DNA of 62,869 nucleotides, filler included, from Diploschistes diacapsis (taxonomy: Eukaryota): assembly GCA_023645945.1 (NCBI GenBank). It is 14 parts of 14 records of this genome, joined end to end, with 100 filler letters (N's around TTAATTAATTAA, not from the genome) between each part and the next. Parts side by side here need not be neighbours in the genome. Positions count along the whole stretch, not along the records: positions 1 to 21,741 come from JALAIB010000296.1; 13 more parts are not named here. The stretch is one strand, 5' to 3'. Positions 1 to 62,869 of this stretch are shown here, piece after piece; the first letter of the stretch is position 1, and the number at the start of each line of letters is the position of its first letter. Made by a program: the position numbers and the translations under genes. The notes under the pieces were generated by a model. It ran no database searches, was not told the DNA's origin, and saw only the letters and a program-made list of their open reading frames with translations.

Positions 1-2781
1 GAAGAAGCCAAAGTAGAGACCCCAGAAGCAGAAGAAGATACCTGTGCAGAGGATGTTGTTAGCGCTATTCAATCCAGAGCATCTCCTTAGACCCTGGCCA
101 TTTCCATAAAACGCCGTTCTTTGCAAGATAGTACTTGGCACACCAGTCTTCGTAGAAACAAGCTCTGGAGCCTCTACCAGGTACGGTTGGAAGAGTTTAC
201 TTACCACTCAACATCAGCACAAACGGCTTGTCCCTGAAGATAGTCCAGTCTACCCAGAACACCTTCTGCTGCCTGGGCCTACGCGGGCTGCGTGCGAGTA
301 TGTTGGCGGGTAAAAGAGTCAAAAGGGAAACGAGGGCAAGAACTGGCAGAGTCAGCTTGAGTGCTTCGCCAATAGACAGTACTTTGAAGAAAGCCATCAC
401 GGGCGACTCGACCGCCGCGAGGAGGCAATCATGAAAAGGGATAGACTTACCTCTCATCGCCCAGTCGAACCCCAGGTTTGGAACTTGGTAGGCGATAACG
501 AGGTCGTGGACCACGGCACCTGCTCAAGGAACATAACTGTTTAGCTGAAGCTCACTCTCCAAACACGATTGTTCAATTTTAAACGATCTGCGTCTTCTGG
601 CTCCGCGGATAACAGAACCCTCTTCCGAACCTCAAAACCGGAAAGGAGACAAGGCAAAACATACCACTGATTCCGCCGAGAATGGCCGCCACCATTATCT
701 TCCCCAAATTCCTTGTCCCTACCCCCTTCACAGTCCCCCATAAACTTGCCCCGAACATCAGGCCCATTCCCGTCCCCATAAGTATCCCTTGGACACCAAC
801 GAGCGTGCCAACGCAATTCTGCTGGGTGACATCGACGAAGCTGAGCCCGAGCCAGGCTAGCATAACCAAGGTGCTTCCAAGGGCAAGGGTCTGGCGGAAA
901 TAGCCCCATGACACAAGCGGAGCGGCGACGAGAGGAAGGCTATAAAGAAGGAAGAGCTGGAGACCGCCAGGCCATGAGAGAGCTGAAGGGCTTGTGGCGG
1001 GCAAAGTGTAGCCGTAATACAGCTGGAGCAGTGGGTATGACTGGGAAATGGGTAAGTGGATAAGCAAGGTGGGAAAAAAGGGGCACGAACCATCTTGATT
1101 CCTCTATTAACCCAAAAAATGAATGTATTAGCTATGTCCCAGAAGATAGAGCATAGAACAGAGAGCAGCTGCATGTCGACCAATACAACGGCAAAAAGGC
1201 CACTTACATCACGTTGAAAGCCACCAGTACCGCCGACACTGCCTGTTTCCACACCCTGCCGCCCCGTTCAAGTTGCTCGACGCGGCCATCTTTCTCCAGG
1301 TCCCCCCAGCTTGATCCGCTGTCACGCTGATCGCGCCCCGCACCGACGGAGCTCTGTTCCTCGTCGTCTTCATCGAAGCGGTATGCAAACTCTGGCAATA
1401 CCTGCAGGTAAGCACCATACTTGGACCATGCATCGGAGCTCGGCCCATGTCTGCTCGGTATGGTTGTAGCAGTTGTGGGAGCAGGCTGCGCGTCCACTAC
1501 CAGTGCTGACTTCGGCGGAGGCAGAGGTGCAGGAGGCTCACGGGGAAGCCTGTAGGTCGGCGTTTCTGCACGGGCATGGGCGAAATCATGGACATTGTGC
1601 CCTAACCCTGGAACTTGGAGGCGTTGGCTAGTTAGTTCCTGATTATCCGACTTGTCTTTATCAAACTTCTTTGTAGCTGTTTCTTCCAGCGCCCAACGGG
1701 CTGTCGTCGGGCCAGTGTGCTGCAGATAAGCTGGCTGCAAGCTGGGCAGGGCACCGATTCTGTCCAAGCCCAAGAGCTTGGGGACTTTCCTTCCTGGAGC
1801 GAGGCTTGGCTCTCTGCTTGCTCCCCCGCTATTGCTGTCGCTTGTGGCAGAGGTTTGGTATGTCTCTCTGAGAGCTGCTGGGCCATAGTGGATCGACTGC
1901 CATGCTTTCTTTGTTCTCATTCTCTTGGGCTTGTCAGACCGAGCTCCGATTTTGGTTTCCGAATGTTCGCTCGGCAGCTCTGGAGCCTCGCTGTTTGTCT
2001 TCCCAAGGTGACAGGCCTGGGCGACTTCTTGCTCGGTTATGCCCTCGCACACATCATTGCACAAGAAACAAGGAGCATGTTCGGGGGGCTCGCGCTCCTT
2101 GAGGCGATGGTATCTCTGGGACGGCACTGCCGGAAGCGCAGTTCTCGCCTGCGCACCGTGAACCGGAGCAGTCTTTGATCGATGGAGGGCAGCGACTGCG
2201 GGGCTGTCCGCATCCATCTCAAAAGACTGGGAGCTACGGCGGTTTGAAAACGAGAGCCGGCCTGGTCTGCGTAGAAAAGACGGATCTCGGTTGTCGACAG
2301 CCTCTTGTGTTTCAGCTCGTTGCTTTCCCTTTGCATTGATTTCGGGCCCCGGTTCTGTGAAATCCTTGCTTTGCAGCGATGGCGGAAACGCCAGTGGAGG
2401 AAGCACAACGCCTGGCAGTTGCTCTCGCAGGAACTGGTTACTTGGTTGTGGTCCAGGTACAAGGCGAGAGCTCCCTGCCTGTGACGTGGGATAACGAGCT
2501 GTGACGGTACCTAGCAGTCGTCGAGCCTTGCCAGTAATGCTATGGTCGATGACAGCGTCCTGCATAGGCTGTTCTGCGCGTGGTGAGGCCCAAAGAGGGT
2601 CTCTGGCCTTCCCCTTAGGTCTGTGATCATGGAATGTGGCTCCATAGTAGGCTTCGGGGCTATTGTTGAGCTCAGATGAGTCTGCCTGTGATAAACATTG
2701 TGTACTCGGGACGCTGGGGACGAGGAAGCGGTCGCTTCGGTAGCTTGATGGCTCACGTTCTCTCGTGTTATCCGCTGCCAT
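1..2781 (-). CDS. MFS monocarboxylate-transporter-like (MCT/Mch family) protein with long disordered N-terminus; multi-exon, 3' end runs off the contig
   Basis: Exons inferred from GT-AG and branch sites: 2781-1208, 1103-1091 (13 nt), 1040-665, 519-451, 381 to about 204, and about 42 to <1. Spliced peptides read AFNVIGIKMSYPLLQLYY, SWPGGLQLFL, QGILMGTGMGLMF, LGFDWAMRV, VDWTIFRDKPF and GIFFCFWGLYFGFF, matching fungal MCT-family helices. Confidence 0.8.
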
Positions 2782-3272
2782 GAAGGGTTAGCTATTACGA
2801 GGTCAAAGACAACGGAAGATGGCATGAAGAGGCGAGGTGGATACTGTATTCCTTTGGTAAAGATGGAAAGACAAGAAGGAAGTGGAAGAGAGGACGGTGG
2901 TCGATCTTATTGCAGTCAAATGAAATCACAAGACGAGGTGCGAGCGATGGCTATGAGTAACCGATAAGAACTCCTCTAGCGGTAGTTTCCGTATTCTGCA
3001 TCATGACATGATGATGTGGTCAAAGGCTCCGCCAATATTCGTGGAAGCTTGAATCATTTCATGTATCAAGCAATAACAACAGAGATTCCGAGAAGCCTGC
3101 TTAGCATGTAGTGCTTCTTGTATTGCGTGCCGTGAGGTGGCTCTTCAACGTACAAGATAGAGGCCTGATGACTCAGGTGAAGAGCATCACTTGCCTCTTT
3201 TGATTCAATATAGCCGTATCTATCCATTCTCCACCAAGGAATGACCGGTAAACTAGGTTCGTGACAGCTAGA

Positions 3273-3531
3273 GAGTCGAGTCACCGTGTGTAGTATGCTG
3301 CAGCCAAACATCCTTGAGTAGCGATATCGACACTTCATCATGTAGCTCTCTCGATGCTATCTTCCAAATCTAGGACAGGTCCCATCTTCAAAGGATTCAG
3401 TGCGGAGGAGAAATCCGAACGACCGGTCAAAGGAGTCAAGTCATCGTGTGTAGTATGCCGCACCCACCCAAGGACCCCGAGTAACGACAGCAACACTCCA
3501 TCACGTAGCTCTCTCGACGCTATCTTCCAAA
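3273..3531. repeat. Diverged local direct duplication of about 97 bp (3273-3368 and 3433-3531)
   Basis: Both copies read GAGTCRAGTCAYCGTGTGTAGTATGC...ACACTYCATCAYGTAGCTCTCTCGAYGCTATCTTCCAAA. Confidence 0.85.
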
Positions 3532-4508
3532 CTCAAAAGGTCTCAATTCCACAGAAAGCCAGCACCCAGAAGAACATGGAACGACAAGCCAAGGAAAACC
3601 ACCAAGAATCCTGCTATTGCAGCTACCATCCTGAGCACAACAATCCTACCTACACTCCACAACGAAACGAGATTTGGAAGAGCCTCCAACAGCCTCCTCT
3701 TTCTATTCGGGCCTGGCTGGCAAAAGCACACGCACGAATGCTCTTTCGAACCATGGGCTCGCAAACGTTCAATAGACTTGGAGTTGAAGCTCGAAGCGTT
3801 CAAGTTATCCACAAGGCGTCGGTGTCGATGTCGGTGCAATTACGCGGAACCGGACCAACAGCCCTCATGTTCCAGGAATATCCCAGGAATGGGAAACTGC
3901 ACGGACTAAAAGTCTGTTCTGCAAACTCTTGGAGGAAGCTACGAGGTTTGGGTTAACCGGTCTGCCTGTAGATTACGATGCTCAACAAACCTGTTTCTGC
4001 CATTTCAGACCGACATAAAGAGCTCGGAAGAAGATTCGGACCAGTTACGAAAACAACTCTGAAAGTTCTGGGGGGAGAGCTTGAAGGAAGCTCCGACCTA
4101 TTTTGTACTTGATCTCAAGCATTCCTACGCACGGGCACAAAGTGGTGGAAGAGGTGTCTGGCGTGCAAATTATTCTTTAATATCACCTGGGGTGGTAGGT
4201 AGTCTGTGCGCCTGTCATCTTCAACGCCGTGAACTCGGAACCCGTCGAATTAGATAATTATGCTCCCGCGACATGAAGGCTTCGATTCCAAGTTGCGTGC
4301 TATATGTAGCATGCAAATACACCCCAGGCCCCAGACATGGCCAGCGTAAATTCACGGCGGTCTGGGTAGCCAGAAATCTATAAAACTTTAGACGCTATAA
4401 AAAATGACATTGCGGGGTCGCGTCGACCGAGTCCGCGCGGGGAAGACCCCTTGCTCCATGATCCAGAAGCTCCTCCTCGATACTGTACAGCAGAACAGTG
4501 ACATGGCC

Positions 4509-5930
4509 CTATTTCTCTGCGGTCTCCGTCTTCTCCTTTGCCTCGGCAGTTAGCCAGTCGTAGAATAGGTGCGCAAAGGCATCTGCTGGGTAGTCCACCA
4601 AGCGGTGGAAGACTTCGCCCACGCCGATGGTCATGATCAGACAGACGAAGAAGCAGGCTACGTTTGCGGCGGTGGTTGAGGCGCCGTTGCCCTGGGTCAG
4701 CCGCATGAAGAGCTTGATGCCCACCACGTAGATGATCCAGCTCTGTGTCAGGAACCAACCTGTGAGGGGAGGGGGGGGGGGAAAGGTTAGCAAAGGGTTT
4801 TTCGGGCCATCGGATACTGGAAACTCACTCAGTGACCGCTTGCCGAGGTAAATCAGCACTGGATTTCTGAAGATCGTTTGGAGGAAGTCGAACATCTCAA
4901 AGAGCACCCAGAAGCCAAGGATGAAGAGATAGTTGTCGTCTCTGGCTTGCGGCTCGCTCGGGTCAACGTCGATGTGCAGCTCGGTGTTGGCATACAAGTC
5001 GGTGTGGTACATGAGCTCGTCCAGCACCATGCCCGGCTTCCATGCGGTCCAGAGATACTGCATCGTCAACCCTGCGAGCATGACGAAAACCGCCGGTACC
5101 CAGGCGGGGAGGCGGAAGGCGACAAAAGGTAGAGGAATGCCCCGCTTCGCCCTGGCTTTGAAGTCCATGTGCATGACCATATCCGCGAACACAAGCCCCG
5201 TCACGGTGAACCATGCCCACGATTGCACCCACCAGGCCGTGAGCACGAAGGGGACCGCCATCTTGACGCGCCACGAGGGCCGGGTGTATGGAACGATCAA
5301 CATGAGGATGAAGACGGTAAAGCTTTGCTGGTAGATAAGATTGATGATCCATAGCATCTGAGACGGAAAGGCGTAGTTGCCGGACTGCGCGAAAAACAAT
5401 CCCGTAATCCAAAAGAGATGGTACACAGAGTTGAAGTAGACAAGGGCATTGCGGAGGAAATAAGGCGTAGCGAATGCGATGTTGTTCGTGAACGTCTTGA
5501 AGTCGTCAATGTAAGCTGTTCCTAGGGAAGCGAATGCGGTGGTGATGATGGCCAGCGACACTGCGACTGGGATGCTCAATCGAATACCTCGGCGAACGAC
5601 GGCGCTGGCGATTACGCTTCTGGTCGGGTTCGTAAAGAAGGTTATGGCCAGGCTGCGCGCTGACAGGATGATGAAGAACGAGTATATCAGAGTCCCGTTC
5701 CAGAACAGGACCGACAGCGTCTTTCGAAAGACGATCTGCCATCCGGGCCCGTCCACGCTTATTGTTGCATCCTTGACCGTGTTTGGAGCGAATGTGATCA
5801 GGAAGGTCCAGAGAAAGCTCTCGATGACCAAGAGCCCTCGAAATCCCAAGAGATACTCCTGGCCCTCGACGGGCGGCCATTGCTTCTTCTTGACGAAGTT
5901 GGTGATCTTTTCAGCGCTCATTTTCTCCAT
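4509..5930 (-). CDS. Acyltransferase-3 (OafA-like) polytopic membrane protein
   Basis: ATG at 5930 (MEKMSAEK). In-frame 69-nt intron at 4828-4760 (GTGAGT...GCTAAC...CAG). Motifs YLLGFRG, RRGIRLSIP, LWII, GLVFADM and YLGKRSLS are typical of fungal AT3 proteins, with many hydrophobic helices. Confidence 0.8.
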   Translation of the reverse strand: MEKMSAEKITNFVKKKQWPPVEGQEYLLGFRGLLVIESFLWTFLITFAPNTVKDATISVDGPGWQIVFRKTLSVLFWNGTLIYSFFIILSARSLAITFFTNPTRSVIASAVVRRGIRLSIPVAVSLAIITTAFASLGTAYIDDFKTFTNNIAFATPYFLRNALVYFNSVYHLFWITGLFFAQSGNYAFPSQMLWIINLIYQQSFTVFILMLIVPYTRPSWRVKMAVPFVLTAWWVQSWAWFTVTGLVFADMVMHMDFKARAKRGIPLPFVAFRLPAWVPAVFVMLAGLTMQYLWTAWKPGMVLDELMYHTDLYANTELHIDVDPSEPQARDDNYLFILGFWVLFEMFDFLQTIFRNPVLIYLGKRSLSEFPVSDGPKNPLLTFPPPPPLTGWFLTQSWIIYVVGIKLFMRLTQGNGASTTAANVACFFVCLIMTIGVGEVFHRLVDYPADAFAHLFYDWLTAEAKEKTETAEK

Positions 5931-8900
5931 GCTGGAAGCTTCAGCTCGTGGTGAAAGCAAGGCTTGTTGAAGTGCAAAAAGTGGGCAAGTGAAAGGCGCT
6001 GAAGTTGCAGCAAGTAACAGAGCTGGCGCCGCAGCAGCTAAAAAAATCCAAAAGGAATGCTCCAGTGAATTCAGTGGATTCAGATGAACCAGGTAAGGAA
6101 AGGACACTCAATTGCGATGATGCAGCTAGAAAACCATGCGATCAGCAATACGCTGAACCACCTGCTGCTGCTGAAGGGCATGGAACAGGGCAGGCCTGGA
6201 TGCTTCTCGAGAAGCAGTCAGATTTTACCAATCGTAGGCTCTTGGCATATGCTACCTAGAAGTAGATACCGTACTAGTACTAGTAGCGTGTACGGATATA
6301 CTGCAGCGCGTCTCACTCCCCATTACTAGCCTATTAGGTAAGATTGACCCATCTCATTGTACCAAAAACCGCGACATTTGCTAAGCTCATCCGGCCCATC
6401 CCATGCAACTCCTCCTCCATGTCTGGAGAGAAAGACGATCCGCGCTGGGCCAATACGAACGCTCCGGCACCGACCTCTCTCCGATCATACTGGAGCTAGT
6501 ACATGTGAGTACTGTCATGTCTCAGATAGAAGCATGGCATCATGATGATTATTGAACCTCGTTCGCTGTTTGTTTGATGAGCGAGATATACATAGTACCT
6601 GGTTAAGCACAGGGAACCTCGGTATGCTGTTTACCGGCCAACACGGATCCAAAGTCCCGTATTCATCCCCTTTCTCCGATGACGCAACTCAGTCTACGTG
6701 TGTCGTCGAAACAGCGGTTTTGGTTTGCTGCTTCGTTAAGCATCAAGGTTTGGAGAGACCCGGGATACGATGCCACTGACGCACAAACGCACAAGGTATG
6801 TATGTATGAGCTGTAAGTGGTTCACAAAAAGTTTGCGGAGAAGAGGTAGAAGAGCAACAACACGTGAGCGAATGATGCAGATTTCCCCGCGATAAAAGAT
6901 GGGCAAATGAAAATCCGTATATGCATGCACGCATCCCACTTTGGGACGAAAGAAAGAAAGATAAAAATAAAATTTAAAAAATGGTACCAGCTCATAAGTC
7001 ACGACACGAGAGTAGTAAAAGCTTGGTCGTTTTGTTTCAATGGAGGAAATAAAAAGAAGAGCGCTAGTGTTTGGTATGAAACAGCGCTTGTAAAAAAGAT
7101 ACAATGTGGCTTAGCTCTCTCGGTTGAGGCTTTGTTTTAGCCTGCCCGAGTCCCGCCTTGTTCAGCGAGCGGTTCTTGCAAGTAATGCTCCAGGGGAAAA
7201 TTCGAAATTTTCCTACACCGTTCCTTTCCATCACCCAAGGGCTCCCTCAGGCTTCCATGGAATGAATCATGTTCACATAATACAATCTCAAAGGGGAACT
7301 TAAGCCACAAGAATAATCTTAACATGATACAACTTCGAGTGCATGGACTCTTCAATACCCGCCGTAATAGGCCGTCTCTTTCCAATTGGGGGGTTCTCCC
7401 CAGCCTGTCAGCTTCCCATGAGTTACTCCACCCCAGCGCATCTACTGGAAGCTGAAAAGTGCAAGCGGCAACTTCCTCGTCACTCAAGTAGATTACTTTG
7501 TATTGGACTGAGACAAGACCCATCATTGACCCGCCGACAAGCTTTTGGGCGAGACATTGCTCGAACGCCCAAAGCATGCCCAAAGGGTTAAGCCTAGCTG
7601 TACCCGTCCCCGATCCAGCCCGGTCCTGGCCATAACTCGTCCCAAAGCGTCACTTGCGCAGAGGCTTAGCTCAAGTGGCGAATGCTTGACATGTTCAGCG
7701 CAAAGTCTACTTGCCATTTTGCTGCAGGGCCCGAAGCTTTACAGTGAAGCATTGTACTAACCCTTGGCGAAGTTCTTGTACCCGACACCAAAACATTCTG
7801 ATTATCTGCAAAGGATAAGAGTCTAGGTGAATGGAGTTGGACACGGAAATGGGATACAGATATGTTTCCTAACTCTTTGAGCAAAATGAGCAATAGGAAG
7901 AGGATAACAGTGGTAAGGATCACGGTAGTGAGTGGTGTCTACCGCTTGTTCTGTAGAACGTCGGCAAAGCAAGAACAACTTCGCGCAATTTGCAAAACTC
8001 GGCATGGCGGCCACGAGGGCCCAATTGGTCGCTGGAGCTGGACGACGCTTTCCTTGCGACGGATCACCCAAGTTGCACGAGATGTTGTGGCGAATGTCAC
8101 GAAAACTGTTCGTGATAGTTTTGAATCACGATATGACTCCCACCGTCTTCGTGGTGCAGGTTGTCCTGGGAATTGGCGAATGAGTTTTCTGTGATGCCGT
8201 GAAATTATCGATTAAGTTGACTCGATATTGTATGCATCATCCCTGGTCAAGGACCCTCCCCGTATTTTATTTGGATGAAGCTCATGAACACGATTCTTGT
8301 GCAAGGAAGGACCGAGTCCGTTCTTAGGTGTAGTTCACGCTATGGAGCTGCTTCGCCTTGAGCAAAAGCAAACGCAAAAGCCGCGAGCCGCGGTGTTTGC
8401 TATCTTTGCGTAGCTACCGTCTTGCTTGAAGTAGGAACGAGCGGCCGGAGTCCTGCAGGCAGTCGTCAGGAGACGGAGATGGCTGATCGCTTAGTTGGAC
8501 AATCAAGGTTACTGCAGTACAGGACGAGTATGAAATGCTGAGATGTAAGCATGCGCATATCTGGGATTTGCATTCGACCTTTCCAAGTCTGTAAAGAACT
8601 GCGATGCAATGCTGCATTGTCTGACCTACCATGAAGATAACTCTCCATTATTTTCATCAACAGCATCCACTGTCGGCAATTGCACACACAAGCCGCGGCT
8701 CCCACACCTTGTGCAACGGGCTTGCTCTATCATTCAGATTGTTGAAGTGAGTGCTATTATCGGTGTGAATGGTTGTGGAGCTCGAGCGACGAATAACTGT
8801 AGGGCTAGATAATATATTGCAGTATCACTTGTACGTCATTGGCACGTCTAATCGATAAACCGATCAGCCCGATGCCGCCATTATAGTGGAACATAGGAAA

Positions 8901-10212
8901 ACCCCTCATTGGGTTTACTGTCTGAGTACCAGATGCTGTTGCATGAGTGCAGACCATTTCTTCACTACATGAGCGTCAAGTAGCTTCTATGTACAGGAAT
9001 CCATGTTGCGGGTGCAAAGACCGCATCCGCTAGGATATAGCGATTCGGGGTATTAGAACGGGAGCCGTCTGTTAAGGTGTGTACCCTGAATGCCCAAAAA
9101 ACCAAAAAAAAACAGGAGCTCAGATAACGCAAGGCAGATTACGCTGTCGTGCAGCTGCTGGAGAGGGCCGGGCTGCAACGGTCTTTGCCAGCTGGTGGCT
9201 CAGAATAGTATCTGCCTTGTCGCTGCATGCAGCGATAAAGCTGCAATACGAAGGTATCCTTGCTGCAAAGGCATCTCGATATTAGCAAGCCGCAGCTCGA
9301 AGGAAGTTTGGAAGAACCAGAGAGCCAGGGAGCTTCCTTCGCTTGCCCTCGGTTTGTGAGGGAGGAGAGTGTGGATTTTTCTTTTGGGACAGCGGGGGAT
9401 ATCTGGGCAATCAGGCTTTTGAGGGGTGGGACTGCAAGTCTGCAGCTGCAACTGATGGCGACAGTTGACCCTTCCCCTCCGCTTTTTGTCGAAGAACGGG
9501 GTGTTTGGCAGTCATGTAGAAGGTAGATGGGCCGACAAGTCCATGCGCGAGAATTCGGGCAGCAAGGGTCATGAGCTCCACCGTTATCACGAAGATATGG
9601 TTTGTCACTTAGGACCAGAACGGGGGTTTTGATCTCCGCAAGACTGGCTGGCTGTGTCCGGGCTGCCATGCAAAAGCTGTCGTGGGTGCATCGTAGGGGG
9701 TTCTATCTTTCTTCGAAGGGATTATTGGAAAGCGCCCCCGTCTCTCTACCGCCACACCTGAGCCACAGCCGTCAGCCACAGCCACAGCCACGTATTGCAT
9801 GTGGCCTATTAATTCCTTCCTACAAACCCTTGACAAGAAAGCTAATGTTATTTTTGTCAAATATTATTCGGATGATTATTACACCATGCCTGCATACATC
9901 TTGACGTGGGGAGGGGGGCGCGCGCGCGCTTGTCCTCAAGGTCTGAGATTTTGATTTTTTTTTTGTTTGTTAAACACTAAAAATTACGTATGCTAGCTTG
10001 CTGTAGTAGTGGCTCGCTTTGGGTATCAAAATATTACTGTGCTCTAGATGCCATGGATATTCACCAAGTACCCCCCCTCTTTACAACTGTCGCCCGTATT
10101 TCCTATTTGGTGAATGCAGATTGCAGACACAACGCCGAATCCGGATGCCAGCCAGTCTATTGGTCGTCAGAACAAACAAGCGATTAGGCCGTAAAGATGT
10201 GCGCATGCGCGA

Positions 10213-11758
10213 CTATGAGCGAGCTGTGGGATTCCACGAAGAGTAGCGAATGATCTGTCGTGCATGGCCGTAAAGACCAATGATGGCGAAGAGTGAGAGG
10301 TAGAAGGGATAGAAGATGGAGAATTGGATGATCATCCAGCGTGATACGAATTCCGACTTGACCATGTTGGTGATCCACAGGGTGAGAATCAAGCAAACGG
10401 TGCTGGCATACCCGTTAGCGCTCCGTGAGCTGGCTTGGCTGGCTGGCTGGGGCATACCTTATTATAAAAAACCACGCGGAGACAGGATAGGTAAAGAAAA
10501 GCAGGTGAGCGAGTGAGGTTCCCGAATCGGGAAAGCGTAGGATAACTATAGCAACAACCAAGAGCGTGAATTGAGATACGAGGTAATAACTGATTTCGCG
10601 GATGCAAAGTAGGGTAAAGATGCCGAAACGTGTGACGAAGCCGCGCTGACCATCAATGGGCTTGTTCCAGGTCATGATAATGTGCTTGATGCTGGCTTGC
10701 GTCCAGCCTTGGGTCCATCGCAGACGCTGTTTCCAGAACGACTTCCAGGTGGTGGGGGCCAGTTCGTACGACACGACGTTGGAGTCGTGCACCGTCTTGC
10801 AATTCTTGGCAACGGCCCTGAGAGCAGAGTCGATATCCTCCGTCAGCATATCGCCGTCCATCTTCATCTCTCGGATCAATGGTGCGCGCCAGTAACCGTT
10901 GGAACCGGTGAACAGTCCAAAACCCCACATGGCGGCGCGCCCGGGGTGAGATACGGCGTAAATCTTATCGAATTCAACCGCAATCATTGATGCCAGCCAG
11001 GATTCATGGGTGTTGAAGATTACACAGCGCCCTTGAACAATATCAATTTTCTTGTTGGAGATCATCCTCTCAATCGCCCAGCGCGGTCCATAAGGGTGAG
11101 GGTAATGATCGCAATCGTAAATGGCAATGACATCTGCACCTGTGTTTAGGGTGAAAAAATAGTTTAGGTTGTCGGCCTTGGAGGTAGAGCCTGGCACTTT
11201 GATGACTCTCAGATTGGCATGTTTGGCAGCAAGATTCCAGAGCTCCGTCTCCAATGGCTCGATGGGTTTCGGGGTGTTGTATACCACGTTGATCCTGATC
11301 TTGTCTTTGGGATACACGATCTTGTCGAGCAGGTAGAGTGCCCGATCCAGTATGATGTCCTTCTCGTTGGGAAGGTAGGCAACGATGATGAGATCGAGGA
11401 CGAGAAGCTTGTCATCGGGCGTGGGAAATACCCAATTCTTTTCTTGAGCCTTCTGCACCGCTTTCCTCGTCTCGCGAACGGGACCCAAAGCGACGACTGC
11501 TTCTACCACTGTTGAGCCTGCAATGTAGAAGTTGGAGGTCATGCAGATGAACCAAAAGATCGCGAGTGCTCCCTCAGTGACCACCAGATAGAGGCAGATG
11601 GAAACGAAGACGTATGTGACGACGAGCAAAAAGGGCGTCCAATCCCACATCCAGTCCGAAGCTATGGCAACCCAATTTTTAATCCTGCCCAAGCCAGAGT
11701 TAACGCTGCTGCTGTCAGGCGTGGGCCCGCAGGCGGTGCCGGCTTCTAGTGAAGACAT
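10213..11758 (-). CDS. Processive family 2 glycosyltransferase (cellulose-synthase-like, not chitin synthase)
   Basis: One intron at 10457-10403 (GTATGC...GCTAAC...CAG). Motifs YLPNE, KADNLN, YDCDH (DxD), TGSNG, LTEDID and QRLRW (QxxRW). Two N-terminal and several C-terminal TM segments; about 496 aa. Confidence 0.9.
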
Positions 11759-14183
11759 TGTTTTCGTAGCAGGTTTGCAGCCCTTGTCGAAACTTCAGAA
11801 GCGAGCGTGAAAAGACCGTAAGGAGAGATAAACGGTGAACGAAGGTCAACAAAGACCTTTTCCACAGGACTGGATGAACGAAAGTAGAAGAAGTGTCGAC
11901 CGAGAAAGAGGGCCTATGGACTGCGAGCCGGATCTCAAGATAGATTTTGAAAGCCGGAGAGCTCACAGAAGCCTGACGCCGGGACAACTCGAAGAAGGAA
12001 AAAGACGAGACAGATCAACGCGTATTATTTAGGAAGGACCAGGACAGGGAAGGGGCAAGGGGAAGGGAAGACCTAGCAGCAGGCCCTTGATGCGGTGGCC
12101 GATTACCACTTTCCATCATCATCGACCAATTCATCCTTATCCTTTCATTCTTCTGGCCCACATTAGAGCGACTAGTTGTTACGGTACTCCGTATTAGCCA
12201 TTCGTTAGGTTATTGCAAAGGGGGGGGGGGGGGTGAGAAATAAGCGCTGGCGGCCATTCCTTGCTAGCTCTGATGCCAGTGCCAGTGCCAGTGCCAGTGT
12301 GCCAGTGCGATGAAATGATTGACAGGCACAAGATAGACTAGGTAGATTTGCGCTAAGGTAACATACGAAAGTAATACAGGGCTTCTAAAATAAAACAGCT
12401 AAACTAATCTTTCCCTTCCTGTGTAAGTAAGCCAAAAGGGGTATACTACTTACTCCGTAGTCAATACTGAGCTATCGAACTAGCGCAAGGGGAAGGTCAT
12501 TGCTGAAGGCACAGCAGCTCAATTAATCTCCTTTACACGGAGGAGAGATAGCAGAGATAATAGAGAGAGCATGGAGAGCAAAGAGAGCAATAGATGTGGT
12601 TGGTTGCTGCAGGTTTCGGGGCCTTGCTGTCGTTGGCGGCGATTATTCCGATCAGTCCAAACCTCTCTGCATCTCCAAGAGGGGGAGAGCAGCGATCAGG
12701 AGACGGTTTCTTACATTGCATTGCAGCCTCTCCGTCCTACAACCAATGCAGACCCTTTCTAGTCATCGCAAAGGTGGTCATGTAGGATAGATGGGTAGGA
12801 GTGTTTCTCGCTGCAGCGACAACAAACACCGCAGGATGGATTCAGCGGAAATTTGTATGAGTGGTGGTAATGACCAGGGTCAGTCAGAAGATACGAAGCA
12901 CGTTAAAACATGGCGCCACCCGCTTGAAGCCCCGGAAGGAGCCTCACGACATCTTTCCTCCCAACTGAGATGCACATCCGGTGTAGCTTTAGGAGTTGCA
13001 GCCGTTGAACTTCTGGCATAAAAAAGAACATATGCAAGGGTTTCTTTCCCCAACATTACGCACAACCTTATGCACTTTTTACACCCACTCTGCACCTACT
13101 ACGCGTTCTTACACTTTTTACCATCAATACGCGTGCCATTCATGTGCGCACCGATCGGCTGGAATGGCTTAATGAATACGCATGATCAAGCCTTAATTAT
13201 ACGCAGGGCCCGATGCGAATGGGATGAGCTAAGCAAGTCTAAAACAATGACTGTATTATGCCCACGCGACAAAGTAGACAAAGTACTTGGCGTTTCACTA
13301 GCGTCTGTGTGCTATTATCGTCTGTCTGTCTATTCGAAGCATGACCCTTCTTTGCCACCACTAATTAATTACACTTAGCCAGGCCAAGTACTGTCTGGTA
13401 CAAGCTAGTAAGATTTCTAGATTTCAAGTGGCTACGCTAGTACCTGGCTCGCCGGTAATTTACTGAAAACGCCTGGAAGACTAGCTAGTTCCCTGGGATC
13501 TACGTACCGGTACAACTGTACACAGCCAAAAGCCAAAAGCCAAAAGCCAAAAACACATCACTCTGATTTCCCACTGCTGCTGGGCTGCTACTCGCTAGCT
13601 CGCCCGCGTAGCATGGCTAGTAGGTACAAGATCAACTTACTTAGAGCCACACCATGTGGGATCCAGCCCCAGAACCACGAAAAAGACTTCCTGCAGCCCA
13701 GTAGCAAGTAAGCGGTAGTCTAGGGAAAGTACGCCGAATTTTCCTTATTCGGTCATTACCCAAAATCGATCTTGATTGCCTTCATCTCGCCTTCCGAGCT
13801 TGACTGGCGAATGCCTCTCTCTCCATCTTCTTTTCTCTCATCCAACCGCACTGATTTTCGAGAGCCTTGCGGATCCAGCCGCCGATCTATTCCAGTGACT
13901 TATTTTCTTCCCTGTTATTATTCCCTTATCTCTGCTTCCTACTGGGCCAAACGTACGCTCACGGACACTCTCTCTTATGTTCTGATCTTCTGTATGGGCA
14001 GTGTGGCCTCTGGAAGTACGGCAATCAATCGTTCAAAACCACATTCGCAGCATGCCTGGACCATCTCACTCAACCTAGCGAGAAGCCTGCCTACCTCCCC
14101 GTCGTCGTCCTTGCCCTCGACCTTATTTCCTTACATTGCTGGCGTTCTTTTCTTTTCCGCCCTCGCCTATCATACCAAGCGGA
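11759..14183. promoter_or_regulatory. Divergent intergenic region shared by the GT2 and GH16-AT3 genes
   Basis: Head-to-head start codons. Contains (GCCAGT)n at about 12274-12308, (CCAAAAG)n at about 13526-13551, TACTCCGTA motifs and three GCTAGTA copies. Confidence 0.55.
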
Positions 14184-17100
14184 ATGGGTGTACGGTCGAT
14201 TGTCGTCGCTCTTGGCCTGGCTGGCCTAGCCGCTGGCGCGACGGACGTTTCGAGTTGTTCGTGCGGTTTCTACGATGCCGAACAGGACAATCTTTGGACG
14301 GATTCAATTGTCGTTTACTTCAATGAGTCCAACAACATACCGGAGGATATTTTCTGGAGGGAGAATTGGAGGAATACCTACGAGCAGGGCTGGAACGCTC
14401 AGTTCGTCACGGGTTCTGCTACGAACAATTCGTGGATTGGCAACTCGACCTCTCAGTCAACGTCGGCCCAGAAGTCGCTCCAACTCTTCGTCGAACCTTC
14501 AACAGCCCAACATCTCGTTGTTGGGGGTGGTGTTAGAACGCAGCGGCAAGACATCCAGTATGGAAGCTTCCGAGCTATGATGAAAGGTCCGGCACGATAC
14601 GCTGGCGGCACTTCTTTGACTATGGAGCTCGCCTACAATTTAACGCAGCAAGTCAGTCTCAATATCATGAACACGGCCGAGCCAGATACTGCTTGGATCA
14701 GCACCCTCATAAACCATGAGTTCCCTAACCGCTACCTGGGAGTCAACTTGACAAATATCACGAACCAAGCCTTTGGTGCGAACCCTATCACGGATCCGTG
14801 GGGTTATAATATCATGAGGCTGGACTGGACACCAACTGTGATGAACTACTGGCTCGGCAATAACCTCAGTAGGTCAGTGACAGGTGCATGCGATGATGGC
14901 TCAGCAAGGCCTACCACGCCATCGCCCTTGACACTGAAGCATTGGTCCGATGGAAACGAATATGCCATGGAAGGACCTCCTTGGCACAATGAGAGCGAAG
15001 CAAACATTCTTTATGTCAGGGCATTCTTCAACACCTCCTCGCTGACAAGCGATGAGGAGCAAGCGTTCAATTCGAGGTGCAATATCAAAAGTGCCTGTTC
15101 CACAGATGACCTGGAGCTTCGTGGCTCCACCCCTTACCCAGAATCTGCAACACAGTACTGGCAGCAGCAATCCGGACAGTATACTATGCGATGGCCCGCT
15201 GTCGGAATCGGATCCTTTGGCCTTCTAATTTCTCTGTTGACAATTATCAACGTAACAATCCGCCGCTTCGTTCTTCCTGACGCCCCCAAGAAGCACGAGC
15301 CCGAACCCTCATCGACCGAATCAGAAGACAGCAATTCCACCAGGGGGGAAGGGTCATTCATTTCCGGAGGCACGACTCCGCTGGCCGCGCACAGGAGTCC
15401 TTACGCTTCTGGCTTCGTCACTCCAGCTACATCGGGGGCAAGGACCCTCGTGCCTGGCACTCCCAACAACCTGACCAGACCGTCCTCGATCAGGGACATA
15501 CCCCCAATACCCGAACAGTTTCGAGAATCTTCAATGGCTGGCTCTTCGGGAGCAGCAACTCCTCGAAATATTACTCGGCCTTCGTCCGCCAGAGGCGATG
15601 GGGAATTCCCGCCAATTCAACATGGATCGCACGACAATCTCGACAGGGCGCGGTTCGCTGAAATGACGATGGGTGAGGGTCCTACGTCGCCTGGACTCAT
15701 GTCTGGGCCCGAGACTCCATTCTTCGGTACCTCAGTACCCACCACACCATTCTCTCCTTCGTTTGGGGCTGGTGCAAGAAATTTGTCATTCCTTGGAAGA
15801 CCCGCAGAGCAAATTACCTACGGTCCCGCCGTTCCGGTTGGCGACACCGGTGATGAGGAAATCGTTCGAGGTGGGGTGGTCGTTGAGCCCAACGGCAAGG
15901 GCAAGAACGTTGCCATCAGCACTTCAGCTGCTCCAAAGGACGCCACGGTAGGGCGTGGAAAGCCCGCGGGTCAACGAGTCGACTATCTGGCCGGTCTGCT
16001 TGCAATCTGTTCAACATTTGTGTCGTTGACGCATTATATGCTTACGTTCGTTCCGGCCGTTATCGAGCCCGGCGCGTTTACCCACTATCCTAGCGAAAAC
16101 TTGGCGAGGAAGACTGTAGGATGGTTCTTCTTCAACGAAGCTTGGGTTGTTTTGTTCTTCACCACCTCCTCACGTTTCCTGACCACAAAGTATCTTCGAA
16201 CAGGCGACTTGGGCGTCATTGCGGAGAAAGCCACTGGCAGAACATTCCGTCTTATGATCCCCATTATCGGCGTCATAGTCCTAGAGTACTTCTTGATGGA
16301 CGTTGGTGCGGTGGATTGGTTGCAGTACCTATCTTCCGTGACGTGGTCCACTTGGCCGTACACAGTTGTCTACGACAACTTCGGCGACTTCGTCAGCGAG
16401 ACCCTCGAGTTGATCTATCTCATCCCCAATGGTCGGCCCCAGATCACTTCCAACTACTGCACCGGTGTGCTCTGGACCATTCCCGTGCAGCTTGATGGTT
16501 CGTGGCAGGCCATGCTTGCTGTGATCGTTTTTCGGGAGATCAAGGCACCTTGGAAAAGAATCACGTACTACCTCACCGTCATTGCACTCCACTGGTACGG
16601 TCGTTCCTGGGGCGCGTTTTTCGTTGCCGGTCTCTGCATGGCAGACATGGACGTGACCTACAAGTACAGGAAGTGGTTATTGGCAAGACCTTGGATCTAT
16701 TATCCCGCTTTGAACCTCGTCATTCTCCTCGCACTCGCCGGCCTCGGCAACGATCTTGTGTCCAACTGGATAGGCATCGACTTTCAAATCATCGAGGATG
16801 GGTGGCACATCGACAAGCGTACCGGTCTCGCTAGGATTCAGGCCGGCAATAGCGGCTTTCCGGCATACTACGTACCGAAGCTCAACGGTCTCGTGTTTGC
16901 CATATGCGCCCAACTTCTCGTCGAATGGAGCGCGTGGTTCCAGAAGGTCATTTCCGTGAAGATAGTCCTCTGGCTCTTCCCGCACATTTTCACCATCTAT
17001 CTCTTCCATGGTTTCATCTTCTGGAGCGTGGGCTCCGCGCTCTGCATTTCGCTCTCCTCGGCTGGCGTACCTTATTGGGCCAATTTGCTTCTCGTCGCCA

Positions 17101-17462
17101 TCGTCTGCTACACCGTCCTTTACCTGTCGCTTCCCATCATCACCCCCGTCGTGGAAGCCCTTGGAAAAACCGTCACGAACAGTATCTGGGCCTCGGCCTC
17201 GGAGCAGCCAGCGCCCAAGCGACGGACACTATACCCTTTCCCGGATGACCTCTTCGTGAGCCGTAACCTCGACAACCCCTTCGAAAACGCTTCTGTTATC
17301 GACTCAAGCGCTAGCTCTATCAACTACAAGCCAGGCAAGGGCGGCAAGGGTAGTATGACGACCGCAACAGGATCCAGTGCGAGCTCATTTGCAGAGAAGC
17401 CAACGACTGCGGATGGAAAGGCACCGAACACAACCGTCAGTGACATGGGCATTGCGTTCTAA
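14184..17462 (+). CDS. Fusion protein: signal peptide, GH16-like ectodomain, TM helix, S/T/P-rich linker, C-terminal acyltransferase-3 domain
   Basis: Intronless ORF from ATG 14184 (MGVRSIVVALGLAGLAAGA). CSCGF, RQDIQYGSFRAMMK, RLDWTP, PTTPSPLTLKHWSDGN and GPP mark a fungal GH16 fold. TM WPAVGIGSFGLLISLLTIINV. AT3 motifs RVDYLAGL, GRTFRLMIP, GVLWTIPVQ and GLCMADM. Confidence 0.85.
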   Translation: MGVRSIVVALGLAGLAAGATDVSSCSCGFYDAEQDNLWTDSIVVYFNESNNIPEDIFWRENWRNTYEQGWNAQFVTGSATNNSWIGNSTSQSTSAQKSLQLFVEPSTAQHLVVGGGVRTQRQDIQYGSFRAMMKGPARYAGGTSLTMELAYNLTQQVSLNIMNTAEPDTAWISTLINHEFPNRYLGVNLTNITNQAFGANPITDPWGYNIMRLDWTPTVMNYWLGNNLSRSVTGACDDGSARPTTPSPLTLKHWSDGNEYAMEGPPWHNESEANILYVRAFFNTSSLTSDEEQAFNSRCNIKSACSTDDLELRGSTPYPESATQYWQQQSGQYTMRWPAVGIGSFGLLISLLTIINVTIRRFVLPDAPKKHEPEPSSTESEDSNSTRGEGSFISGGTTPLAAHRSPYASGFVTPATSGARTLVPGTPNNLTRPSSIRDIPPIPEQFRESSMAGSSGAATPRNITRPSSARGDGEFPPIQHGSHDNLDRARFAEMTMGEGPTSPGLMSGPETPFFGTSVPTTPFSPSFGAGARNLSFLGRPAEQITYGPAVPVGDTGDEEIVRGGVVVEPNGKGKNVAISTSAAPKDATVGRGKPAGQRVDYLAGLLAICSTFVSLTHYMLTFVPAVIEPGAFTHYPSENLARKTVGWFFFNEAWVVLFFTTSSRFLTTKYLRTGDLGVIAEKATGRTFRLMIPIIGVIVLEYFLMDVGAVDWLQYLSSVTWSTWPYTVVYDNFGDFVSETLELIYLIPNGRPQITSNYCTGVLWTIPVQLDGSWQAMLAVIVFREIKAPWKRITYYLTVIALHWYGRSWGAFFVAGLCMADMDVTYKYRKWLLARPWIYYPALNLVILLALAGLGNDLVSNWIGIDFQIIEDGWHIDKRTGLARIQAGNSGFPAYYVPKLNGLVFAICAQLLVEWSAWFQKVISVKIVLWLFPHIFTIYLFHGFIFWSVGSALCISLSSAGVPYWANLLLVAIVCYTVLYLSLPIITPVVEALGKTVTNSIWASASEQPAPKRRTLYPFPDDLFVSRNLDNPFENASVIDSSASSINYKPGKGGKGSMTTATGSSASSFAEKPTTADGKAPNTTVSDMGIAF

Positions 17463-18139
17463 CCGCCCCAAAACGAACCACCCCCCACCATTGTTTGAAG
17501 TTTCTACAGAATCATCCCTTCCTTATGTTTTGCTATCCCATCCAATCTATCCATCCCAATAGTGGCTTCCCAAAAACGGCTTTCTCCACTTGTTGATATG
17601 TGGCGAGACATCTAGGGATTGCATTGCACGAGGACGGTAGCGAGAAATTGTGGTTATTTTCTAGTCTTGATCCACATGAAAGAAGGAAACCCAAATGTTC
17701 TAAATAGCTTTGCCACGCCACCACCGTGGGAAAGAAAAGCCTTTCACGGCTATACAGATAGACTTGATATCAAAACGCTGAGGCGTCTAATTAATGATCT
17801 TCTTCGACCAGTCTGTTTCGCATACTCTCGAGGCTGTGACATCGAGAATGTCACGCAAATGCCTGCATGACACATTAGAAACTAGAAGCAAGGTACATGT
17901 AGACTACCGATTGCTGCGGCTTTCTTGGTATTGTAGCACAGCCGACGCGCATGCTTGTGTATACAGCGCCTTCCTCCCACGTCACAGCGGAAGCGGATAT
18001 TACAGTCTCTTAATCTCAACAACTTTGACATACTAACTTTGACATACTCGACATTACATCAAGCCTGCAAGTTTATTTGATATAATTCCCGCTGCCGATT
18101 TGGTTTCCAATCCTACCTCCCGAGGTTCTACTAGCCAGA

Positions 18140-19043
18140 ATGGATACTTTTGCGAAAGCGGCTCAGAATCGCTCTATTCGCACTATCAAGACCGTACGTA
18201 TCCCAAGCGTGAAGCTTTACAAGCAAGCAGACTCGATCGTTTTAAAGCTTCTCAGCACCATGGGACTTCTCTATCTCTTATACTATTTCCAATATTCCAC
18301 TGACACTACTATCTTAGGAGCTGGATTTCCTCCTCGACTCCAACCTCCTTACTCAAAACCAAATTTCCCAGATAACCGCCATCCTCCCCTCCTCCGCCGA
18401 ATCCTCCTATCGGAACGGCAGCGGCGCTACCGACACGACAAGCAACAACTATCCTCCTCCTGCAGTCCGGAACCAATCCAATCTTTCCCACACCGCCACG
18501 TCCCCTCGCCTCAACACTTTCAACACCCTCTCCCTCAATGAAAAGTCCTCCGCCACGCCTCCTCCCCCATCCTACGCTTCCTCCGGCCCACCCTCCATAG
18601 CGACCGCCACATCTCTCTATGCCTATGCCCCCAACGACCCCAACGACCTGGCCCTGCAGCCCAACGACCGCGTCATAATAACCGAGTACGCAAACGCGGA
18701 CTGGGCTCGGGGTCGCAACGAGCGTACTGGACAGGAAGGCATATTTCCACGGAGCTATGTGAACGTAATCGAGGAGAAGAAGGGGAATGCCGGTCCGCCG
18801 CCGTTGCTACCGGTCAGGAACCAGAGCCATGCGCACAGCAGCGGCTATGGCAACATGCCGGTGGAAGTAGCGGGTCAGAGCGGGGCGGGCATGACGGGTC
18901 AGCAGCAGATGCCGGAAGGGGCGGCGGGAGGAAATAGTAAGTTCAACGACCAGGGGAAGAAGTTTGGGAAGAAGCTGGGGAACGCGGCGATATTCGGGGC
19001 GGGGGCTAGTATTGGGGGCAATATTGTTAACAGCATCTTCTGA
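18140..19043 (+). CDS. LSB1: SH3-domain protein of the Lsb1/Pin3 family
   Basis: Exon 1 18140-18193, intron 18194-18317 (GTACGT...CTGAC...TAG), exon 2 starts ELDFLLDS. SH3 ATSLYAYAPNDPNDLALQPNDRV...ADWARG...EGIFPRSYV. Family C-terminus KFGKKLGNAAIFGAGASIGGNIVNSIF. Confidence 0.85.
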
Positions 19044-19859
19044 GGGCCCGTAAGGTGGTGGGGGTGCTGGATGCGCATGATATACTTCGGGGTGAGATGG
19101 GAATCCTATCGCTGCTTGACGCGATGAAGTCAATATGGGCTCGAGCATTCTTATACTACGATGCCTGGGAATGTGTGTCTTTCTGGCGGTGTTGAGCTAT
19201 GAGCTGCGTTAAGGCTGCTGTCTGGGTATTTGATATAGATGGAAAAGACAATTGGAGTTTGGTTGGCACAAGGTATTCCAGAAACACTTGAAGAGCTTTC
19301 AATCAGCGACTAGGATTTCAAACAAATCCCCTCTACTAATGCCGTAGCCCAGGTGGCGCTTCGTTGCAAAGTTGGTAAAGGGTTACATGACGCTACTTTC
19401 ATTATGAGAATCATCATCAAGCTCGTGACACCCAGATGAAAGCCGCCACACATTTATCTATCTCCGCTCGGTTGAATACGTTTTCCTATTCGTCCGTCTC
19501 TGCAGCAAGGAGCCGCTATGCACTTTCTACATGTAACTTAATGATTACAAAGTACCCCACCAAGCAATCGTGAGAGCGGGGCTTCAAACAAGCTTCCTCG
19601 TACCTTTCCCGCTTCTGCAGCGGAATCCAGCGGATTTCCATGGCAAAAGAGGTAGGTGCTAACACGATTCACCACCGCGAACGGGATCCTTCGAGCTTGT
19701 ATGGGGCTGCGTGGATCGGATCCGCAGAGATGACGATATAGGCTAAACGTCTCTTCCACTCTTTTCATACTTTCGACTTTAAAACGCAAAGGCTCTGCTC
19801 CACCTCCTTGGAACCATCTTTTCTCTCATAAAGCTACTATCTCAATCGTATCTCTTGCA

Positions 19860-21051
19860 ATGGCCTCGGAAGACCTTCCAAAGATGCAGTACCGCCATCT
19901 CGGCCGCTCTGGCCTCAAAGTCTCCGTCATCTCCCTCGGAGGCTGGCTAACATACGGTGGACACGTCGGCAATGGTCTGGATATCCCTCCCAGTATAAAG
20001 CCATAACGCTGAGTAGAATGTGTACAGAGGATAGTTATGCTTGCATGAAGGCAGCCTATGATGCTGGCATCAACTTCTTCGACTGTGCCGAGGCGTACTC
20101 CGGAGGAGAGTCGGAAAAGATCATGGGAGAGGCTATCAAACACTACAAGTAACGCCACTCCGAGTCCATTTGAGAGGCCCGGTTCTGATGTCAGGAAGCT
20201 GGAAGCGCAACGACCTCGTAATCTCCACAAAGATTTACTGGGGAAGTGCCTATGGCGACAACCCCGTCAACAACGGCGGCCTTTCGCGGAAACACATTGT
20301 CGAGGGGACGAACCTAGCCCTTAAGCGCCTGCAGCTGGACTACGGTATGCCCCAATCGGCCACCAAACCGCGGACGTGCTAACGCCCAGCAGTCGACCTC
20401 ATCTACGCCCACCGCCCAGACCGCGACACCCCCATGGAAGAAACGGTCCGGGCCTTCAACCACCTCATCGACACGGGCAAGGCCTTCTACTGGGGCACTT
20501 CGGAGTGGAATGCAGACGAGATCTCGGAAGCCTGGCGCGTGGCGGAGCGGTACAACCTGATCGGCCCGCTGATGGAGCAGCCGCACTACAACTACCTGGT
20601 GCGCGACAGGGTCGAGAAGGAGTACCTGGGCCTGATCGAGCGGCACGGGCTGGGCCTGACCATCTTCAGCCCGCTCAAGCAGGGCATCCTGACGGGCAAG
20701 TACAACGACAAGGTGCCGGACGACAGCCGGCTCAGCACGAGCCAGGACAACTTCGCCAAGAACATGAGGGAGAAGTACGGCAACGAGGACTGGCAGAAGC
20801 AGATCCAGCAGGTCAAGGCGCTGGAGCCCGTCGCGGAGAAGCTCGGCTGCGACCTGGCGGCGCTGGCCATGGCGTGGGTCATCCGCAATCCGCACGTGTC
20901 GAGCGCCATCACGGGCGCGTCGAGGCCGGAGCAGGTGGCCAAGAGCGTCAAGGCGCTGGATGTGCTGCCCAAGTTAACGGACGAGGTGATGAAGGAGATT
21001 GACGAGCTGGTTGGGACGAAGCCCGCGTTGCAGCCAAGGAGATTTTTCTAG
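19860..21051 (+). CDS. Aldo-keto reductase, voltage-gated K+ channel beta-subunit-like
   Basis: Introns at 19975-20027, 20149-20198 and 20345-20392. Peptides [58 protein letters not shown] and [12 protein letters not shown]. Confidence 0.93.
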
Positions 21052-21129
21052 ACGAGTGGGCAAAGAAAATAGTCTTTAATAAATTATCTATTATAATTGA
21101 TAAAACTTAAGAAAGATTAAATGTCGTTA

Positions 21130-21374
21130 ACGTGTTTCACCACACAACGGAGCACACCACTAAGCGGAACACTACATTATAATGTAATTGCGCTAGATCG
21201 AGCGCTTCCATATTTAGTTTAGTTTCTAAGTTTTAAACGAGCTTTTGAGCTAAGCCTGTTTCGTACGAAGCCCCACAACCACGAAAGGTGAAAATGTTAA
21301 AGAAATACACTTTACGAAGGTGCAGGGATTTGTGTTCCGCTTTGTGGTGTGTTCCGTTGTGTAGTGAAACACGT
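21130..21374. mobile_element. MITE with Fot1/pogo-type ends, 245 bp
   Basis: Imperfect TIRs of about 43 bp (ACGTGTTTCACYACACAACGGARCACACCACWAAGCGGAACAC), TA on both flanks, no coding capacity. Confidence 0.88.
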
Positions 21375-21446
21375 TAACGTTCTTTAGGATTGATTTATTT
21401 AAGAATTGATTCTATTTTCTTCGGATCGATCTTAACGCCGTCTTGT

Positions 21447-21741
21447 TGTTATGATCTCTATCTCTATAAAATAGACACGAGGCATTAATCAAGGTAAGTT
21501 TGGTCTCGTATAAAAAAGAGGAATATAAACAAAAAGAAAAAGATAAAATAAAAGTTATGCTATCTACATCGGAACTGGTATGATAGAGCAACAACGTTCC
21601 CAGCCTTTTCCTCTTGCTCCTTGCCTTGGAATTAGACTGGCAGGGAGTATACGCACAGATCATGCTCGAAGCGAGCTTTAAGCGTACTCGGTCTGGAGTA
21701 AAGTCACGGTGGAAAAGCAGCTTCAGCAGTGAGGTTTGGGG
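21447..21741. mobile_element. LTR family A, truncated by contig end
   Basis: Starts TGTTATGATCTCTA. The same start occurs at 62221 and, reverse-complemented, at 46886-46939. Confidence 0.6.
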
Positions 21742-21841
21742 NNNNNNNNNNNNNNNNNNNNNNNNNNNNNNNNNNNNNNNNNNNNTTAATTAATTAANNN
21801 NNNNNNNNNNNNNNNNNNNNNNNNNNNNNNNNNNNNNNNNN
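21742..21841. other. Artificial contig linker, first of 13 identical 100-nt spacers
   Basis: N44-TTAATTAATTAA-N44, giving stops in all six frames. Repeats start at 23354, 45175, 46786, 48396, 50006, 51616, 53226, 54836, 56444, 58051, 59658 and 61264. Confidence 0.97.
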
Positions 21842-22114
21842 ACAGTACAGTGTCCGTGTTAATAGATTCACGGAAATGTAGTATCCGTGTCAATGTCCGT
21901 GTTTTAAATTTTTTAATTATAGTGTCCGTGTCAGTGTCCGTGTTTTAAATTTTTTAATTACGGTGTCTGTGTCCGTGGATTCACGGAAAGGTAGTGTCCG
22001 TGTTAGTATCCGTGTTTTAAAATTTTAATTGTCGTGTCCGTGTCAGTGTCCGTGTTTTGAAAATTTTTGCTGCAGTGTCCGTGTCAGTGACCGTGGCACG
22101 AAACGGCCAGCCTA
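21842..22114. mobile_element. DNA-transposon end with GTGTCCGTGT subterminal repeat array (hAT-like terminus)
   Basis: More than 10 copies of GTRTCCGTG ending in GTGACCGTGGCACGAAACGGCCAGCCTA. A second copy lies at 50106-50461. Confidence 0.6.
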
Positions 22115-22229
22115 TACGAAACTATTAAATTATTCGAAACATGACGTCTTTATTAAAAAACTCGGTCTAATTTAAAAGATATTTAGTTGGATTATATAGA
22201 CATACCGGATAATTCCGTCTATAAAGAAG

Positions 22230-22467
22230 TGTTAAGTAGACAGATAGAAAAAATAACTGGAAATATAACTAAGTTTTAGAAGGAAGTTTAGTTCAGTTGA
22301 ATCCGAGGTTCAATTTAATTGAACCTTTTGGAATTTTAACTAGACCGAATAAGGAATAATGCATGTAATAAGGCTTAACGTATCCCACGAGGATAAAAGT
22401 CTGCAAAGTAGAATAACCTCCTAGATAAGACCTCTAGACTTCAATATATCCATTACGTTGCCAAACA
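22230..22467 (+). mobile_element. Copia 3' LTR (family B) preceded by an RNase H tail relic
   Basis: TGTTAAG...TTGCCAAACA. Homologous to 49520-49734, 52371-52606 and 57277-57456. Confidence 0.8.
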
Positions 22468-22554
22468 AAATTCTATCCGAAACGCCTCGAAACTAATTAT
22501 TTAAATTAATAATAAAAAATAAATAAAAAATAAACACGATTATTAATAATATAT

Positions 22555-23049
22555 AACGTATATGCATAGCGAGCGGACACTCAGAGCGAATGGATATCCC
22601 CTATTTAATTTTATGAACTTTTAACTTTCGCATCAATTTTCTACGCGTACGATTATGGAATCATCTTTAATTAAAAATAAAATCATAATAAAACTTTAAA
22701 TTATCAAATAAGATTTAAATCTTAATATAAAACGCGTATTTTAGATATATAAGATTCTTCGTACGACGTTTATTACTCGACGCGATGATCGTATTTTAAG
22801 ATACGATATCTTAGCTAACTTAATGAATTTAATTCTATTAAAAAAACGATTCTTAATTATACGATTAATTTAATCGAATATAGTTTTCCGCCGCGACAGA
22901 ACGACATACGCGATATAATCAATTTAATACGCGTAACTCGAAATACGCCGCCGGTCGGATCACGATAGGTACAAAACTTCGTACGAAAATAAAAAACGCT
23001 GAAAATGCGATTTTAACGTAAAATCGATTATTAGAAAGTATTAACTGAA
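22555..23049 (+). mobile_element. RIP-mutated Fot1/pogo 5' end and transposase fragment, interrupted at 23050 by an LTR-like sequence
   Basis: TA-ACGTATATGCATAGCGAGCGGACAC TIR, the same family as 54737. The body aligns with 53326-53720. TGTTACG starts at 23050. Confidence 0.7.
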
Positions 23050-23594
23050 TGTTACGATCCAAGTGACTAGGTGGTAGTCCACTTGGCACTTCACAGCTGA
23101 TCGGGCATCTTCCCAACCTCTCCTTGTATATAGTCTAATCATGGTGACATTAATCACGTAATAAGTAGAAAGCCTTGAAGGTTATTTTACCCTCTATAGG
23201 TAAAACGGGAGAACGGTAGTTTTATACATTTATTAATCTATTTCGTTAAAGAGTAATTAATTATATAAAAACGCTGTTATAGTTCTTATAAGTTTTAATA
23301 TATTTATTTTTATAAACATCTTTAATTATTATTCGGGATTAATTTATATTCGTNNNNNNNNNNNNNNNNNNNNNNNNNNNNNNNNNNNNNNNNNNNNTTA
23401 ATTAATTAANNNNNNNNNNNNNNNNNNNNNNNNNNNNNNNNNNNNNNNNNNNNCTATAAAATTAAAGATCGTCGTCTTTAATATAAGCGTCGTATTCGCC
23501 GTAACCGAAAAATTCTTAAATTAATAAAAGATCGTGTTGACGAACAAACGCGTTATTTAACGAAAAAACTAGACTTAAAGTCGTTTAAGGCATA

Positions 23595-24871
23595 CAGTAC
23601 TAGTCCAAAAGTAATGGTCCCTCGGTTAAATCGGTGCAAATAAACAATAAATGTTTACTATTATTTTTATAATAATGCCACCATATCGTCGTTTGAAGTT
23701 TTGGGAGCGTTATGAGCTTATAGGCGTATACAGATCAGGTGTTATCCTGAAAAATGCAGTTAATAGGTTAAATATTTTTTATTCTATAGTCAAAAAGACA
23801 ATAGCAAAGGTTTCAGAGCGTGATGAAGATCAAGATGATTTGAAGCGCTCCGGAAGACCTCGAATAACGTTCGAAAATCAAGAAAATAGGTTTTATCGAA
23901 CGGCCAGACGTCATCTAGAATCTGAGTGGTTTGAATTGTTCGATATCTCGTCTACCAGCAAAAATATAGTGCGCCGAAGATTCCGCGACATCGATTTTTC
24001 TTTCAAAAAATATAGGATGCGGTGGAAGCCACATTTAGAGTTTGAAGATGCGGAAAAACGCCTGAGGTACTCCCGAATATATCGAACTTGGCGCGCCGAG
24101 GATTTTGTTAATATTTGGTTTATCGACGAGTGCTCTATAGTAATAGGAAGTGGTGAAGTACGAAAATGGGTATGGAGATATATAGGAGAACAATGGCTTC
24201 CCGATCATTTAGCAAAAACGGTTAGAAATAAGGAAAGTATTATGTTTTGGGCTGGTATGAGAGCCGATGGACGCGTCGTGTGGTGTTTCTTCGAAGATTA
24301 TTACATAAATGGACGAAGTGTTACCGCCGAGGTTTATTGTGCTTTACTAAGGGATATTTTGCTTTAAATCTACGAACCTGGGTAAGGTTTTTTGTAGGAT
24401 AATGTTCTTATACATACTGCAAACGTTGCTAAAACGTTTTTAGAGAGTTTCGGCGTTTGGGTTCTCGATTATTCATTATATAGTCTAGATTTGAACGTTA
24501 TAGAGTATCTTTGGTTTAGATTAAAAGAGGAGGTATTTCGGCTTTATTTAGAGCTTAAAATAATGCGTAAAAATAAGAATAATAAAAAATAGGTTTTAAA
24601 AGCTGTTATTATCGAGGCATTTAATCAAATTACGGCAGATAGGGAGTGGGATTTGTTTACTCGATTAATCTACTCGATGCCTACGCGAATTCAGGCTGTA
24701 TACGACGCGCAGGAATGGCAAACAAAGTATTAATAGATACTACGAATAAAGGGCATCAAAATGATCTAAAAAGCGCATTTATAAGACATTATTTAGGTAC
24801 GCATCGCATCTCCAAAGTTAATGATGTCTACTATAATTTAGGTAGGGACCATTACTTTTGGCACGTGACTG
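23595..24871 (+). mobile_element. Full-length Tc1 (DD34E) transposon, RIP-inactivated
   Basis: TA TSDs at 23593-94 and 24872-73. TIRs CAGT(N6)CCAAAAGTAATGGTCCC. Length 1277 bp. Confidence 0.92.
23675..24733 (+). pseudogene. Tc1 transposase with RIP-induced stops
   Basis: RSGRPR, WFIDE, *DNVLIH and YSLDLNVIEYLW, with exactly 34 residues between the second D and E. In-frame stops such as TAA at 24365 fit CAA-to-TAA changes. Confidence 0.9.
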
Positions 24872-27442
24872 TATACCCCAATATTTTCCCTAGCAAAGTG
24901 CCAAATCAAGAATTTAAAATTGCAAAAAGAACTTAAAGAGCGTTGCAAATATAAAAGGGGTTTTTTTTTTATTTTTTAAATTTTATTGTCTGCCTACTAT
25001 GGCATTAAATATTTAAGAAAAATGGTCCTCGCCGAAAAGCGGTTGCGGATGCGGTAACTGTACCATCGCTTTTTTCGTCACATCTTACGGCCCCCAGAAA
25101 AATGGAAAAAGTTTTAAAAAAAATTTAAATGAATAACTAAACCTTTAAAAAAGCTTCTGGAATTTTTTTTTAATTTTTAAAAGCGTTTTCGCAGAGATAT
25201 AAGGGCTAGGAATGTGACGTTTTTGATGAGAAATGGGGGGGGACCTAACCACTTTTGGCATGATAGTAGATATTTTGTCGAGTATCATTCCCTTCGAGAA
25301 CGAAACTACTGTATCGGGTGTACAACCGGCACGCCTTGTTCAGAGTCATGGGTTTCTAAGGGATGGCTACTGCAGCTATAACCCGCAGAGAACTATTACG
25401 TACATGTAGAAGCGAACCCCAACTCACAAATCTACATAGCTGGCTCATCAACGATGCATACCAGAATCGCGAAGATAAGGCTCACCGTGACCCCCTTGGA
25501 AAGAGTTGGAACATGCCCAAGGTTCTTGTCGGCTATATTCAACCATTGAAAGCATATCGGACGAGACACTGCATGCTGTGCACCGTCGCTCCAGGTACAA
25601 TAGCATCTTAAGCTTGCACATAGGGCCCAATTCGCACCACCAGCGTCAGGGAGCTTCAATGGATGGGTCTGTCTTCGTCGTTTACTAACGAGGCTACGTA
25701 TCCGCTGGCAGTAACTGTCAGTCTCTCGAACATTATTAGCCCGAGCTTTAATTCGTAATTGTCATGCTCCAGCATTAGATCTTCTATCAGGACTGGAGCA
25801 GGCCGTCGTTCCTCTTTTGCGTACAGCATTGCATTATAGCAGCTGCGTCATGCACTTTCAGAACCGATTGCGAGTGTGGAGGGCTTATGGATAACCCGTT
25901 GTGATCCTAGGTTGAACCCCACATTCTATTCTCTGGAGAAGTTGCACAGCGCGGGCTGGTAAAGCTATGGGTGACGCAACAACAGGTAGGTTCAGGAGCA
26001 CGATGGATGGATCCGCTGAAGATGGTGCAGTGGATTAGTGTACATGACTCCGCTTCTCCATCCACACTCGATCTGCATCTGCTTGCTTGGCTGCTGGCAT
26101 CAGCTACTCCATACACACACACATACATACATACGTGAGAAGCGAGGCGGAAAGGCCGCAGCCGGTGCTTCTTAGAGTTGTCGGAACTTTGAGTTCACAG
26201 GGCAGTCTGCCGTGCTACGTGGTTACCCTGCTACATATCAACCAAGTCCATACCCAAGTGACAGAGGCGCCAACACTGGGTCGGACCAATTCAGGTATGG
26301 GACATGTGAGCAGCAAAACCCAAACCCACTACTAGATTTGTCAAAACCTTCTCAATCATGCAGCATGCCGTCCGTCTGTCCGTCTGTCCGTCTGTCTGTC
26401 TGTCGTGTCTCTTTCAAATGGCCTAGTTGCCCTAGATACAGTTGTTGTTCGCGTGGTTCTGTTCCGCAAAGCGCAGCAACTCTTCTGTGCACCCAGACAA
26501 TGGCACATTTGGTAGCCAAATCTGTCAGACGATGCCACTGACAAGGGATGATTACAAGAGAGCCTTTTTTGATATGCCCATGCTCCATGCCAACCATCGC
26601 TAGCACTGAAGCAAAGCCGGGGCTCCTGGGAGAGGAGTCGTGGATAACGTGCAAGCATGCCTATTTGGAGGGACCATCATCGAGTAATTGCCGGTTACTG
26701 ATTACCAGAGACTAGTATGGTAAGCGGAAGAGCTGAATACTTCACACTATGCAGCACTCTGCAGCACTCTGTAGGAAACTTGTTATACTCGATTCTGCTG
26801 GAGCGGCATGGGGGAGCGGCCTGCGCCTCCGCCCGTCGTCTCGTCACAACCTTGAAACTGTCGAATAATTAGTCTACTGTAACTATATACGTTTGTTGTG
26901 TATGGCATATATCATCTACACGTTGTAGGGACAAGTTAGTAGCAGTAGGTTTCCAGGAGGGCGGTAGCTTAGTCACTCTGCCACTCCCCTTCCCCCACTT
27001 GAGAAACCATTGACTGACTCCCAAGCGTCCCCATATTAAATTATTTCTGCTCTGCTCTGTTCTACTCTGCTCTGCTCTGTACTCCGTACAAACTCATACT
27101 CATTAGTACACGCTTTGCCTGTGCTCGACTTTGCACCAAACAGGGCCCTTCTTTCTTCGCAACACAGATGCTTTTCAGCTAGAACTCACAAATTCCTCGA
27201 TGGCGACTCTCTAGCTCTTCCGGACTGGTCGCTTTCGCCAGCGCCTTTCCAACCATCTAGCCGCTTTCCCGCCGTACGACGTGACAACCCTTCTACCACG
27301 GACACGAGAGCCAAAGAGTTTGCTCCGAAATCCGTTTTCCCAAGCCAAGCTATGATTCGTCTACGCGTTCAGTAAGCTCGCGATAGAGCCTTTGCTAGGG
27401 TCTTGAGGCTATTGCCGCGCTCTGGTACCACAAGCTGTCAAC

Positions 27443-30400
27443 ATGGCGGGGCAAAAAGACAAGTTTCTCGCACCACCAGTACTCGCTGCTATCCGGAATG
27501 AAGAAGTCGCTGCTCGAGTGAAGATGGAGAGGACGACAAGTCAGGAGATTCGAGAAGAGCGTGCGGACCTGAAAGAAGCTGCCGAGCAGTCGTTGAATGT
27601 CATCTTCGACCTGGGCATGGACGGTAATGTCCGCTGGGTCAGTCCTACCTGGAAGAACGTGATCGGAACGGCTGTGGAAATGATCCAAGGGAGACCCATC
27701 GCTACCATACTAGAGGACAACGAGTCGAATCCTTTCCTAGAGGCGGTAGAATCTATGAAACAGGATGACTCCCGCAGTCACCTCGTTCGATTTCGTACAC
27801 GCCTCGGGCCTGACTCGCTCTTTTACGACGATCTACCCGCCGGCGAGCCTCAGGGCGAAGGCGAGGAGGGAGAGGAGAACAGGAACGATGATGCCCGTGG
27901 CAGAATCATTACACTCGAAGGCCAAGGTATTATGGTGTATGATCGCTCTGCGGGAGGAGAGAGCCATGTGAGCACTATGGCAAAACCCCGGTCGATGCTC
28001 GTTTGTTGACATGCTGCAGTCAATGTGGATGCTTCGCCCCGCTTCTGAGCCACGAGAGATCACAATCGACCTGCCAGATGTACTTGTGGAGTCCTTAGGG
28101 TTTGGCGCAGAAGTTCTCGCGACCTATCTTACGGCCCTTGCAGAACAAGCAAACAATGAAGCTGCAAGCTATCCTCAGCCGCCTGCGATCTTGTGTCGGA
28201 TCTGCGAATGCCAAATCCCACCATGGTGGTTTGAAAAGCACAGCGACCTCTGTCTCCAGGAACACAGGGCTGAAGCTGAGGTGCAACTGGCACACGATTC
28301 TTTGACCGATCATCGTAACGCTATCGTGAAAGTGCTGGACGCCCTTGAAGCCCGCCGCTCAAGGTCCGCTGCAAACGAACCTTCGCCGCTGGTTCCACCA
28401 GCAGAGTACAAGGGCTTATCCATTGGCCCTAATTCAACTTCATCATCCAGCTCAGCTTCTGGTAGAGCAACCCCGGCAACGCCACCTCGCTCAAGGGATG
28501 CGTCAACATCAACAGCTGGCTTCGGTCATGTTCGGGCCAGGTCTTTTGCTGTACGTCGGCCCTTATCCCGCATTGTTGAGCTTATATTGGACCTCTGCGA
28601 CACGGCCATCGAGATCAAAACCCCAGCCCTTAGCGAGAATGCAGATCAAGAAACAGGGCAGTTTCGCACATCCACACCAGGATCTGAATCTCGTATTTCT
28701 CAGGTGCTGAACTGGCAAACTCCTGGTAGTAATACTCTTGAAAACGAAGAAGGTCTTTCAACACTCGCGTCGGATACCGAAACCCTTGCAAGGGGCAAGG
28801 TCGAAGCTGTTCTGAGACATCGTCGGATCCTCGAATACTCGGAACGCATAAGGGTCGAGTTCCATGTCTTGGTCCAGGATTGCATCGAGGCCGCCATGCG
28901 AAAGGCTGCCAGTATTCGGGAAGGTCGATTGAGTGATTCGAGCGACAGCGAAAGCGAAGCTGAAACGCCCGCTCCTCAGCAACAAACATTCTTCGGTGGC
29001 TGCCAGGACGGAAGCTCTCTAGGGCTTTCAGCCATGGCAATCGCTCTTCGAAATGTGTCTGATACAGCCCTCGGTTCCGAAACAGATAGGCGACAATCTA
29101 TCGCTATTTCGACAGGATCGAACAGTCCTCTTGAGTGTCCCACGCCTCGTTCGCGCTCTGTCGCACCACCTGGACTGCAGCGATCGCAATCCTCGAACAA
29201 GCGCAACTCTCTGTATGGAGGTAGTGATGCAGGCAACGTTAGTGACGGGAGCTTATCGTCTTCCCTCTTGGCTGGTCGAACGACGGGCTCCCCAAGTCAA
29301 GAACCAAATCTTACCAGATCGCAGAGCTCTCGCAATCGAAAGAGAAAAAGTCTCAAGCTTCCCGGAATATCCGCTTCTCCTCGGCGCCAATCTCCCTCCA
29401 GAGCTGGAGGTCCTGCATCGCCTTTGAGACTAACGAGACATAGGGTACTAAGTGGACCGGAAAACACAGCTTCGCCCCTGACGTCGCCTCTGCTCACCAC
29501 CAAAGAGCCTTTTCCCCCAATAGACCACCGGCGACAATTGTCGGCAACCTCATCAGTAGACCCAAATAAGCCCCCTTCACCAAGATTGTCGGCTATAAAT
29601 GCCCCACAGCAACGGGCCGTACCGCCTTCCATCAAAGACTTTGAGATTATCAAACCTATCAGTAAAGGTGCCTTCGGTAGCGTCTACCTCTCGAAAAAGA
29701 AAAGCACTGGTGACTACTTTGCCATCAAAGTACTCAAGAAGTCCGACATGGTTGCAAAGAACCAAGTTACCAACGTCAAGGCCGAACGGGCAATCATGAT
29801 GTGGCAAGGGGAGAGTGATTTCGTCGCCAAACTATACTGGACATTTGCAAGTAAAGACTACTTGTACTTGGTGATGGAATACCTTAATGGCGGTGATTGC
29901 GCCTCGCTAATCAAGATTCTTGGTGGGCTGCCAGAAGACTGGGCGAAGAAGTATCTAGGCGAGGTCGTTCTGGGCGTGGAGCACCTTCATAGTCGAGGCA
30001 TCGTCCATCGTGACCTGAAGCCAGACAACTTGCTTATAGATCAAAAAGGACACTTGAAGCTCACCGACTTCGGATTGTCCAGGATGGGTTTGATTGGCCG
30101 TCAGAAACGGCTTCGGAAGAGCCCACATAGTTCTGTTCCGGATCTGCTGAAGTCTGGTCCTTTTGGTCGACCGCATTCCATCACCTCGTCGCGCTCCACA
30201 TCCTTTGACTTTCAAGGGACAAACCAATCGCCTGCTCTAACACCAGATATGACGCCTGATCTTGCCGCGTCCATTGGCCCTCCGTCATATTTCAGCTTGA
30301 ACCGTGATAGCGCGTTGGGAAAGGAACATTCCCGTAGAGCTTCTGGTTATCGGAGTGATAGTGGTAGCAGCGACACTTTTAATCTCATGTTCAGGAGCCT

Positions 30401-33131
30401 TAACGTGGATGATTCAGCCCAGCGGGGCCCACTAATAGAGGAAGAGATAGCCAGCGAGGGTGCTGATTCACCCGATCCATACTCTCTTCAACCTTTGTCC
30501 GGCGCTACGGCTGCTGGCTATTTGGGTACGCCTCCTCAGACCGGAATGCTCCCACCTCCCATGGCCCTTTTTGACCCTGAAGATCAGAATCGGCGTTTTG
30601 TGGGTACTCCAGATTATCTTGCTCCCGAGACAGTTAACGGCCTTGGGCAAGATGAAATGAGCGATTGGTGGTCTATTGGATGCATTCTTTTCGAGTTCTT
30701 GTTTGGATATCCTCCTTTCCACGATGACACTCCTGAAAAGGTCTTTGAGAACATCCTCGCTCGCAAGATCGAGTGGCCATCGGATGAGGAGTGCTTAGTC
30801 TCAGACGAAGCCCGGAATCTTATCTCAAGGTTATTGACGTCTGATCCGAAAGAACGCTTGGGATCCAATCCAGGCGATAAATATGTCTCGGGCGGAGAGG
30901 AAATTCGAAAGCATCCGTGGTTCGACAGTATCAACTGGGGCAGTTTATTGGAAGATGAAGCCCAATTTGTCCCCAACCCTGAGAACCCCGAGGACACTGA
31001 GTACTTCGATGCTCGCGGCGCAACCCTTCAAGCCTTCTCTGAAGAGTTAGAAGATCAAAGAAACTCTCCCATGCCTACTCCAGGCGCCGATTATCCGGAA
31101 CGGCCGCACGATGCCCTTTCGGGTCTCCGTAAACAGGTCAACTCAATGAAGCGAGGTTTGATGCCGCTCCACATTCCCGCGCACGTCAGAGACAGTCGCA
31201 GCAGGCGTCTAAGCGAGCCCGTCGCGGGTGATGATTTCGGTACCTTTAGTTTCAAAAACTTACCTGTATTGGAGAAAGCGAACAAAGATGTCATCCAGAA
31301 GCTTCGGGCAGAAGCTATGAAAGAGCAAACTGACAGGTCGTCACAGGGGTTCAACGCTGCTAATAGTTCTCCTGCGCCTTCGATTGAAGGAAGCCCTCTA
31401 CTCCCATCTCCTGTGAAGCGCACGTTATCTTCGCACAAGGCTGGCAACAGATCCGCCTCGCCTTCAAATCTGGGTCAACCGGGGACTTCACCGAACAGAA
31501 TATCCCAACCCACCTCACCGCTCCTTGTGCAGTTTTCCGCTGGGCCTCATCATGAAAGACGGAAAACCTCCGGTACTTCCTCGCTTTCTGCGCAGTCTAA
31601 TTCGTCATTACAGCCAGGAGCCTTTTCTGAGCCACCGCGACTGTCGGCAGCCCCTTCGTCTGCTGGTCTGAACCCGTCTCCAGTCAAAACAATCCGTCCA
31701 CCGAATCCTGTGCCAATAACGTCGCCAGAGAAGGGGTTGGCCCCTCAAAGAATACCGAGTTTATCGTCTCCTCGAGCCAGGTCGCTGACTGTGGGCTCAC
31801 AGGAGGGTGACTTCTTGAACAAACCAAGTATAAACCACCATAAGAGACGAAGCCAAGTTTTCGACGTCTCTCCCTCCTCTTCCGACAACGAGGATCCCCG
31901 CGCAAAAGCCCTCCTACGTGTACAGCGACGTCGTCAGAGTTCCAGAAGAATGTCACAGTTCTCGCTCGCAGATGGCCCATGTTTTCGGCCTCTTGACGTT
32001 TTGATTTGCGAGGATCACCCAGTATCTCGTCTAGTTATGGAAAGGCTATTCGAAAAGCTTCGTTGCCGGACAATTTCTGTCATGACTGGTCCTGATGCTG
32101 TCCGCTTTGCCACGAGCGAGGTTCTATTTGATATAATCATGATGGAGGTTAAGCTCCCTCAGCTAGGTGGCGCTGATGTTGCTCGTATGATTCGAGGCAC
32201 GAAGAACGCAAACCAACAGACGCCCATTGTAGCTGTCACGGGTTATCTCAAGGAACTGCCACAAAATCATCAGTTCAATGATCTGATCGAGAAACCGCCC
32301 ACCCTCGAGAAGCTGACTGAGGTCTTGTGTAACCTCTGCCAATGGAGGGCGCCGCCACCGGATTGGCGCCCAGGACCGTCACAGCATACACCCTCTAGCC
32401 TGCGCCAGGAAAGCCACCCTTCTGAAACTAGTCCTTCTTCTCAGGTCTCGGGACCATTCGCGCGGGCGCCCAGCTCTTTGTTTCATGGATCCAGTCGCGA
32501 AGACTCGATTGGTTCCAGCAGCTACTATGGCGATGTTGATGCTGCCGATACTGGCGTCATTGTTCAAGGGCAGAACGATGCGTGGGGACAAGGTTTGGGC
32601 ATTACAGACGATTCTCTAGAATCCAAGGAATTTACACACCCAGGCTTGCCTCATTTGCTTCATTTCAATTCCGCGCCGCCTCAGCTTGGTCTTATCATGC
32701 CTTCGCCACGTAAGCCCCGATCCTCCGAAGCTATAAGGGCTAAACGTGAAGAACAGGAGAAAAACAGGCACGAGTGCGTAGAGTCAGGAGATGACGAGGA
32801 TGAAGAGCTCGGAGACACTTTGGTCCAACCTAAGAGTCCACGCCATCGAACGAAAAGCTCGAAATTAGGCACACAAATGATGCGCATCGACAGCTACGAG
32901 AATATTGCATCTGAAGCTTTCAAGGTCAAGGAAAGTTTCTCCAACGAGAGGCTAGCAGAAGCGCATGCTGGGAACGACGACCCTCAATTGGCGGTCGAAC
33001 CACCGGAGATCTTTCCCAGAGAAGTTGGCGATCAAATTAAGGAGATTGATATGGATGCCACGCCCAGATCAAGTACTTTGCAAAAATCTATCCTCACAAC
33101 AGACGATGGACCCACGCCACCACGCAAATAA
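27443..33131 (+). CDS. RIM15: Rim15/Cek1 (Greatwall-family) Ser/Thr kinase with PAS and receiver domains
   Basis: Intron 27968-28019; about 1878 aa. PAS (VRWVSPTWKNVIG), CRICE...H...C zinc motif, PSIKDFEIIKPISKGAFGSV, HRDLKPDN, DFGLS, long insert, FVGTPDYLAPE, and C-terminal REC (VLICEDHPVSR...MMEVKLP). Confidence 0.96.
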
Positions 33132-34534
33132 CCACTATATTCTCACTCTTGTATTCTGGCCAGCAACGTTCTACACTCACTCTAATTCCTGATTATACAA
33201 AGTTCGACCTGGAAGCGAGGTCTTTTGAGAATGTTCATTGGCTTTGCGAACGCTGCTCGGTGCATTGATTCAATGAGAGGTTTTATCAAGGACGCCTTCA
33301 TACTCAACTATCCATTCTTTTACGTTTTTTTGTTTCTTATTATAGCGCACCGACGCTCCAGCTTCCATCAATGTGACTATCTTTTGCTCTTCTATTGCAG
33401 CGTCGGCGCTCGGGAGTTTCGCACTGTCACATAGTCGACTTCTGCTCAATTTTGCTGTTCACTTGGGAGGACTCGCGAGGATGTGACAAGGGCCGAAGGC
33501 ATGGAAAGGAGCAGGTTGGGAATTTGGACGTGAACATGTGATTGTGGGATTGGGAAGTTCCCACCGTTATGGAAAACACTGAGCGCTTTCACAAAGATCG
33601 GCCTGAGGTGGACAGGGAATGAATGTTCAGATTCTCGAAAATATTGTTGGAAGAAACCATATCGGGTTCGCTATAGTGATGAAAGTTGCTAGCAAGCTTT
33701 TTGTTTGTGTAGGAACGGGTTGGAGATTGTGAAGCAGGGCGCAGAAATAGTAGGAAGTGTATCCATACAATTTTTCAAGAACCGGGCATTACCTCGCAAT
33801 GAGATATTAAAGACATGTTAGTCATCTACGGTTTCAACTGTCATTAGCATAGTCACTTATCTGGCTGAACTTGACTCTCGAATCAGCGGCGCAAATCATC
33901 TTTCCATCTTGTGAATAGTGCGTTCAACATGGTTAGGTAGACGATCTCTCTTCAGACAGGCACTTTCAACATCCTTTCCGCGACTCGATAAGTTCGGTCT
34001 AGTTTCAAAGATCTGGTTGAAGACAGTCAATAAAATTTGCTCCCCTTAGTGGTGAAGTAGCATCATCCCTCCAGGAGGCTGAAGAGTTTCATGCCTGGAC
34101 TCGTGTCTCCTTAAGACAGCCTTGGATCGGGCTTCCAAAAGTTTCCATTGAAGTATTTCTGTTCCAGCCAAGGCCATCCAGGCGGCTGAGAACATAAGTA
34201 ACCCCTTTTCGGTCTTCAGTTGGTGAAAAGAGGTTCCTGTTGCTTTCAAGCCTTCATCCTCCCTCCCCCCGCTTCGCCCACTCCTAACTCTCACATAACC
34301 TAAACGCTAAGAGATGGAACATTGGGAAACAAGCCGCTGATATGTATAGAGTTGTCGGAAATCGATGAGGGGTTACGAACGACCTTTGATTCTCCCAGAG
34401 AAAGGTTGTCTGGTTTCAATGACGGGCATCGCCTCTGCGATAAGGTGTGGGAGAGATCGGCAACCTGGGGGGCCGACGTACTCTCCATTCGAAGACGACG
34501 CTTTTGCTTGATCTCTTCTCTTGGATCGAGACGT

Positions 34535-36241
34535 CTAGTGAGGCCAGATGCCCATCCCGGCTCTCAAACGCCTTGTTCGTGCTTCACCCCATGCTCGCAC
34601 TCCCGGATAACTGTAATCAACGCAGATGCGAGGCTGGTATGTTGATCTGTGCCGCAAGTTTGTGTAGCTGTGTTGGTCGTGAAGTTCGCTGTGGTTGAGC
34701 CAGGTTAGGTTGAACATGGTCTCTGCACGTCCGAGATTGCGCAGCACAGCGACGACGAGGCAGTTGTGGTCAGCGCGGAAGTGTCTGTAGACGCCGTCGC
34801 GATTGACCATGGCCTCTCGGGGCTGTGTTATAGCGACTTTAAAAATTGTCTGGCATTTCTCGCAGTCGGTCGCTCGTATGAAGGAGAGGTGCAGTTTAGA
34901 GCGATTGTTTTGATCTTGCTCGGAAAGGAAAGGGCCTTTGTTCAATTTATCTTCTGTTTCTTCGTACATGCTTTCTGTATCTGCCTCACCAAACTCTTTG
35001 AAAGATTGCGACCCCTGATCGAGTTCGCCTTCCGCCGCATCGCGCTGGGTCGCCGATATGTTCCCATTCAGAGGCTCTTTTTTGCAAGGTCCACAGTCAT
35101 GAAGTCCAGATTGCACGGCCGCGGAGATGATTCGATCATCTGCAACGCGGACATGAGGACAGAGGTCGAAATCCAGTTGCTTGCTTTGTATTTCGGATGT
35201 GATAGCCTGTGTTCGATCTTCCGTTCTCTTCCAAACTGGAGGCTTATTGCAAATTGCTACAAGGTTGAAGTTCCAAATACACCCAACCTGCAGGCCGCCC
35301 TCTTTTAGACTAAAGAACTCAAGGGGATTAAGCCATATATCAAGGTGTTTGGATCCTAGATTACGAGGCTCCACAGCATTCAATGATCCTGACTCTTTAA
35401 GAGCCGCAAAGCCTTGTAGTAGCTGTATTTCGCTCTTACCGTGAGAGCTTATTGTTCTGAACAGCCCTCGCCGCCGCCAAATCAAGCGTTGACCAAGGAG
35501 ATCCTTCCCCTCCTCTTCAACAAAGAGGTCGGACATGCGATAGCTAGTCTTGCGACGTTTTTCAAACTCCCTATCACTCTTGTCAAGATTGATGTGCATC
35601 TTTCGAAGGTCCGGATCATGTTCGTACATGTGGTCCATCAAGGCAAGTTCCGCAGTGGTCGGCTCGTCGACATTAGACGGCATCACAAGGTTTCTCTCCA
35701 ACTCCCTGAATTGACTAAAGTTCATGATCCAACTGGGGTGAAGCGCAACCATTGACTGTGAAGGAGTACAAACAAGGCCTTCCTGTTGTCTCAATGCTAG
35801 GCGGTTTTGGTTGAAAAATTCCATGCGATGTGCGCGTTGACACCCATCGCAGATGGTACCGCCAATCAGCCCAGCTGTTTCAGCAGCATACAGAATGGAG
35901 CGTCGGCGCTGCCATCCGGGTGTTGCATCTCTGGAACATCTTCTCATCCAAGCGTTGCTCTCGTGGCGATTGTCGTCGTCAAAATCCGAGGGCTGGTGAA
36001 GCTGGAAACACGTGGTGCAAGCTAGTTTTTTGCAGCTGCTTCCTCGTTCAATAAGCCATTGATAGAGATGTAGCTCTTTCCCTTTCACGTGTAATTCCTC
36101 TACTAGCTTTGAGTAGCTCGAAAGCGTGTAGAAGGATCTGCGGCAAGTGCGACGAAGGGCAAGTTTGCCATAGAGGGCTAGGTAGTCATCGACCTCTTCA
36201 AGCAATTCAAGTGGTAGCGTCTGTAAAGAGGCCATAGGCAT
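34535..36241 (-). CDS. F-box domain protein, lineage-specific
   Basis: 568-aa ORF. N-terminal LQTLPLELLEEVDDYLALYGKLALRRTCR F-box, CxxCxxxH motifs, LCPH and C-terminal VLRNLG...W. Confidence 0.75.
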   Translation of the reverse strand: MPMASLQTLPLELLEEVDDYLALYGKLALRRTCRRSFYTLSSYSKLVEELHVKGKELHLYQWLIERGSSCKKLACTTCFQLHQPSDFDDDNRHESNAWMRRCSRDATPGWQRRRSILYAAETAGLIGGTICDGCQRAHRMEFFNQNRLALRQQEGLVCTPSQSMVALHPSWIMNFSQFRELERNLVMPSNVDEPTTAELALMDHMYEHDPDLRKMHINLDKSDREFEKRRKTSYRMSDLFVEEEGKDLLGQRLIWRRRGLFRTISSHGKSEIQLLQGFAALKESGSLNAVEPRNLGSKHLDIWLNPLEFFSLKEGGLQVGCIWNFNLVAICNKPPVWKRTEDRTQAITSEIQSKQLDFDLCPHVRVADDRIISAAVQSGLHDCGPCKKEPLNGNISATQRDAAEGELDQGSQSFKEFGEADTESMYEETEDKLNKGPFLSEQDQNNRSKLHLSFIRATDCEKCQTIFKVAITQPREAMVNRDGVYRHFRADHNCLVVAVLRNLGRAETMFNLTWLNHSELHDQHSYTNLRHRSTYQPRICVDYSYPGVRAWGEARTRRLRAGMGIWPH

Positions 36242-36779
36242 GCATCAGGTGATGTTTGGTAACTGGAGCTTTACTACATTATATCTAGGTCACATACAGA
36301 AGGCCCTGGTCGAGGGCTCCCTTCGTTGGAAGTAGGAAAGAAATCATCAGATCAACAAAGGCTCAGGTCTCTCGTATTGGGAAAAGGTGATGCTGTGGCT
36401 GGAGGATCGTGCATGTATAGATACTCTTCTCTTGGTCTATAGGTTTTGTCGATGATTTTCACACCCAAATAAGCTCATGTCACACTCTTATATCGAATAT
36501 CAAAGTCAATATCGCTATACTACGCAAAATCTCATTTGTTTATCACCCACCCAATCATCCTAACTTTCATACCCCAGCTCTCATTATCTCTCTCTCCTAA
36601 TCTTTCAACTGCACATCTTCCATTTCAATGTCATTCCAATTTCTGTCTTCTACCTGCGTACCTTTGCATCTCCACTTCTTCCACTTCACCACTGTCTGTC
36701 TTCAATCCCACAGCAGGTTATGTTTGTACTAGGAACTGCGAATACATCCTAAGCTGCTGACACGAAAGCCTTAAAGAGG

Positions 36780-37183
36780 AACTCATCTGTCTCATGTCTC
36801 ACTAGCACGCCATAGGAGTCATGAAACCGGTATGAAATGCGCGAGATATACCGACTGGACGGGTACGGCGTTTGCATACCTGGTGCGGCACTATGTGGCT
36901 CTGATCGGCTTCAACAAAGGAATCCTCGTTGAGGACATCTTTGCACTCGTCCAAGCAAAACATTCTCAGTGATGTCTTCCCGGCCGATTCACTTATGCAG
37001 TGGAACTGGAATGCCTCCCGCTTGGGAATTCTTGATTTCCTTGAGGCGCTGTGCTCGCTTAGGCATTTTACATGCCATTCCTCTATTAGTGAAACTCAAG
37101 GATGCGGCGGAGGTATGCTCTAAATGTTCGAAAATGACATCTTTGGGTCCATGTGGCAGATATTTCAACGCGGACTGCTTCAC
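36780..37183 (-). pseudogene. Frameshifted F-box paralog
   Basis: LKYLPHGPKDVIFEHLEHTSAASLSFTNR, then after a frameshift near 37030 EAFQFHCISESAGKTSLRMFCLDECK. This aligns with HYDFHSLGERDGKVESRYACDHCR of the 39059 gene. Confidence 0.6.
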
Positions 37184-39058
37184 CTGGGTTTACGAGTTCG
37201 TCGGCTCCCGGAAAACCTGGCTGATTGGGACACCGTGGATTTTGAAGTTCAATTTCGGTATATATGAAGATCTGAAAGGTTCTTGGAACTCGGTCACGTA
37301 TTGCTAGAGTTTCTAACCAAACAGATATCGGAGAATCAAGAAGACAAGTCGCAGAGAGCCCAAGAGAAAATTCGGAAAAATTCCGGTCTTCTTGCGTTGT
37401 ACCGTTAACATGCTACTGCAGGCTCGAGCAACATCTTGAAAGTATTAAAGCTGACATGCCGTAAAATAATGAACCAGGAGCATGTTCGCAGTCAGCTGTG
37501 ATTCAGATTGATTCTGAACTACTCGACCCGACCAGATGGAATCGTTCAAGAGAAGACACAGAATTATTGTTCTACTGGGAAATTCCACACCTTCATTGTC
37601 ATTGACCTCGAGTGCTTTGTCACCAACTCTTCTGTCCCAGGCTATATCTGCATGAAAATAGCCCTAAGGTGACTTTCCTTGGATTCGTAACCTACATTAA
37701 TAACTCGGGTTTCCAAATTCAAAGAGAACTTCATCGCGATAGCCTTCCTCTACACCAGAGCCCATCCAATAACTAACACTCAAGGCAACGAATAGAAATG
37801 GTCTCTATACTTTCGTAAAAAAGGAGGACCAAGAGTGACCATTCTGTTCTCCTCTCCATTAAATGCAGGGGCTAAACAAACCAATCTCCCTATCGGGTGT
37901 CCCTTTTTTCGAACATCCGCATATGTGCGCAACATGCTTGAAATACCCCCGAACGACCAGCGAGGAAGACTCTTGAGCTTCCGGGTATCACGTCCAAGGA
38001 GCTTCTTGTCTACATACGAATGATCAACTCCCTAAATGACGAGCCGGAAATCTCTTTCATCAAGCACGACATTGTCCGCAAGATTCTCAACGCCCAGCAA
38101 CTCTGCTCGCCGTCGCACGCACCCCAGGCCTGCGATGAGCGCTCCCACTTTTGCCTCGCCAGGAGTTCTGGGTCGTGGCATGCGAAATGTACTGTGTGGC
38201 CATGGCCTTGTTCGCGGACAACGAGCTTTTGAAAGAGCTGCAGATGGGTGGTCGGCTGCACGCTCCTCCATTCCATCTACCTACAGCGCGTTGACGACAT
38301 GGTTTCACTCTTGTTTGAGCACGACGGGGAGTGTTACCCAGACGATCCGTCGTGGGCTATCTTCATCGAGGCCCTCAAGGACGCAAATATCTGTGGATAC
38401 TTTACTAGACATGTGTCTGGCCGTGTGATACATATAGTGAGGTTGAGGAAGAACCGGCCATTCCAAGGGAGATCCCAGAACTACGCGACTTCCTGCAACA
38501 AGAGTAGTTGATTATATCGAACCACGAGGGACTTGAGTTTTCCGAAGATGTGTAATGGGGAATGATGCATGTTTGCTCGAGTAGGAAGGAATCGATATAT
38601 GCTGGAGCTAGGCTAGTGAGAGAATATATAGATTTGGAGCATGACGATTTTGGAACCGTCCGCTCGCACCATAATGAAAATAACCAGTTCTTTGTATTAC
38701 GCTCTAGTTCTTGTCTGCTGTACATGTTCTGTGATGTAGACCACCCTTCCCTCGTTATACCCAATTATCGGTCCCCTTCAGATTGTTGTAATGGTGCCGC
38801 TTATTTGGTCACTTGTTTATCCCTTGTAATGTAGAATATTTCTTTCTTGCTTTATTGAACAGTCGATCCCTTTGCTAGCAAGTAAATGTCTTGGGCTCCC
38901 CTTAATAGTTCATAGTACCTAACCCAGCAAAAAATTCTGGTGCCAACTGAGGCTTCATCTGCTCACTGAATACTGACAGCAAATTACGGCCGCGCACACG
39001 CAAGCTACCCGTGCTCTAGTGAGCTACATCAATCTCCTGAGCCTGGGCCACAACCTCC

Positions 39059-40312
39059 TCAAGTGACCTGAGACTCGGTGGCATCCTTAGGGTGAAATTG
39101 CGCCCTCGGCCCTTTAGGATTTTGCAAGGTAGAATCGGGTATCTGCTTAATCCACAATTCGTTATCCACATGGTACGGGTCTCCTAGATCCCGGACCACC
39201 GATACTTGGAGGGAAGTGACATGTTTGATGGTCGGGGCTATGCTAGAGTAAGTCCGAGAGAGTTGAAAATTAATTTTGCAGGAGCAGTGCTTGCAAACTA
39301 CCCTTGCCCCCGAGTAGTGGTATACGGGACAGGACATGGACTTGGTAAGAAGTGGGACTTTTCCGGAGATTTCAGCAAGCGCCGTCTTGATTTTTTGAAA
39401 GCTGATCTCACGAAGCTCATAGCTTCCAAAGTGGGGGCAAGCGACAATGGCGTTTGTTGGTTTTAGCAGTTCGTGCTGCAACTGCGCAAGCTCTGGTTCC
39501 CTACTGCATTCCAGCCCACCCAAGTAGAAGCGGTAGTCTACACTTACAAAAAACTCTCCATGACAGATATAAAGCCAAAGTATATGTGCCGCAGAGGGCT
39601 CCTCCAACGTAGAATATTCCTGTGGGCCCACAATATACAGCCCAAACGCTTCGAGAACTGAACAGCGCTTGCTGCGAGCAATTCCGAGAATTTGAGCGAT
39701 AACGATGCGTATCCAGTAGGCTTGGTCTGGCCTCTGTGATTGGAGCACCCAAGCGAAGAGTTGACGGATATCATCCTGCCTACAGTGGAAGCCAGGGAAA
39801 ATTTCGACTTCGGCCAGAGCAGCCTTACATATACGAGGCCCTTCCTCTCGTGCTTCACGTAGCCTAGCCATTGACTCTGGGAACTTACTTGCCTTATGCA
39901 CCATGCGACAATGGTCACAAGCGTACCGGGATTCGACTTTGCCATCACGTTCGCCTAGCGAATGAAAATCATAGTGTGACAGAGGGTATAAGAGAACTCC
40001 ATGGAGCAATCTTTTTCGTGGCATCGTATTGGCGAGGATTCTGCACATTGAACTAAGTGACAGTTGCGCAACGTCTGGCAAGTTGGATTGTATCATGAGA
40101 AAGATCTCGCGAGGTAGATTGAGAAGAAAGGATTCCGTAGAAGGGTGAAGACTGCTGGACTTCGAGTGATTCGGGCGGGCTTGCCGATAGGATAAGTTTG
40201 AGCTGGTGGAGGGTTTTCTGACGAGTCTGATCTGCCCATCGTGGTTGGTGGAGCCAGGCTTTGCTTGGAGACATGTTGTATGAGAAGACCTGACGAAAGC
40301 CAACGCTATCAA
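39059..40312 (-). CDS. F-box domain protein, paralog of the 34535 gene; true start probably in an upstream exon
   Basis: FLLNLPREIFLMIQSNLPDVAQLSLSSMCR F-box, CDHCRMVH, ACPH, CKHC and VVRDLG...W. Acceptor-like TTCTTCAG near 40317. Confidence 0.72.
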   Translation of the reverse strand: MIALAFVRSSHTTCLQAKPGSTNHDGQIRLVRKPSTSSNLSYRQARPNHSKSSSLHPSTESFLLNLPREIFLMIQSNLPDVAQLSLSSMCRILANTMPRKRLLHGVLLYPLSHYDFHSLGERDGKVESRYACDHCRMVHKASKFPESMARLREAREEGPRICKAALAEVEIFPGFHCRQDDIRQLFAWVLQSQRPDQAYWIRIVIAQILGIARSKRCSVLEAFGLYIVGPQEYSTLEEPSAAHILWLYICHGEFFVSVDYRFYLGGLECSREPELAQLQHELLKPTNAIVACPHFGSYELREISFQKIKTALAEISGKVPLLTKSMSCPVYHYSGARVVCKHCSCKINFQLSRTYSSIAPTIKHVTSLQVSVVRDLGDPYHVDNELWIKQIPDSTLQNPKGPRAQFHPKDATESQVT

Positions 40313-41614
40313 CGTCCTGAAGAAGAGCTAATAGAACAAGTTGCGATGTACGAAATCATCAAACACTACGAGGAATAAATAAGGGGCAATACTAGACAAA
40401 ACTGAAATCAGTATCTTCCCATGGGAACCAAGTCGATAAATATCTATGACAGTTTTTTGACCCTCCCATTACATGGTTCATTGAGACTAAAGAGATGCAT
40501 CCTACCATATTCTTATCTTGTGCTTCCTGCTTAGAGTGCAGTGCGCAATATTCCTCATCAAAGGGTTTCCAACAGTGAAGCCGGGTCTAGCAAGGACCAA
40601 GACTATACCGGTTTTAGCAAGATGGCCTTGGGAATGCCTCGAGTCACATGAGAAGCTTATAAGCGAAGTATAAATGACAGGCACGACTTGCCAGTTCTAC
40701 TACGAAACAGAACACATGGTCTCTTTGTGATTTGGTCTGAAAGGGGAGACTGATGTAAGCGATAAGTTTTGAGTGCTGGGATGTTATTCCTTTTGGAAGC
40801 AGTCATTGTCTCTAATCTGGAGATGACCTGTTGCTTTTGAACTAGATGTTATAGACCTAGAAGAGCAGGAAACCTTTTGGTTGTGTTATCTCAAGGCTCT
40901 ACCTATGTGTATTCGATGAGCTGTTCTTTTAATATTGTAAACTGGCGAAACACGGTGGAGAGGTCAAGGGATTTTGGCTACCACTGTTATTATTAGATCC
41001 CTTTAACATCCCAAGGGAACAACGCATTGGATACGCACCGGTAGAGCCTCAAGATAAAACAAGAAAGATTTTCGCTCTTAGGTCACTGTTTCTCTTGGAA
41101 ACAAAGCCACGGACACTTACCTCTCTGCGAAGGTAGAAAGGGAAGTGAGGAAGCACCATATGATTATTGGCATATCAGGTTGGTATTCTCTCCTAATGTA
41201 ACCTGTGGCTACAAAGCTTTAGTAAAGGTATGGACTTTGATGTTGGAGGTTGAGACTGAATGGGCTGATTTTCAAGGGGCACTAACGGTACAAAGTTTTT
41301 CCGCTTCGGGTTTCGTCGTATTCTTCATAAAGACAAGTTTAGGAAAGCAACAAATTCATCTCTCAGATTGATTCCATACATGCAATGATTCGCGAGAAAA
41401 AGCAAGCAAGCAAGCTATACCTAAGAAAATAGCTCCGTGACTGGGTAGGTAACAAAGCCCAAAAGCCCCGGAGCAGCAACCGAGTATCTCAACAGAAAGA
41501 ATCTAGTCCTTAACTGCTTGGCATTCACGCTTCTACAATCCACTCTTCGCAACGGAGTACGGCCTTGAACTACCAGCTTCACAATATGCTGCATTAGTTG
41601 CTGCTGGATCCTAG

Positions 41615-42106
41615 TCAGTGTCTGCGGAGCGTCTGCTCGGGCTTCTGCTCAGATTTCTGCTCGGGACGGACTTCACCTTTGCCTACGCCGCCTGCATTAG
41701 CTGTAGACTGAACATATTTGGCCTTGGTGCGCGCTTTTCGTTCTTTTCCACTGCGATTAAAAAACTCATTATCCTTCTGCTCTTGTTGAGCCTTTTCTTC
41801 GGCTAGTCTTGCCTTCCTTTCCTCTTTGTACGCTCTGTCAGTTGTTTCTTTACACCGAGGGCAATTCTCCGGCTTGCATGGATACGCATTCGTATACCGA
41901 CATGTCGAGCACACCTCTACGTGCTTGAGCTCGTAGCACTTGTCGGTCACAAGAGTCTTACACCGCGGACTAAATCATGTTAGCAACAGTCAACAGTGGA
42001 TGTGGGCTCCTACATACCAATGATGAAGATTCGTGGCCGGCCTCTTTTTATTGCTCAACTTGTATGGCTGGTTGTCGGGCTTCTCCGGAAGCTTTGGGCA
42101 ATGCAT
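41615..42106 (-). CDS. Small Cys-rich hypothetical protein (147 aa) with charged C-terminal tail
   Basis: ATG at 42106; intron 42017-41970 (GTATGT...GCTAAC...TAG). Spliced product MHCPKLPEK...HHCPRCKTLVTDKCYELKHVEVCSTC...CPRC. Confidence 0.65.
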
Positions 42107-42655
42107 GTGGTTTATTTACAAACTTTGAAAACTGTCCGTTTCGCAGCGACAGTACGATGTCTCCTTGTCTGCAGTTTAGGCGCTTGCTCTTCCAATACCT
42201 TGAGATATGAGTATGCGAAGTTGATTTGACTGGGAAGATTCATGGCTCAATTTATATAAATCGAGAAGAAGAGAAGTTGCCTTGAAACTCTTCTGATGGG
42301 CTGTTGTTGAAGTGCAGTGCTGTCAATGGAAACGACAATGGAATTCATCTGTTGTTGATCAATGTGGATTGTGTTGGCTTCGATTTCATAACAAACACGC
42401 TTTAACTCCAGACAAAGCCATGCAACAACTCGGCTCTTATAATATTGACAAAGAAGGCTTGGTCTACACTACAAGGCGCCTTAATTCGCTGTCGGGAATT
42501 TTCAATCCTAATCTATTTAAGAGTAAGTCTCGCCACATGTCCTCGCTCATACTCCACTCGCAATTCATCAACCTAATTATCTCTGTATCATAGCACAGTC
42601 ACGATCTCACACGAACCATCCAATAGCCTGTGCAGAGGAGTCCAGAAAGAGCATT

Positions 42656-44977
42656 ATGGATTCACCAAAACCTAGTGTAGGGCGGCTGTCTCAGAACACT
42701 TCACATTCGACCTCTGGAAATGCGAGTGATGATTATAGTCGCTTCCGGGAGGTCATGGATGCAATCAACGCTGGCGCTATACCCCAAATTGTATCGGATG
42801 TTCGGGGCGAAGGCCTGTCTTGTGCAATGGACGAGTATATGTGTGCAGGTAGCTACAATCTCATCATTAGTCTCACCTTTACCGACGGCATTAAGTGGGC
42901 GGTCCGTATACCTCAGCATGGAACTCGAGAGCACTTTGGCGAGGAAGAAGCCCAAGCTATGCGTCGGGAAATGGAACTCCTTCGCGCAATTCGACTGAAG
43001 ACTACGATCCCTATCCCGGAAGTCTATCATTTTGACACGAGCTTCGAGAACGAGCTAGGAGCACCCTTTAGTGTGGTACAGTGGCTTGAAGGGGAACCAG
43101 TTACAGATCTCTGGTGGGACTCTAACGGACCAACAACCTTAGCCGATCGCCGGCTGCGCATCCTAGGTTCCCTGGCTAAGAACATGGCACAACTGGCGTT
43201 TCTTAACTCCTCTAAGATCGGAGTACCTGAGATAGAATTCCAAAAAGACAGCGAGGTGGCTGTTATTCGACAAGAGGCGATACGGATCCGCGACGACTAC
43301 AATGAGTTTGACATGATGACGCAAGGTATCAAGGCTATTCTATTTTATGAATCTGGGCCCTTTGATACTACCGCCGCTTTCTATCACTCCATACTAGACC
43401 ATGTCAACCCACAGCCACCCGCAGCCTGGGCTCGTGGATCACGGATGATGCTTAGACTCATGGTCGAAGCAATCGGTTCGCACCAATCGGACTCCGAGAA
43501 GCGCTTTGTCCTTTCACATCCAGACCTAGATGTTCAGAATATTCTTATAGCCGAGGACGGTACGGTTACTGCTATACTGGACTGGGATGGTAGTCGTATT
43601 GGTCCTGAAGAGCTTGGATACTCCAAGTATCCGGCTTTCCTTCGAAACGATTGGAACCCTGATCATTATCCCTTTTGGTCCAAAGATCCCGAGCGCCGCA
43701 TGTTCGAGAACTCGCCGCGGGAACTACGAGAATTCCGAAAGTTCTATCATGATCAAATGACCTCTCGCATAGGCTCAGCTAGTCTCAAGACTGTGAACTC
43801 GCATGTGTTCGAATCGCTTGAAATTGCTTGCAAAAATCCCGTTGCTGGCTTCAAAATCATCTGCAAGCTATTCCGCGTATGCTTCAAGAAATGTCCTTTC
43901 CCAGTTATCCATCTTCCAAATGGACAGTTTGAGCTTCTAGAGGCATCTTCGTCGTGCAACGCGTCGGCTTCGGGCAGCTCCGAGGCTGATTCAGAAAACG
44001 GGAGTGTGTTTTCGAAGACCGGAGAACACGATACTGAGATCCCCGACGATGGCTATGATACCCGCGAAACCTCGCCTGGCCATGAATGGCCTCCCCAAGA
44101 CGCCCTGCCCACCGATGCTCAAGCCGACGCTTGTTCACTTGAGGGCTTCACCAAAGCTAAATCGGTCGTCGAGTCCAATTCGGCCGGAACGGTCACCTCC
44201 AACAAGCCTGGAAATATTGGACCAGACGCACTTCGACCTTCCATCGCAGCAGCGATCAAAACCTTTATCATTCTGTTGATGATTCTGGGTTGGCTCTTGA
44301 CGGTTCTTTTTGCATCATCTCTGGCTCTCCTATCCATCTCATACCGGGTTGGAAAAGCCGTCTTCATAGAGGATACCGCGGTGGACTTCACGCAGCACCT
44401 TGGTTCTATCGGTCAGTACTACGGCCAGGCCTTGATTGCACCCTTTACTTGGCTACGATCTGCACGTCGAGACTATGAAATCAAGCAGCATGGGGAGCAA
44501 CTTCATCACACTACCTCTATCCCTCCATTGTACACACAACCCCACATTAGCGATACCGAAAAGCCAGAGCCGGCCTCCCCCAACAATGAGACGCAAGACC
44601 TCGATACCGAACAAAACGGCGACAGCGACGACGAAGAGGTCGGACCCACCCACGATGATGAGTGTGAGAGCTATGAAGAAAAAAGCGATGTCGGTAGCGA
44701 TGGTGGAGATGAGGACGACAAATCGGAAGACGGTGAAGACGACGAAGCAGACGACGAAGAGGACGACGAAGAGGACGACTCCGACGACGACGACTCGGAT
44801 GATGCCTTCAAAGAGCTCATGGCAGACCCGAACCGACATACCGAGGGCTGGTTCTACCATCTCTTCAATGCTCTCGCGGAAGACAAACTATCGAGCAGCC
44901 AGAAGGATGTCCTGAGGAACCGCTTCGCAGAAGTTTTTTTCTCCACCGAGATCGTCGAGGAAGAGGGCTTGGAATAG
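42656..44977 (+). CDS. APH/choline-kinase-like phosphotransferase with a TM segment and acidic tail
   Basis: 773-aa ORF. GSYN, WAVRIP, TTIPIPEVY, LSHPDLDVQNIL and ILDWD. Hydrophobic FIILLMILGWLLTVLFASSLALL and a D/E tract. Confidence 0.85.
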   Translation: MDSPKPSVGRLSQNTSHSTSGNASDDYSRFREVMDAINAGAIPQIVSDVRGEGLSCAMDEYMCAGSYNLIISLTFTDGIKWAVRIPQHGTREHFGEEEAQAMRREMELLRAIRLKTTIPIPEVYHFDTSFENELGAPFSVVQWLEGEPVTDLWWDSNGPTTLADRRLRILGSLAKNMAQLAFLNSSKIGVPEIEFQKDSEVAVIRQEAIRIRDDYNEFDMMTQGIKAILFYESGPFDTTAAFYHSILDHVNPQPPAAWARGSRMMLRLMVEAIGSHQSDSEKRFVLSHPDLDVQNILIAEDGTVTAILDWDGSRIGPEELGYSKYPAFLRNDWNPDHYPFWSKDPERRMFENSPRELREFRKFYHDQMTSRIGSASLKTVNSHVFESLEIACKNPVAGFKIICKLFRVCFKKCPFPVIHLPNGQFELLEASSSCNASASGSSEADSENGSVFSKTGEHDTEIPDDGYDTRETSPGHEWPPQDALPTDAQADACSLEGFTKAKSVVESNSAGTVTSNKPGNIGPDALRPSIAAAIKTFIILLMILGWLLTVLFASSLALLSISYRVGKAVFIEDTAVDFTQHLGSIGQYYGQALIAPFTWLRSARRDYEIKQHGEQLHHTTSIPPLYTQPHISDTEKPEPASPNNETQDLDTEQNGDSDDEEVGPTHDDECESYEEKSDVGSDGGDEDDKSEDGEDDEADDEEDDEEDDSDDDDSDDAFKELMADPNRHTEGWFYHLFNALAEDKLSSSQKDVLRNRFAEVFFSTEIVEEEGLE

Positions 44978-45274
44978 ATTTTAGGTTCATGTACGATGAG
45001 ATTAAGTGGGCTTTGAGCACGGGTAGCATTGAGATTGGGTTAGCGTATCGAGTTGCAAGTCTCTGTTGTCGCCGAATGGGGTTTGAATCTAATGTTCTTG
45101 GGGAGCAGCAGCTGAAGTAGAGTTCCAAGTGAAGGGGGCCGAGTTTGAAACTGCTCAGGGAGCTCTTCGGGCTCNNNNNNNNNNNNNNNNNNNNNNNNNN
45201 NNNNNNNNNNNNNNNNNNTTAATTAATTAANNNNNNNNNNNNNNNNNNNNNNNNNNNNNNNNNNNNNNNNNNNN

Positions 45275-45715
45275 ATAAATATCGATGTTTTAATTAATAA
45301 ATCCTGTTCTAATTAGAAGAAAGGAATTAAAAGATTTAGCAGAAGATCTTCAATTAAAGGAAAGAAATGCTTTAAATGTAATAAGATTAGTTACTTCGCT
45401 CGAGATTATAGAAATAAGAACAAAATTTATAAAAAAGATATTCTAATTATAATTATTTTATAATTTAACGTAATTACGTTATATCTTATAAAAGACTATT
45501 TAATAGATAGACAGCCTTAAAAGGAAATTATAATTAAATCGAATAATATAATTTAATAAAGCGACACCGACGAATCTATTAATAAAAATCCCGAAACCAC
45601 GTCTTTATTAATTATAATATTAATAAACGAGGTTTCGAAAAGTAACGACATTTTAAAAGATATAATAGAATATAATAAAACGATAAAACAATTACTCGCG
45701 GAAATATAGACATAT
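45275..45715 (+). mobile_element. RIP-mutated retrotransposon gag relic
   Basis: Degenerate zinc knuckle KCFKCNKISYFARDY at about 45365-45410. Confidence 0.55.
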
Positions 45716-45883
45716 TGTAAACATAAAGTAGGCCGCAGACTTGGTGGGGGTGGCCCCTACAGGGCAGCTCCATTTAAGGAGGCCTGCTAGGTAGCTCTAG
45801 GCAAGGAATGCATTTTATATTTCATAAATGTTTTACCTAGGTATGTTATTGATAACGAAATCATATTATATTCCTTTATTACA
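45716..45883. mobile_element. LTR, 168 bp
   Basis: TGTAA...TTACA termini; GC-richer than its flanks. Confidence 0.6.
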
Positions 45884-47924
45884 TCACCTACGACTACCTA
45901 TTTATTATAGCAAGGGAAGTTTCCCTAGACAGCGCGTCTTATATTTATAATGAAGGTTAATTTAAGGACTTGTTTAAGTACCCTTTTACATCTTACGAAA
46001 GGTAAGAAGAAGGTTACGATCTAAAAGTTCCAGGCATAATAGGAAGATATTGTTTGCAAGAATATGGAGAAAGAAATAAAGGAGGCATCTGATTGTCCTT
46101 GAATGGCCTACTAGTATTGGAAGGATGAAAGAGTAGAATTTAGTTAAGATATATTTAGAAGATTGGGCTGCGAATAGGTGGGATCTTGAGAAAGAATTGG
46201 AAGTTAAAGATTATTGATATTGGAAACGATAGGTATTATTGGCTCGAGTTACTCGGTACCGGACGGAAATTAAATAAATTGATTAGGATTACGCGAATAT
46301 GAATACGAGGGAAAGGAGATCGAATACGAATGAATAGATTAAATAAGATGATACGAATACGAACGGTAGGGAATAGGGATCGAATACGAGTTTTAGGGAA
46401 GAATAGTAAAAAATAAATGAATAAAAGAATTAATATTATCGGAACGAGAGAATTAGGGAATAAGAAAGAGAAAAAAAAAGAAAAAAAATAATAAAAGAAT
46501 GAGGCGGATATGAAGAGCAAGGAAAGAAAGTTTGGTGTATTATTGAAGCTAGGGGTTTTATAGTAGAAAGAATAAAAGAAAGTATGGTATTATGATTCTA
46601 AAAAGAAATCAAAAGGCTATAAAAAGGAGGCGGTAAAATAGCGTAAAGAGTTAAGCAAGAAGTATCATTCTTTTTCTTCTTTATATCGTTTATAGATTAA
46701 TTCGGAAGATTATTTACGGATTATCGCGTCTTTCTTTCTCTCGTGGTTAGTTTATAATTTCTTTTAAATATTAGTAATATTAGGGNNNNNNNNNNNNNNN
46801 NNNNNNNNNNNNNNNNNNNNNNNNNNNNNTTAATTAATTAANNNNNNNNNNNNNNNNNNNNNNNNNNNNNNNNNNNNNNNNNNNNAAATCACCTTGATCA
46901 ATACCCCGTGTCTACATTGTAGAGGTAGAGATCATAACAATTTTCTTCGTACGAAGAAAACTATTAATTTTAAATATTATAGAAAAGCGAGATTCGTTAT
47001 TTAAAATATAAGATTATATATTATATAATATATAAAAATAATAAAAAAAGCTTCGTACGTATTTAAAGAACGATCGGATCGTTTGTCGTATTAGGTCTTT
47101 TTAATAATAACGGCCTTTTTTTATTTCTATTATTTTTATTTTTTATTTTTATTTTTTTGGTTTTTCTATTTCTAGAACCGGTATAACTGATTTATCGTTA
47201 GAGGACAAGTTAGACGAATTATCGTATTGATCTTTATTCTCGTACAATCACCGGTATCTTACGGAATGGTTCCGTTATTTATAATTAACGTAATATTTAT
47301 CGAAATAACTAGTTAAGCGGCGGTATTTCGAGAAAAACGTGAAATTACGTTAATAATACTCGATATATCGTACGCCACGCGTACGATCGCGGGATTAAAT
47401 AAGGATTATATTCACGTACGAAACCCGATGCGATTTAATCTATTTAAATATAATGCGTCCTCGTACGAAAGTAATATTAATATCGAGTAAAATAAAGACC
47501 GCACGTTACGTCACGTTATGAACGAAATTCGTTAATTATTATTTTTTAACGACGAGCTAGTTATACGGCCCTCTTTTCCTTTTTTTTCTTTTTATTATAC
47601 CGCCGCCGCTGCCGTCGGGAGGAATTTAAGATATTATCGTTTTATAAATATATTAGTTTCGTACGTAGTAATGGGAAGATTTATATTATAGAAAAGTATT
47701 TGAACGAATTTAAAAAAGGCCGAAGAACGGCCGCGTAGGGATGAAAGTGGGGTAATATAATTGAAAAGATTTAATTTCGTATAAATAAAATAATTTTATG
47801 TGTGGTTATGGGGCTCAAAAACTCGTTTAATTATATTATAATGTAGTGTTCCGTTTCCTGGGGTGTTCCGTTTCCTGGGGAAAGATGTTAGTAGTAGTAG
47901 GATTATTAAATTTTGTTGGTATTA

Positions 47925-48250
47925 ACGTGTTTCACCATTTCACCAGGAAACGGGTCACACCACGAAGCGGGTCACAATCCCTGCACCTTCGTAAAACGTA
48001 TTTCTAAAAGGCCGAAGAACGGGGTAGTGTAATTGAAAACAGATTTAGCTTCGTATAAATATGAAAGCCCTCGATCTAACGCAATTACATTATAATGTAT
48101 GACCCGTTTCGTGGGGTCACCCGTTTCCTGGTGAAACACGTTAACGTGTTTCATTACACAACGGAACACACCACAAAGCGGAACATTACATTATAACGTA
48201 ACTGCGCTAGATCGAGGGCTTCCATATTTATACGAAGCTAAATCTGTTTT
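47925..48250. mobile_element. Two abutting MITEs of the 21130 family (47925-48141 complete; 48144 to about 48250 truncated)
   Basis: Junction GAAACACGT-TA-ACGTGTTTCA. Shared internal motifs CCCTGCACCTTCGTAAA and TTACATTATAA. Confidence 0.85.
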
Positions 48251-48969
48251 TGTCAGATTATTAACCTAAATGGGTTAGTCTATCTGACTAGTTAACACTA
48301 GTAGAACCCTGAAGGTTCTTTAACCCTTCAGGACACGCCATTAACAACTATTGAACATCCTACTAACTATAGTCAAACATCCTACTAGTAGTTATNNNNN
48401 NNNNNNNNNNNNNNNNNNNNNNNNNNNNNNNNNNNNNNNTTAATTAATTAANNNNNNNNNNNNNNNNNNNNNNNNNNNNNNNNNNNNNNNNNNNNTTATC
48501 ATACCGTCCATCTGTTTCGTTATAAAAGGTGGGTTCGTCTTAACCGGAAGAACTATATATCGATATTTTAAAAAATTATAAATAGGGTACGCATTTAGGC
48601 GGAATCCCGATTAAAATTAAAAGAAAAAAAAAGATAAAAACTTTTCTCTTAATTAATAAAACACGAGACCCGAATAAAAAGATTACGAAAGATTTTTAAA
48701 TTAATCGAAAAGAAATTTATAAAATAAACAAAATACCTTATTGATTAATTAGATAAAAAGACGGAGACGGTTGGCGATCCGAATAATAGTATAATATTTA
48801 CGGTCAACCCGTAGGATTTATAATTGTTAACGACTATATCGCCGTCGCAAATAAACTGAGAATTAAGAAATAGTATACTATCGATGGCGTAAGAAGGAAC
48901 ATCTGTTTCGTTAATTTTATAAAATGTTTCATTAATCCCACGTTAATTAATCCGTTAACGAATAAATAT

Positions 48970-49470
48970 CCTAATACTTCTTAAGTTTGTCTTTATAATT
49001 AATTAAGTTCGACGAAGGTTTTTACGTGTTTTAACTTTTTGAGTATCTTTTTTATTTAATTCGATATTTGTTTTCTTTTACGTCAACGATCCTTTCGATT
49101 TTATATTCGTTCTCGTTATTTGATTCGAAATAGAAGGTTTTTTATAATGGTGTATCTAGGTGTGTTAATTCGAAGTATTTGGAATGGAATATTAAATAGA
49201 CCTTCGCATTTTTTAGTAACTTGAATCGATAATTAACTCGTTTGGTTTCCTCCGGTATGACGGGTTATTTGCCGATAAAGAAGGATTCGATTTTAATATG
49301 ATTTAGCTTCTTAAAGGGCCTGCGTGTTTTAAAATTGTTTATATATAGGTAGATTTTATTTCCTTCTTTTAGCTAAGGATTCTTCCTTAAGATCCTAATC
49401 TTTTTCGTATCGTTCAATGTTTCGTTATTAAGTGATTATGTATTTTAAATCTTTTTAACTTCTCTATATT
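48970..49470 (-). mobile_element. RIP-mutated gypsy/chromovirus integrase C-terminus and chromodomain
   Basis: Degenerate RPFKKL, VNYRFKL, VYLIFHSKYFE and EYKIERIVD...YRIK*KRY...NT*KP. Confidence 0.7.
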
Positions 49471-49519
49471 TGTTGTTAGGGTAGTATTCGGCTTATAATA
49501 ATAATTTAATTTAATTATT

Positions 49520-50005
49520 TGTTTGGCAACGTAATGGATATATTGAAGTCTAGAGGTCTATCTAGGAGATTATCCTACTTTACAGACTTTTATCCTTATG
49601 GGATACGCTAAGCCCTATTACCTACATTATTCCTAAACCGGTCTAGTTAGGATTCCAGAAGGTTCAGCTAAACTGAACCTTTTTCTAAAACTTAGTTAGA
49701 TTTTCAGCCATACCTTCTACCTGTCTGTTCAACATTCTTTCACAGGCGGAATCGTCCGGTATAACTATATAATTCAACTAGATATCTTTTGGACTAGATC
49801 GAGTCCTTTAATAAAGGCGTCGTGCTTCGAGTAATTTAATGGCTTCGTAAGCTTATCAGCAACCATTTTATCGATAAAGACATAAGATACTTTAATACGT
49901 CCCTGCTTAACTAGATTTCGTACGTAATGATAAACAATATCGATATATTTTAAACAATCGTTAATCCTTACGTGTTTTATTAAAAGAACCAATATTATCA
50001 TCGAG
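49520..50005 (-). mobile_element. Copia RNase H tail plus 3' LTR (49520-49734)
   Basis: KYIDIVYHYVR...MVADKLTKPL, followed by an LTR of family B. Confidence 0.88.
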
Positions 50006-50105
50006 NNNNNNNNNNNNNNNNNNNNNNNNNNNNNNNNNNNNNNNNNNNNTTAATTAATTAANNNNNNNNNNNNNNNNNNNNNNNNNNNNNNNNNNNNNNN
50101 NNNNN

Positions 50106-50461
50106 ATCCGTGTCCGTGCATTTACCGAAACACTTTAAATTATTTTTTTAATTTTAATAATTCTGGAATTATTACGCCTATTTCTCACGCTTTTATTTTT
50201 TTAAAAAAATTTCATTATAATGTTTCGATAGATTTACCGCAGTATTTCGATGGATTCACGGAAATGCAGTGTCCGTATCAGTATTAATGTTTTAAAATTT
50301 TTAATTATAGTATCCGTGTTCGTGCTTTTATTATAATGTAATATCCGTGTTAATGTCCGTGTTTTAAAATTTTAGCTGTCGTGTCCGTGTTAGTATCCGT
50401 GTTTTAAAATTTTTTGCTGCAGTATCCGTGTCAGTGACCGTGGCACGAAACGGCCAGCCTA
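50106..50461. mobile_element. Second copy of the GTGTCCGTGT-array transposon end
   Basis: Same terminal 30 or more bp as 22085-22114, with different outer flanks. Confidence 0.65.
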
Positions 50462-50469
50462 TCCGATAA

Positions 50470-51615
50470 GTTAAATAAAACTTATTAAACACGATTATAA
50501 GATTAATAAATTATAATCTAATATTAATAAAATTTATTTAAACGTTTCGACTCGTAATAACTCGATTTTAAATTATTAAAAATAATTCGATTTATTTCGA
50601 ACGTATTATACGCGATCTATTAAATCGAGTAATATAATCCGTTTTTTACGTCAACGCGTTTTTTAACGACGAAAATATTACGATATCGAATAATTAAAAA
50701 AGATAAGAATTATACGAAAGTAATATTATTAAATCGATTCGATTAGATATACAAAAACGAATAATATTAACGGTAATATAATTATTATAATCGTTTATAA
50801 TTAATAAACGACGCGTTTCGGGTCTATTCGATCTGATTAAAGGCTTAAAGATACGTATAAGTTATTAATAACCGTATCCATCTATTATTTATCTTTTATT
50901 ATTAGTACTAAACAACCAGTTTCGAGGCGTTTCGACTAAAATCCAGCTAATATTGATATATAATGCTTTAAAAATGATTATAAACGATAATACCCCGCCA
51001 ATAACTGAAATATATTCGATCATAATTACTTATTTTTATTTTTTTTTAATAATCTTTTAATTCGAGCCTGTTTAACTCGAAACGAAAACTTTAAAAAAAG
51101 AACTATTATTAATATTAAAACCTAACTCGTTTATATTATAAATATATTCGGGCGCGTATTGTTTCTTATTATATTAAATTATTATTATATCGAATCACCG
51201 TTGTATAACCTCGTAACTTATCGCATTAAATTTATTCGACTCGATCTATCTCGTCCAGATATTAATAATTTTAAAAATCGTTTGCGAAATCGCGATACTT
51301 AATTTTTATCGATAAATTAAAGATTCGCGATCGTGACTTCTAGATTCGAATCGAATCGAATTCTTTCGCGTCGAATCTCTTCGGCCATTTCTACTACCAA
51401 CGCAGGCGATGCAGGAAAGCCAGTTTATGTAAAACGTATAATTTATCGTACTAATATCTTTTCTTCAAGATTTAAAAGGATTTAACTCGATTCGTTATTA
51501 TTAGAACGTGATTGTATTTTAATGAATCGACGCATAATGGTTGAATAAGGAACTTTAAATGCGCGGGTAGCTTCTCGAACGTTGGTATATTATTAAGAAT
51601 TTAGGGCCTATAAAC
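50470..51615 (-). mobile_element. RIP-mutated Fot1/pogo transposase
   Basis: NVREATRAFKVPYSTIMRR (HTH), LEEKILVR*I and GFPASPALVVEMAEEI (CENP-B-type HTH). Confidence 0.72.
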
Positions 51616-51772
51616 NNNNNNNNNNNNNNNNNNNNNNNNNNNNNNNNNNNNNNNNNNNNTTAATTAATTAANNNNNNNNNNNNNNNNNNNNNNNNNNNNN
51701 NNNNNNNNNNNNNNNATATTATGATTATATAATTATTAATTAATTATGATTATTAATATTATATTATATTTA

Positions 51773-51982
51773 ACGTGTTCCACCACTTAACGGCCCACCC
51801 CACAAAACGGCTCACAATCCATGCACCTTCGTAAAATGTATTTCTTAACATTTTCACCTTTCGTACAAATAATTTCATGTGTGGTTATAGGGCTCAAAAG
51901 CTCGCTTAAAACTATCTAACGCATCTACATTATAATATAGTGAGCCGCTTTGTGGTGTGATCCGTTAAGTAATAAAACACGT
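51773..51982. mobile_element. MITE of the 21130 family, 210 bp
   Basis: TA-ACGTGTTCCACC...AAAACACGT-TA, with internal sequence shared with the other copies. Confidence 0.82.
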
Positions 51983-52029
51983 TATTACTTTTTTTGCTTA
52001 CGTAATATATTAATAAAAAAATAATTAGC

Positions 52030-52230
52030 CTCGCCATCTTCGCCGGTTTTCGCCAGTTTCGCTAGTTTCGCCAGTTTCGCCGGTTTCGCCGGTTTCGCCG
52101 ATTTCGCCGTGTTTTGCCAAACCTTTTGACGAAAGTTGGCGAGTCGCTTGAACGCATTATCTGTCGCCCACCTCGCCGGTTTCGCCAGTTTCGCCAACTT
52201 CGCGGATTTTCGCGGTGTTTCGCCGCCAAA
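52030..52230. repeat. 9-bp tandem array (TTCGCCRGT)n in two blocks
   Basis: About 8 units at 52039-52110 and about 6 degenerate units at 52172-52225. Confidence 0.85.
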
Positions 52231-52370
52231 AACTTTTCGTGATGTCACCGTACGGGCCGTATTTAGGTTAATAGATATAAAAGTCGTCGGACGAGAGTTC
52301 GAAAACGTAAACGTATAAGATTTAAAATTTAAATTATTAATTATTTTTTATTATTATACGAAATAAATCT

Positions 52371-52678
52371 TGTTTGGCAACGTAATGGATATATTGAAGT
52401 CTAGAGGTCTTATCCTATGAAGTATCCTACTGTGTAGACTTTTATCCTCCACTGTGTGCGTTAAGCCCTACTGCCCTAACCGGTCTAGCCAGAATCCCAG
52501 CAGGTTCAGAGAGGAAGTTCAGCTAACTGAACTTCCTAATTCAGCTTGACCTGAACCCTCCGGAATTGGGTCGAGCCTGCCATGCCTTCTACCTGTCCGC
52601 TTAACACTCCCCTACAGGCGGAATCATCCAGCATGTCTAGCCCAACTAGATATTTTTTGACCTAAGTCGAGTCTTAAT
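52371..52678 (-). mobile_element. Copia family B 3' LTR (52371-52606) with PPT and short RNase H tail
   Basis: TGTTTGGCAACG...CTTAACA, followed by CTCCCCTAC (PPT on the minus strand). Confidence 0.82.
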
Positions 52679-53325
52679 AGATTAATAGCTTCGTACGAAG
52701 TAACCCGCTTATTAGACAAGTTATCCTCCACTTTATTACCCTTTTTTTAATTGAATGGGTTTAGTTTAGTTCAGCCGAACTTCGATGATTGTTAAAGGTA
52801 TCGAATAGGGTTCAGTAGCGGTAAAGCTGAATATCGATATTAACGAAGGTTAAAAAGTTCCAGCGGCGGAGATAGCGTTTCCGCTGGATTTCGAAGGTTG
52901 TCGAGGAATCGATTAGATTTAGTAGAGAAGGTAGCGGTTCTGCTGGATGTCGAAAGTTGACGAAGGATCGAAAAGGATCTAGCAGCGAAAGTAGCGATTC
53001 TGTTGGATACTGAAGGTTGTTAAGGTGATCGATAGGATTTAACGTAGGTTTAACTGAACTTCGATTTTGGTCGAGAAGGAAGAAAGGAGATCGTTTTTCG
53101 TTGGTTTAGTAAATAATGAATCCGGGAACCAAATATTTCTTATTTAAGCTTATCTTTAGCCAGCGTAATAAAATCCCGCGATATTTTATAATAATATATC
53201 TTTTATTTTTGAATCTATTTATTCTNNNNNNNNNNNNNNNNNNNNNNNNNNNNNNNNNNNNNNNNNNNNTTAATTAATTAANNNNNNNNNNNNNNNNNNN
53301 NNNNNNNNNNNNNNNNNNNNNNNNN

Positions 53326-54265
53326 ATTTTCTACACGTACGATCATGGAATCATCTTTAATTAAAAATAGAATTATAATGATACTTTAGGCTATCAAACA
53401 AGATTTAAATCTTAATATAAAACGCGTATTTTAGATATATAAGATTCTCCGTATAACGATTATTGCTTAACGCGATGATCGTATTTTAAGATACGATATT
53501 TTAACTAATTTACTAAATTTAGATTTATTAGAAAAGGAAAGGATTTTTAAACGTACGATTTATTTAATCGAATATAGTTTTCCGTCGCGATAGAACGATA
53601 TACGCGATATAATTAATTTAATGCGCGTAGCTTAAAACACGCCGCCTGTCGGATTACGATAGGCATAAAACTTCGTACGATGGCAAGAAATATTTAAAAT
53701 ACGTTATTAGAAAATATTAATTGAAGATTTACGAATCGTACGAAACTAATTCGATCTCGTACGTAACGTGATTAATAAATATGGTATTCTCGATTCGGAT
53801 ACGACGAAACCGGCTTTTTTATGGGAATATTAGGCCATGTAAAGGTCGTAATTACTTTAAATCGTAAAAATAGACTTCGTACGAAGCAGCTCGGTAATCG
53901 AAAATAGATTTTTATTATTTAGATTATTTACGCGGACGATTATAGGCTGAATGATAATTCTTGAAATCGAGATCAAGATACTTCGTACGACGAATAAGGT
54001 ATTTAATAAACGAAGAAGGGTTAAAAAAACGCGCGTACGAGTTGAAGGATTAATTAACGTATTAGAAGTAATCGTATTATAGTTTTTAAAGATCGAAATT
54101 CGTATAAAAGAGGCTGATATATCTGAAAATAAAGGTCGTACGAAAGAGGTCGGATTGCGCGTACGACGTTATAATAAATATAATTAATCCGGGTATAATG
54201 CGCGAACTTATAAAATAAAATCTATAATTTCTTAAAAAGATATTAATAATTATAATAATAAATTA
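53326..54265 (+). mobile_element. RIP-mutated Fot1/pogo transposase fragment
   Basis: YDETGFFMGILG...RTKQLGNRK*IFII matches the Fot1 DETGF...QPGNREWVTVI motif. Confidence 0.78.
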
Positions 54266-54482
54266 TCCTACGTGGAACATCCTGAACGTTTGTGGGTTCA
54301 AGGGTTGAACCCTGGTAGGGCTGGTAGGGCTGGCACCCAGTATTTATATGTGCCCGGCTCCCACCTAGATAGTTCCTTCTTCACCTTTTCGAATCTGAAC
54401 CATTCAGCCTACAGATTGCAGCTACACGTGATCCTTCCAGATTAGGCTCAGCCCCTGGTTGTGTAGTATTCCTGTAGGGGCG

Positions 54483-54835
54483 TTCTAGTACGAATTAATT
54501 GCGTAAATATAATTATAACTCGTACGAATCGAGAAGGGTGTCCGTTCGCTATAAGTGTCCGCTCGCTATACATATACGTTATAAGAATAATCCGTCCGTC
54601 GTCCATATATGAATATAAGTTATTTTAATTAAAATTCTTCCGTAATCTTACCTTACACAATTTTTATCCCTATATAAGATTAACCTTCAGTCCAAAAACA
54701 TACATAACATATCCAAAATATATAACGCTATTACCTTAACGTATATGTATAGCGAGCGGACACTTATAGCGAACGGACACCCTTCTCGATTCGTACGAGT
54801 TATAATTATATTTACGCAATTAATTCGTACTAGAA
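54483..54835. repeat. Perfect 99-bp inverted repeat of a Fot1-type end (54483-54581 and 54737-54835)
   Basis: The arms are exact reverse complements around a 155-bp spacer. Confidence 0.9.
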
Positions 54836-55348
54836 NNNNNNNNNNNNNNNNNNNNNNNNNNNNNNNNNNNNNNNNNNNNTTAATTAATTAANNNNNNNNN
54901 NNNNNNNNNNNNNNNNNNNNNNNNNNNNNNNNNNNCGATAAGGTCTCAGTTTTGGTCAATAATGCAAAATAAAAATATGAATAATAAGTTATAAATAAAT
55001 ATTTTAAAATATTCGTGATTAACGAAACGATAATAAAGCAAGTACGTATTATTTAATTATACTTTTCTTGCGCCTAAAGTTCTTTTAATTTAATAAAAAT
55101 TAAACGTTCTAATCGTATAATTATTGCAATTCTATTACGTGTTTGACTCGTATATGACGAAATTATTGCTGCGTGATTAACTATTTATTTTTTTATACGT
55201 AACGAATTTACTATAATTTAACGTCCGAATATTCATATATTCGTCGTTTTTATATATACTTTTCAATAAATTCATATGAACTTTATTTTATTCCGCGATC
55301 ACATCTCGCTTTTAATAATTCCGAATGTTAGTTTAATTTAGTTTTAAT

Positions 55349-55640
55349 TATCGGAATATAAACATGAACTGCTGCTTGCTAAGTGGTGCGCATCTTTTGG
55401 CGTAGTAGTTTAGTTCAACAGGTTATGAGCCCGGGTAGCGCACTGCGCTGCATCCCCACCCATTTAGTTCAGAGGTCTGAGGTCGAGTCCCGCTCACGGC
55501 AGATTTTGATCTGGCTGGAAAGAACACAGATAAACAGTAAGAGCCGCAGAGCCACGTTTACGGGGGTGTGTCGGAATATAAACATGAACTGCTGCTTGCT
55601 AAGAGGTGCGCATCTTTTGGCGTAGTGGCTTAGTTCAACA
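55349..55640 (+). mobile_element. TRIM: miniature non-autonomous copia-type LTR element, 292 bp
   Basis: 72-bp direct repeats at 55349-55420 and 55569-55640 (TG/TA...CA, 4 differences). PBS GGTTATGAGCCC directly follows LTR1 and GGGGGTG precedes LTR2. Flanks TTAAT/ATAAT form an imperfect 5-bp TSD. Confidence 0.88.
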
Positions 55641-56543
55641 ATAATTATATATCAAATTTTGAATAATTATTATTATCTTTTCTAAAATAAAATATTCGAA
55701 TGCCCGAATCGTTTTAACTTTTATTTCTATTTTAGTCTATCCGTTCGTTCTTAAGGTTATTTAACACGATTTCTTAAAAAATGTTTTATATAATCGTTCC
55801 TTCTTTTATCTTTTATACCTTCGTTATAATATCGGTTTATTAATCTCTTCTATTTAATAGTAAATGTCTATATAACGTAAGTAGTTCTAACGTTTAGAAG
55901 TAATGAACTAAGAACTAGAAAACACGATATATAGAATTTCGGGTCGGAAACGTTTTATTTCTTATCGACTAAGATACGTGGGAGAAGATGCTTAAGCAAG
56001 TAATTCAATTAATAAAAGAAACTGGAATACAAGGGTTTAGAACGAATGCTCAACGAAAGACCCGAGATACCAAATTTATACCGCAATTGAAAACCGACTT
56101 TAAAGATTAATTCCCTAATGATGTCCTCCCTTAATATATAAAAATAGTCTGCGAGTACGTTTTCAAGACTATACAAAAGAATAAAGGACTTATGAACAGA
56201 ACGACGTTTTTTAAAGAACGTTTCACGCCAATAAACCTAAATTCTTTCCTTTAATCGCTTATCAGTATCAAACACCGCCTATCGTAAGACTTGATAGGAC
56301 GTAGTGATACTTTAAATCTTATTCTAGATCCGGAATAAAAGTTCATTATTAAAACGCCGAAGGTTCTTTTGTTAATCTATAGATTATACGACATTTTTAT
56401 AAAGAAATTATAAGAAAAAGCTTAAATATTTAAAAATATAGATNNNNNNNNNNNNNNNNNNNNNNNNNNNNNNNNNNNNNNNNNNNNTTAATTAATTAAN
56501 NNNNNNNNNNNNNNNNNNNNNNNNNNNNNNNNNNNNNNNNNNN

Positions 56544-57456
56544 ATCAAGAAGTAATCGGTAGTATTATATATATAATAATTTACATTAAATCAGACATTA
56601 CCTCCGTAATAAAAAAACTTAATTAATACATAAACAACCCTTACCTTCATTATCTTTATATACTTAAGGGACTACTTCGGTATATTCGAAAAACTAAAGA
56701 TACGAAGATTTAATTTTTAACTAAACCTAAACTTAAACTTTTAAAATTACGAAAATATTCCGATACAAATTATAAAAAAAATAAAACAACCCGAAAATCT
56801 ACGTATAGACATATCTTTCCACTATATAATGGCTTAATATCATAAATAAATAAAAAATAGAATTCAATTTCTACCTCGACCACTAAAATTAATTATGTTA
56901 AACTATCTTAAACCGCAAAACAGGCCGTATAATACGCATAGTTCTTAAAAAATATTAAATATTTAAAATTTATAAACCCATCTCCGTTTACTATCAAGCT
57001 ATTAAGAAACAATAATAATTCTTTAGATCTAATAAAACACGCGAGGGTCAACGATAAATCAAAATATATCGATATTACCTTTTATTATATACGGGACCTA
57101 ATTAAACGAGACCGTATTAATATTATCTACATATCTATTAATAAAATAATTATTAACGGATTAACAAAACCACTAAATTATGCCAAGCATAACATGTTCA
57201 TTATAGAATTTAAATTAGTATAGAAGGCATCTAGCTAAACTAAATAAAAATACCGATGATTCCGCCCGTCGAAAAGTATTGAACAGGCAGGCAAAATGCA
57301 TGGCTGGGAAGTTCAACTGAACCCACTTAGGTTCCTGCTAATCCGGATTGGGAGTAGCGCAAGCCTGTAGGGCTTAGTGGATCCCATAGGTATAAAGGCT
57401 TGCATGTAGGTTATTCCTCTGAGATAGATCTTCAGACTCAATACATACGTTGCACA
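56544..57456 (+). mobile_element. RIP-mutated copia RT/RNase H and 3' LTR (57277-57456)
   Basis: KSKYIDITFYYIRD...NGLTKPLNYAKH, then a diverged family B LTR ending GTTGCACA. Confidence 0.82.
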
Positions 57457-57755
57457 AAAGATACGTTTATTTTCGATGATTTTTTTTCGCGAAGTTTCCA
57501 CTGTTATTTATGGTTGCGATTCCGTTGTTATCTCGTTATTATTTAATAATTCCCGTCGGGATAAAATAATAGTATTCGTAAAATCTACGGCTGTTTATTT
57601 TTTTTATAATTTATCGTTTTATACGCGGTTTTTTGATATCTCGGAATGTTATCGCGGTTTTCTAATTTCTTTTCGTTATTGTATCGGACCATTACTTATT
57701 AAAGGATAAAAGATTAAAACTATAAAGAACGATATATAATAATATAATAAATATA

Positions 57756-58050
57756 GAGTAGCCGACCACCATATGAGACGTACCACCATATGAGACGCTT
57801 TTCGTATGTTACTCGCATTCAACGCGTAATCACATCGTAACAATTATTTAAAATGCTTAATGAACTATCTGATCGTGAAATTTATATAACGTGTTTGACG
57901 GGGATTCCGGCCACCCCCCGATTCCGGCCACTTTTGCCAAGAACTAGTTTCAATCTTCAATAATTCTTCGAAATTAATCGTTATTTTTATATTTTTTTCA
58001 GAACATTACTTTTTAATCAATTATCTATCATATGTAAAAAGTGTATGTTG
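57756..58050 (+). mobile_element. Two nested pogo/Fot1-like 5' ends
   Basis: The end at about 57756 has ACCACCATATGAGACG twice. A second end at 57889 (TA-ACGTGTTTGACG) has GATTCCGGCCAC twice. Confidence 0.55.
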
Positions 58051-58348
58051 NNNNNNNNNNNNNNNNNNNNNNNNNNNNNNNNNNNNNNNNNNNNTTAATT
58101 AATTAANNNNNNNNNNNNNNNNNNNNNNNNNNNNNNNNNNNNNNNNNNNNAATTAGTTATTAACGAATCTTAAAAAATATATATAAAGGCGAGAATAAGC
58201 TCGATTTATATTAAGGATCGAGATAGTAACGATATAGATCGAGTTAATTATTTAATTTATTTTAATAGGTAAAGAAAGGATTATGAAGGTGGCTCTGGGG
58301 GACTAGAGCAAGAAAGGGAGAGATAATTGTAAGGTTAAGCAAGGAGCA

Positions 58349-58508
58349 TGTTAATAGTCGGATAAGCGGTATTCAGGGTCTTGGCTTGCGGGTACTTGAA
58401 GGGGGATTTTGCCCTTCTTACTCTCTCCTCTTCTTTAGTAATTAGTCCTAGCATGAACCTGCCCTGCGTGCAGCCATCTTGCCACATTGTCGTATTCCAC
58501 ACTTAACA
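58349..58508. mobile_element. LTR-like element, about 160 bp
   Basis: TGTTAA...TTAACA termini; GC-richer island in AT-rich flanks. Confidence 0.5.
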
Positions 58509-58519
58509 CAATAATTACG

Positions 58520-59657
58520 ACTCGAGTTCACCACGTACAAACTTTCGGACGATTAATTAATCATAGATATCTAGGTATATTTAATTCGTATTTAAAAAAA
58601 AATTAATATTATTAAATTAAATCAAAAGTTCAATATTAGACCAGTTTTTTAATAATTATTGACTAATCTTTTATTATTTTATAACACGTTAGTTAACGGT
58701 ATTAACGTTTAGATCGAAAGAATCGACTTAAAAAACGTGAATTATGATAAATGACTAAATAAGCTATCCGACAAGTAAACGAGCTTGAAGACTAAGATTG
58801 CTACATATTTTAGCGACAGGCGCTACGATAGTAATAAACGCTTTAACGATAAGCGAAACACCAGTCAACGACGCGTTAATAATAAGCCTATGACGAACCG
58901 CCAAAGCAGGATACGCTTACCTGAATCAGACAATTGTTTTTTTTGTGGAGACGATTATCGCGTATCGAAATGTTCTTTCGCTTAGGAATTCCGTAAGCTT
59001 ATTATGATAAGAAAGAAGTTTACCCGCAAACATCGTGGCTATAATACGGAGTAAGATAGCTCTTCCGAAGATAAGGATAGTTCGGTTAAATTTAAACCCG
59101 AATTTAAACCTTAATTAGAATATGATGATGAAGTTGGTAATATAGCAATGGATGCTATTATTAAAAATAAAACTATTCTTAATAAGTGGATTAATGATAT
59201 TAGCGTTTTATTACATATAACTAACCAGCTGCATCTGTTTAAAAAATTAATTCTTATTCGAAAACGACGAATTAAAGTCGGGGAAGGAATACTCTATTTA
59301 GACTACGCTGGAAAAGTTAGGATGAAATATGGTAGTAATATTTTGTATTTAAGATATATTATGTATGTTTTAGGATTAAAAGCGAACCTCATATCGGGGT
59401 AAAAGTTATATAAAACAGACCTACGGGAAAGTTTTGATCAAAATAACTTATATCTACATAATGGCGAAGGACGAATCATTCTTACGTGCAAGAAAAAGAA
59501 TGGAGTCTATTACACAAACAAGATTACCAAAAAAGAACATACATATACTACAAAAGATAAACGTGGAGCTCTAAAGTAACAGATAACTTAAGGCAGTACG
59601 TCTCGACAATACATCTAAACTAATATCCATTATTGAAGATTAAGGAAGAAGTTTAGG
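58520..59657 (+). mobile_element. RIP-mutated copia gag-protease relic
   Basis: Zinc knuckle CFFCGDDYRVSKC. Protease region WINDISVLLHIT...IKVGEG...MYVLGLKANLISG. Confidence 0.78.
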
Positions 59658-61363
59658 NNNNNNNNNNNNNNNNNNNNNNNNNNNNNNNNNNNNNNNNNNN
59701 NTTAATTAATTAANNNNNNNNNNNNNNNNNNNNNNNNNNNNNNNNNNNNNNNNNNNNCCCCCCCCCCCCCCCCCCGTACAGTCATTGCACCAAAGGCAGC
59801 AGTTGCTCGTCGACTATCCCTCGCAAGACTAGGAAAGAGAAATATAAGACGGATACATATTCCCGCTTGAAGCCTATCGTCCATACGGGTACGTAAATCT
59901 CAAGAGAAGCATCCGGCTTCAAGCAACTTAGACCGACTCGAGATTGGCCCACCGGTCCAAGACTTCCCTTCAGAACAACTTCCTCCGAGTTTGAGCTGCA
60001 CGGGCGGGCGCTCCGATATACAAATGACCCCCAAGTCGGATGTTGGCTTCGTCCTCTATCCCATACCCCGTCCCGCTCTCATATGATCTTTGTGCCTTCT
60101 GATTTTTTTTTTTTTTAGCTTATGCTCGACAAATGGGGTCTTGGGCATCGTACTTTCATAGAAATCCTACCTCCGCGTCCGCCAAGGGTGCTCTCTGCAT
60201 TAGCTCACGTCCATACTCTGCACGAAATAGTCCGGGGAGGCCAAGCTAAGGGGGACTCCTTCATGATACGGCCGTAGGTAGGTGAAGTATTCCGACGGCA
60301 TTTGGGCAGCAATCGCTGGAGCTGCACGGCAAATAGAAGAGGCGAGTAGAGGGAGGAGGTCTACGCGATGCCGATTTCAGACAGCGGTGAATGGTTTCCC
60401 CGTGCCTAGGCATAGTTCTCGAGATTGCACTCGTCCAGTCCTTTCCACGGAGCGAACAAAGAACAAACGTCAGGAATAGAGGGCATGGAGATACAAAGTG
60501 CATCAGAAGCTAAGAAAGCAGAGCATGTGAAAGAGGGTTGGGCCAATGCAATGAACCGAGCGGAACACCGTATCTTAATCATCAGCTCGCATGGACGTGC
60601 CAGCCTAGAAGGAGATGGTGCAGCTTTGGAAGGAGGGGGGGGCCCCGTAAGAAGAGTTGTGTTGTGGGTTGCAAATTGCTGCGTACTTTCATATACCCAC
60701 AACAGATGAAATAGGCAGGAGCCACAAGATCCAGGGGCGAGCTCCCGTTTCTCTCAGCGAGCACCGTGCAACTTGCGAAGCAATCTAGAAACAATAAGTG
60801 AACAGAGACTGCAAGCTTCAAGCTGCAGATTGCAGGATGCAAAGCTGCCTCACCTTGCACCGCTGCGATCGAAGCATTCGCCTTGACAATCATGGTGCGC
60901 AGATGGCGTCTGAAGAAATAACAGAACAAAACTTGTTATTCCAACGTTGAGAGTCTGGCTGATCAAGCCTCTGCGCACAACAGACGACTACGATTCTCAA
61001 CAGTGTCTCCCTTGCGCAGGTAACGTACTGTGATATGCGCCAACCATCAAGTCCCCAACCAGCGGCTGCCTACCGATGGATTTGATAGATCCGCTGCCGT
61101 GGAAGAGGAAGGCGCCGTTGACAAGATCCCGAAACCCAGTCACCAGCCGTCCCGTATCTGCTGTCGTGGAAGGGGAAGAGGCCGTTAACAAGACCCCAAA
61201 CCCAGTTCTCAAGCAAACCCACCTACCAGCCCAGCGGAACATGCAGATCTGAGAGATCTGAGGNNNNNNNNNNNNNNNNNNNNNNNNNNNNNNNNNNNNN
61301 NNNNNNNTTAATTAATTAANNNNNNNNNNNNNNNNNNNNNNNNNNNNNNNNNNNNNNNNNNNN

Positions 61364-62869
61364 GCCGTTATCGTTATTATCGTTATCGTTTTTTTTTTAT
61401 TTTAACTTTAATAGTTTTTCGTCTTCGTCGTTTACCTATCGTGATAAGATTCGTTTTTCACGGTTACGACGCGTTTTTTCGGTTCGGTTATCGTACGCGT
61501 CTTATCGTTAACGCTAGTTTTATAAACGGAAACGCTGCGTCGTCGCCGTTAAAAAAAAAGATAAAGATATTTTAAATGACTAGTTACGGAGGAAGAAGTA
61601 AGGTAATAAAAGGCTGAGGGAGGGTAGAGGAAGGGAGGAAAGAAGAAAGAAAGGAAAGGATTAAAAAAAAAGAAGAAATAAAGGCCTGCGTTAAGGATTA
61701 CGGGGTGTTATCGGCGGCGACGACGGTAATAAGATTAATAAACGGTGTTATAAGCCCTTTATTTAATTTATTATTATATTTAATTCTGTTCGGATGTTTG
61801 TAATACGTTCTTTTTCTTTTCTTATTATTCTTTTTTGTCTTTTTTTCGTTATCGAGGTCTTAGTTTAAAATATTGTTTATCGAAGTTGTCTACGGGTCGC
61901 TTCGGTTTAAACATCTATTATTTTTGTTATTATCGGCGTTCTTGCCCGTTTGGCTCCCGTTATTGTTTTTTTCGCTACTTTAGCGGCGGTCTGTTCCTTC
62001 CTGATAAAATTGTTTAAGGATAGATAGATCTATTGTTCGGCGTTCCGCTTGGCTTTGCTCTTTTAAATACGTTAGATGTCTATAATAACGCGGGTAAACT
62101 GGCGCGTTATCGATATTTGATATCGAGAAGTAAGTTTTTTTTATTATATTATAAGTATTGATATTACGCGTAATATTAGATCCTTTTCGGCGTTGCGATA
62201 GACGTCGCCGCGTTTTATATTGTTATGATCTCTATCTATACAAGGTATACACGAGTAGGATCAGGGTGGGTTTGGTCTCTGTTAGAAGAGGAGTGTGGCA
62301 GGAAAAGAAGATAGAGCAGTTATAGGTCTTGGACTGTTTCTAGAAAGAAGGTTTTAAGATAATAAAAGTAACGAATATAGATTGATCCCGAGCAATAACT
62401 TAAGATATTTATAAAAATAAAAACTTCTTTTTTTACGAAAGTAGAATCGTGTTTATATATAATTAATTCGCTCGTCATTTATCGTAAATTTAGCGAACGG
62501 TATTTTTAAGGCTCGTCGTTCACGAGAATAAACGCGATTATCGAGCGTAATGAAACTCGCTCGTTATTTACGAGAATAAACGCGATTAATAAGCGTATCA
62601 CGTGACCCTAGATCCCGTAACTGATCTATATATAAAATTAAAACGTGTTAAGTTTAGTACTTGAATCGTAATATTATTCCCTTTCTTTAATATTATCGGC
62701 CCGATAATTCGCCGAAGGGTCTAATATAAATATTAAATAAAAAAGAATCCTAAATCGTAGAATAATGATATTTTTTTTAACTTCTTATAATCGATCCGTT
62801 AAACAAATCTAACTTTCCCGTTCCATCGCTCGTTACAAAATCTTTATTATTTCTTTCTATAAATATTAT
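61364..62869. mobile_element. RIP-eroded repeat DNA including an LTR family A start at 62221
   Basis: AT-rich and depleted of CpA/TpG. TGTTATGATCTCTATC at 62221. Confidence 0.55.

Follow-up and report, generated by a model that had tools for sequence, protein, structure and literature searches.

To our knowledge, few of the pathways that make polysaccharides of the fungal wall or matrix are known at gene level, and a locus of Diploschistes diacapsis (GCA_023645945.1) raises the question of whether three neighbouring genes constitute another. The window, that is, the whole analysed stretch of 62,869 nucleotides, carries these genes, here called A, B and C, consecutively on one contig (4509..17462), within the part derived from JALAIB010000296.1 (positions 1 to 21,741). 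They encode an acyltransferase-3 (AT3)-fold protein of 450 aa, a family 2 glycosyltransferase (GT2) of 496 aa and a protein of 1092 aa that runs from a putative signal peptide through a GH16 fold, a transmembrane (TM) helix and a linker to an AT3 domain (Table 1). B (minus strand) and C (plus strand) are divergent, and the 2.4 kb between them may act as a promoter shared by both genes. A sequence-only reading had proposed three recognisable neighbours here, with a GH16-like/AT3 fusion transcribed away from the GT2; our gene models, predicted folds and strands confirm this arrangement, the fold classes of A and C resting on predicted structures, with Pfam scores below curated cut-offs. ORFs of at least 30 aa in the gaps and flanks gave no tblastn match in 80 fungal-type loci, nor did we find a fourth conserved gene when we looked for one in the fungal loci.

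Table 1. Positions of the three genes and their parts in the window
Feature	Position	Strand	Description
Gene A, whole	5930..4509	-	450 aa spliced, one intron
Gene A exon 1	4829..5930	-	TmAT-fold membrane protein (predicted); R31 (TMH1) and TMH3 RxxR kept
Gene A intron	4760..4828	-	69 nt, GT..AG, in frame, stop-free
Gene A exon 2	4509..4759	-	Final two TM helices and stop
Gene B, whole	11758..10213	-	496 aa spliced
Gene B exon 1	10458..11758	-	GT2 motifs; TM helices at N- and C-terminal sides
Gene B intron	10403..10457	-	55 nt; splice gives 496 aa, junction matching P0123
Gene B exon 2	10213..10402	-	Last membrane segment, terminal WNPTAR
B-C intergenic region	11759..14183		No conserved ORF
Gene C, whole	14184..17462	+	Single exon, 1092 aa
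C putative signal peptide, aa 1-19	14184..14240	+	Hydropathy
C GH16-fold domain, aa about 25-300	14256..15083	+	Extracellular (predicted); predicted fold
C single TM helix, aa 337-363	15192..15272	+	Between ectodomain and linker
C linker, aa 370-591	15291..15956	+	Disordered, unconserved, Ser/Pro/Thr-rich; pLDDT under 50
C AT3/TmAT domain, aa 598-1007	15975..17204	+	Weak Pfam match and predicted fold

The cross-fungal synteny comparison that had been suggested found the orthologs linked. Among 80 metagenome loci fetched from 52 lineages, 20 loci (14 distinct lineages) had adequate flank, and the trio is complete in all of them (20/20 loci, 14/14 lineages), in three gene orders (9/4/1) and with no case of unlinking. 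As every adequately flanked locus carries all three genes, their linkage is not due to chance. The trio persists through rearrangement, and no flanking gene is common to the loci. Consecutive locus tags are observed in Sarea, Monilinia, Ciborinia and Botrytis, which represent several classes, and lichen fungi, the mycorrhizal Cenococcum, crop pathogens including Botrytis, Sclerotinia and Alternaria, and rock and black fungi all have the trio in intact form.

In Botrytis cinerea, the orthologs BCIN_06g03780, BCIN_06g03790 and BCIN_06g03800 respond strongly to stress, light and temperature, and shift together in three published transcriptomes, with C at 37 °C as the exception. Their log2 fold changes are -5.6/-5.7/-5.0 in one data set, where the neighbour 03810 stands at +5.3 (PMC11409189 supplement), and -0.94/-0.91/-0.78, within a single WGCNA module, in another (PMC10218500 supplement). 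In the third, all three genes are up at 29 °C and the levels of the A and C proteins in the pellet fraction change in step, whereas at 37 °C C falls as A and B rise (PMC10470532 supplements). The dedicated pathway proposed earlier is thus well supported by synteny, consecutive locus tags and co-regulation, and A, B and C very probably form one functional module. The Aspergillus galactosaminogalactan (GAG) cluster is likewise a clustered, co-regulated fungal exopolysaccharide pathway; it relies on GT4, CE18 and GH114/135 families and on deacetylation, whereas the trio comprises unrelated families and would acylate. We found no characterisation of the trio in the literature searched, be it a polymer, a mutant or an enzyme assay, and the available portions of PMC4059230 and PMC7140844 make no mention of the cluster.

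What does B synthesise? The D,D,D,QxxRW signature attributed to it holds in part: DxD (D215/D217), TED306, QRLRW344 and TM segments, as in processive GT2s, are present, but the first D is absent. The full series reads AYLPNE127, YNTP160, KADN194, DCD215, QGRC242, TED306 and QRLRW344, with YNTP at the first-D position, where YN is also found in 80/80 bacterial relatives. In alignments of 27 and 69 orthologs the catalytic motifs vary little or not at all, QxxRW and TED being invariant; one fungal lineage retains the GT2 despite loss of all its catalytic motifs. Motifs of the BcsA/CrdS/BgsA beta-glucan synthase clades are lacking, with KADN, QGRC and WNPTAR in their stead. The protein has few TM helices and stops at WNPTAR, the gating-loop position. 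Its best named match is from Thelotrema lepadinum (87%, same length), its best NCBIfam match is PgaC/IcaA, where it scores 61 bits and the family cut-off is 422, and its only sequence match of solved structure is BcsA (E 3e-6).

The C ectodomain bears nine N-glycosylation sequons (aa 20-335) and resembles the GH16 fold (Z 20.3, rmsd 2.6, 202 aligned; Foldseek E 5e-9), with a Pfam GH16 score of 16.1 bits, under the curated cut-off of 22. Leading fold matches are beta-1,3-1,4-glucanases, headed by lichenases; since lichenase, agarase, porphyranase and Crh score within about 2 Z units, the fold does not fix the sugar. A phmmer search of the ectodomain against the PDB gave no matches. In active GH16 hydrolases and transglycosylases the catalytic strand reads ExDxE or ExDxxE. 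C has Q156-V-S158-L-N160 at this place, in a register taken from strand order in the predicted model, and neither pattern occurs in the catalytic-strand region of C orthologs (0/114). A pattern of this type lies elsewhere in aa 25-300 in 5/114 orthologs. Profile searches returned weak GH16 matches in a HMMER register that differs from the model-derived one; neither register contains ExDxE. With the catalytic residues missing, the domain is probably a carbohydrate binder, and probably not a glucanase or transglycosylase. The linker that follows the TM helix may be cytoplasmic, going by the topology proposed for C.

A has no Pfam match and the C-terminal domain of C scores 23.5 bits against Pfam AT3 (curated cut-off 31), but both are predicted to adopt the 10-TM TmAT fold. 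Against HGSNAT, A gives Z 15.2 (rmsd 4.3, 287 aligned) and C Z 14.8 (rmsd 4.7, 293 aligned); for A, GWT1 scores Z 10.5 and the next unrelated structure Z 5.2. As the sequence-only reading had it, the two are paralogs judging from sequence, on which BLASTP (22%, E 8e-7) and profile-profile comparison (98.4%, E 4e-15, 389 columns) agree. The gene A intron is missing from annotated homologs at the same column.

Both Arg and His of R-x10-H are essential in bacterial AT3s, according to the portions available of PMC9833829 and PMC12423673. In the trio the two halves are split over the paralogs: at TMH1 DxxR-x10-H, A has the Arg (116/119) and never the His (0/120), while C has the His (111/114) and never the Arg (0/114), a register consistent with alignments to cyanobacterial AT3s. 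The Gly of TMH2 FxxxxG is found in 0/114 C and 1/120 A sequences, the position reading S-x-R. The arginines of TMH3 RxxR are kept in 113 and 114 of 114 C and in 120 and 96 of 120 A sequences. At TMH9 SxxxY, C has lost the Ser and kept the Tyr, Tyr939 and His942 being present in 114/114; A keeps the Ser and has Phe for Tyr in 68/83, with Gln at the next His position in D. diacapsis. An outer-loop E-x3-H is nearly invariant and common to both. C retains H617, R686/R689, Y939, H942, H634/E638 and E871/H875 and is devoid of the TMH1 Arg; A is an ancient duplicate with CoA-side arginines kept and catalytic-side His/Tyr lost. The fold and RxxR are shared with OafB, OatA, HGSNAT, GWT1 and CASD1, and C resembles AT3-SGNH proteins in having a fused extracytoplasmic domain. 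Unlike these enzymes, the trio divides R-x10-H between two proteins and substitutes S-x-R for FxxxxG, and the domain fused in C is an N-terminal, dead GH16 with a separate TM helix.

The periplasmic-glucan/OpgC analogy drawn earlier is a poorer fit than one with exopolysaccharide systems of the synthase-dependent kind (ica/pga, bcs), the context in which B's bacterial relatives are found. In 30/80 bacterial loci the relative of B has an AT3 gene next to it on the same strand, all from a single cyanobacterial family and these 30 being mutually related rather than independent; two actinobacterial loci have another AT3. Among 29 hand-picked, mostly long relatives are two GT2-AT3 fusions, three GT2-BcsB fusions and one protein that carries a TPR-PgaA barrel. 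Searches of ORFs from the 80 bacterial loci with profiles of fungal A and C gave no match at E under 1, and profile-profile comparison with the cyanobacterial AT3s was weak (14.6% and 0.8%), without significant similarity to A or C; in view of these null or weak results we do not claim that the AT3s arrived with B from bacteria. A branch with support of 97 in an 80-row FastTree tree sets the fungal sequences, together with a chytrid and four other rows, apart from the rest; the tree is midpoint-rooted without outgroup, and no direction of transfer is claimed.

The icaADBC cluster combines a short GT2 with a stand-alone AT3, IcaC, and IcaA/PgaC end at the gating loop. The trio resembles icaADBC/pgaABCD in these respects, including TM helices on both sides of the GT2, but differs in its pair of divergent AT3s, of which C's is joined to a dead GH16, and in a B scoring far under the PgaC/IcaA cut-off. 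Likeness to the bacterial cellulose-type synthase systems (BcsA-BcsB), which come with acetylation genes, lies in B's match to BcsA, in the fusion of its bacterial relatives to BcsB and in the topology of C, which, as in BcsB, consists of a signal peptide, an ectodomain of predicted carbohydrate-binding type and one TM helix. In contrast to that system, B has no PilZ and altered KAG, QxPH and FxVTxK motifs, the ectodomain has a GH16 rather than a BcsB fold, and the modifier is AT3-fold.

Our best explanation, held tentatively, is that A, B and C work as a single machine, sited in the plasma membrane or the secretory pathway, whose product is an O-acylated polysaccharide of the surface or matrix, likeliest a neutral beta-glucan. 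Acylation by the module is probable, and a glucose polymer is slightly favoured. From its motifs, B would extend a chain processively from cytosolic UDP-sugar and pass it through its own membrane channel. Anchored by a single TM helix, as in BcsB, the external GH16 domain of C may bind and guide the emerging chain without cutting it, a role suggested by the fold and the loss of catalytic residues. The AT3 domain of C, given its predicted fold, would then move acyl groups from cytosolic acyl-CoA to the chain at the outer face, its retained His and Tyr performing the transfer; an invariant, family-specific TMH2 Arg may stand in for the missing TMH1 Arg. A could be an accessory subunit that the machine cannot do without, or a second transferase whose chemistry has changed. 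In support of glucan, the ectodomain fold matches beta-1,3-1,4-glucanases, and a C ortholog is present in Lasallia pustulata, which makes a partly acetylated beta-glucan, pustulan (PMC7389562, in the part available). Against the machine stand the lack of a complete R-x10-H in either AT3, the departure of C at 37 °C and the dead-GT2 lineage. The O-acylated beta-glucan product survives as an interpretation, weaker than earlier implied given the missing R-x10-H and GH16 catalytic residues.

The same machine might make an amino-sugar or mixed, PNAG-like polymer, acylated as by IcaC in the staphylococcal ica system, an unlikely product: B's best NCBIfam match, its gating-loop end and the TPR-PgaA barrel in one group of its relatives point this way, as does the part that BcsB-like proteins play for polymers without glucose, Listeria Pss among them, while the low PgaC/IcaA score and the glucanase-type fold of C argue otherwise. 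No recurrent deacetylase or IcaD/PgaD-like small partner was found in the fungal loci, a comparison that covered ORFs of 70 aa or more and in which very short or intron-split genes could escape notice. Also unlikely is an unmodified polymer, with both AT3-fold domains reduced to non-catalytic membrane scaffolds whose role is to complete the channel of B or to regulate it. The few TM helices of B and the failure of R-x10-H and FxxxxG in both domains, compounded in A by loss of the TMH9 Tyr, would suit this, and the GH16 domain is dead as well, so repurposing is common in the module; yet C conserves its outer-face His, Tyr939, His942 and RxxR, both proteins share E-x3-H, and GWT1 is active although it lacks parts of the AT3 motifs (available part of PMC12423673).

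The acceptor could instead be a glycolipid, a short oligosaccharide or a protein glycan of the secretory pathway rather than a polymer of the wall or matrix. HGSNAT and GWT1, the closest solved folds, acylate luminal glycans or lipids, and the dead-GT2 lineage suggests that the AT3s can act on something other than B's product; with QxxRW and TED invariant as in processive synthases, and B's bacterial relatives fused to BcsB or to TPR-barrel exporters typical of long exopolysaccharides, we consider such an acceptor distinctly improbable. It is very improbable that B corresponds to TFT1/CelA or to some other fungal GT2 already characterised, or that the genes are neighbours by inheritance only, even with lichenases atop C's fold list. 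B is, like TFT1/CelA, a fungal processive GT2 of filamentous ascomycetes. TFT1 is longer, its switch motif occupying residues 548-558, and works alone in K. phaffii, with no partner genes described in the available part of the preprint (bioRxiv 10.64898/2026.09.17.752320). That motif would lie beyond the end of B, and its pattern occurs in 0/120 B homologs listed, 49 of them confirmed full length. We therefore reject identity with TFT1 on length and switch motif, the two being set apart without direct alignment. Moreover, the trio outlives rearrangement while flanking genes are not shared.

On a more specific and speculative reading of the preferred O-acylating machine, which we regard as rather unlikely, the trio would be the source of fungal beta-glucans that carry O-acyl groups, for example pustulan, the partly acetylated beta-1,6-glucan of lichen fungi. 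Its GT2 route would be one that bacterial exopolysaccharide systems also use, a disabled GH16 would replace BcsB, and two AT3 paralogs with complementary R-x10-H halves would acylate by a new chemistry. The split AT3 motif and dead GH16 are of interest for acyltransferase mechanism. The trio also provides three named Botrytis genes with which to ask about polymer identity and the membrane O-acylation of wall glucans, questions that bear on immune masking and adhesion as well as on how the lichen matrix forms.

The three genes that the sequence-only reading had grouped as an acylated-glucan module are indeed present on the first contig of the window (1..21741): a stand-alone acyltransferase-3 (AT3)-fold gene (A), a GT2 synthase gene (B) and a GH16-fold/AT3 fusion gene (C). 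The rest of the window (21742-62869) consists of separate pieces with regular N spacers between them.

Features of the window, with positions and strand
Feature	Position	Strand	Description
A	5930..4509	minus	one intron, 450 aa
B	11758..10213	minus	one intron, 496 aa
C	14184..17462	plus	1092 aa
Left flank	197-2787		membrane-protein fragment and 526-aa ORF without Pfam match
Right flank	18318-21051		SH3 protein and aldo/keto reductase
Transposase remnant	23651-24367		Tc1/mariner type, weak Pfam match
1719-aa ORF	27972-33131		presumably resembles a Rim15/Cek1-type kinase
Phosphotransferase	42527-44977		APH type (Pfam)

Among named sequences, B comes closest to one from Thelotrema lepadinum (87%). 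B carries DxD, TED and QRLRW; from the D,D,D,QxxRW signature first ascribed to it, the initial D is missing, its position reading YNTP, and YN is also found there in all 80 bacterial relatives examined. C runs from a signal peptide through a beta-sandwich ectodomain, a single transmembrane helix and a disordered linker to ten helices (structure model pLDDT 74.6, pTM 0.72). In the predicted model, the ectodomain matches GH16 (Z 20.3; best Foldseek matches are Bacillus lichenases) and the C-terminal part matches HGSNAT (Z 14.8), which bears out the fusion of the two domains. A Pfam scan of A gave no match, and AT3 was assigned in 3 of 31 aligned homologs. Its confident model (pLDDT 88.7) resembles HGSNAT (Z 15.2) and GWT1 (Z 10.5), the next match scoring 5.2, and profile-profile comparison (98.4%) confirms A as a paralog of the AT3 domain of C.

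Homolog searches returned 269 proteins for C, 1767 for B and 259 for A, and the best 120 of each were used. All three genes have consecutive tags in Sarea resinae (M1819_002080-82), Monilinia laxa (EYC80_000890-92) and Ciborinia camelliae (NHQ30_009280-82). The tags of A and C differ by two in Stromatinia, Lachnellula, Cryomyces, Lecanora and Phialocephala and by three in Rasamsonia. In Botrytis cinerea, an annotated GT2 (BCIN_06g03790) sits between A (BCIN_06g03780) and C (03800), on the same strands as in the window (-,-,+). A metagenome scan produced 132 relatives of B, the best 80 of which were kept as loci. The cross-fungal linkage to be expected of a module holds here: in all 20 loci with at least 7.5 kb upstream and at least 4 kb downstream, A and both C domains are present, the other 60 being too short for full judgement. 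These 20 loci represent 14 of 52 lineages (90% nucleotide identity) and show three gene orders (9, 4 and 1 lineages). Among metagenome loci with 3 kb on both sides, no case of a missing partner was found. None of the window's flanking genes was found beside the trio in the other loci compared, and a search for a fourth recurrent gene in fungal-type loci gave none beyond close relatives. Among the matches listed, a second module copy is apparent in Lecanora helva (ACLMJK_005593/94 and 006368/70) and Claussenomyces (M1818_005624/25 and 006987).

Supplementary expression tables for Botrytis show joint shifts of the trio in three datasets. Under biocontrol metabolites, log2 fold changes for A, B and C are -5.61, -5.65 and -5.05, with neighbor 03810 at +5.31 and 03770 absent from the table (PMC11409189). 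After a light pulse they are -0.94, -0.91 and -0.78; the trio falls in one WGCNA module, and the flanking genes are absent from the table (PMC10218500). At 29 C they are +4.0, +6.4 and +2.1, and in the pellet fraction the A and C proteins co-vary (-7.1/-7.4, +1.5/+1.1, -4.2/-2.8), column meaning being taken from the table headers (PMC10470532); the part of that table covered had no row for the GT2. At 37 C, however, A (+2.3) and B (+2.0) rise but C falls (-1.8; PMC10470532), which counts against strict coupling. We consider it very probable that A, B and C form one module.

The GH16 fold of C stands, its expected catalytic motif does not: the strand that should bear ExDxE, in a register set by strand order in the predicted model, reads QVSLN, and ExDxE occurs there in 0 of 114 homologs. 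Binding is the most likely role of this domain. AT3 enzymes are reported to require R-x10-H in TMH1 and RxxR in TMH3 (PMC9833829, PMC12423673). The TMH1 motif is split between the two proteins: C has the His in 111/114 homologs and never the Arg, A the Arg in 116/119 and the His in 0/120. Both retain RxxR and share an outer-loop E-x3-H; in place of FxxxxG they have S-x-R, whose Arg is nearly invariant. C keeps the TMH9 Tyr and a His after it; in A these positions hold Phe and Gln. On this pattern C is the stronger candidate for the enzyme, and A for an accessory subunit. Since GWT1 is described as a TmAT enzyme working without the full motif (PMC12423673), acylation by the module remains plausible. 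B would polymerize and extrude the chain, the C ectodomain would hold it in BcsB fashion, the C AT3 domain would acylate it from acyl-CoA and A would assist; we propose this scheme as a whole tentatively, with rather more doubt than confidence.

Scanning bacterial genomes for B relatives gave 116, of which the best 80 (32-44% identity), mostly from cyanobacteria and actinobacteria, were kept. In 30 of the 80 the immediately neighboring gene on the same strand is an AT3 of a single family, a raw count among related cyanobacteria; 20 of these 30 AT3s match [DE]xxR-x10-H. The conserved pair (e.g., L020:6370-9329, one of the 30 loci, all within L018-L076) occurs in both gene orders, 13 of the loci also have a TPR gene close by, and no literature description of its product was found. 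A different AT3 lies downstream in two actinobacterial loci, a Patulibacter locus (L001, 121-4242) encodes a GT2-BcsB fusion, and BcsB adjoins the B relative in L016. In deltaproteobacterial loci (L009, L010, L012, L033, L051) the GT2 gene is accompanied by genes for TPR-PgaA barrel and SGNH proteins, a small exopolysaccharide system. Among 29 hand-picked, mostly long proteins from 150 representatives, fusions were GT2-AT3 (2), GT2-BcsB (3) and GT2-PgaA barrel (1). These neighbors and fusions place the B family in synthase-dependent, often acylated exopolysaccharide systems. Profile searches and profile-profile comparison detected no derivation of the fungal AT3s from the cyanobacterial ones, and the tree of B relatives gives no direction of transfer. 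An intact B-family GT2 from the chytrid Rhizophlyctis rosea (P0487) lies at the base of its fungal side.

As to the product, the lichenase-like folds and BcsB fusions favor a beta-glucan. The PgaC/IcaA score (61 versus 48 bits) and the short C-terminus of B favor instead an Ica-like enzyme, and the signature motifs of BcsA, CrdS and BgsA that we sought in B were absent. Lasallia pustulata, reported to make pustulan, a partly acetylated beta-1,6-glucan (PMC7389562), has a C ortholog among the matches listed, which provides a lead. Rival readings of the module gain support from a paralogous clade whose GT2 lacks AYLPNE, DxD and QxxRW and retains its length and transmembrane parts: P0541 (Teratosphaeria nubilosa), P0498/P0631 (Neophaeotheca triangularis), P0522, P0546, P0548, P0510 and P0489. 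The dead GT2 continues into a GH16 domain in the P0522 gene model and begins the 1544-aa P0631 model. This lineage shows that the partners can outlast B activity.

The fungal GT2 TFT1, as presented in a preprint (bioRxiv 10.64898/2026.09.17.752320), is longer than B and works alone, and on these grounds appears distinct from B. The trio is of the same kind as synthase-plus-AT3 systems and is distinguished by its disabled GH16 domain and split AT3 motif. The full-text literature, whose coverage excludes most subscription papers, yielded no characterization of the trio, also when queried by Botrytis and Sclerotinia tags (one of the latter seen among homolog data, two inferred from it); the sole main-text mention found was of 03790 as a differentially expressed gene. 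The trio is genuine and co-regulated, is conserved across a wide range of fungi, and represents an apparently uncharacterized fungal polysaccharide module.

What the first reader, a model, noticed from the sequence alone, without database searches (positions are those of the whole stretch)
5805..16034. The two AT3 domains have complementary losses in the helix-1 R-X10-H motif
Established: AT3 enzymes such as OafA/OafB need an R/K-X10-H motif in TM helix 1 and an RxxR motif further on. Seen: the stand-alone AT3 reads R-GLLVIESFLW-T (Arg codon 5840-5838 kept, His position 5807-5805 is Thr). The fused AT3 reads L-AICSTFVSLT-H (Arg position 15999-16001 is Leu, His 16032-16034 kept). Both keep RxxR (RRGIRL, GRTFRL). 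Inference: neither is a canonical solo enzyme. They may be an obligate pair or a sub-functionalised duo, which would explain why both sit in the cluster.
Basis: partly seen in the sequence, partly recalled or inferred. Interest (0 to 1): 0.72.

Follow-up and report, generated by a model that had tools for sequence, protein, structure and literature searches.

The report
Fungal acyltransferase with disabled twin partner
Many fungi keep, beside a sugar-polymer synthase, two related membrane acyltransferases that are predicted to pair up. One has lost the residues that normally do the chemistry, so it is probably a helper subunit rather than half of a split enzyme.

Summary
The stand-alone AT3 keeps Arg/Lys (119/120) and never the helix-1 His (0/120). 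Pezizomycotina-type GH16-AT3 fusions never keep the Arg (0/200) and keep His (194/200). The split reaches helix 9: the stand-alone lacks Tyr/His, and the fusion lacks Gly/Ser.

A pair is supported. An orthologous pair folds as a pseudo-symmetric heterodimer (ipSAE 0.84, best control 0.00), and the genes flank a processive GT2 in many fungi.

'Neither works alone, so they complement' is only partly right. Helix 1 is not among the listed interface residues. Smut and Taphrina fusions keep the whole DxxR-x10-H motif (27/27), and His-less partners occur in those lineages too. So the His loss is ancient, and the Arg loss came later, in Pezizomycotina only, together with newly fixed His and Lys residues near the CoA entrance.

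Best reading: a catalytic AT3, fused to a dead GH16 domain, plus a pseudo-acyltransferase partner, acylating a GT2-made surface glycan. Seven paper searches found no description of it. A true acyl relay between the subunits stays possible (about 18%).

The parts
4509..5930 (-). Stand-alone AT3-like (TmAT-fold) gene, 450 aa after splicing; His-less, probable pseudo-acyltransferase subunit
   Evidence: ORF; no Pfam hit; homologues annotated AT3; orthologue model matches HGSNAT Z 15.5 and GWT1 Z 9.9
4760..4828 (-). 69-nt in-frame GT-AG intron inside the helix-9 motif of the stand-alone gene
   Evidence: spliced orthologues lack the 23 residues; no RNA check was possible
5838..5840 (-). Helix-1 Arg kept (OafB Arg14 slot)
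   Evidence: R/K in 119/120
5805..5807 (-). Thr at the helix-1 His slot (OafB His25)
   Evidence: His in 0/120 and 0/69
5580..5591 (-). RxxR of the stand-alone protein
   Evidence: first Arg 120/120, second 96/120
4743..4835 (-). Helix-9 motif of the stand-alone (spans the intron): Ser kept, Tyr slot is Phe, His slot is Gln
   Evidence: S 65/68, F 64/68, Q 65/68 among rows with a full C-terminus
5004..5006 (-). Loop His309, the only His column conserved across the stand-alone family; equivalent to fusion His874 (16806-16808)
   Evidence: 119/120, 81/86 representatives; equivalence
10213..11758 (-). Processive GT2 synthase (DCD, TED, QRLRW), with a 55-nt intron at 10457..10403
   Evidence: Pfam PF13632 E 6e-19; best NCBIfam PgaC/IcaA E 7.7e-17, far below cut-off; BcsA E 3e-6; splice check
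14187..17462 (+). GH16-like::AT3 fusion, 1091 aa, transcribed divergently from the GT2; probable catalytic subunit
   Evidence: AT3 model matches HGSNAT Z 15.7 and GWT1 Z 10.3
14445..14963 (+). GH16-like domain without the E-x-D-x-E catalytic motif (probable glycan-binding pseudo-glycosidase)
   Evidence: Pfam PF00722 E 0.008, below cut-off; Atlas GH16 look-alikes 0.93; motif in 0 of 204 fusions
15192..15263 (+). Single transmembrane segment between the GH16-like domain and the long low-complexity linker
   Evidence: hydropathy, residues 336-359
15990..16034 (+). Helix-1 motif of the fusion: Asp slot Ala (15990-92), Arg slot Leu (15999-16001), His kept (16032-34)
   Evidence: A 199/200, R 0/200, H 194/200
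16239..16250 (+). RxxR of the fusion
   Evidence: 199/200 and 200/200
16983..17009 (+). Helix-9 motif of the fusion: G-x-x-S replaced by F-P-H-I, Tyr-x-x-His kept
   Evidence: H851, Y856 and H859 (P0140 numbering) each 200/200; Gly slot F 196/200, Ser slot I/V/T 200/200
17154..17168 (+). Helix-10 Glu-x-x-x-Lys; the basic residue is specific to Arg-less fusions
   Evidence: K/R 193/200 versus 0 of 21 aligned motif-intact fusions

Best explanation
The three genes encode a membrane machine that makes and O-acylates a surface or secreted glycan (inferred). The GT2 polymerises the glycan. The dead GH16 domain binds it outside the cytosol (inferred). The fused AT3 is the catalytic subunit: acyl-CoA enters from the cytosol, and the helix-1 His and helix-9 Tyr/His transfer the acyl group to the sugar (inferred from OafA/OafB and GumG). 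The stand-alone protein is a paralogue that lost those catalytic residues before smuts and ascomycetes split (loss shown by alignment and tree). It is kept as a pseudo-enzyme subunit that packs against the catalytic AT3 in a two-fold-like heterodimer through helices 3-5 (predicted). It most likely serves folding, stability, assembly with the GT2, or acyl-CoA-sensing control; it keeps Arg, RxxR and G-x-R-S. The Arg loss in the fusion is a later change confined to Pezizomycotina that remodelled the CoA entrance within the same chain.
For: Motif tallies. Motif-intact fusions in named smuts (Meira, Violaceomyces, Jaminaea, Tilletia, Acaromyces, Thecaphora, Sporisorium) and in the Taphrina/Savitreella group. 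His-less stand-alones in Tilletia, Ustilago and Exobasidium. His-less P0405 and intact fusion P0411 share a longest-contig length of 25,314. Tree of 73 rows: fusion clade and His-less clade each SH-aLRT 100, each split smut | (Taphrina-like | Pezizomycotina); chytrid and blastoclad relatives carry the full motif. Complex of the Sarea resinae orthologues plus CoA: ipSAE 0.84 in 3 of 3 runs, best of 3 controls 0.00, contacts agree at least 79%, partner pLDDT at least 83. The mark was reached by 51 of 78 solved and 2 of 108 mismatched microbial pairs, and by 39 of 65 solved and 2 of 126 unrelated eukaryotic pairs. 36 of the 51 stand-alone interface positions are equivalent to fusion interface positions (5.8 expected). 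Linkage: adjacent locus tags in Sarea, Monilinia, Lachnellula, Stromatinia and Rasamsonia; 29 of 83 stand-alone hits on contigs of 12 kb or more share an exact contig length with a listed fusion hit. His25 and Arg14 are essential in OafA (PMC7448272 Table 1); His40 and His297 are needed in GumG (bioRxiv 10.64898/2026.06.22.733816, section 3.3).
Against: No activity, binding or expression was measured. The complex controls were unrelated proteins; homodimers and other AT3 cousins were not tested, and the tool warns that close cousins pass, so a symmetric interface may only reflect a family habit of homodimerising. The job used orthologues about 50% identical to the window's proteins, was folded without alignments, and carried a ligand that the calibration did not. 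Interface residues are only slightly more conserved than the rest (p 0.08 and 0.08). TmAT enzymes can work without the helix-1 His: HGSNAT has Asn there and GWT1 lacks HGSNAT's catalytic His (PMC12423673). The stand-alone keeps one near-invariant loop His (119/120). Six of 200 fusions lack both Arg and His. OafA R14A is below 1% active, so an Arg-less fusion needs compensation, and that is only inferred here.
Confidence: 0.55

Rival explanations
1. Split enzyme or relay. In Pezizomycotina the fusion's CoA entrance closed, so the His-less subunit now binds acyl-CoA and passes the acyl group, or the thioester arm, to the His-bearing subunit across the dimer, perhaps through the shared loop His.
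For: Complementarity extends to two motifs: the fusion lost Asp, Arg, Gly and Ser on the CoA side and the stand-alone kept Arg, RxxR and G-x-R-S, while Tyr/His show the reverse. Residues next to the loop His of both chains (793-800 and 310-312) are in the predicted interface. The stem branch of Pezizomycotina fusions is long (0.64).
Against: Helix 1 is not among the listed interface residues. Arg and His serve one CoA molecule within one pore (PMC9833829). The fusion keeps RxxR (199-200/200) and Arg581 and gained His851 and Lys912. The His-less partner existed before the Arg loss.
Confidence: 0.18
2. Two independent transferases. Each adds its own acyl group (different donor or position), the stand-alone by His-free or loop-His chemistry like HGSNAT or GWT1. 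The predicted heterodimer only echoes homodimers.
For: Strong conservation of the stand-alone (20 invariant columns in 120 rows), including CoA-side arginines and His309. Precedents without the helix-1 His (PMC12423673). Xanthan uses more than one AT3 enzyme (GumF and GumG; recalled, and consistent with the gumFGL deletion strain in the GumG preprint).
Against: Both His slots and the Tyr slot hold mostly hydrophobic or variable residues rather than one replacement catalytic residue. The heterodimer score was high in all three runs.
Confidence: 0.2
3. The stand-alone has become a conduit (CoA or acyl-CoA carrier, or helper for polymer export with the GT2) rather than a mere scaffold.
For: The pore-side basic residues are kept and the catalytic ones are gone. 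TCDB names the family 'putative acetyl-CoA transporter' (PMC12423673). The GT2 is small, 510 aa (sum of the two exons).
Against: No channel analysis was possible (no coordinates were returned), and no AT3-GT2 contact was tested.
Confidence: 0.07

Closest known systems
AT3 / TmAT acyltransferases (OafA, OafB, OacB, GumG; PF01757)
   Same: TmAT fold (Z 15.5-15.7 to HGSNAT, about 10 to GWT1), RxxR, helix-6 Gly; smut fusions pass the Pfam cut-off.
   Different: R-X10-H, called absolutely conserved in PMC9833829, is broken in both window proteins. The word 'dimer' does not occur in PMC9833829 or PMC9558356, whereas here a heterodimer with a degenerate paralogue is predicted. The fused partner domain is a dead GH16, not SGNH or NRF.
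Staphylococcal icaADBC (IcaA GT2 + stand-alone AT3 IcaC)
   Same: A processive GT2 whose best NCBIfam match is PgaC/IcaA, clustered with an AT3 for O-acylation of the polymer (IcaC role per PMC12423673).
   Different: The score is far below the IcaA cut-off (61 versus 422 bits); no deacetylase was seen in the window cluster; there are two AT3 paralogues and a GH16-like domain; the polymer is unknown.
HGSNAT and GWT1/PIG-W
   Same: Same fold; they show that TmAT catalysis can do without the helix-1 His (PMC12423673).
   Different: About 7-12% identity over the aligned residues; different acceptors; no degenerate partner is described in the passages read.
Enzyme plus inactive-paralogue heterodimers (pseudoenzyme partners, e.g. 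PRMT1 or AdoMetDC prozymes of trypanosomes; recalled, not from a call)
   Same: Gene duplication, loss of catalytic residues in one copy, and retention as a partner subunit.
   Different: Different folds; no AT3 case came up in the search.

Membership tests
AT3 (PF01757) | Pfam gathering score of 31 bits or more | tested here: not met
   Fusion 23.5 bits; stand-alone no hit. Relatives do pass: 9 of 10 motif-intact fusions 31.5-70.5 bits, His-less P0298 31.9.
AT3 / TmAT | 10-helix TmAT fold | tested here: met
   Models pLDDT 92.6 (Sarea orthologue of the stand-alone) and 83.6 (window fusion domain); HGSNAT 8jkv Z 15.5, rmsd 4.7, 294 aligned, and Z 15.7, rmsd 4.4, 290 aligned; next unrelated rows Z 6.7 and 5.1.
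AT3 | Helix-1 DxxR-x10-H complete in one chain | tested here: not met
   Stand-alone His 0/120; Pezizomycotina fusion Arg 0/200. Met in 27/27 smut and Taphrina-type fusions.
AT3 | Helix-3 RxxR | tested here: met
   Stand-alone 120/120 and 96/120; fusion 199/200 and 200/200.
AT3 / TmAT | Helix-2 FxxxxG | tested here: inconclusive
   Phe and Ser are present; the Gly slot is Ala/Thr/Ser followed by a shared Arg in both paralogues. That Gly is dispensable in OafA (G46A 99.6%; PMC7448272).
AT3 / TmAT | Helix-6 Gly | tested here: met
   98% in stand-alones, 95% in fusions.
AT3 | Helix-9 SxxxY (with the following His) | tested here: not met
   Stand-alone: Ser yes, Tyr slot F 64/68, His slot Q 65/68. 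Fusion: Tyr and His 200/200, Ser 0/200.
AT3 | Acyl-CoA-dependent O-acylation of a carbohydrate | not testable with these tools
   Needs an assay.
GH16 hydrolases | Catalytic E-x-D-x-E | tested here: not met
   0 of 204 fusions in the first 380 residues. The longer E-x-D-x-x-E spacing was not searched by pattern, but the aligned columns show no conserved acidic triad.
icaADBC / pgaABCD (PNAG) | IcaA/PgaC equivalog score and a deacetylase gene in the cluster | tested here: not met
   61.3 versus 422.3 bits; no deacetylase among the ORFs scanned.

The most novel reading that the evidence does not exclude
In filamentous ascomycetes an ancient enzyme/pseudo-enzyme AT3 heterodimer has turned into a truly split transmembrane acyltransferase. 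One protomer captures acyl-CoA in the cytosol, and the other, with a remodelled entrance, carries the catalytic histidines. The acyl group crosses between subunits before it is placed on an undescribed GT2-made fungal surface glycan, possibly an O-acetylated beta-1,6-glucan of the pustulan type.
Probability: 0.18. Interest if true: 0.87.

Novelty: new variant of a known kind. Interest (0 to 1): 0.62.

Why it matters
AT3 enzymes are modelled as single-chain pores with an invariant R-X10-H motif. Here are two large natural exceptions with a datable order of loss, and a concrete prediction of a heterodimer with a catalytically degenerate paralogue. Smut and Taphrina copies (intact plus His-less) versus Pezizomycotina copies (Arg-less plus His-less) form a ready-made comparison for testing what the helix-1 Arg and His do. 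The gene trio is widespread in lichen, black-yeast, plant-associated and food-spoilage fungi. It points to an uncharacterised pathway for an acylated surface polysaccharide. O-acetylated pustulan-type glucans are known from Umbilicaria lichens (reference title and passages in PMC7164778), and Lasallia pustulata has the fusion, but that link is only a lead.

Tried and rejected
Register shift giving one protein both residues: rejected. No R/K in fusion positions 519-530 (0/200). A His anywhere in stand-alone positions 36-51 occurs in only 3/120 and 2/69 rows, never at the slot.

Free variation among orthologues: rejected.

Composite site built from the two helix-1 segments: not supported by pore geometry (PMC9833829) or by the listed interface.

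Foldseek against PDB found nothing at E 0.001 or below for either model, and a sequence-profile search of PDB with the stand-alone alignment found nothing. Only the wide VIA search recovered HGSNAT and GWT1.

Metagenome scan for smut synteny: 24 loci; only two held the fusion, on contigs of 4.9 and 3.8 kb, too short to show neighbours. The rest were ordinary AT3, used as outgroup. Synteny outside Pezizomycotina therefore rests on one shared contig length; the Tilletia walkeri tags found (g3576 and g1842) are not adjacent.

Matching fusion Lys912 to OafB Arg338 rests on E+4 spacing only. In the 5 of 15 outgroup proteins with the helix-10 pattern the basic residue is at +5, not +4, so the compensation is unproven.

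The tree left the sister relation of the two paralogue clades open, in a three-way fork with chytrid and blastoclad AT3 (quick method, no bootstrap).

No RNA holder was listed.

Paper searches listed no study of this trio or of an AT3 heterodimer. The library lacks most subscription papers, only the top 8-20 rows of each search were seen, and no supplements were opened; gene-level data in supplements could bear on this.

The Pfam scan of the whole stand-alone alignment was not run; 16 stand-alone-type proteins were scanned singly and only 2 hit PF01757.
Full report
Observation. The window's first 21,741 bases are one contig of a 29-Mb fungal assembly. It carries a stand-alone AT3-like gene (5930..4509, minus, one 69-nt in-frame intron), a processive GT2 (11758..10213, minus, one 55-nt intron) and a divergently transcribed GH16-like::AT3 fusion (14187..17462). 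Pairwise, profile-profile and HMM alignments agree on the register.

Conservation. Among the best 120 of 259 stand-alone homologues the Arg slot is R/K in 119 and the His slot is never His. The same holds for 69 of 69 more diverse representatives with helix 1 covered, out of 150 listed from 819 hits. I aligned 227 fusions: the 120 listed, 87 new ones, and 20. In the 200 of Pezizomycotina type (named ones are all Pezizomycotina; unnamed ones were assigned by similarity) the Arg slot is never basic and His is kept in 194. All 15 outgroup AT3 checked have the full motif. In helix 9 the stand-alone keeps G-x-R-S but has Phe and Gln where Tyr and His belong (64/68 and 65/68 of rows with a full C-terminus; more mixed in distant representatives, His 1/33). 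The fusion keeps Tyr-x-x-His (200/200) but has replaced G-x-x-S by F-P-H-I and the DxxR Asp by Ala. Both keep RxxR and the helix-6 Gly. Both models have the TmAT fold (HGSNAT Z 15.5 and 15.7, GWT1 Z about 10).

What the residues do elsewhere. OafA R14A and H25A give below 1% activity, and the two lie on one face of helix 1, about one CoA length (19 A) apart (PMC7448272, passages with Table 1). Simulation places Arg14 at the 3'-phosphate and His25 at the thioester of one acetyl-CoA in one protomer (PMC9833829, passages). GumG needs His40 and a second His297 (bioRxiv 10.64898/2026.06.22.733816, abstract and first part of section 3.3); that His297 is the helix-9 His is my inference. The motif is not universal to the fold: HGSNAT has Asn at the His slot, and GWT1 lacks the DxxR motif and HGSNAT's catalytic His (PMC12423673, parts 1-3 of 7). 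So the stand-alone lacks the predicted catalytic set, and the fusion lacks part of the CoA-binding set.

Order of events. The profile search returned, right after the stand-alone family, 840-1240-residue proteins with a complete DxxR-x10-H. They are fusions of smuts (seven named genera) and of the Taphrina/Savitreella group; Pfam saw a weak GH16 match in 2 of 10 scanned. All 19 smut-type rows (several are near-copies) and all 8 Taphrina-type rows have both Arg and His. His-less stand-alones are named from Tilletia, Ustilago and Exobasidium. His-less P0405 shares a contig length of 25,314 with the intact fusion P0411. A 73-row tree gives one fusion clade and one His-less clade (SH-aLRT 100 each), each ordered smut, then Taphrina-like, then Pezizomycotina. 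Chytrid and blastoclad relatives with the full motif lie beside them in an open fork. The simplest reading is a duplication and His loss before the smut-ascomycete split, and Arg loss only on the Pezizomycotina stem. Keeping both genes therefore predates the 'complementary' state. On the same stem the fusion fixed His851 (200/200; His is also present in 9 of 14 aligned smut rows and 0 of 8 Taphrina-type rows) and a helix-10 basic residue (193/200 versus 0/21), which suggests compensation within the chain. Its match to OafB Arg338 is by spacing only and was not borne out in the outgroup.

Do they bind? One complex job was run on the properly spliced, adjacent Sarea resinae orthologues (fusion 511-930, stand-alone 20-439, plus CoA). 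It scored ipSAE 0.84 in all three runs against 0.00 for the best of three controls, with contacts agreeing at least 79% and partner pLDDT at least 83. The mark was reached by 51 of 78 solved and 2 of 108 mismatched microbial pairs, and by 39 of 65 solved and 2 of 126 unrelated eukaryotic pairs; the calibration held no ligand. The interface uses the start of helix 3, the following extracytosolic helix and helices 4-5 on both chains. 36 of 51 positions are equivalent (5.8 expected), so the dimer is pseudo-two-fold. Helix 1 is not listed in it; the tool notes that an unlisted residue is uncertain rather than excluded. Against this: homodimers and cousins were not tested, a symmetric paralogue interface can pass by family habit, and interface conservation is only marginally above background (p 0.08 for each chain). 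HGSNAT is, from memory, a homodimer at about 10% identity; I did not check whether its interface is alike. The model supports binding; it does not show it.

Context. The trio is linked in many Pezizomycotina. Locus tags lie two or three apart in Sarea, Monilinia, Lachnellula, Stromatinia and Rasamsonia. The GH16-like domain lacks E-x-D-x-E in 204 of 204 fusions. The GT2 is nearest to IcaA/PgaC and BcsA but far below their cut-offs. Two earlier notes of this scan describe the same trio, one in a smut-like fungus; I could not confirm the smut synteny myself.

Mechanism and verdict. Most likely (0.55) the fusion is the catalytic acyltransferase for a GT2-made glycan held by its dead GH16 domain, and the stand-alone is an ancient pseudo-enzyme subunit of a heterodimer. 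Rivals are a true inter-subunit relay arising in Pezizomycotina (0.18), two independent transferases with the stand-alone using other chemistry such as its loop His309 (0.20), and a conduit role (0.07). Shown: the residues, their conservation, fold, linkage and the order of losses. Predicted: the heterodimer. Inferred: all chemistry, the substrate and the partner's role. Both proteins have the AT3/TmAT fold but fail several defining motifs, so I file them as divergent variants. Seven paper searches (listings only, plus passages of PMC9558356, PMC5872309 and PMC7164778) showed no account of the trio or of an AT3 heterodimer. Interest 0.62; new variant of a known kind.

Noticed in passing
window 14445-14963: The GH16-like domain is catalytically dead across the family (E-x-D-x-E in 0 of 204 fusions), although databases label many orthologues 'glycoside hydrolase family 16'.
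   Followed up: yes
window 5004-5006 and 16806-16808: A loop His (E-x-x-x-H) is kept in both paralogues from smuts to Pezizomycotina and sits next to predicted interface residues; a candidate relay or acceptor-binding residue.
   Followed up: partly
proteins P0163, P0209, P0226, P0240, P0486, P0487: Six of 200 Pezizomycotina-type fusions (including Candelaria, Candelina and Caeruleum) lack both Arg and His in helix 1 while keeping the helix-9 Tyr/His; they may be second, degenerate copies.
   Followed up: no
protein P0366 (Terramyces): An 817-aa gene model with two AT3 domains in tandem, the second without helix 1. Probably two merged neighbouring genes, but a natural two-AT3 fusion is not excluded.
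   Followed up: partly
proteins P0026/P0093, P0050/P0091, P0151/P0191, P0146/P0167: Several fungi carry two copies of the stand-alone or of the fusion (Lecanora, Claussenomyces, Lachnellula, Meristemomyces), and smut fusions fall into two subclades, so the trio seems to have duplicated repeatedly.
   Followed up: no
window 21742-21841, 23354-23453, 45175 onward: The window is a join of pieces separated by paired N runs; only 1-21741 is contig C2179, so genes beyond 21741 are not neighbours of the cluster.
   Followed up: yes
window 20434-21051 (+), 23651-24367 (+), 27443-33131 (+), 42656-44977 (+): An aldo-keto reductase exon (PF00248), a Tc1/mariner-like transposase piece (weak PF01498), a large protein kinase with a receiver-like tail (Rim15/Cek1-like by eye, recalled), and an APH-type phosphotransferase-fold ORF (PF01636).
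   Followed up: no
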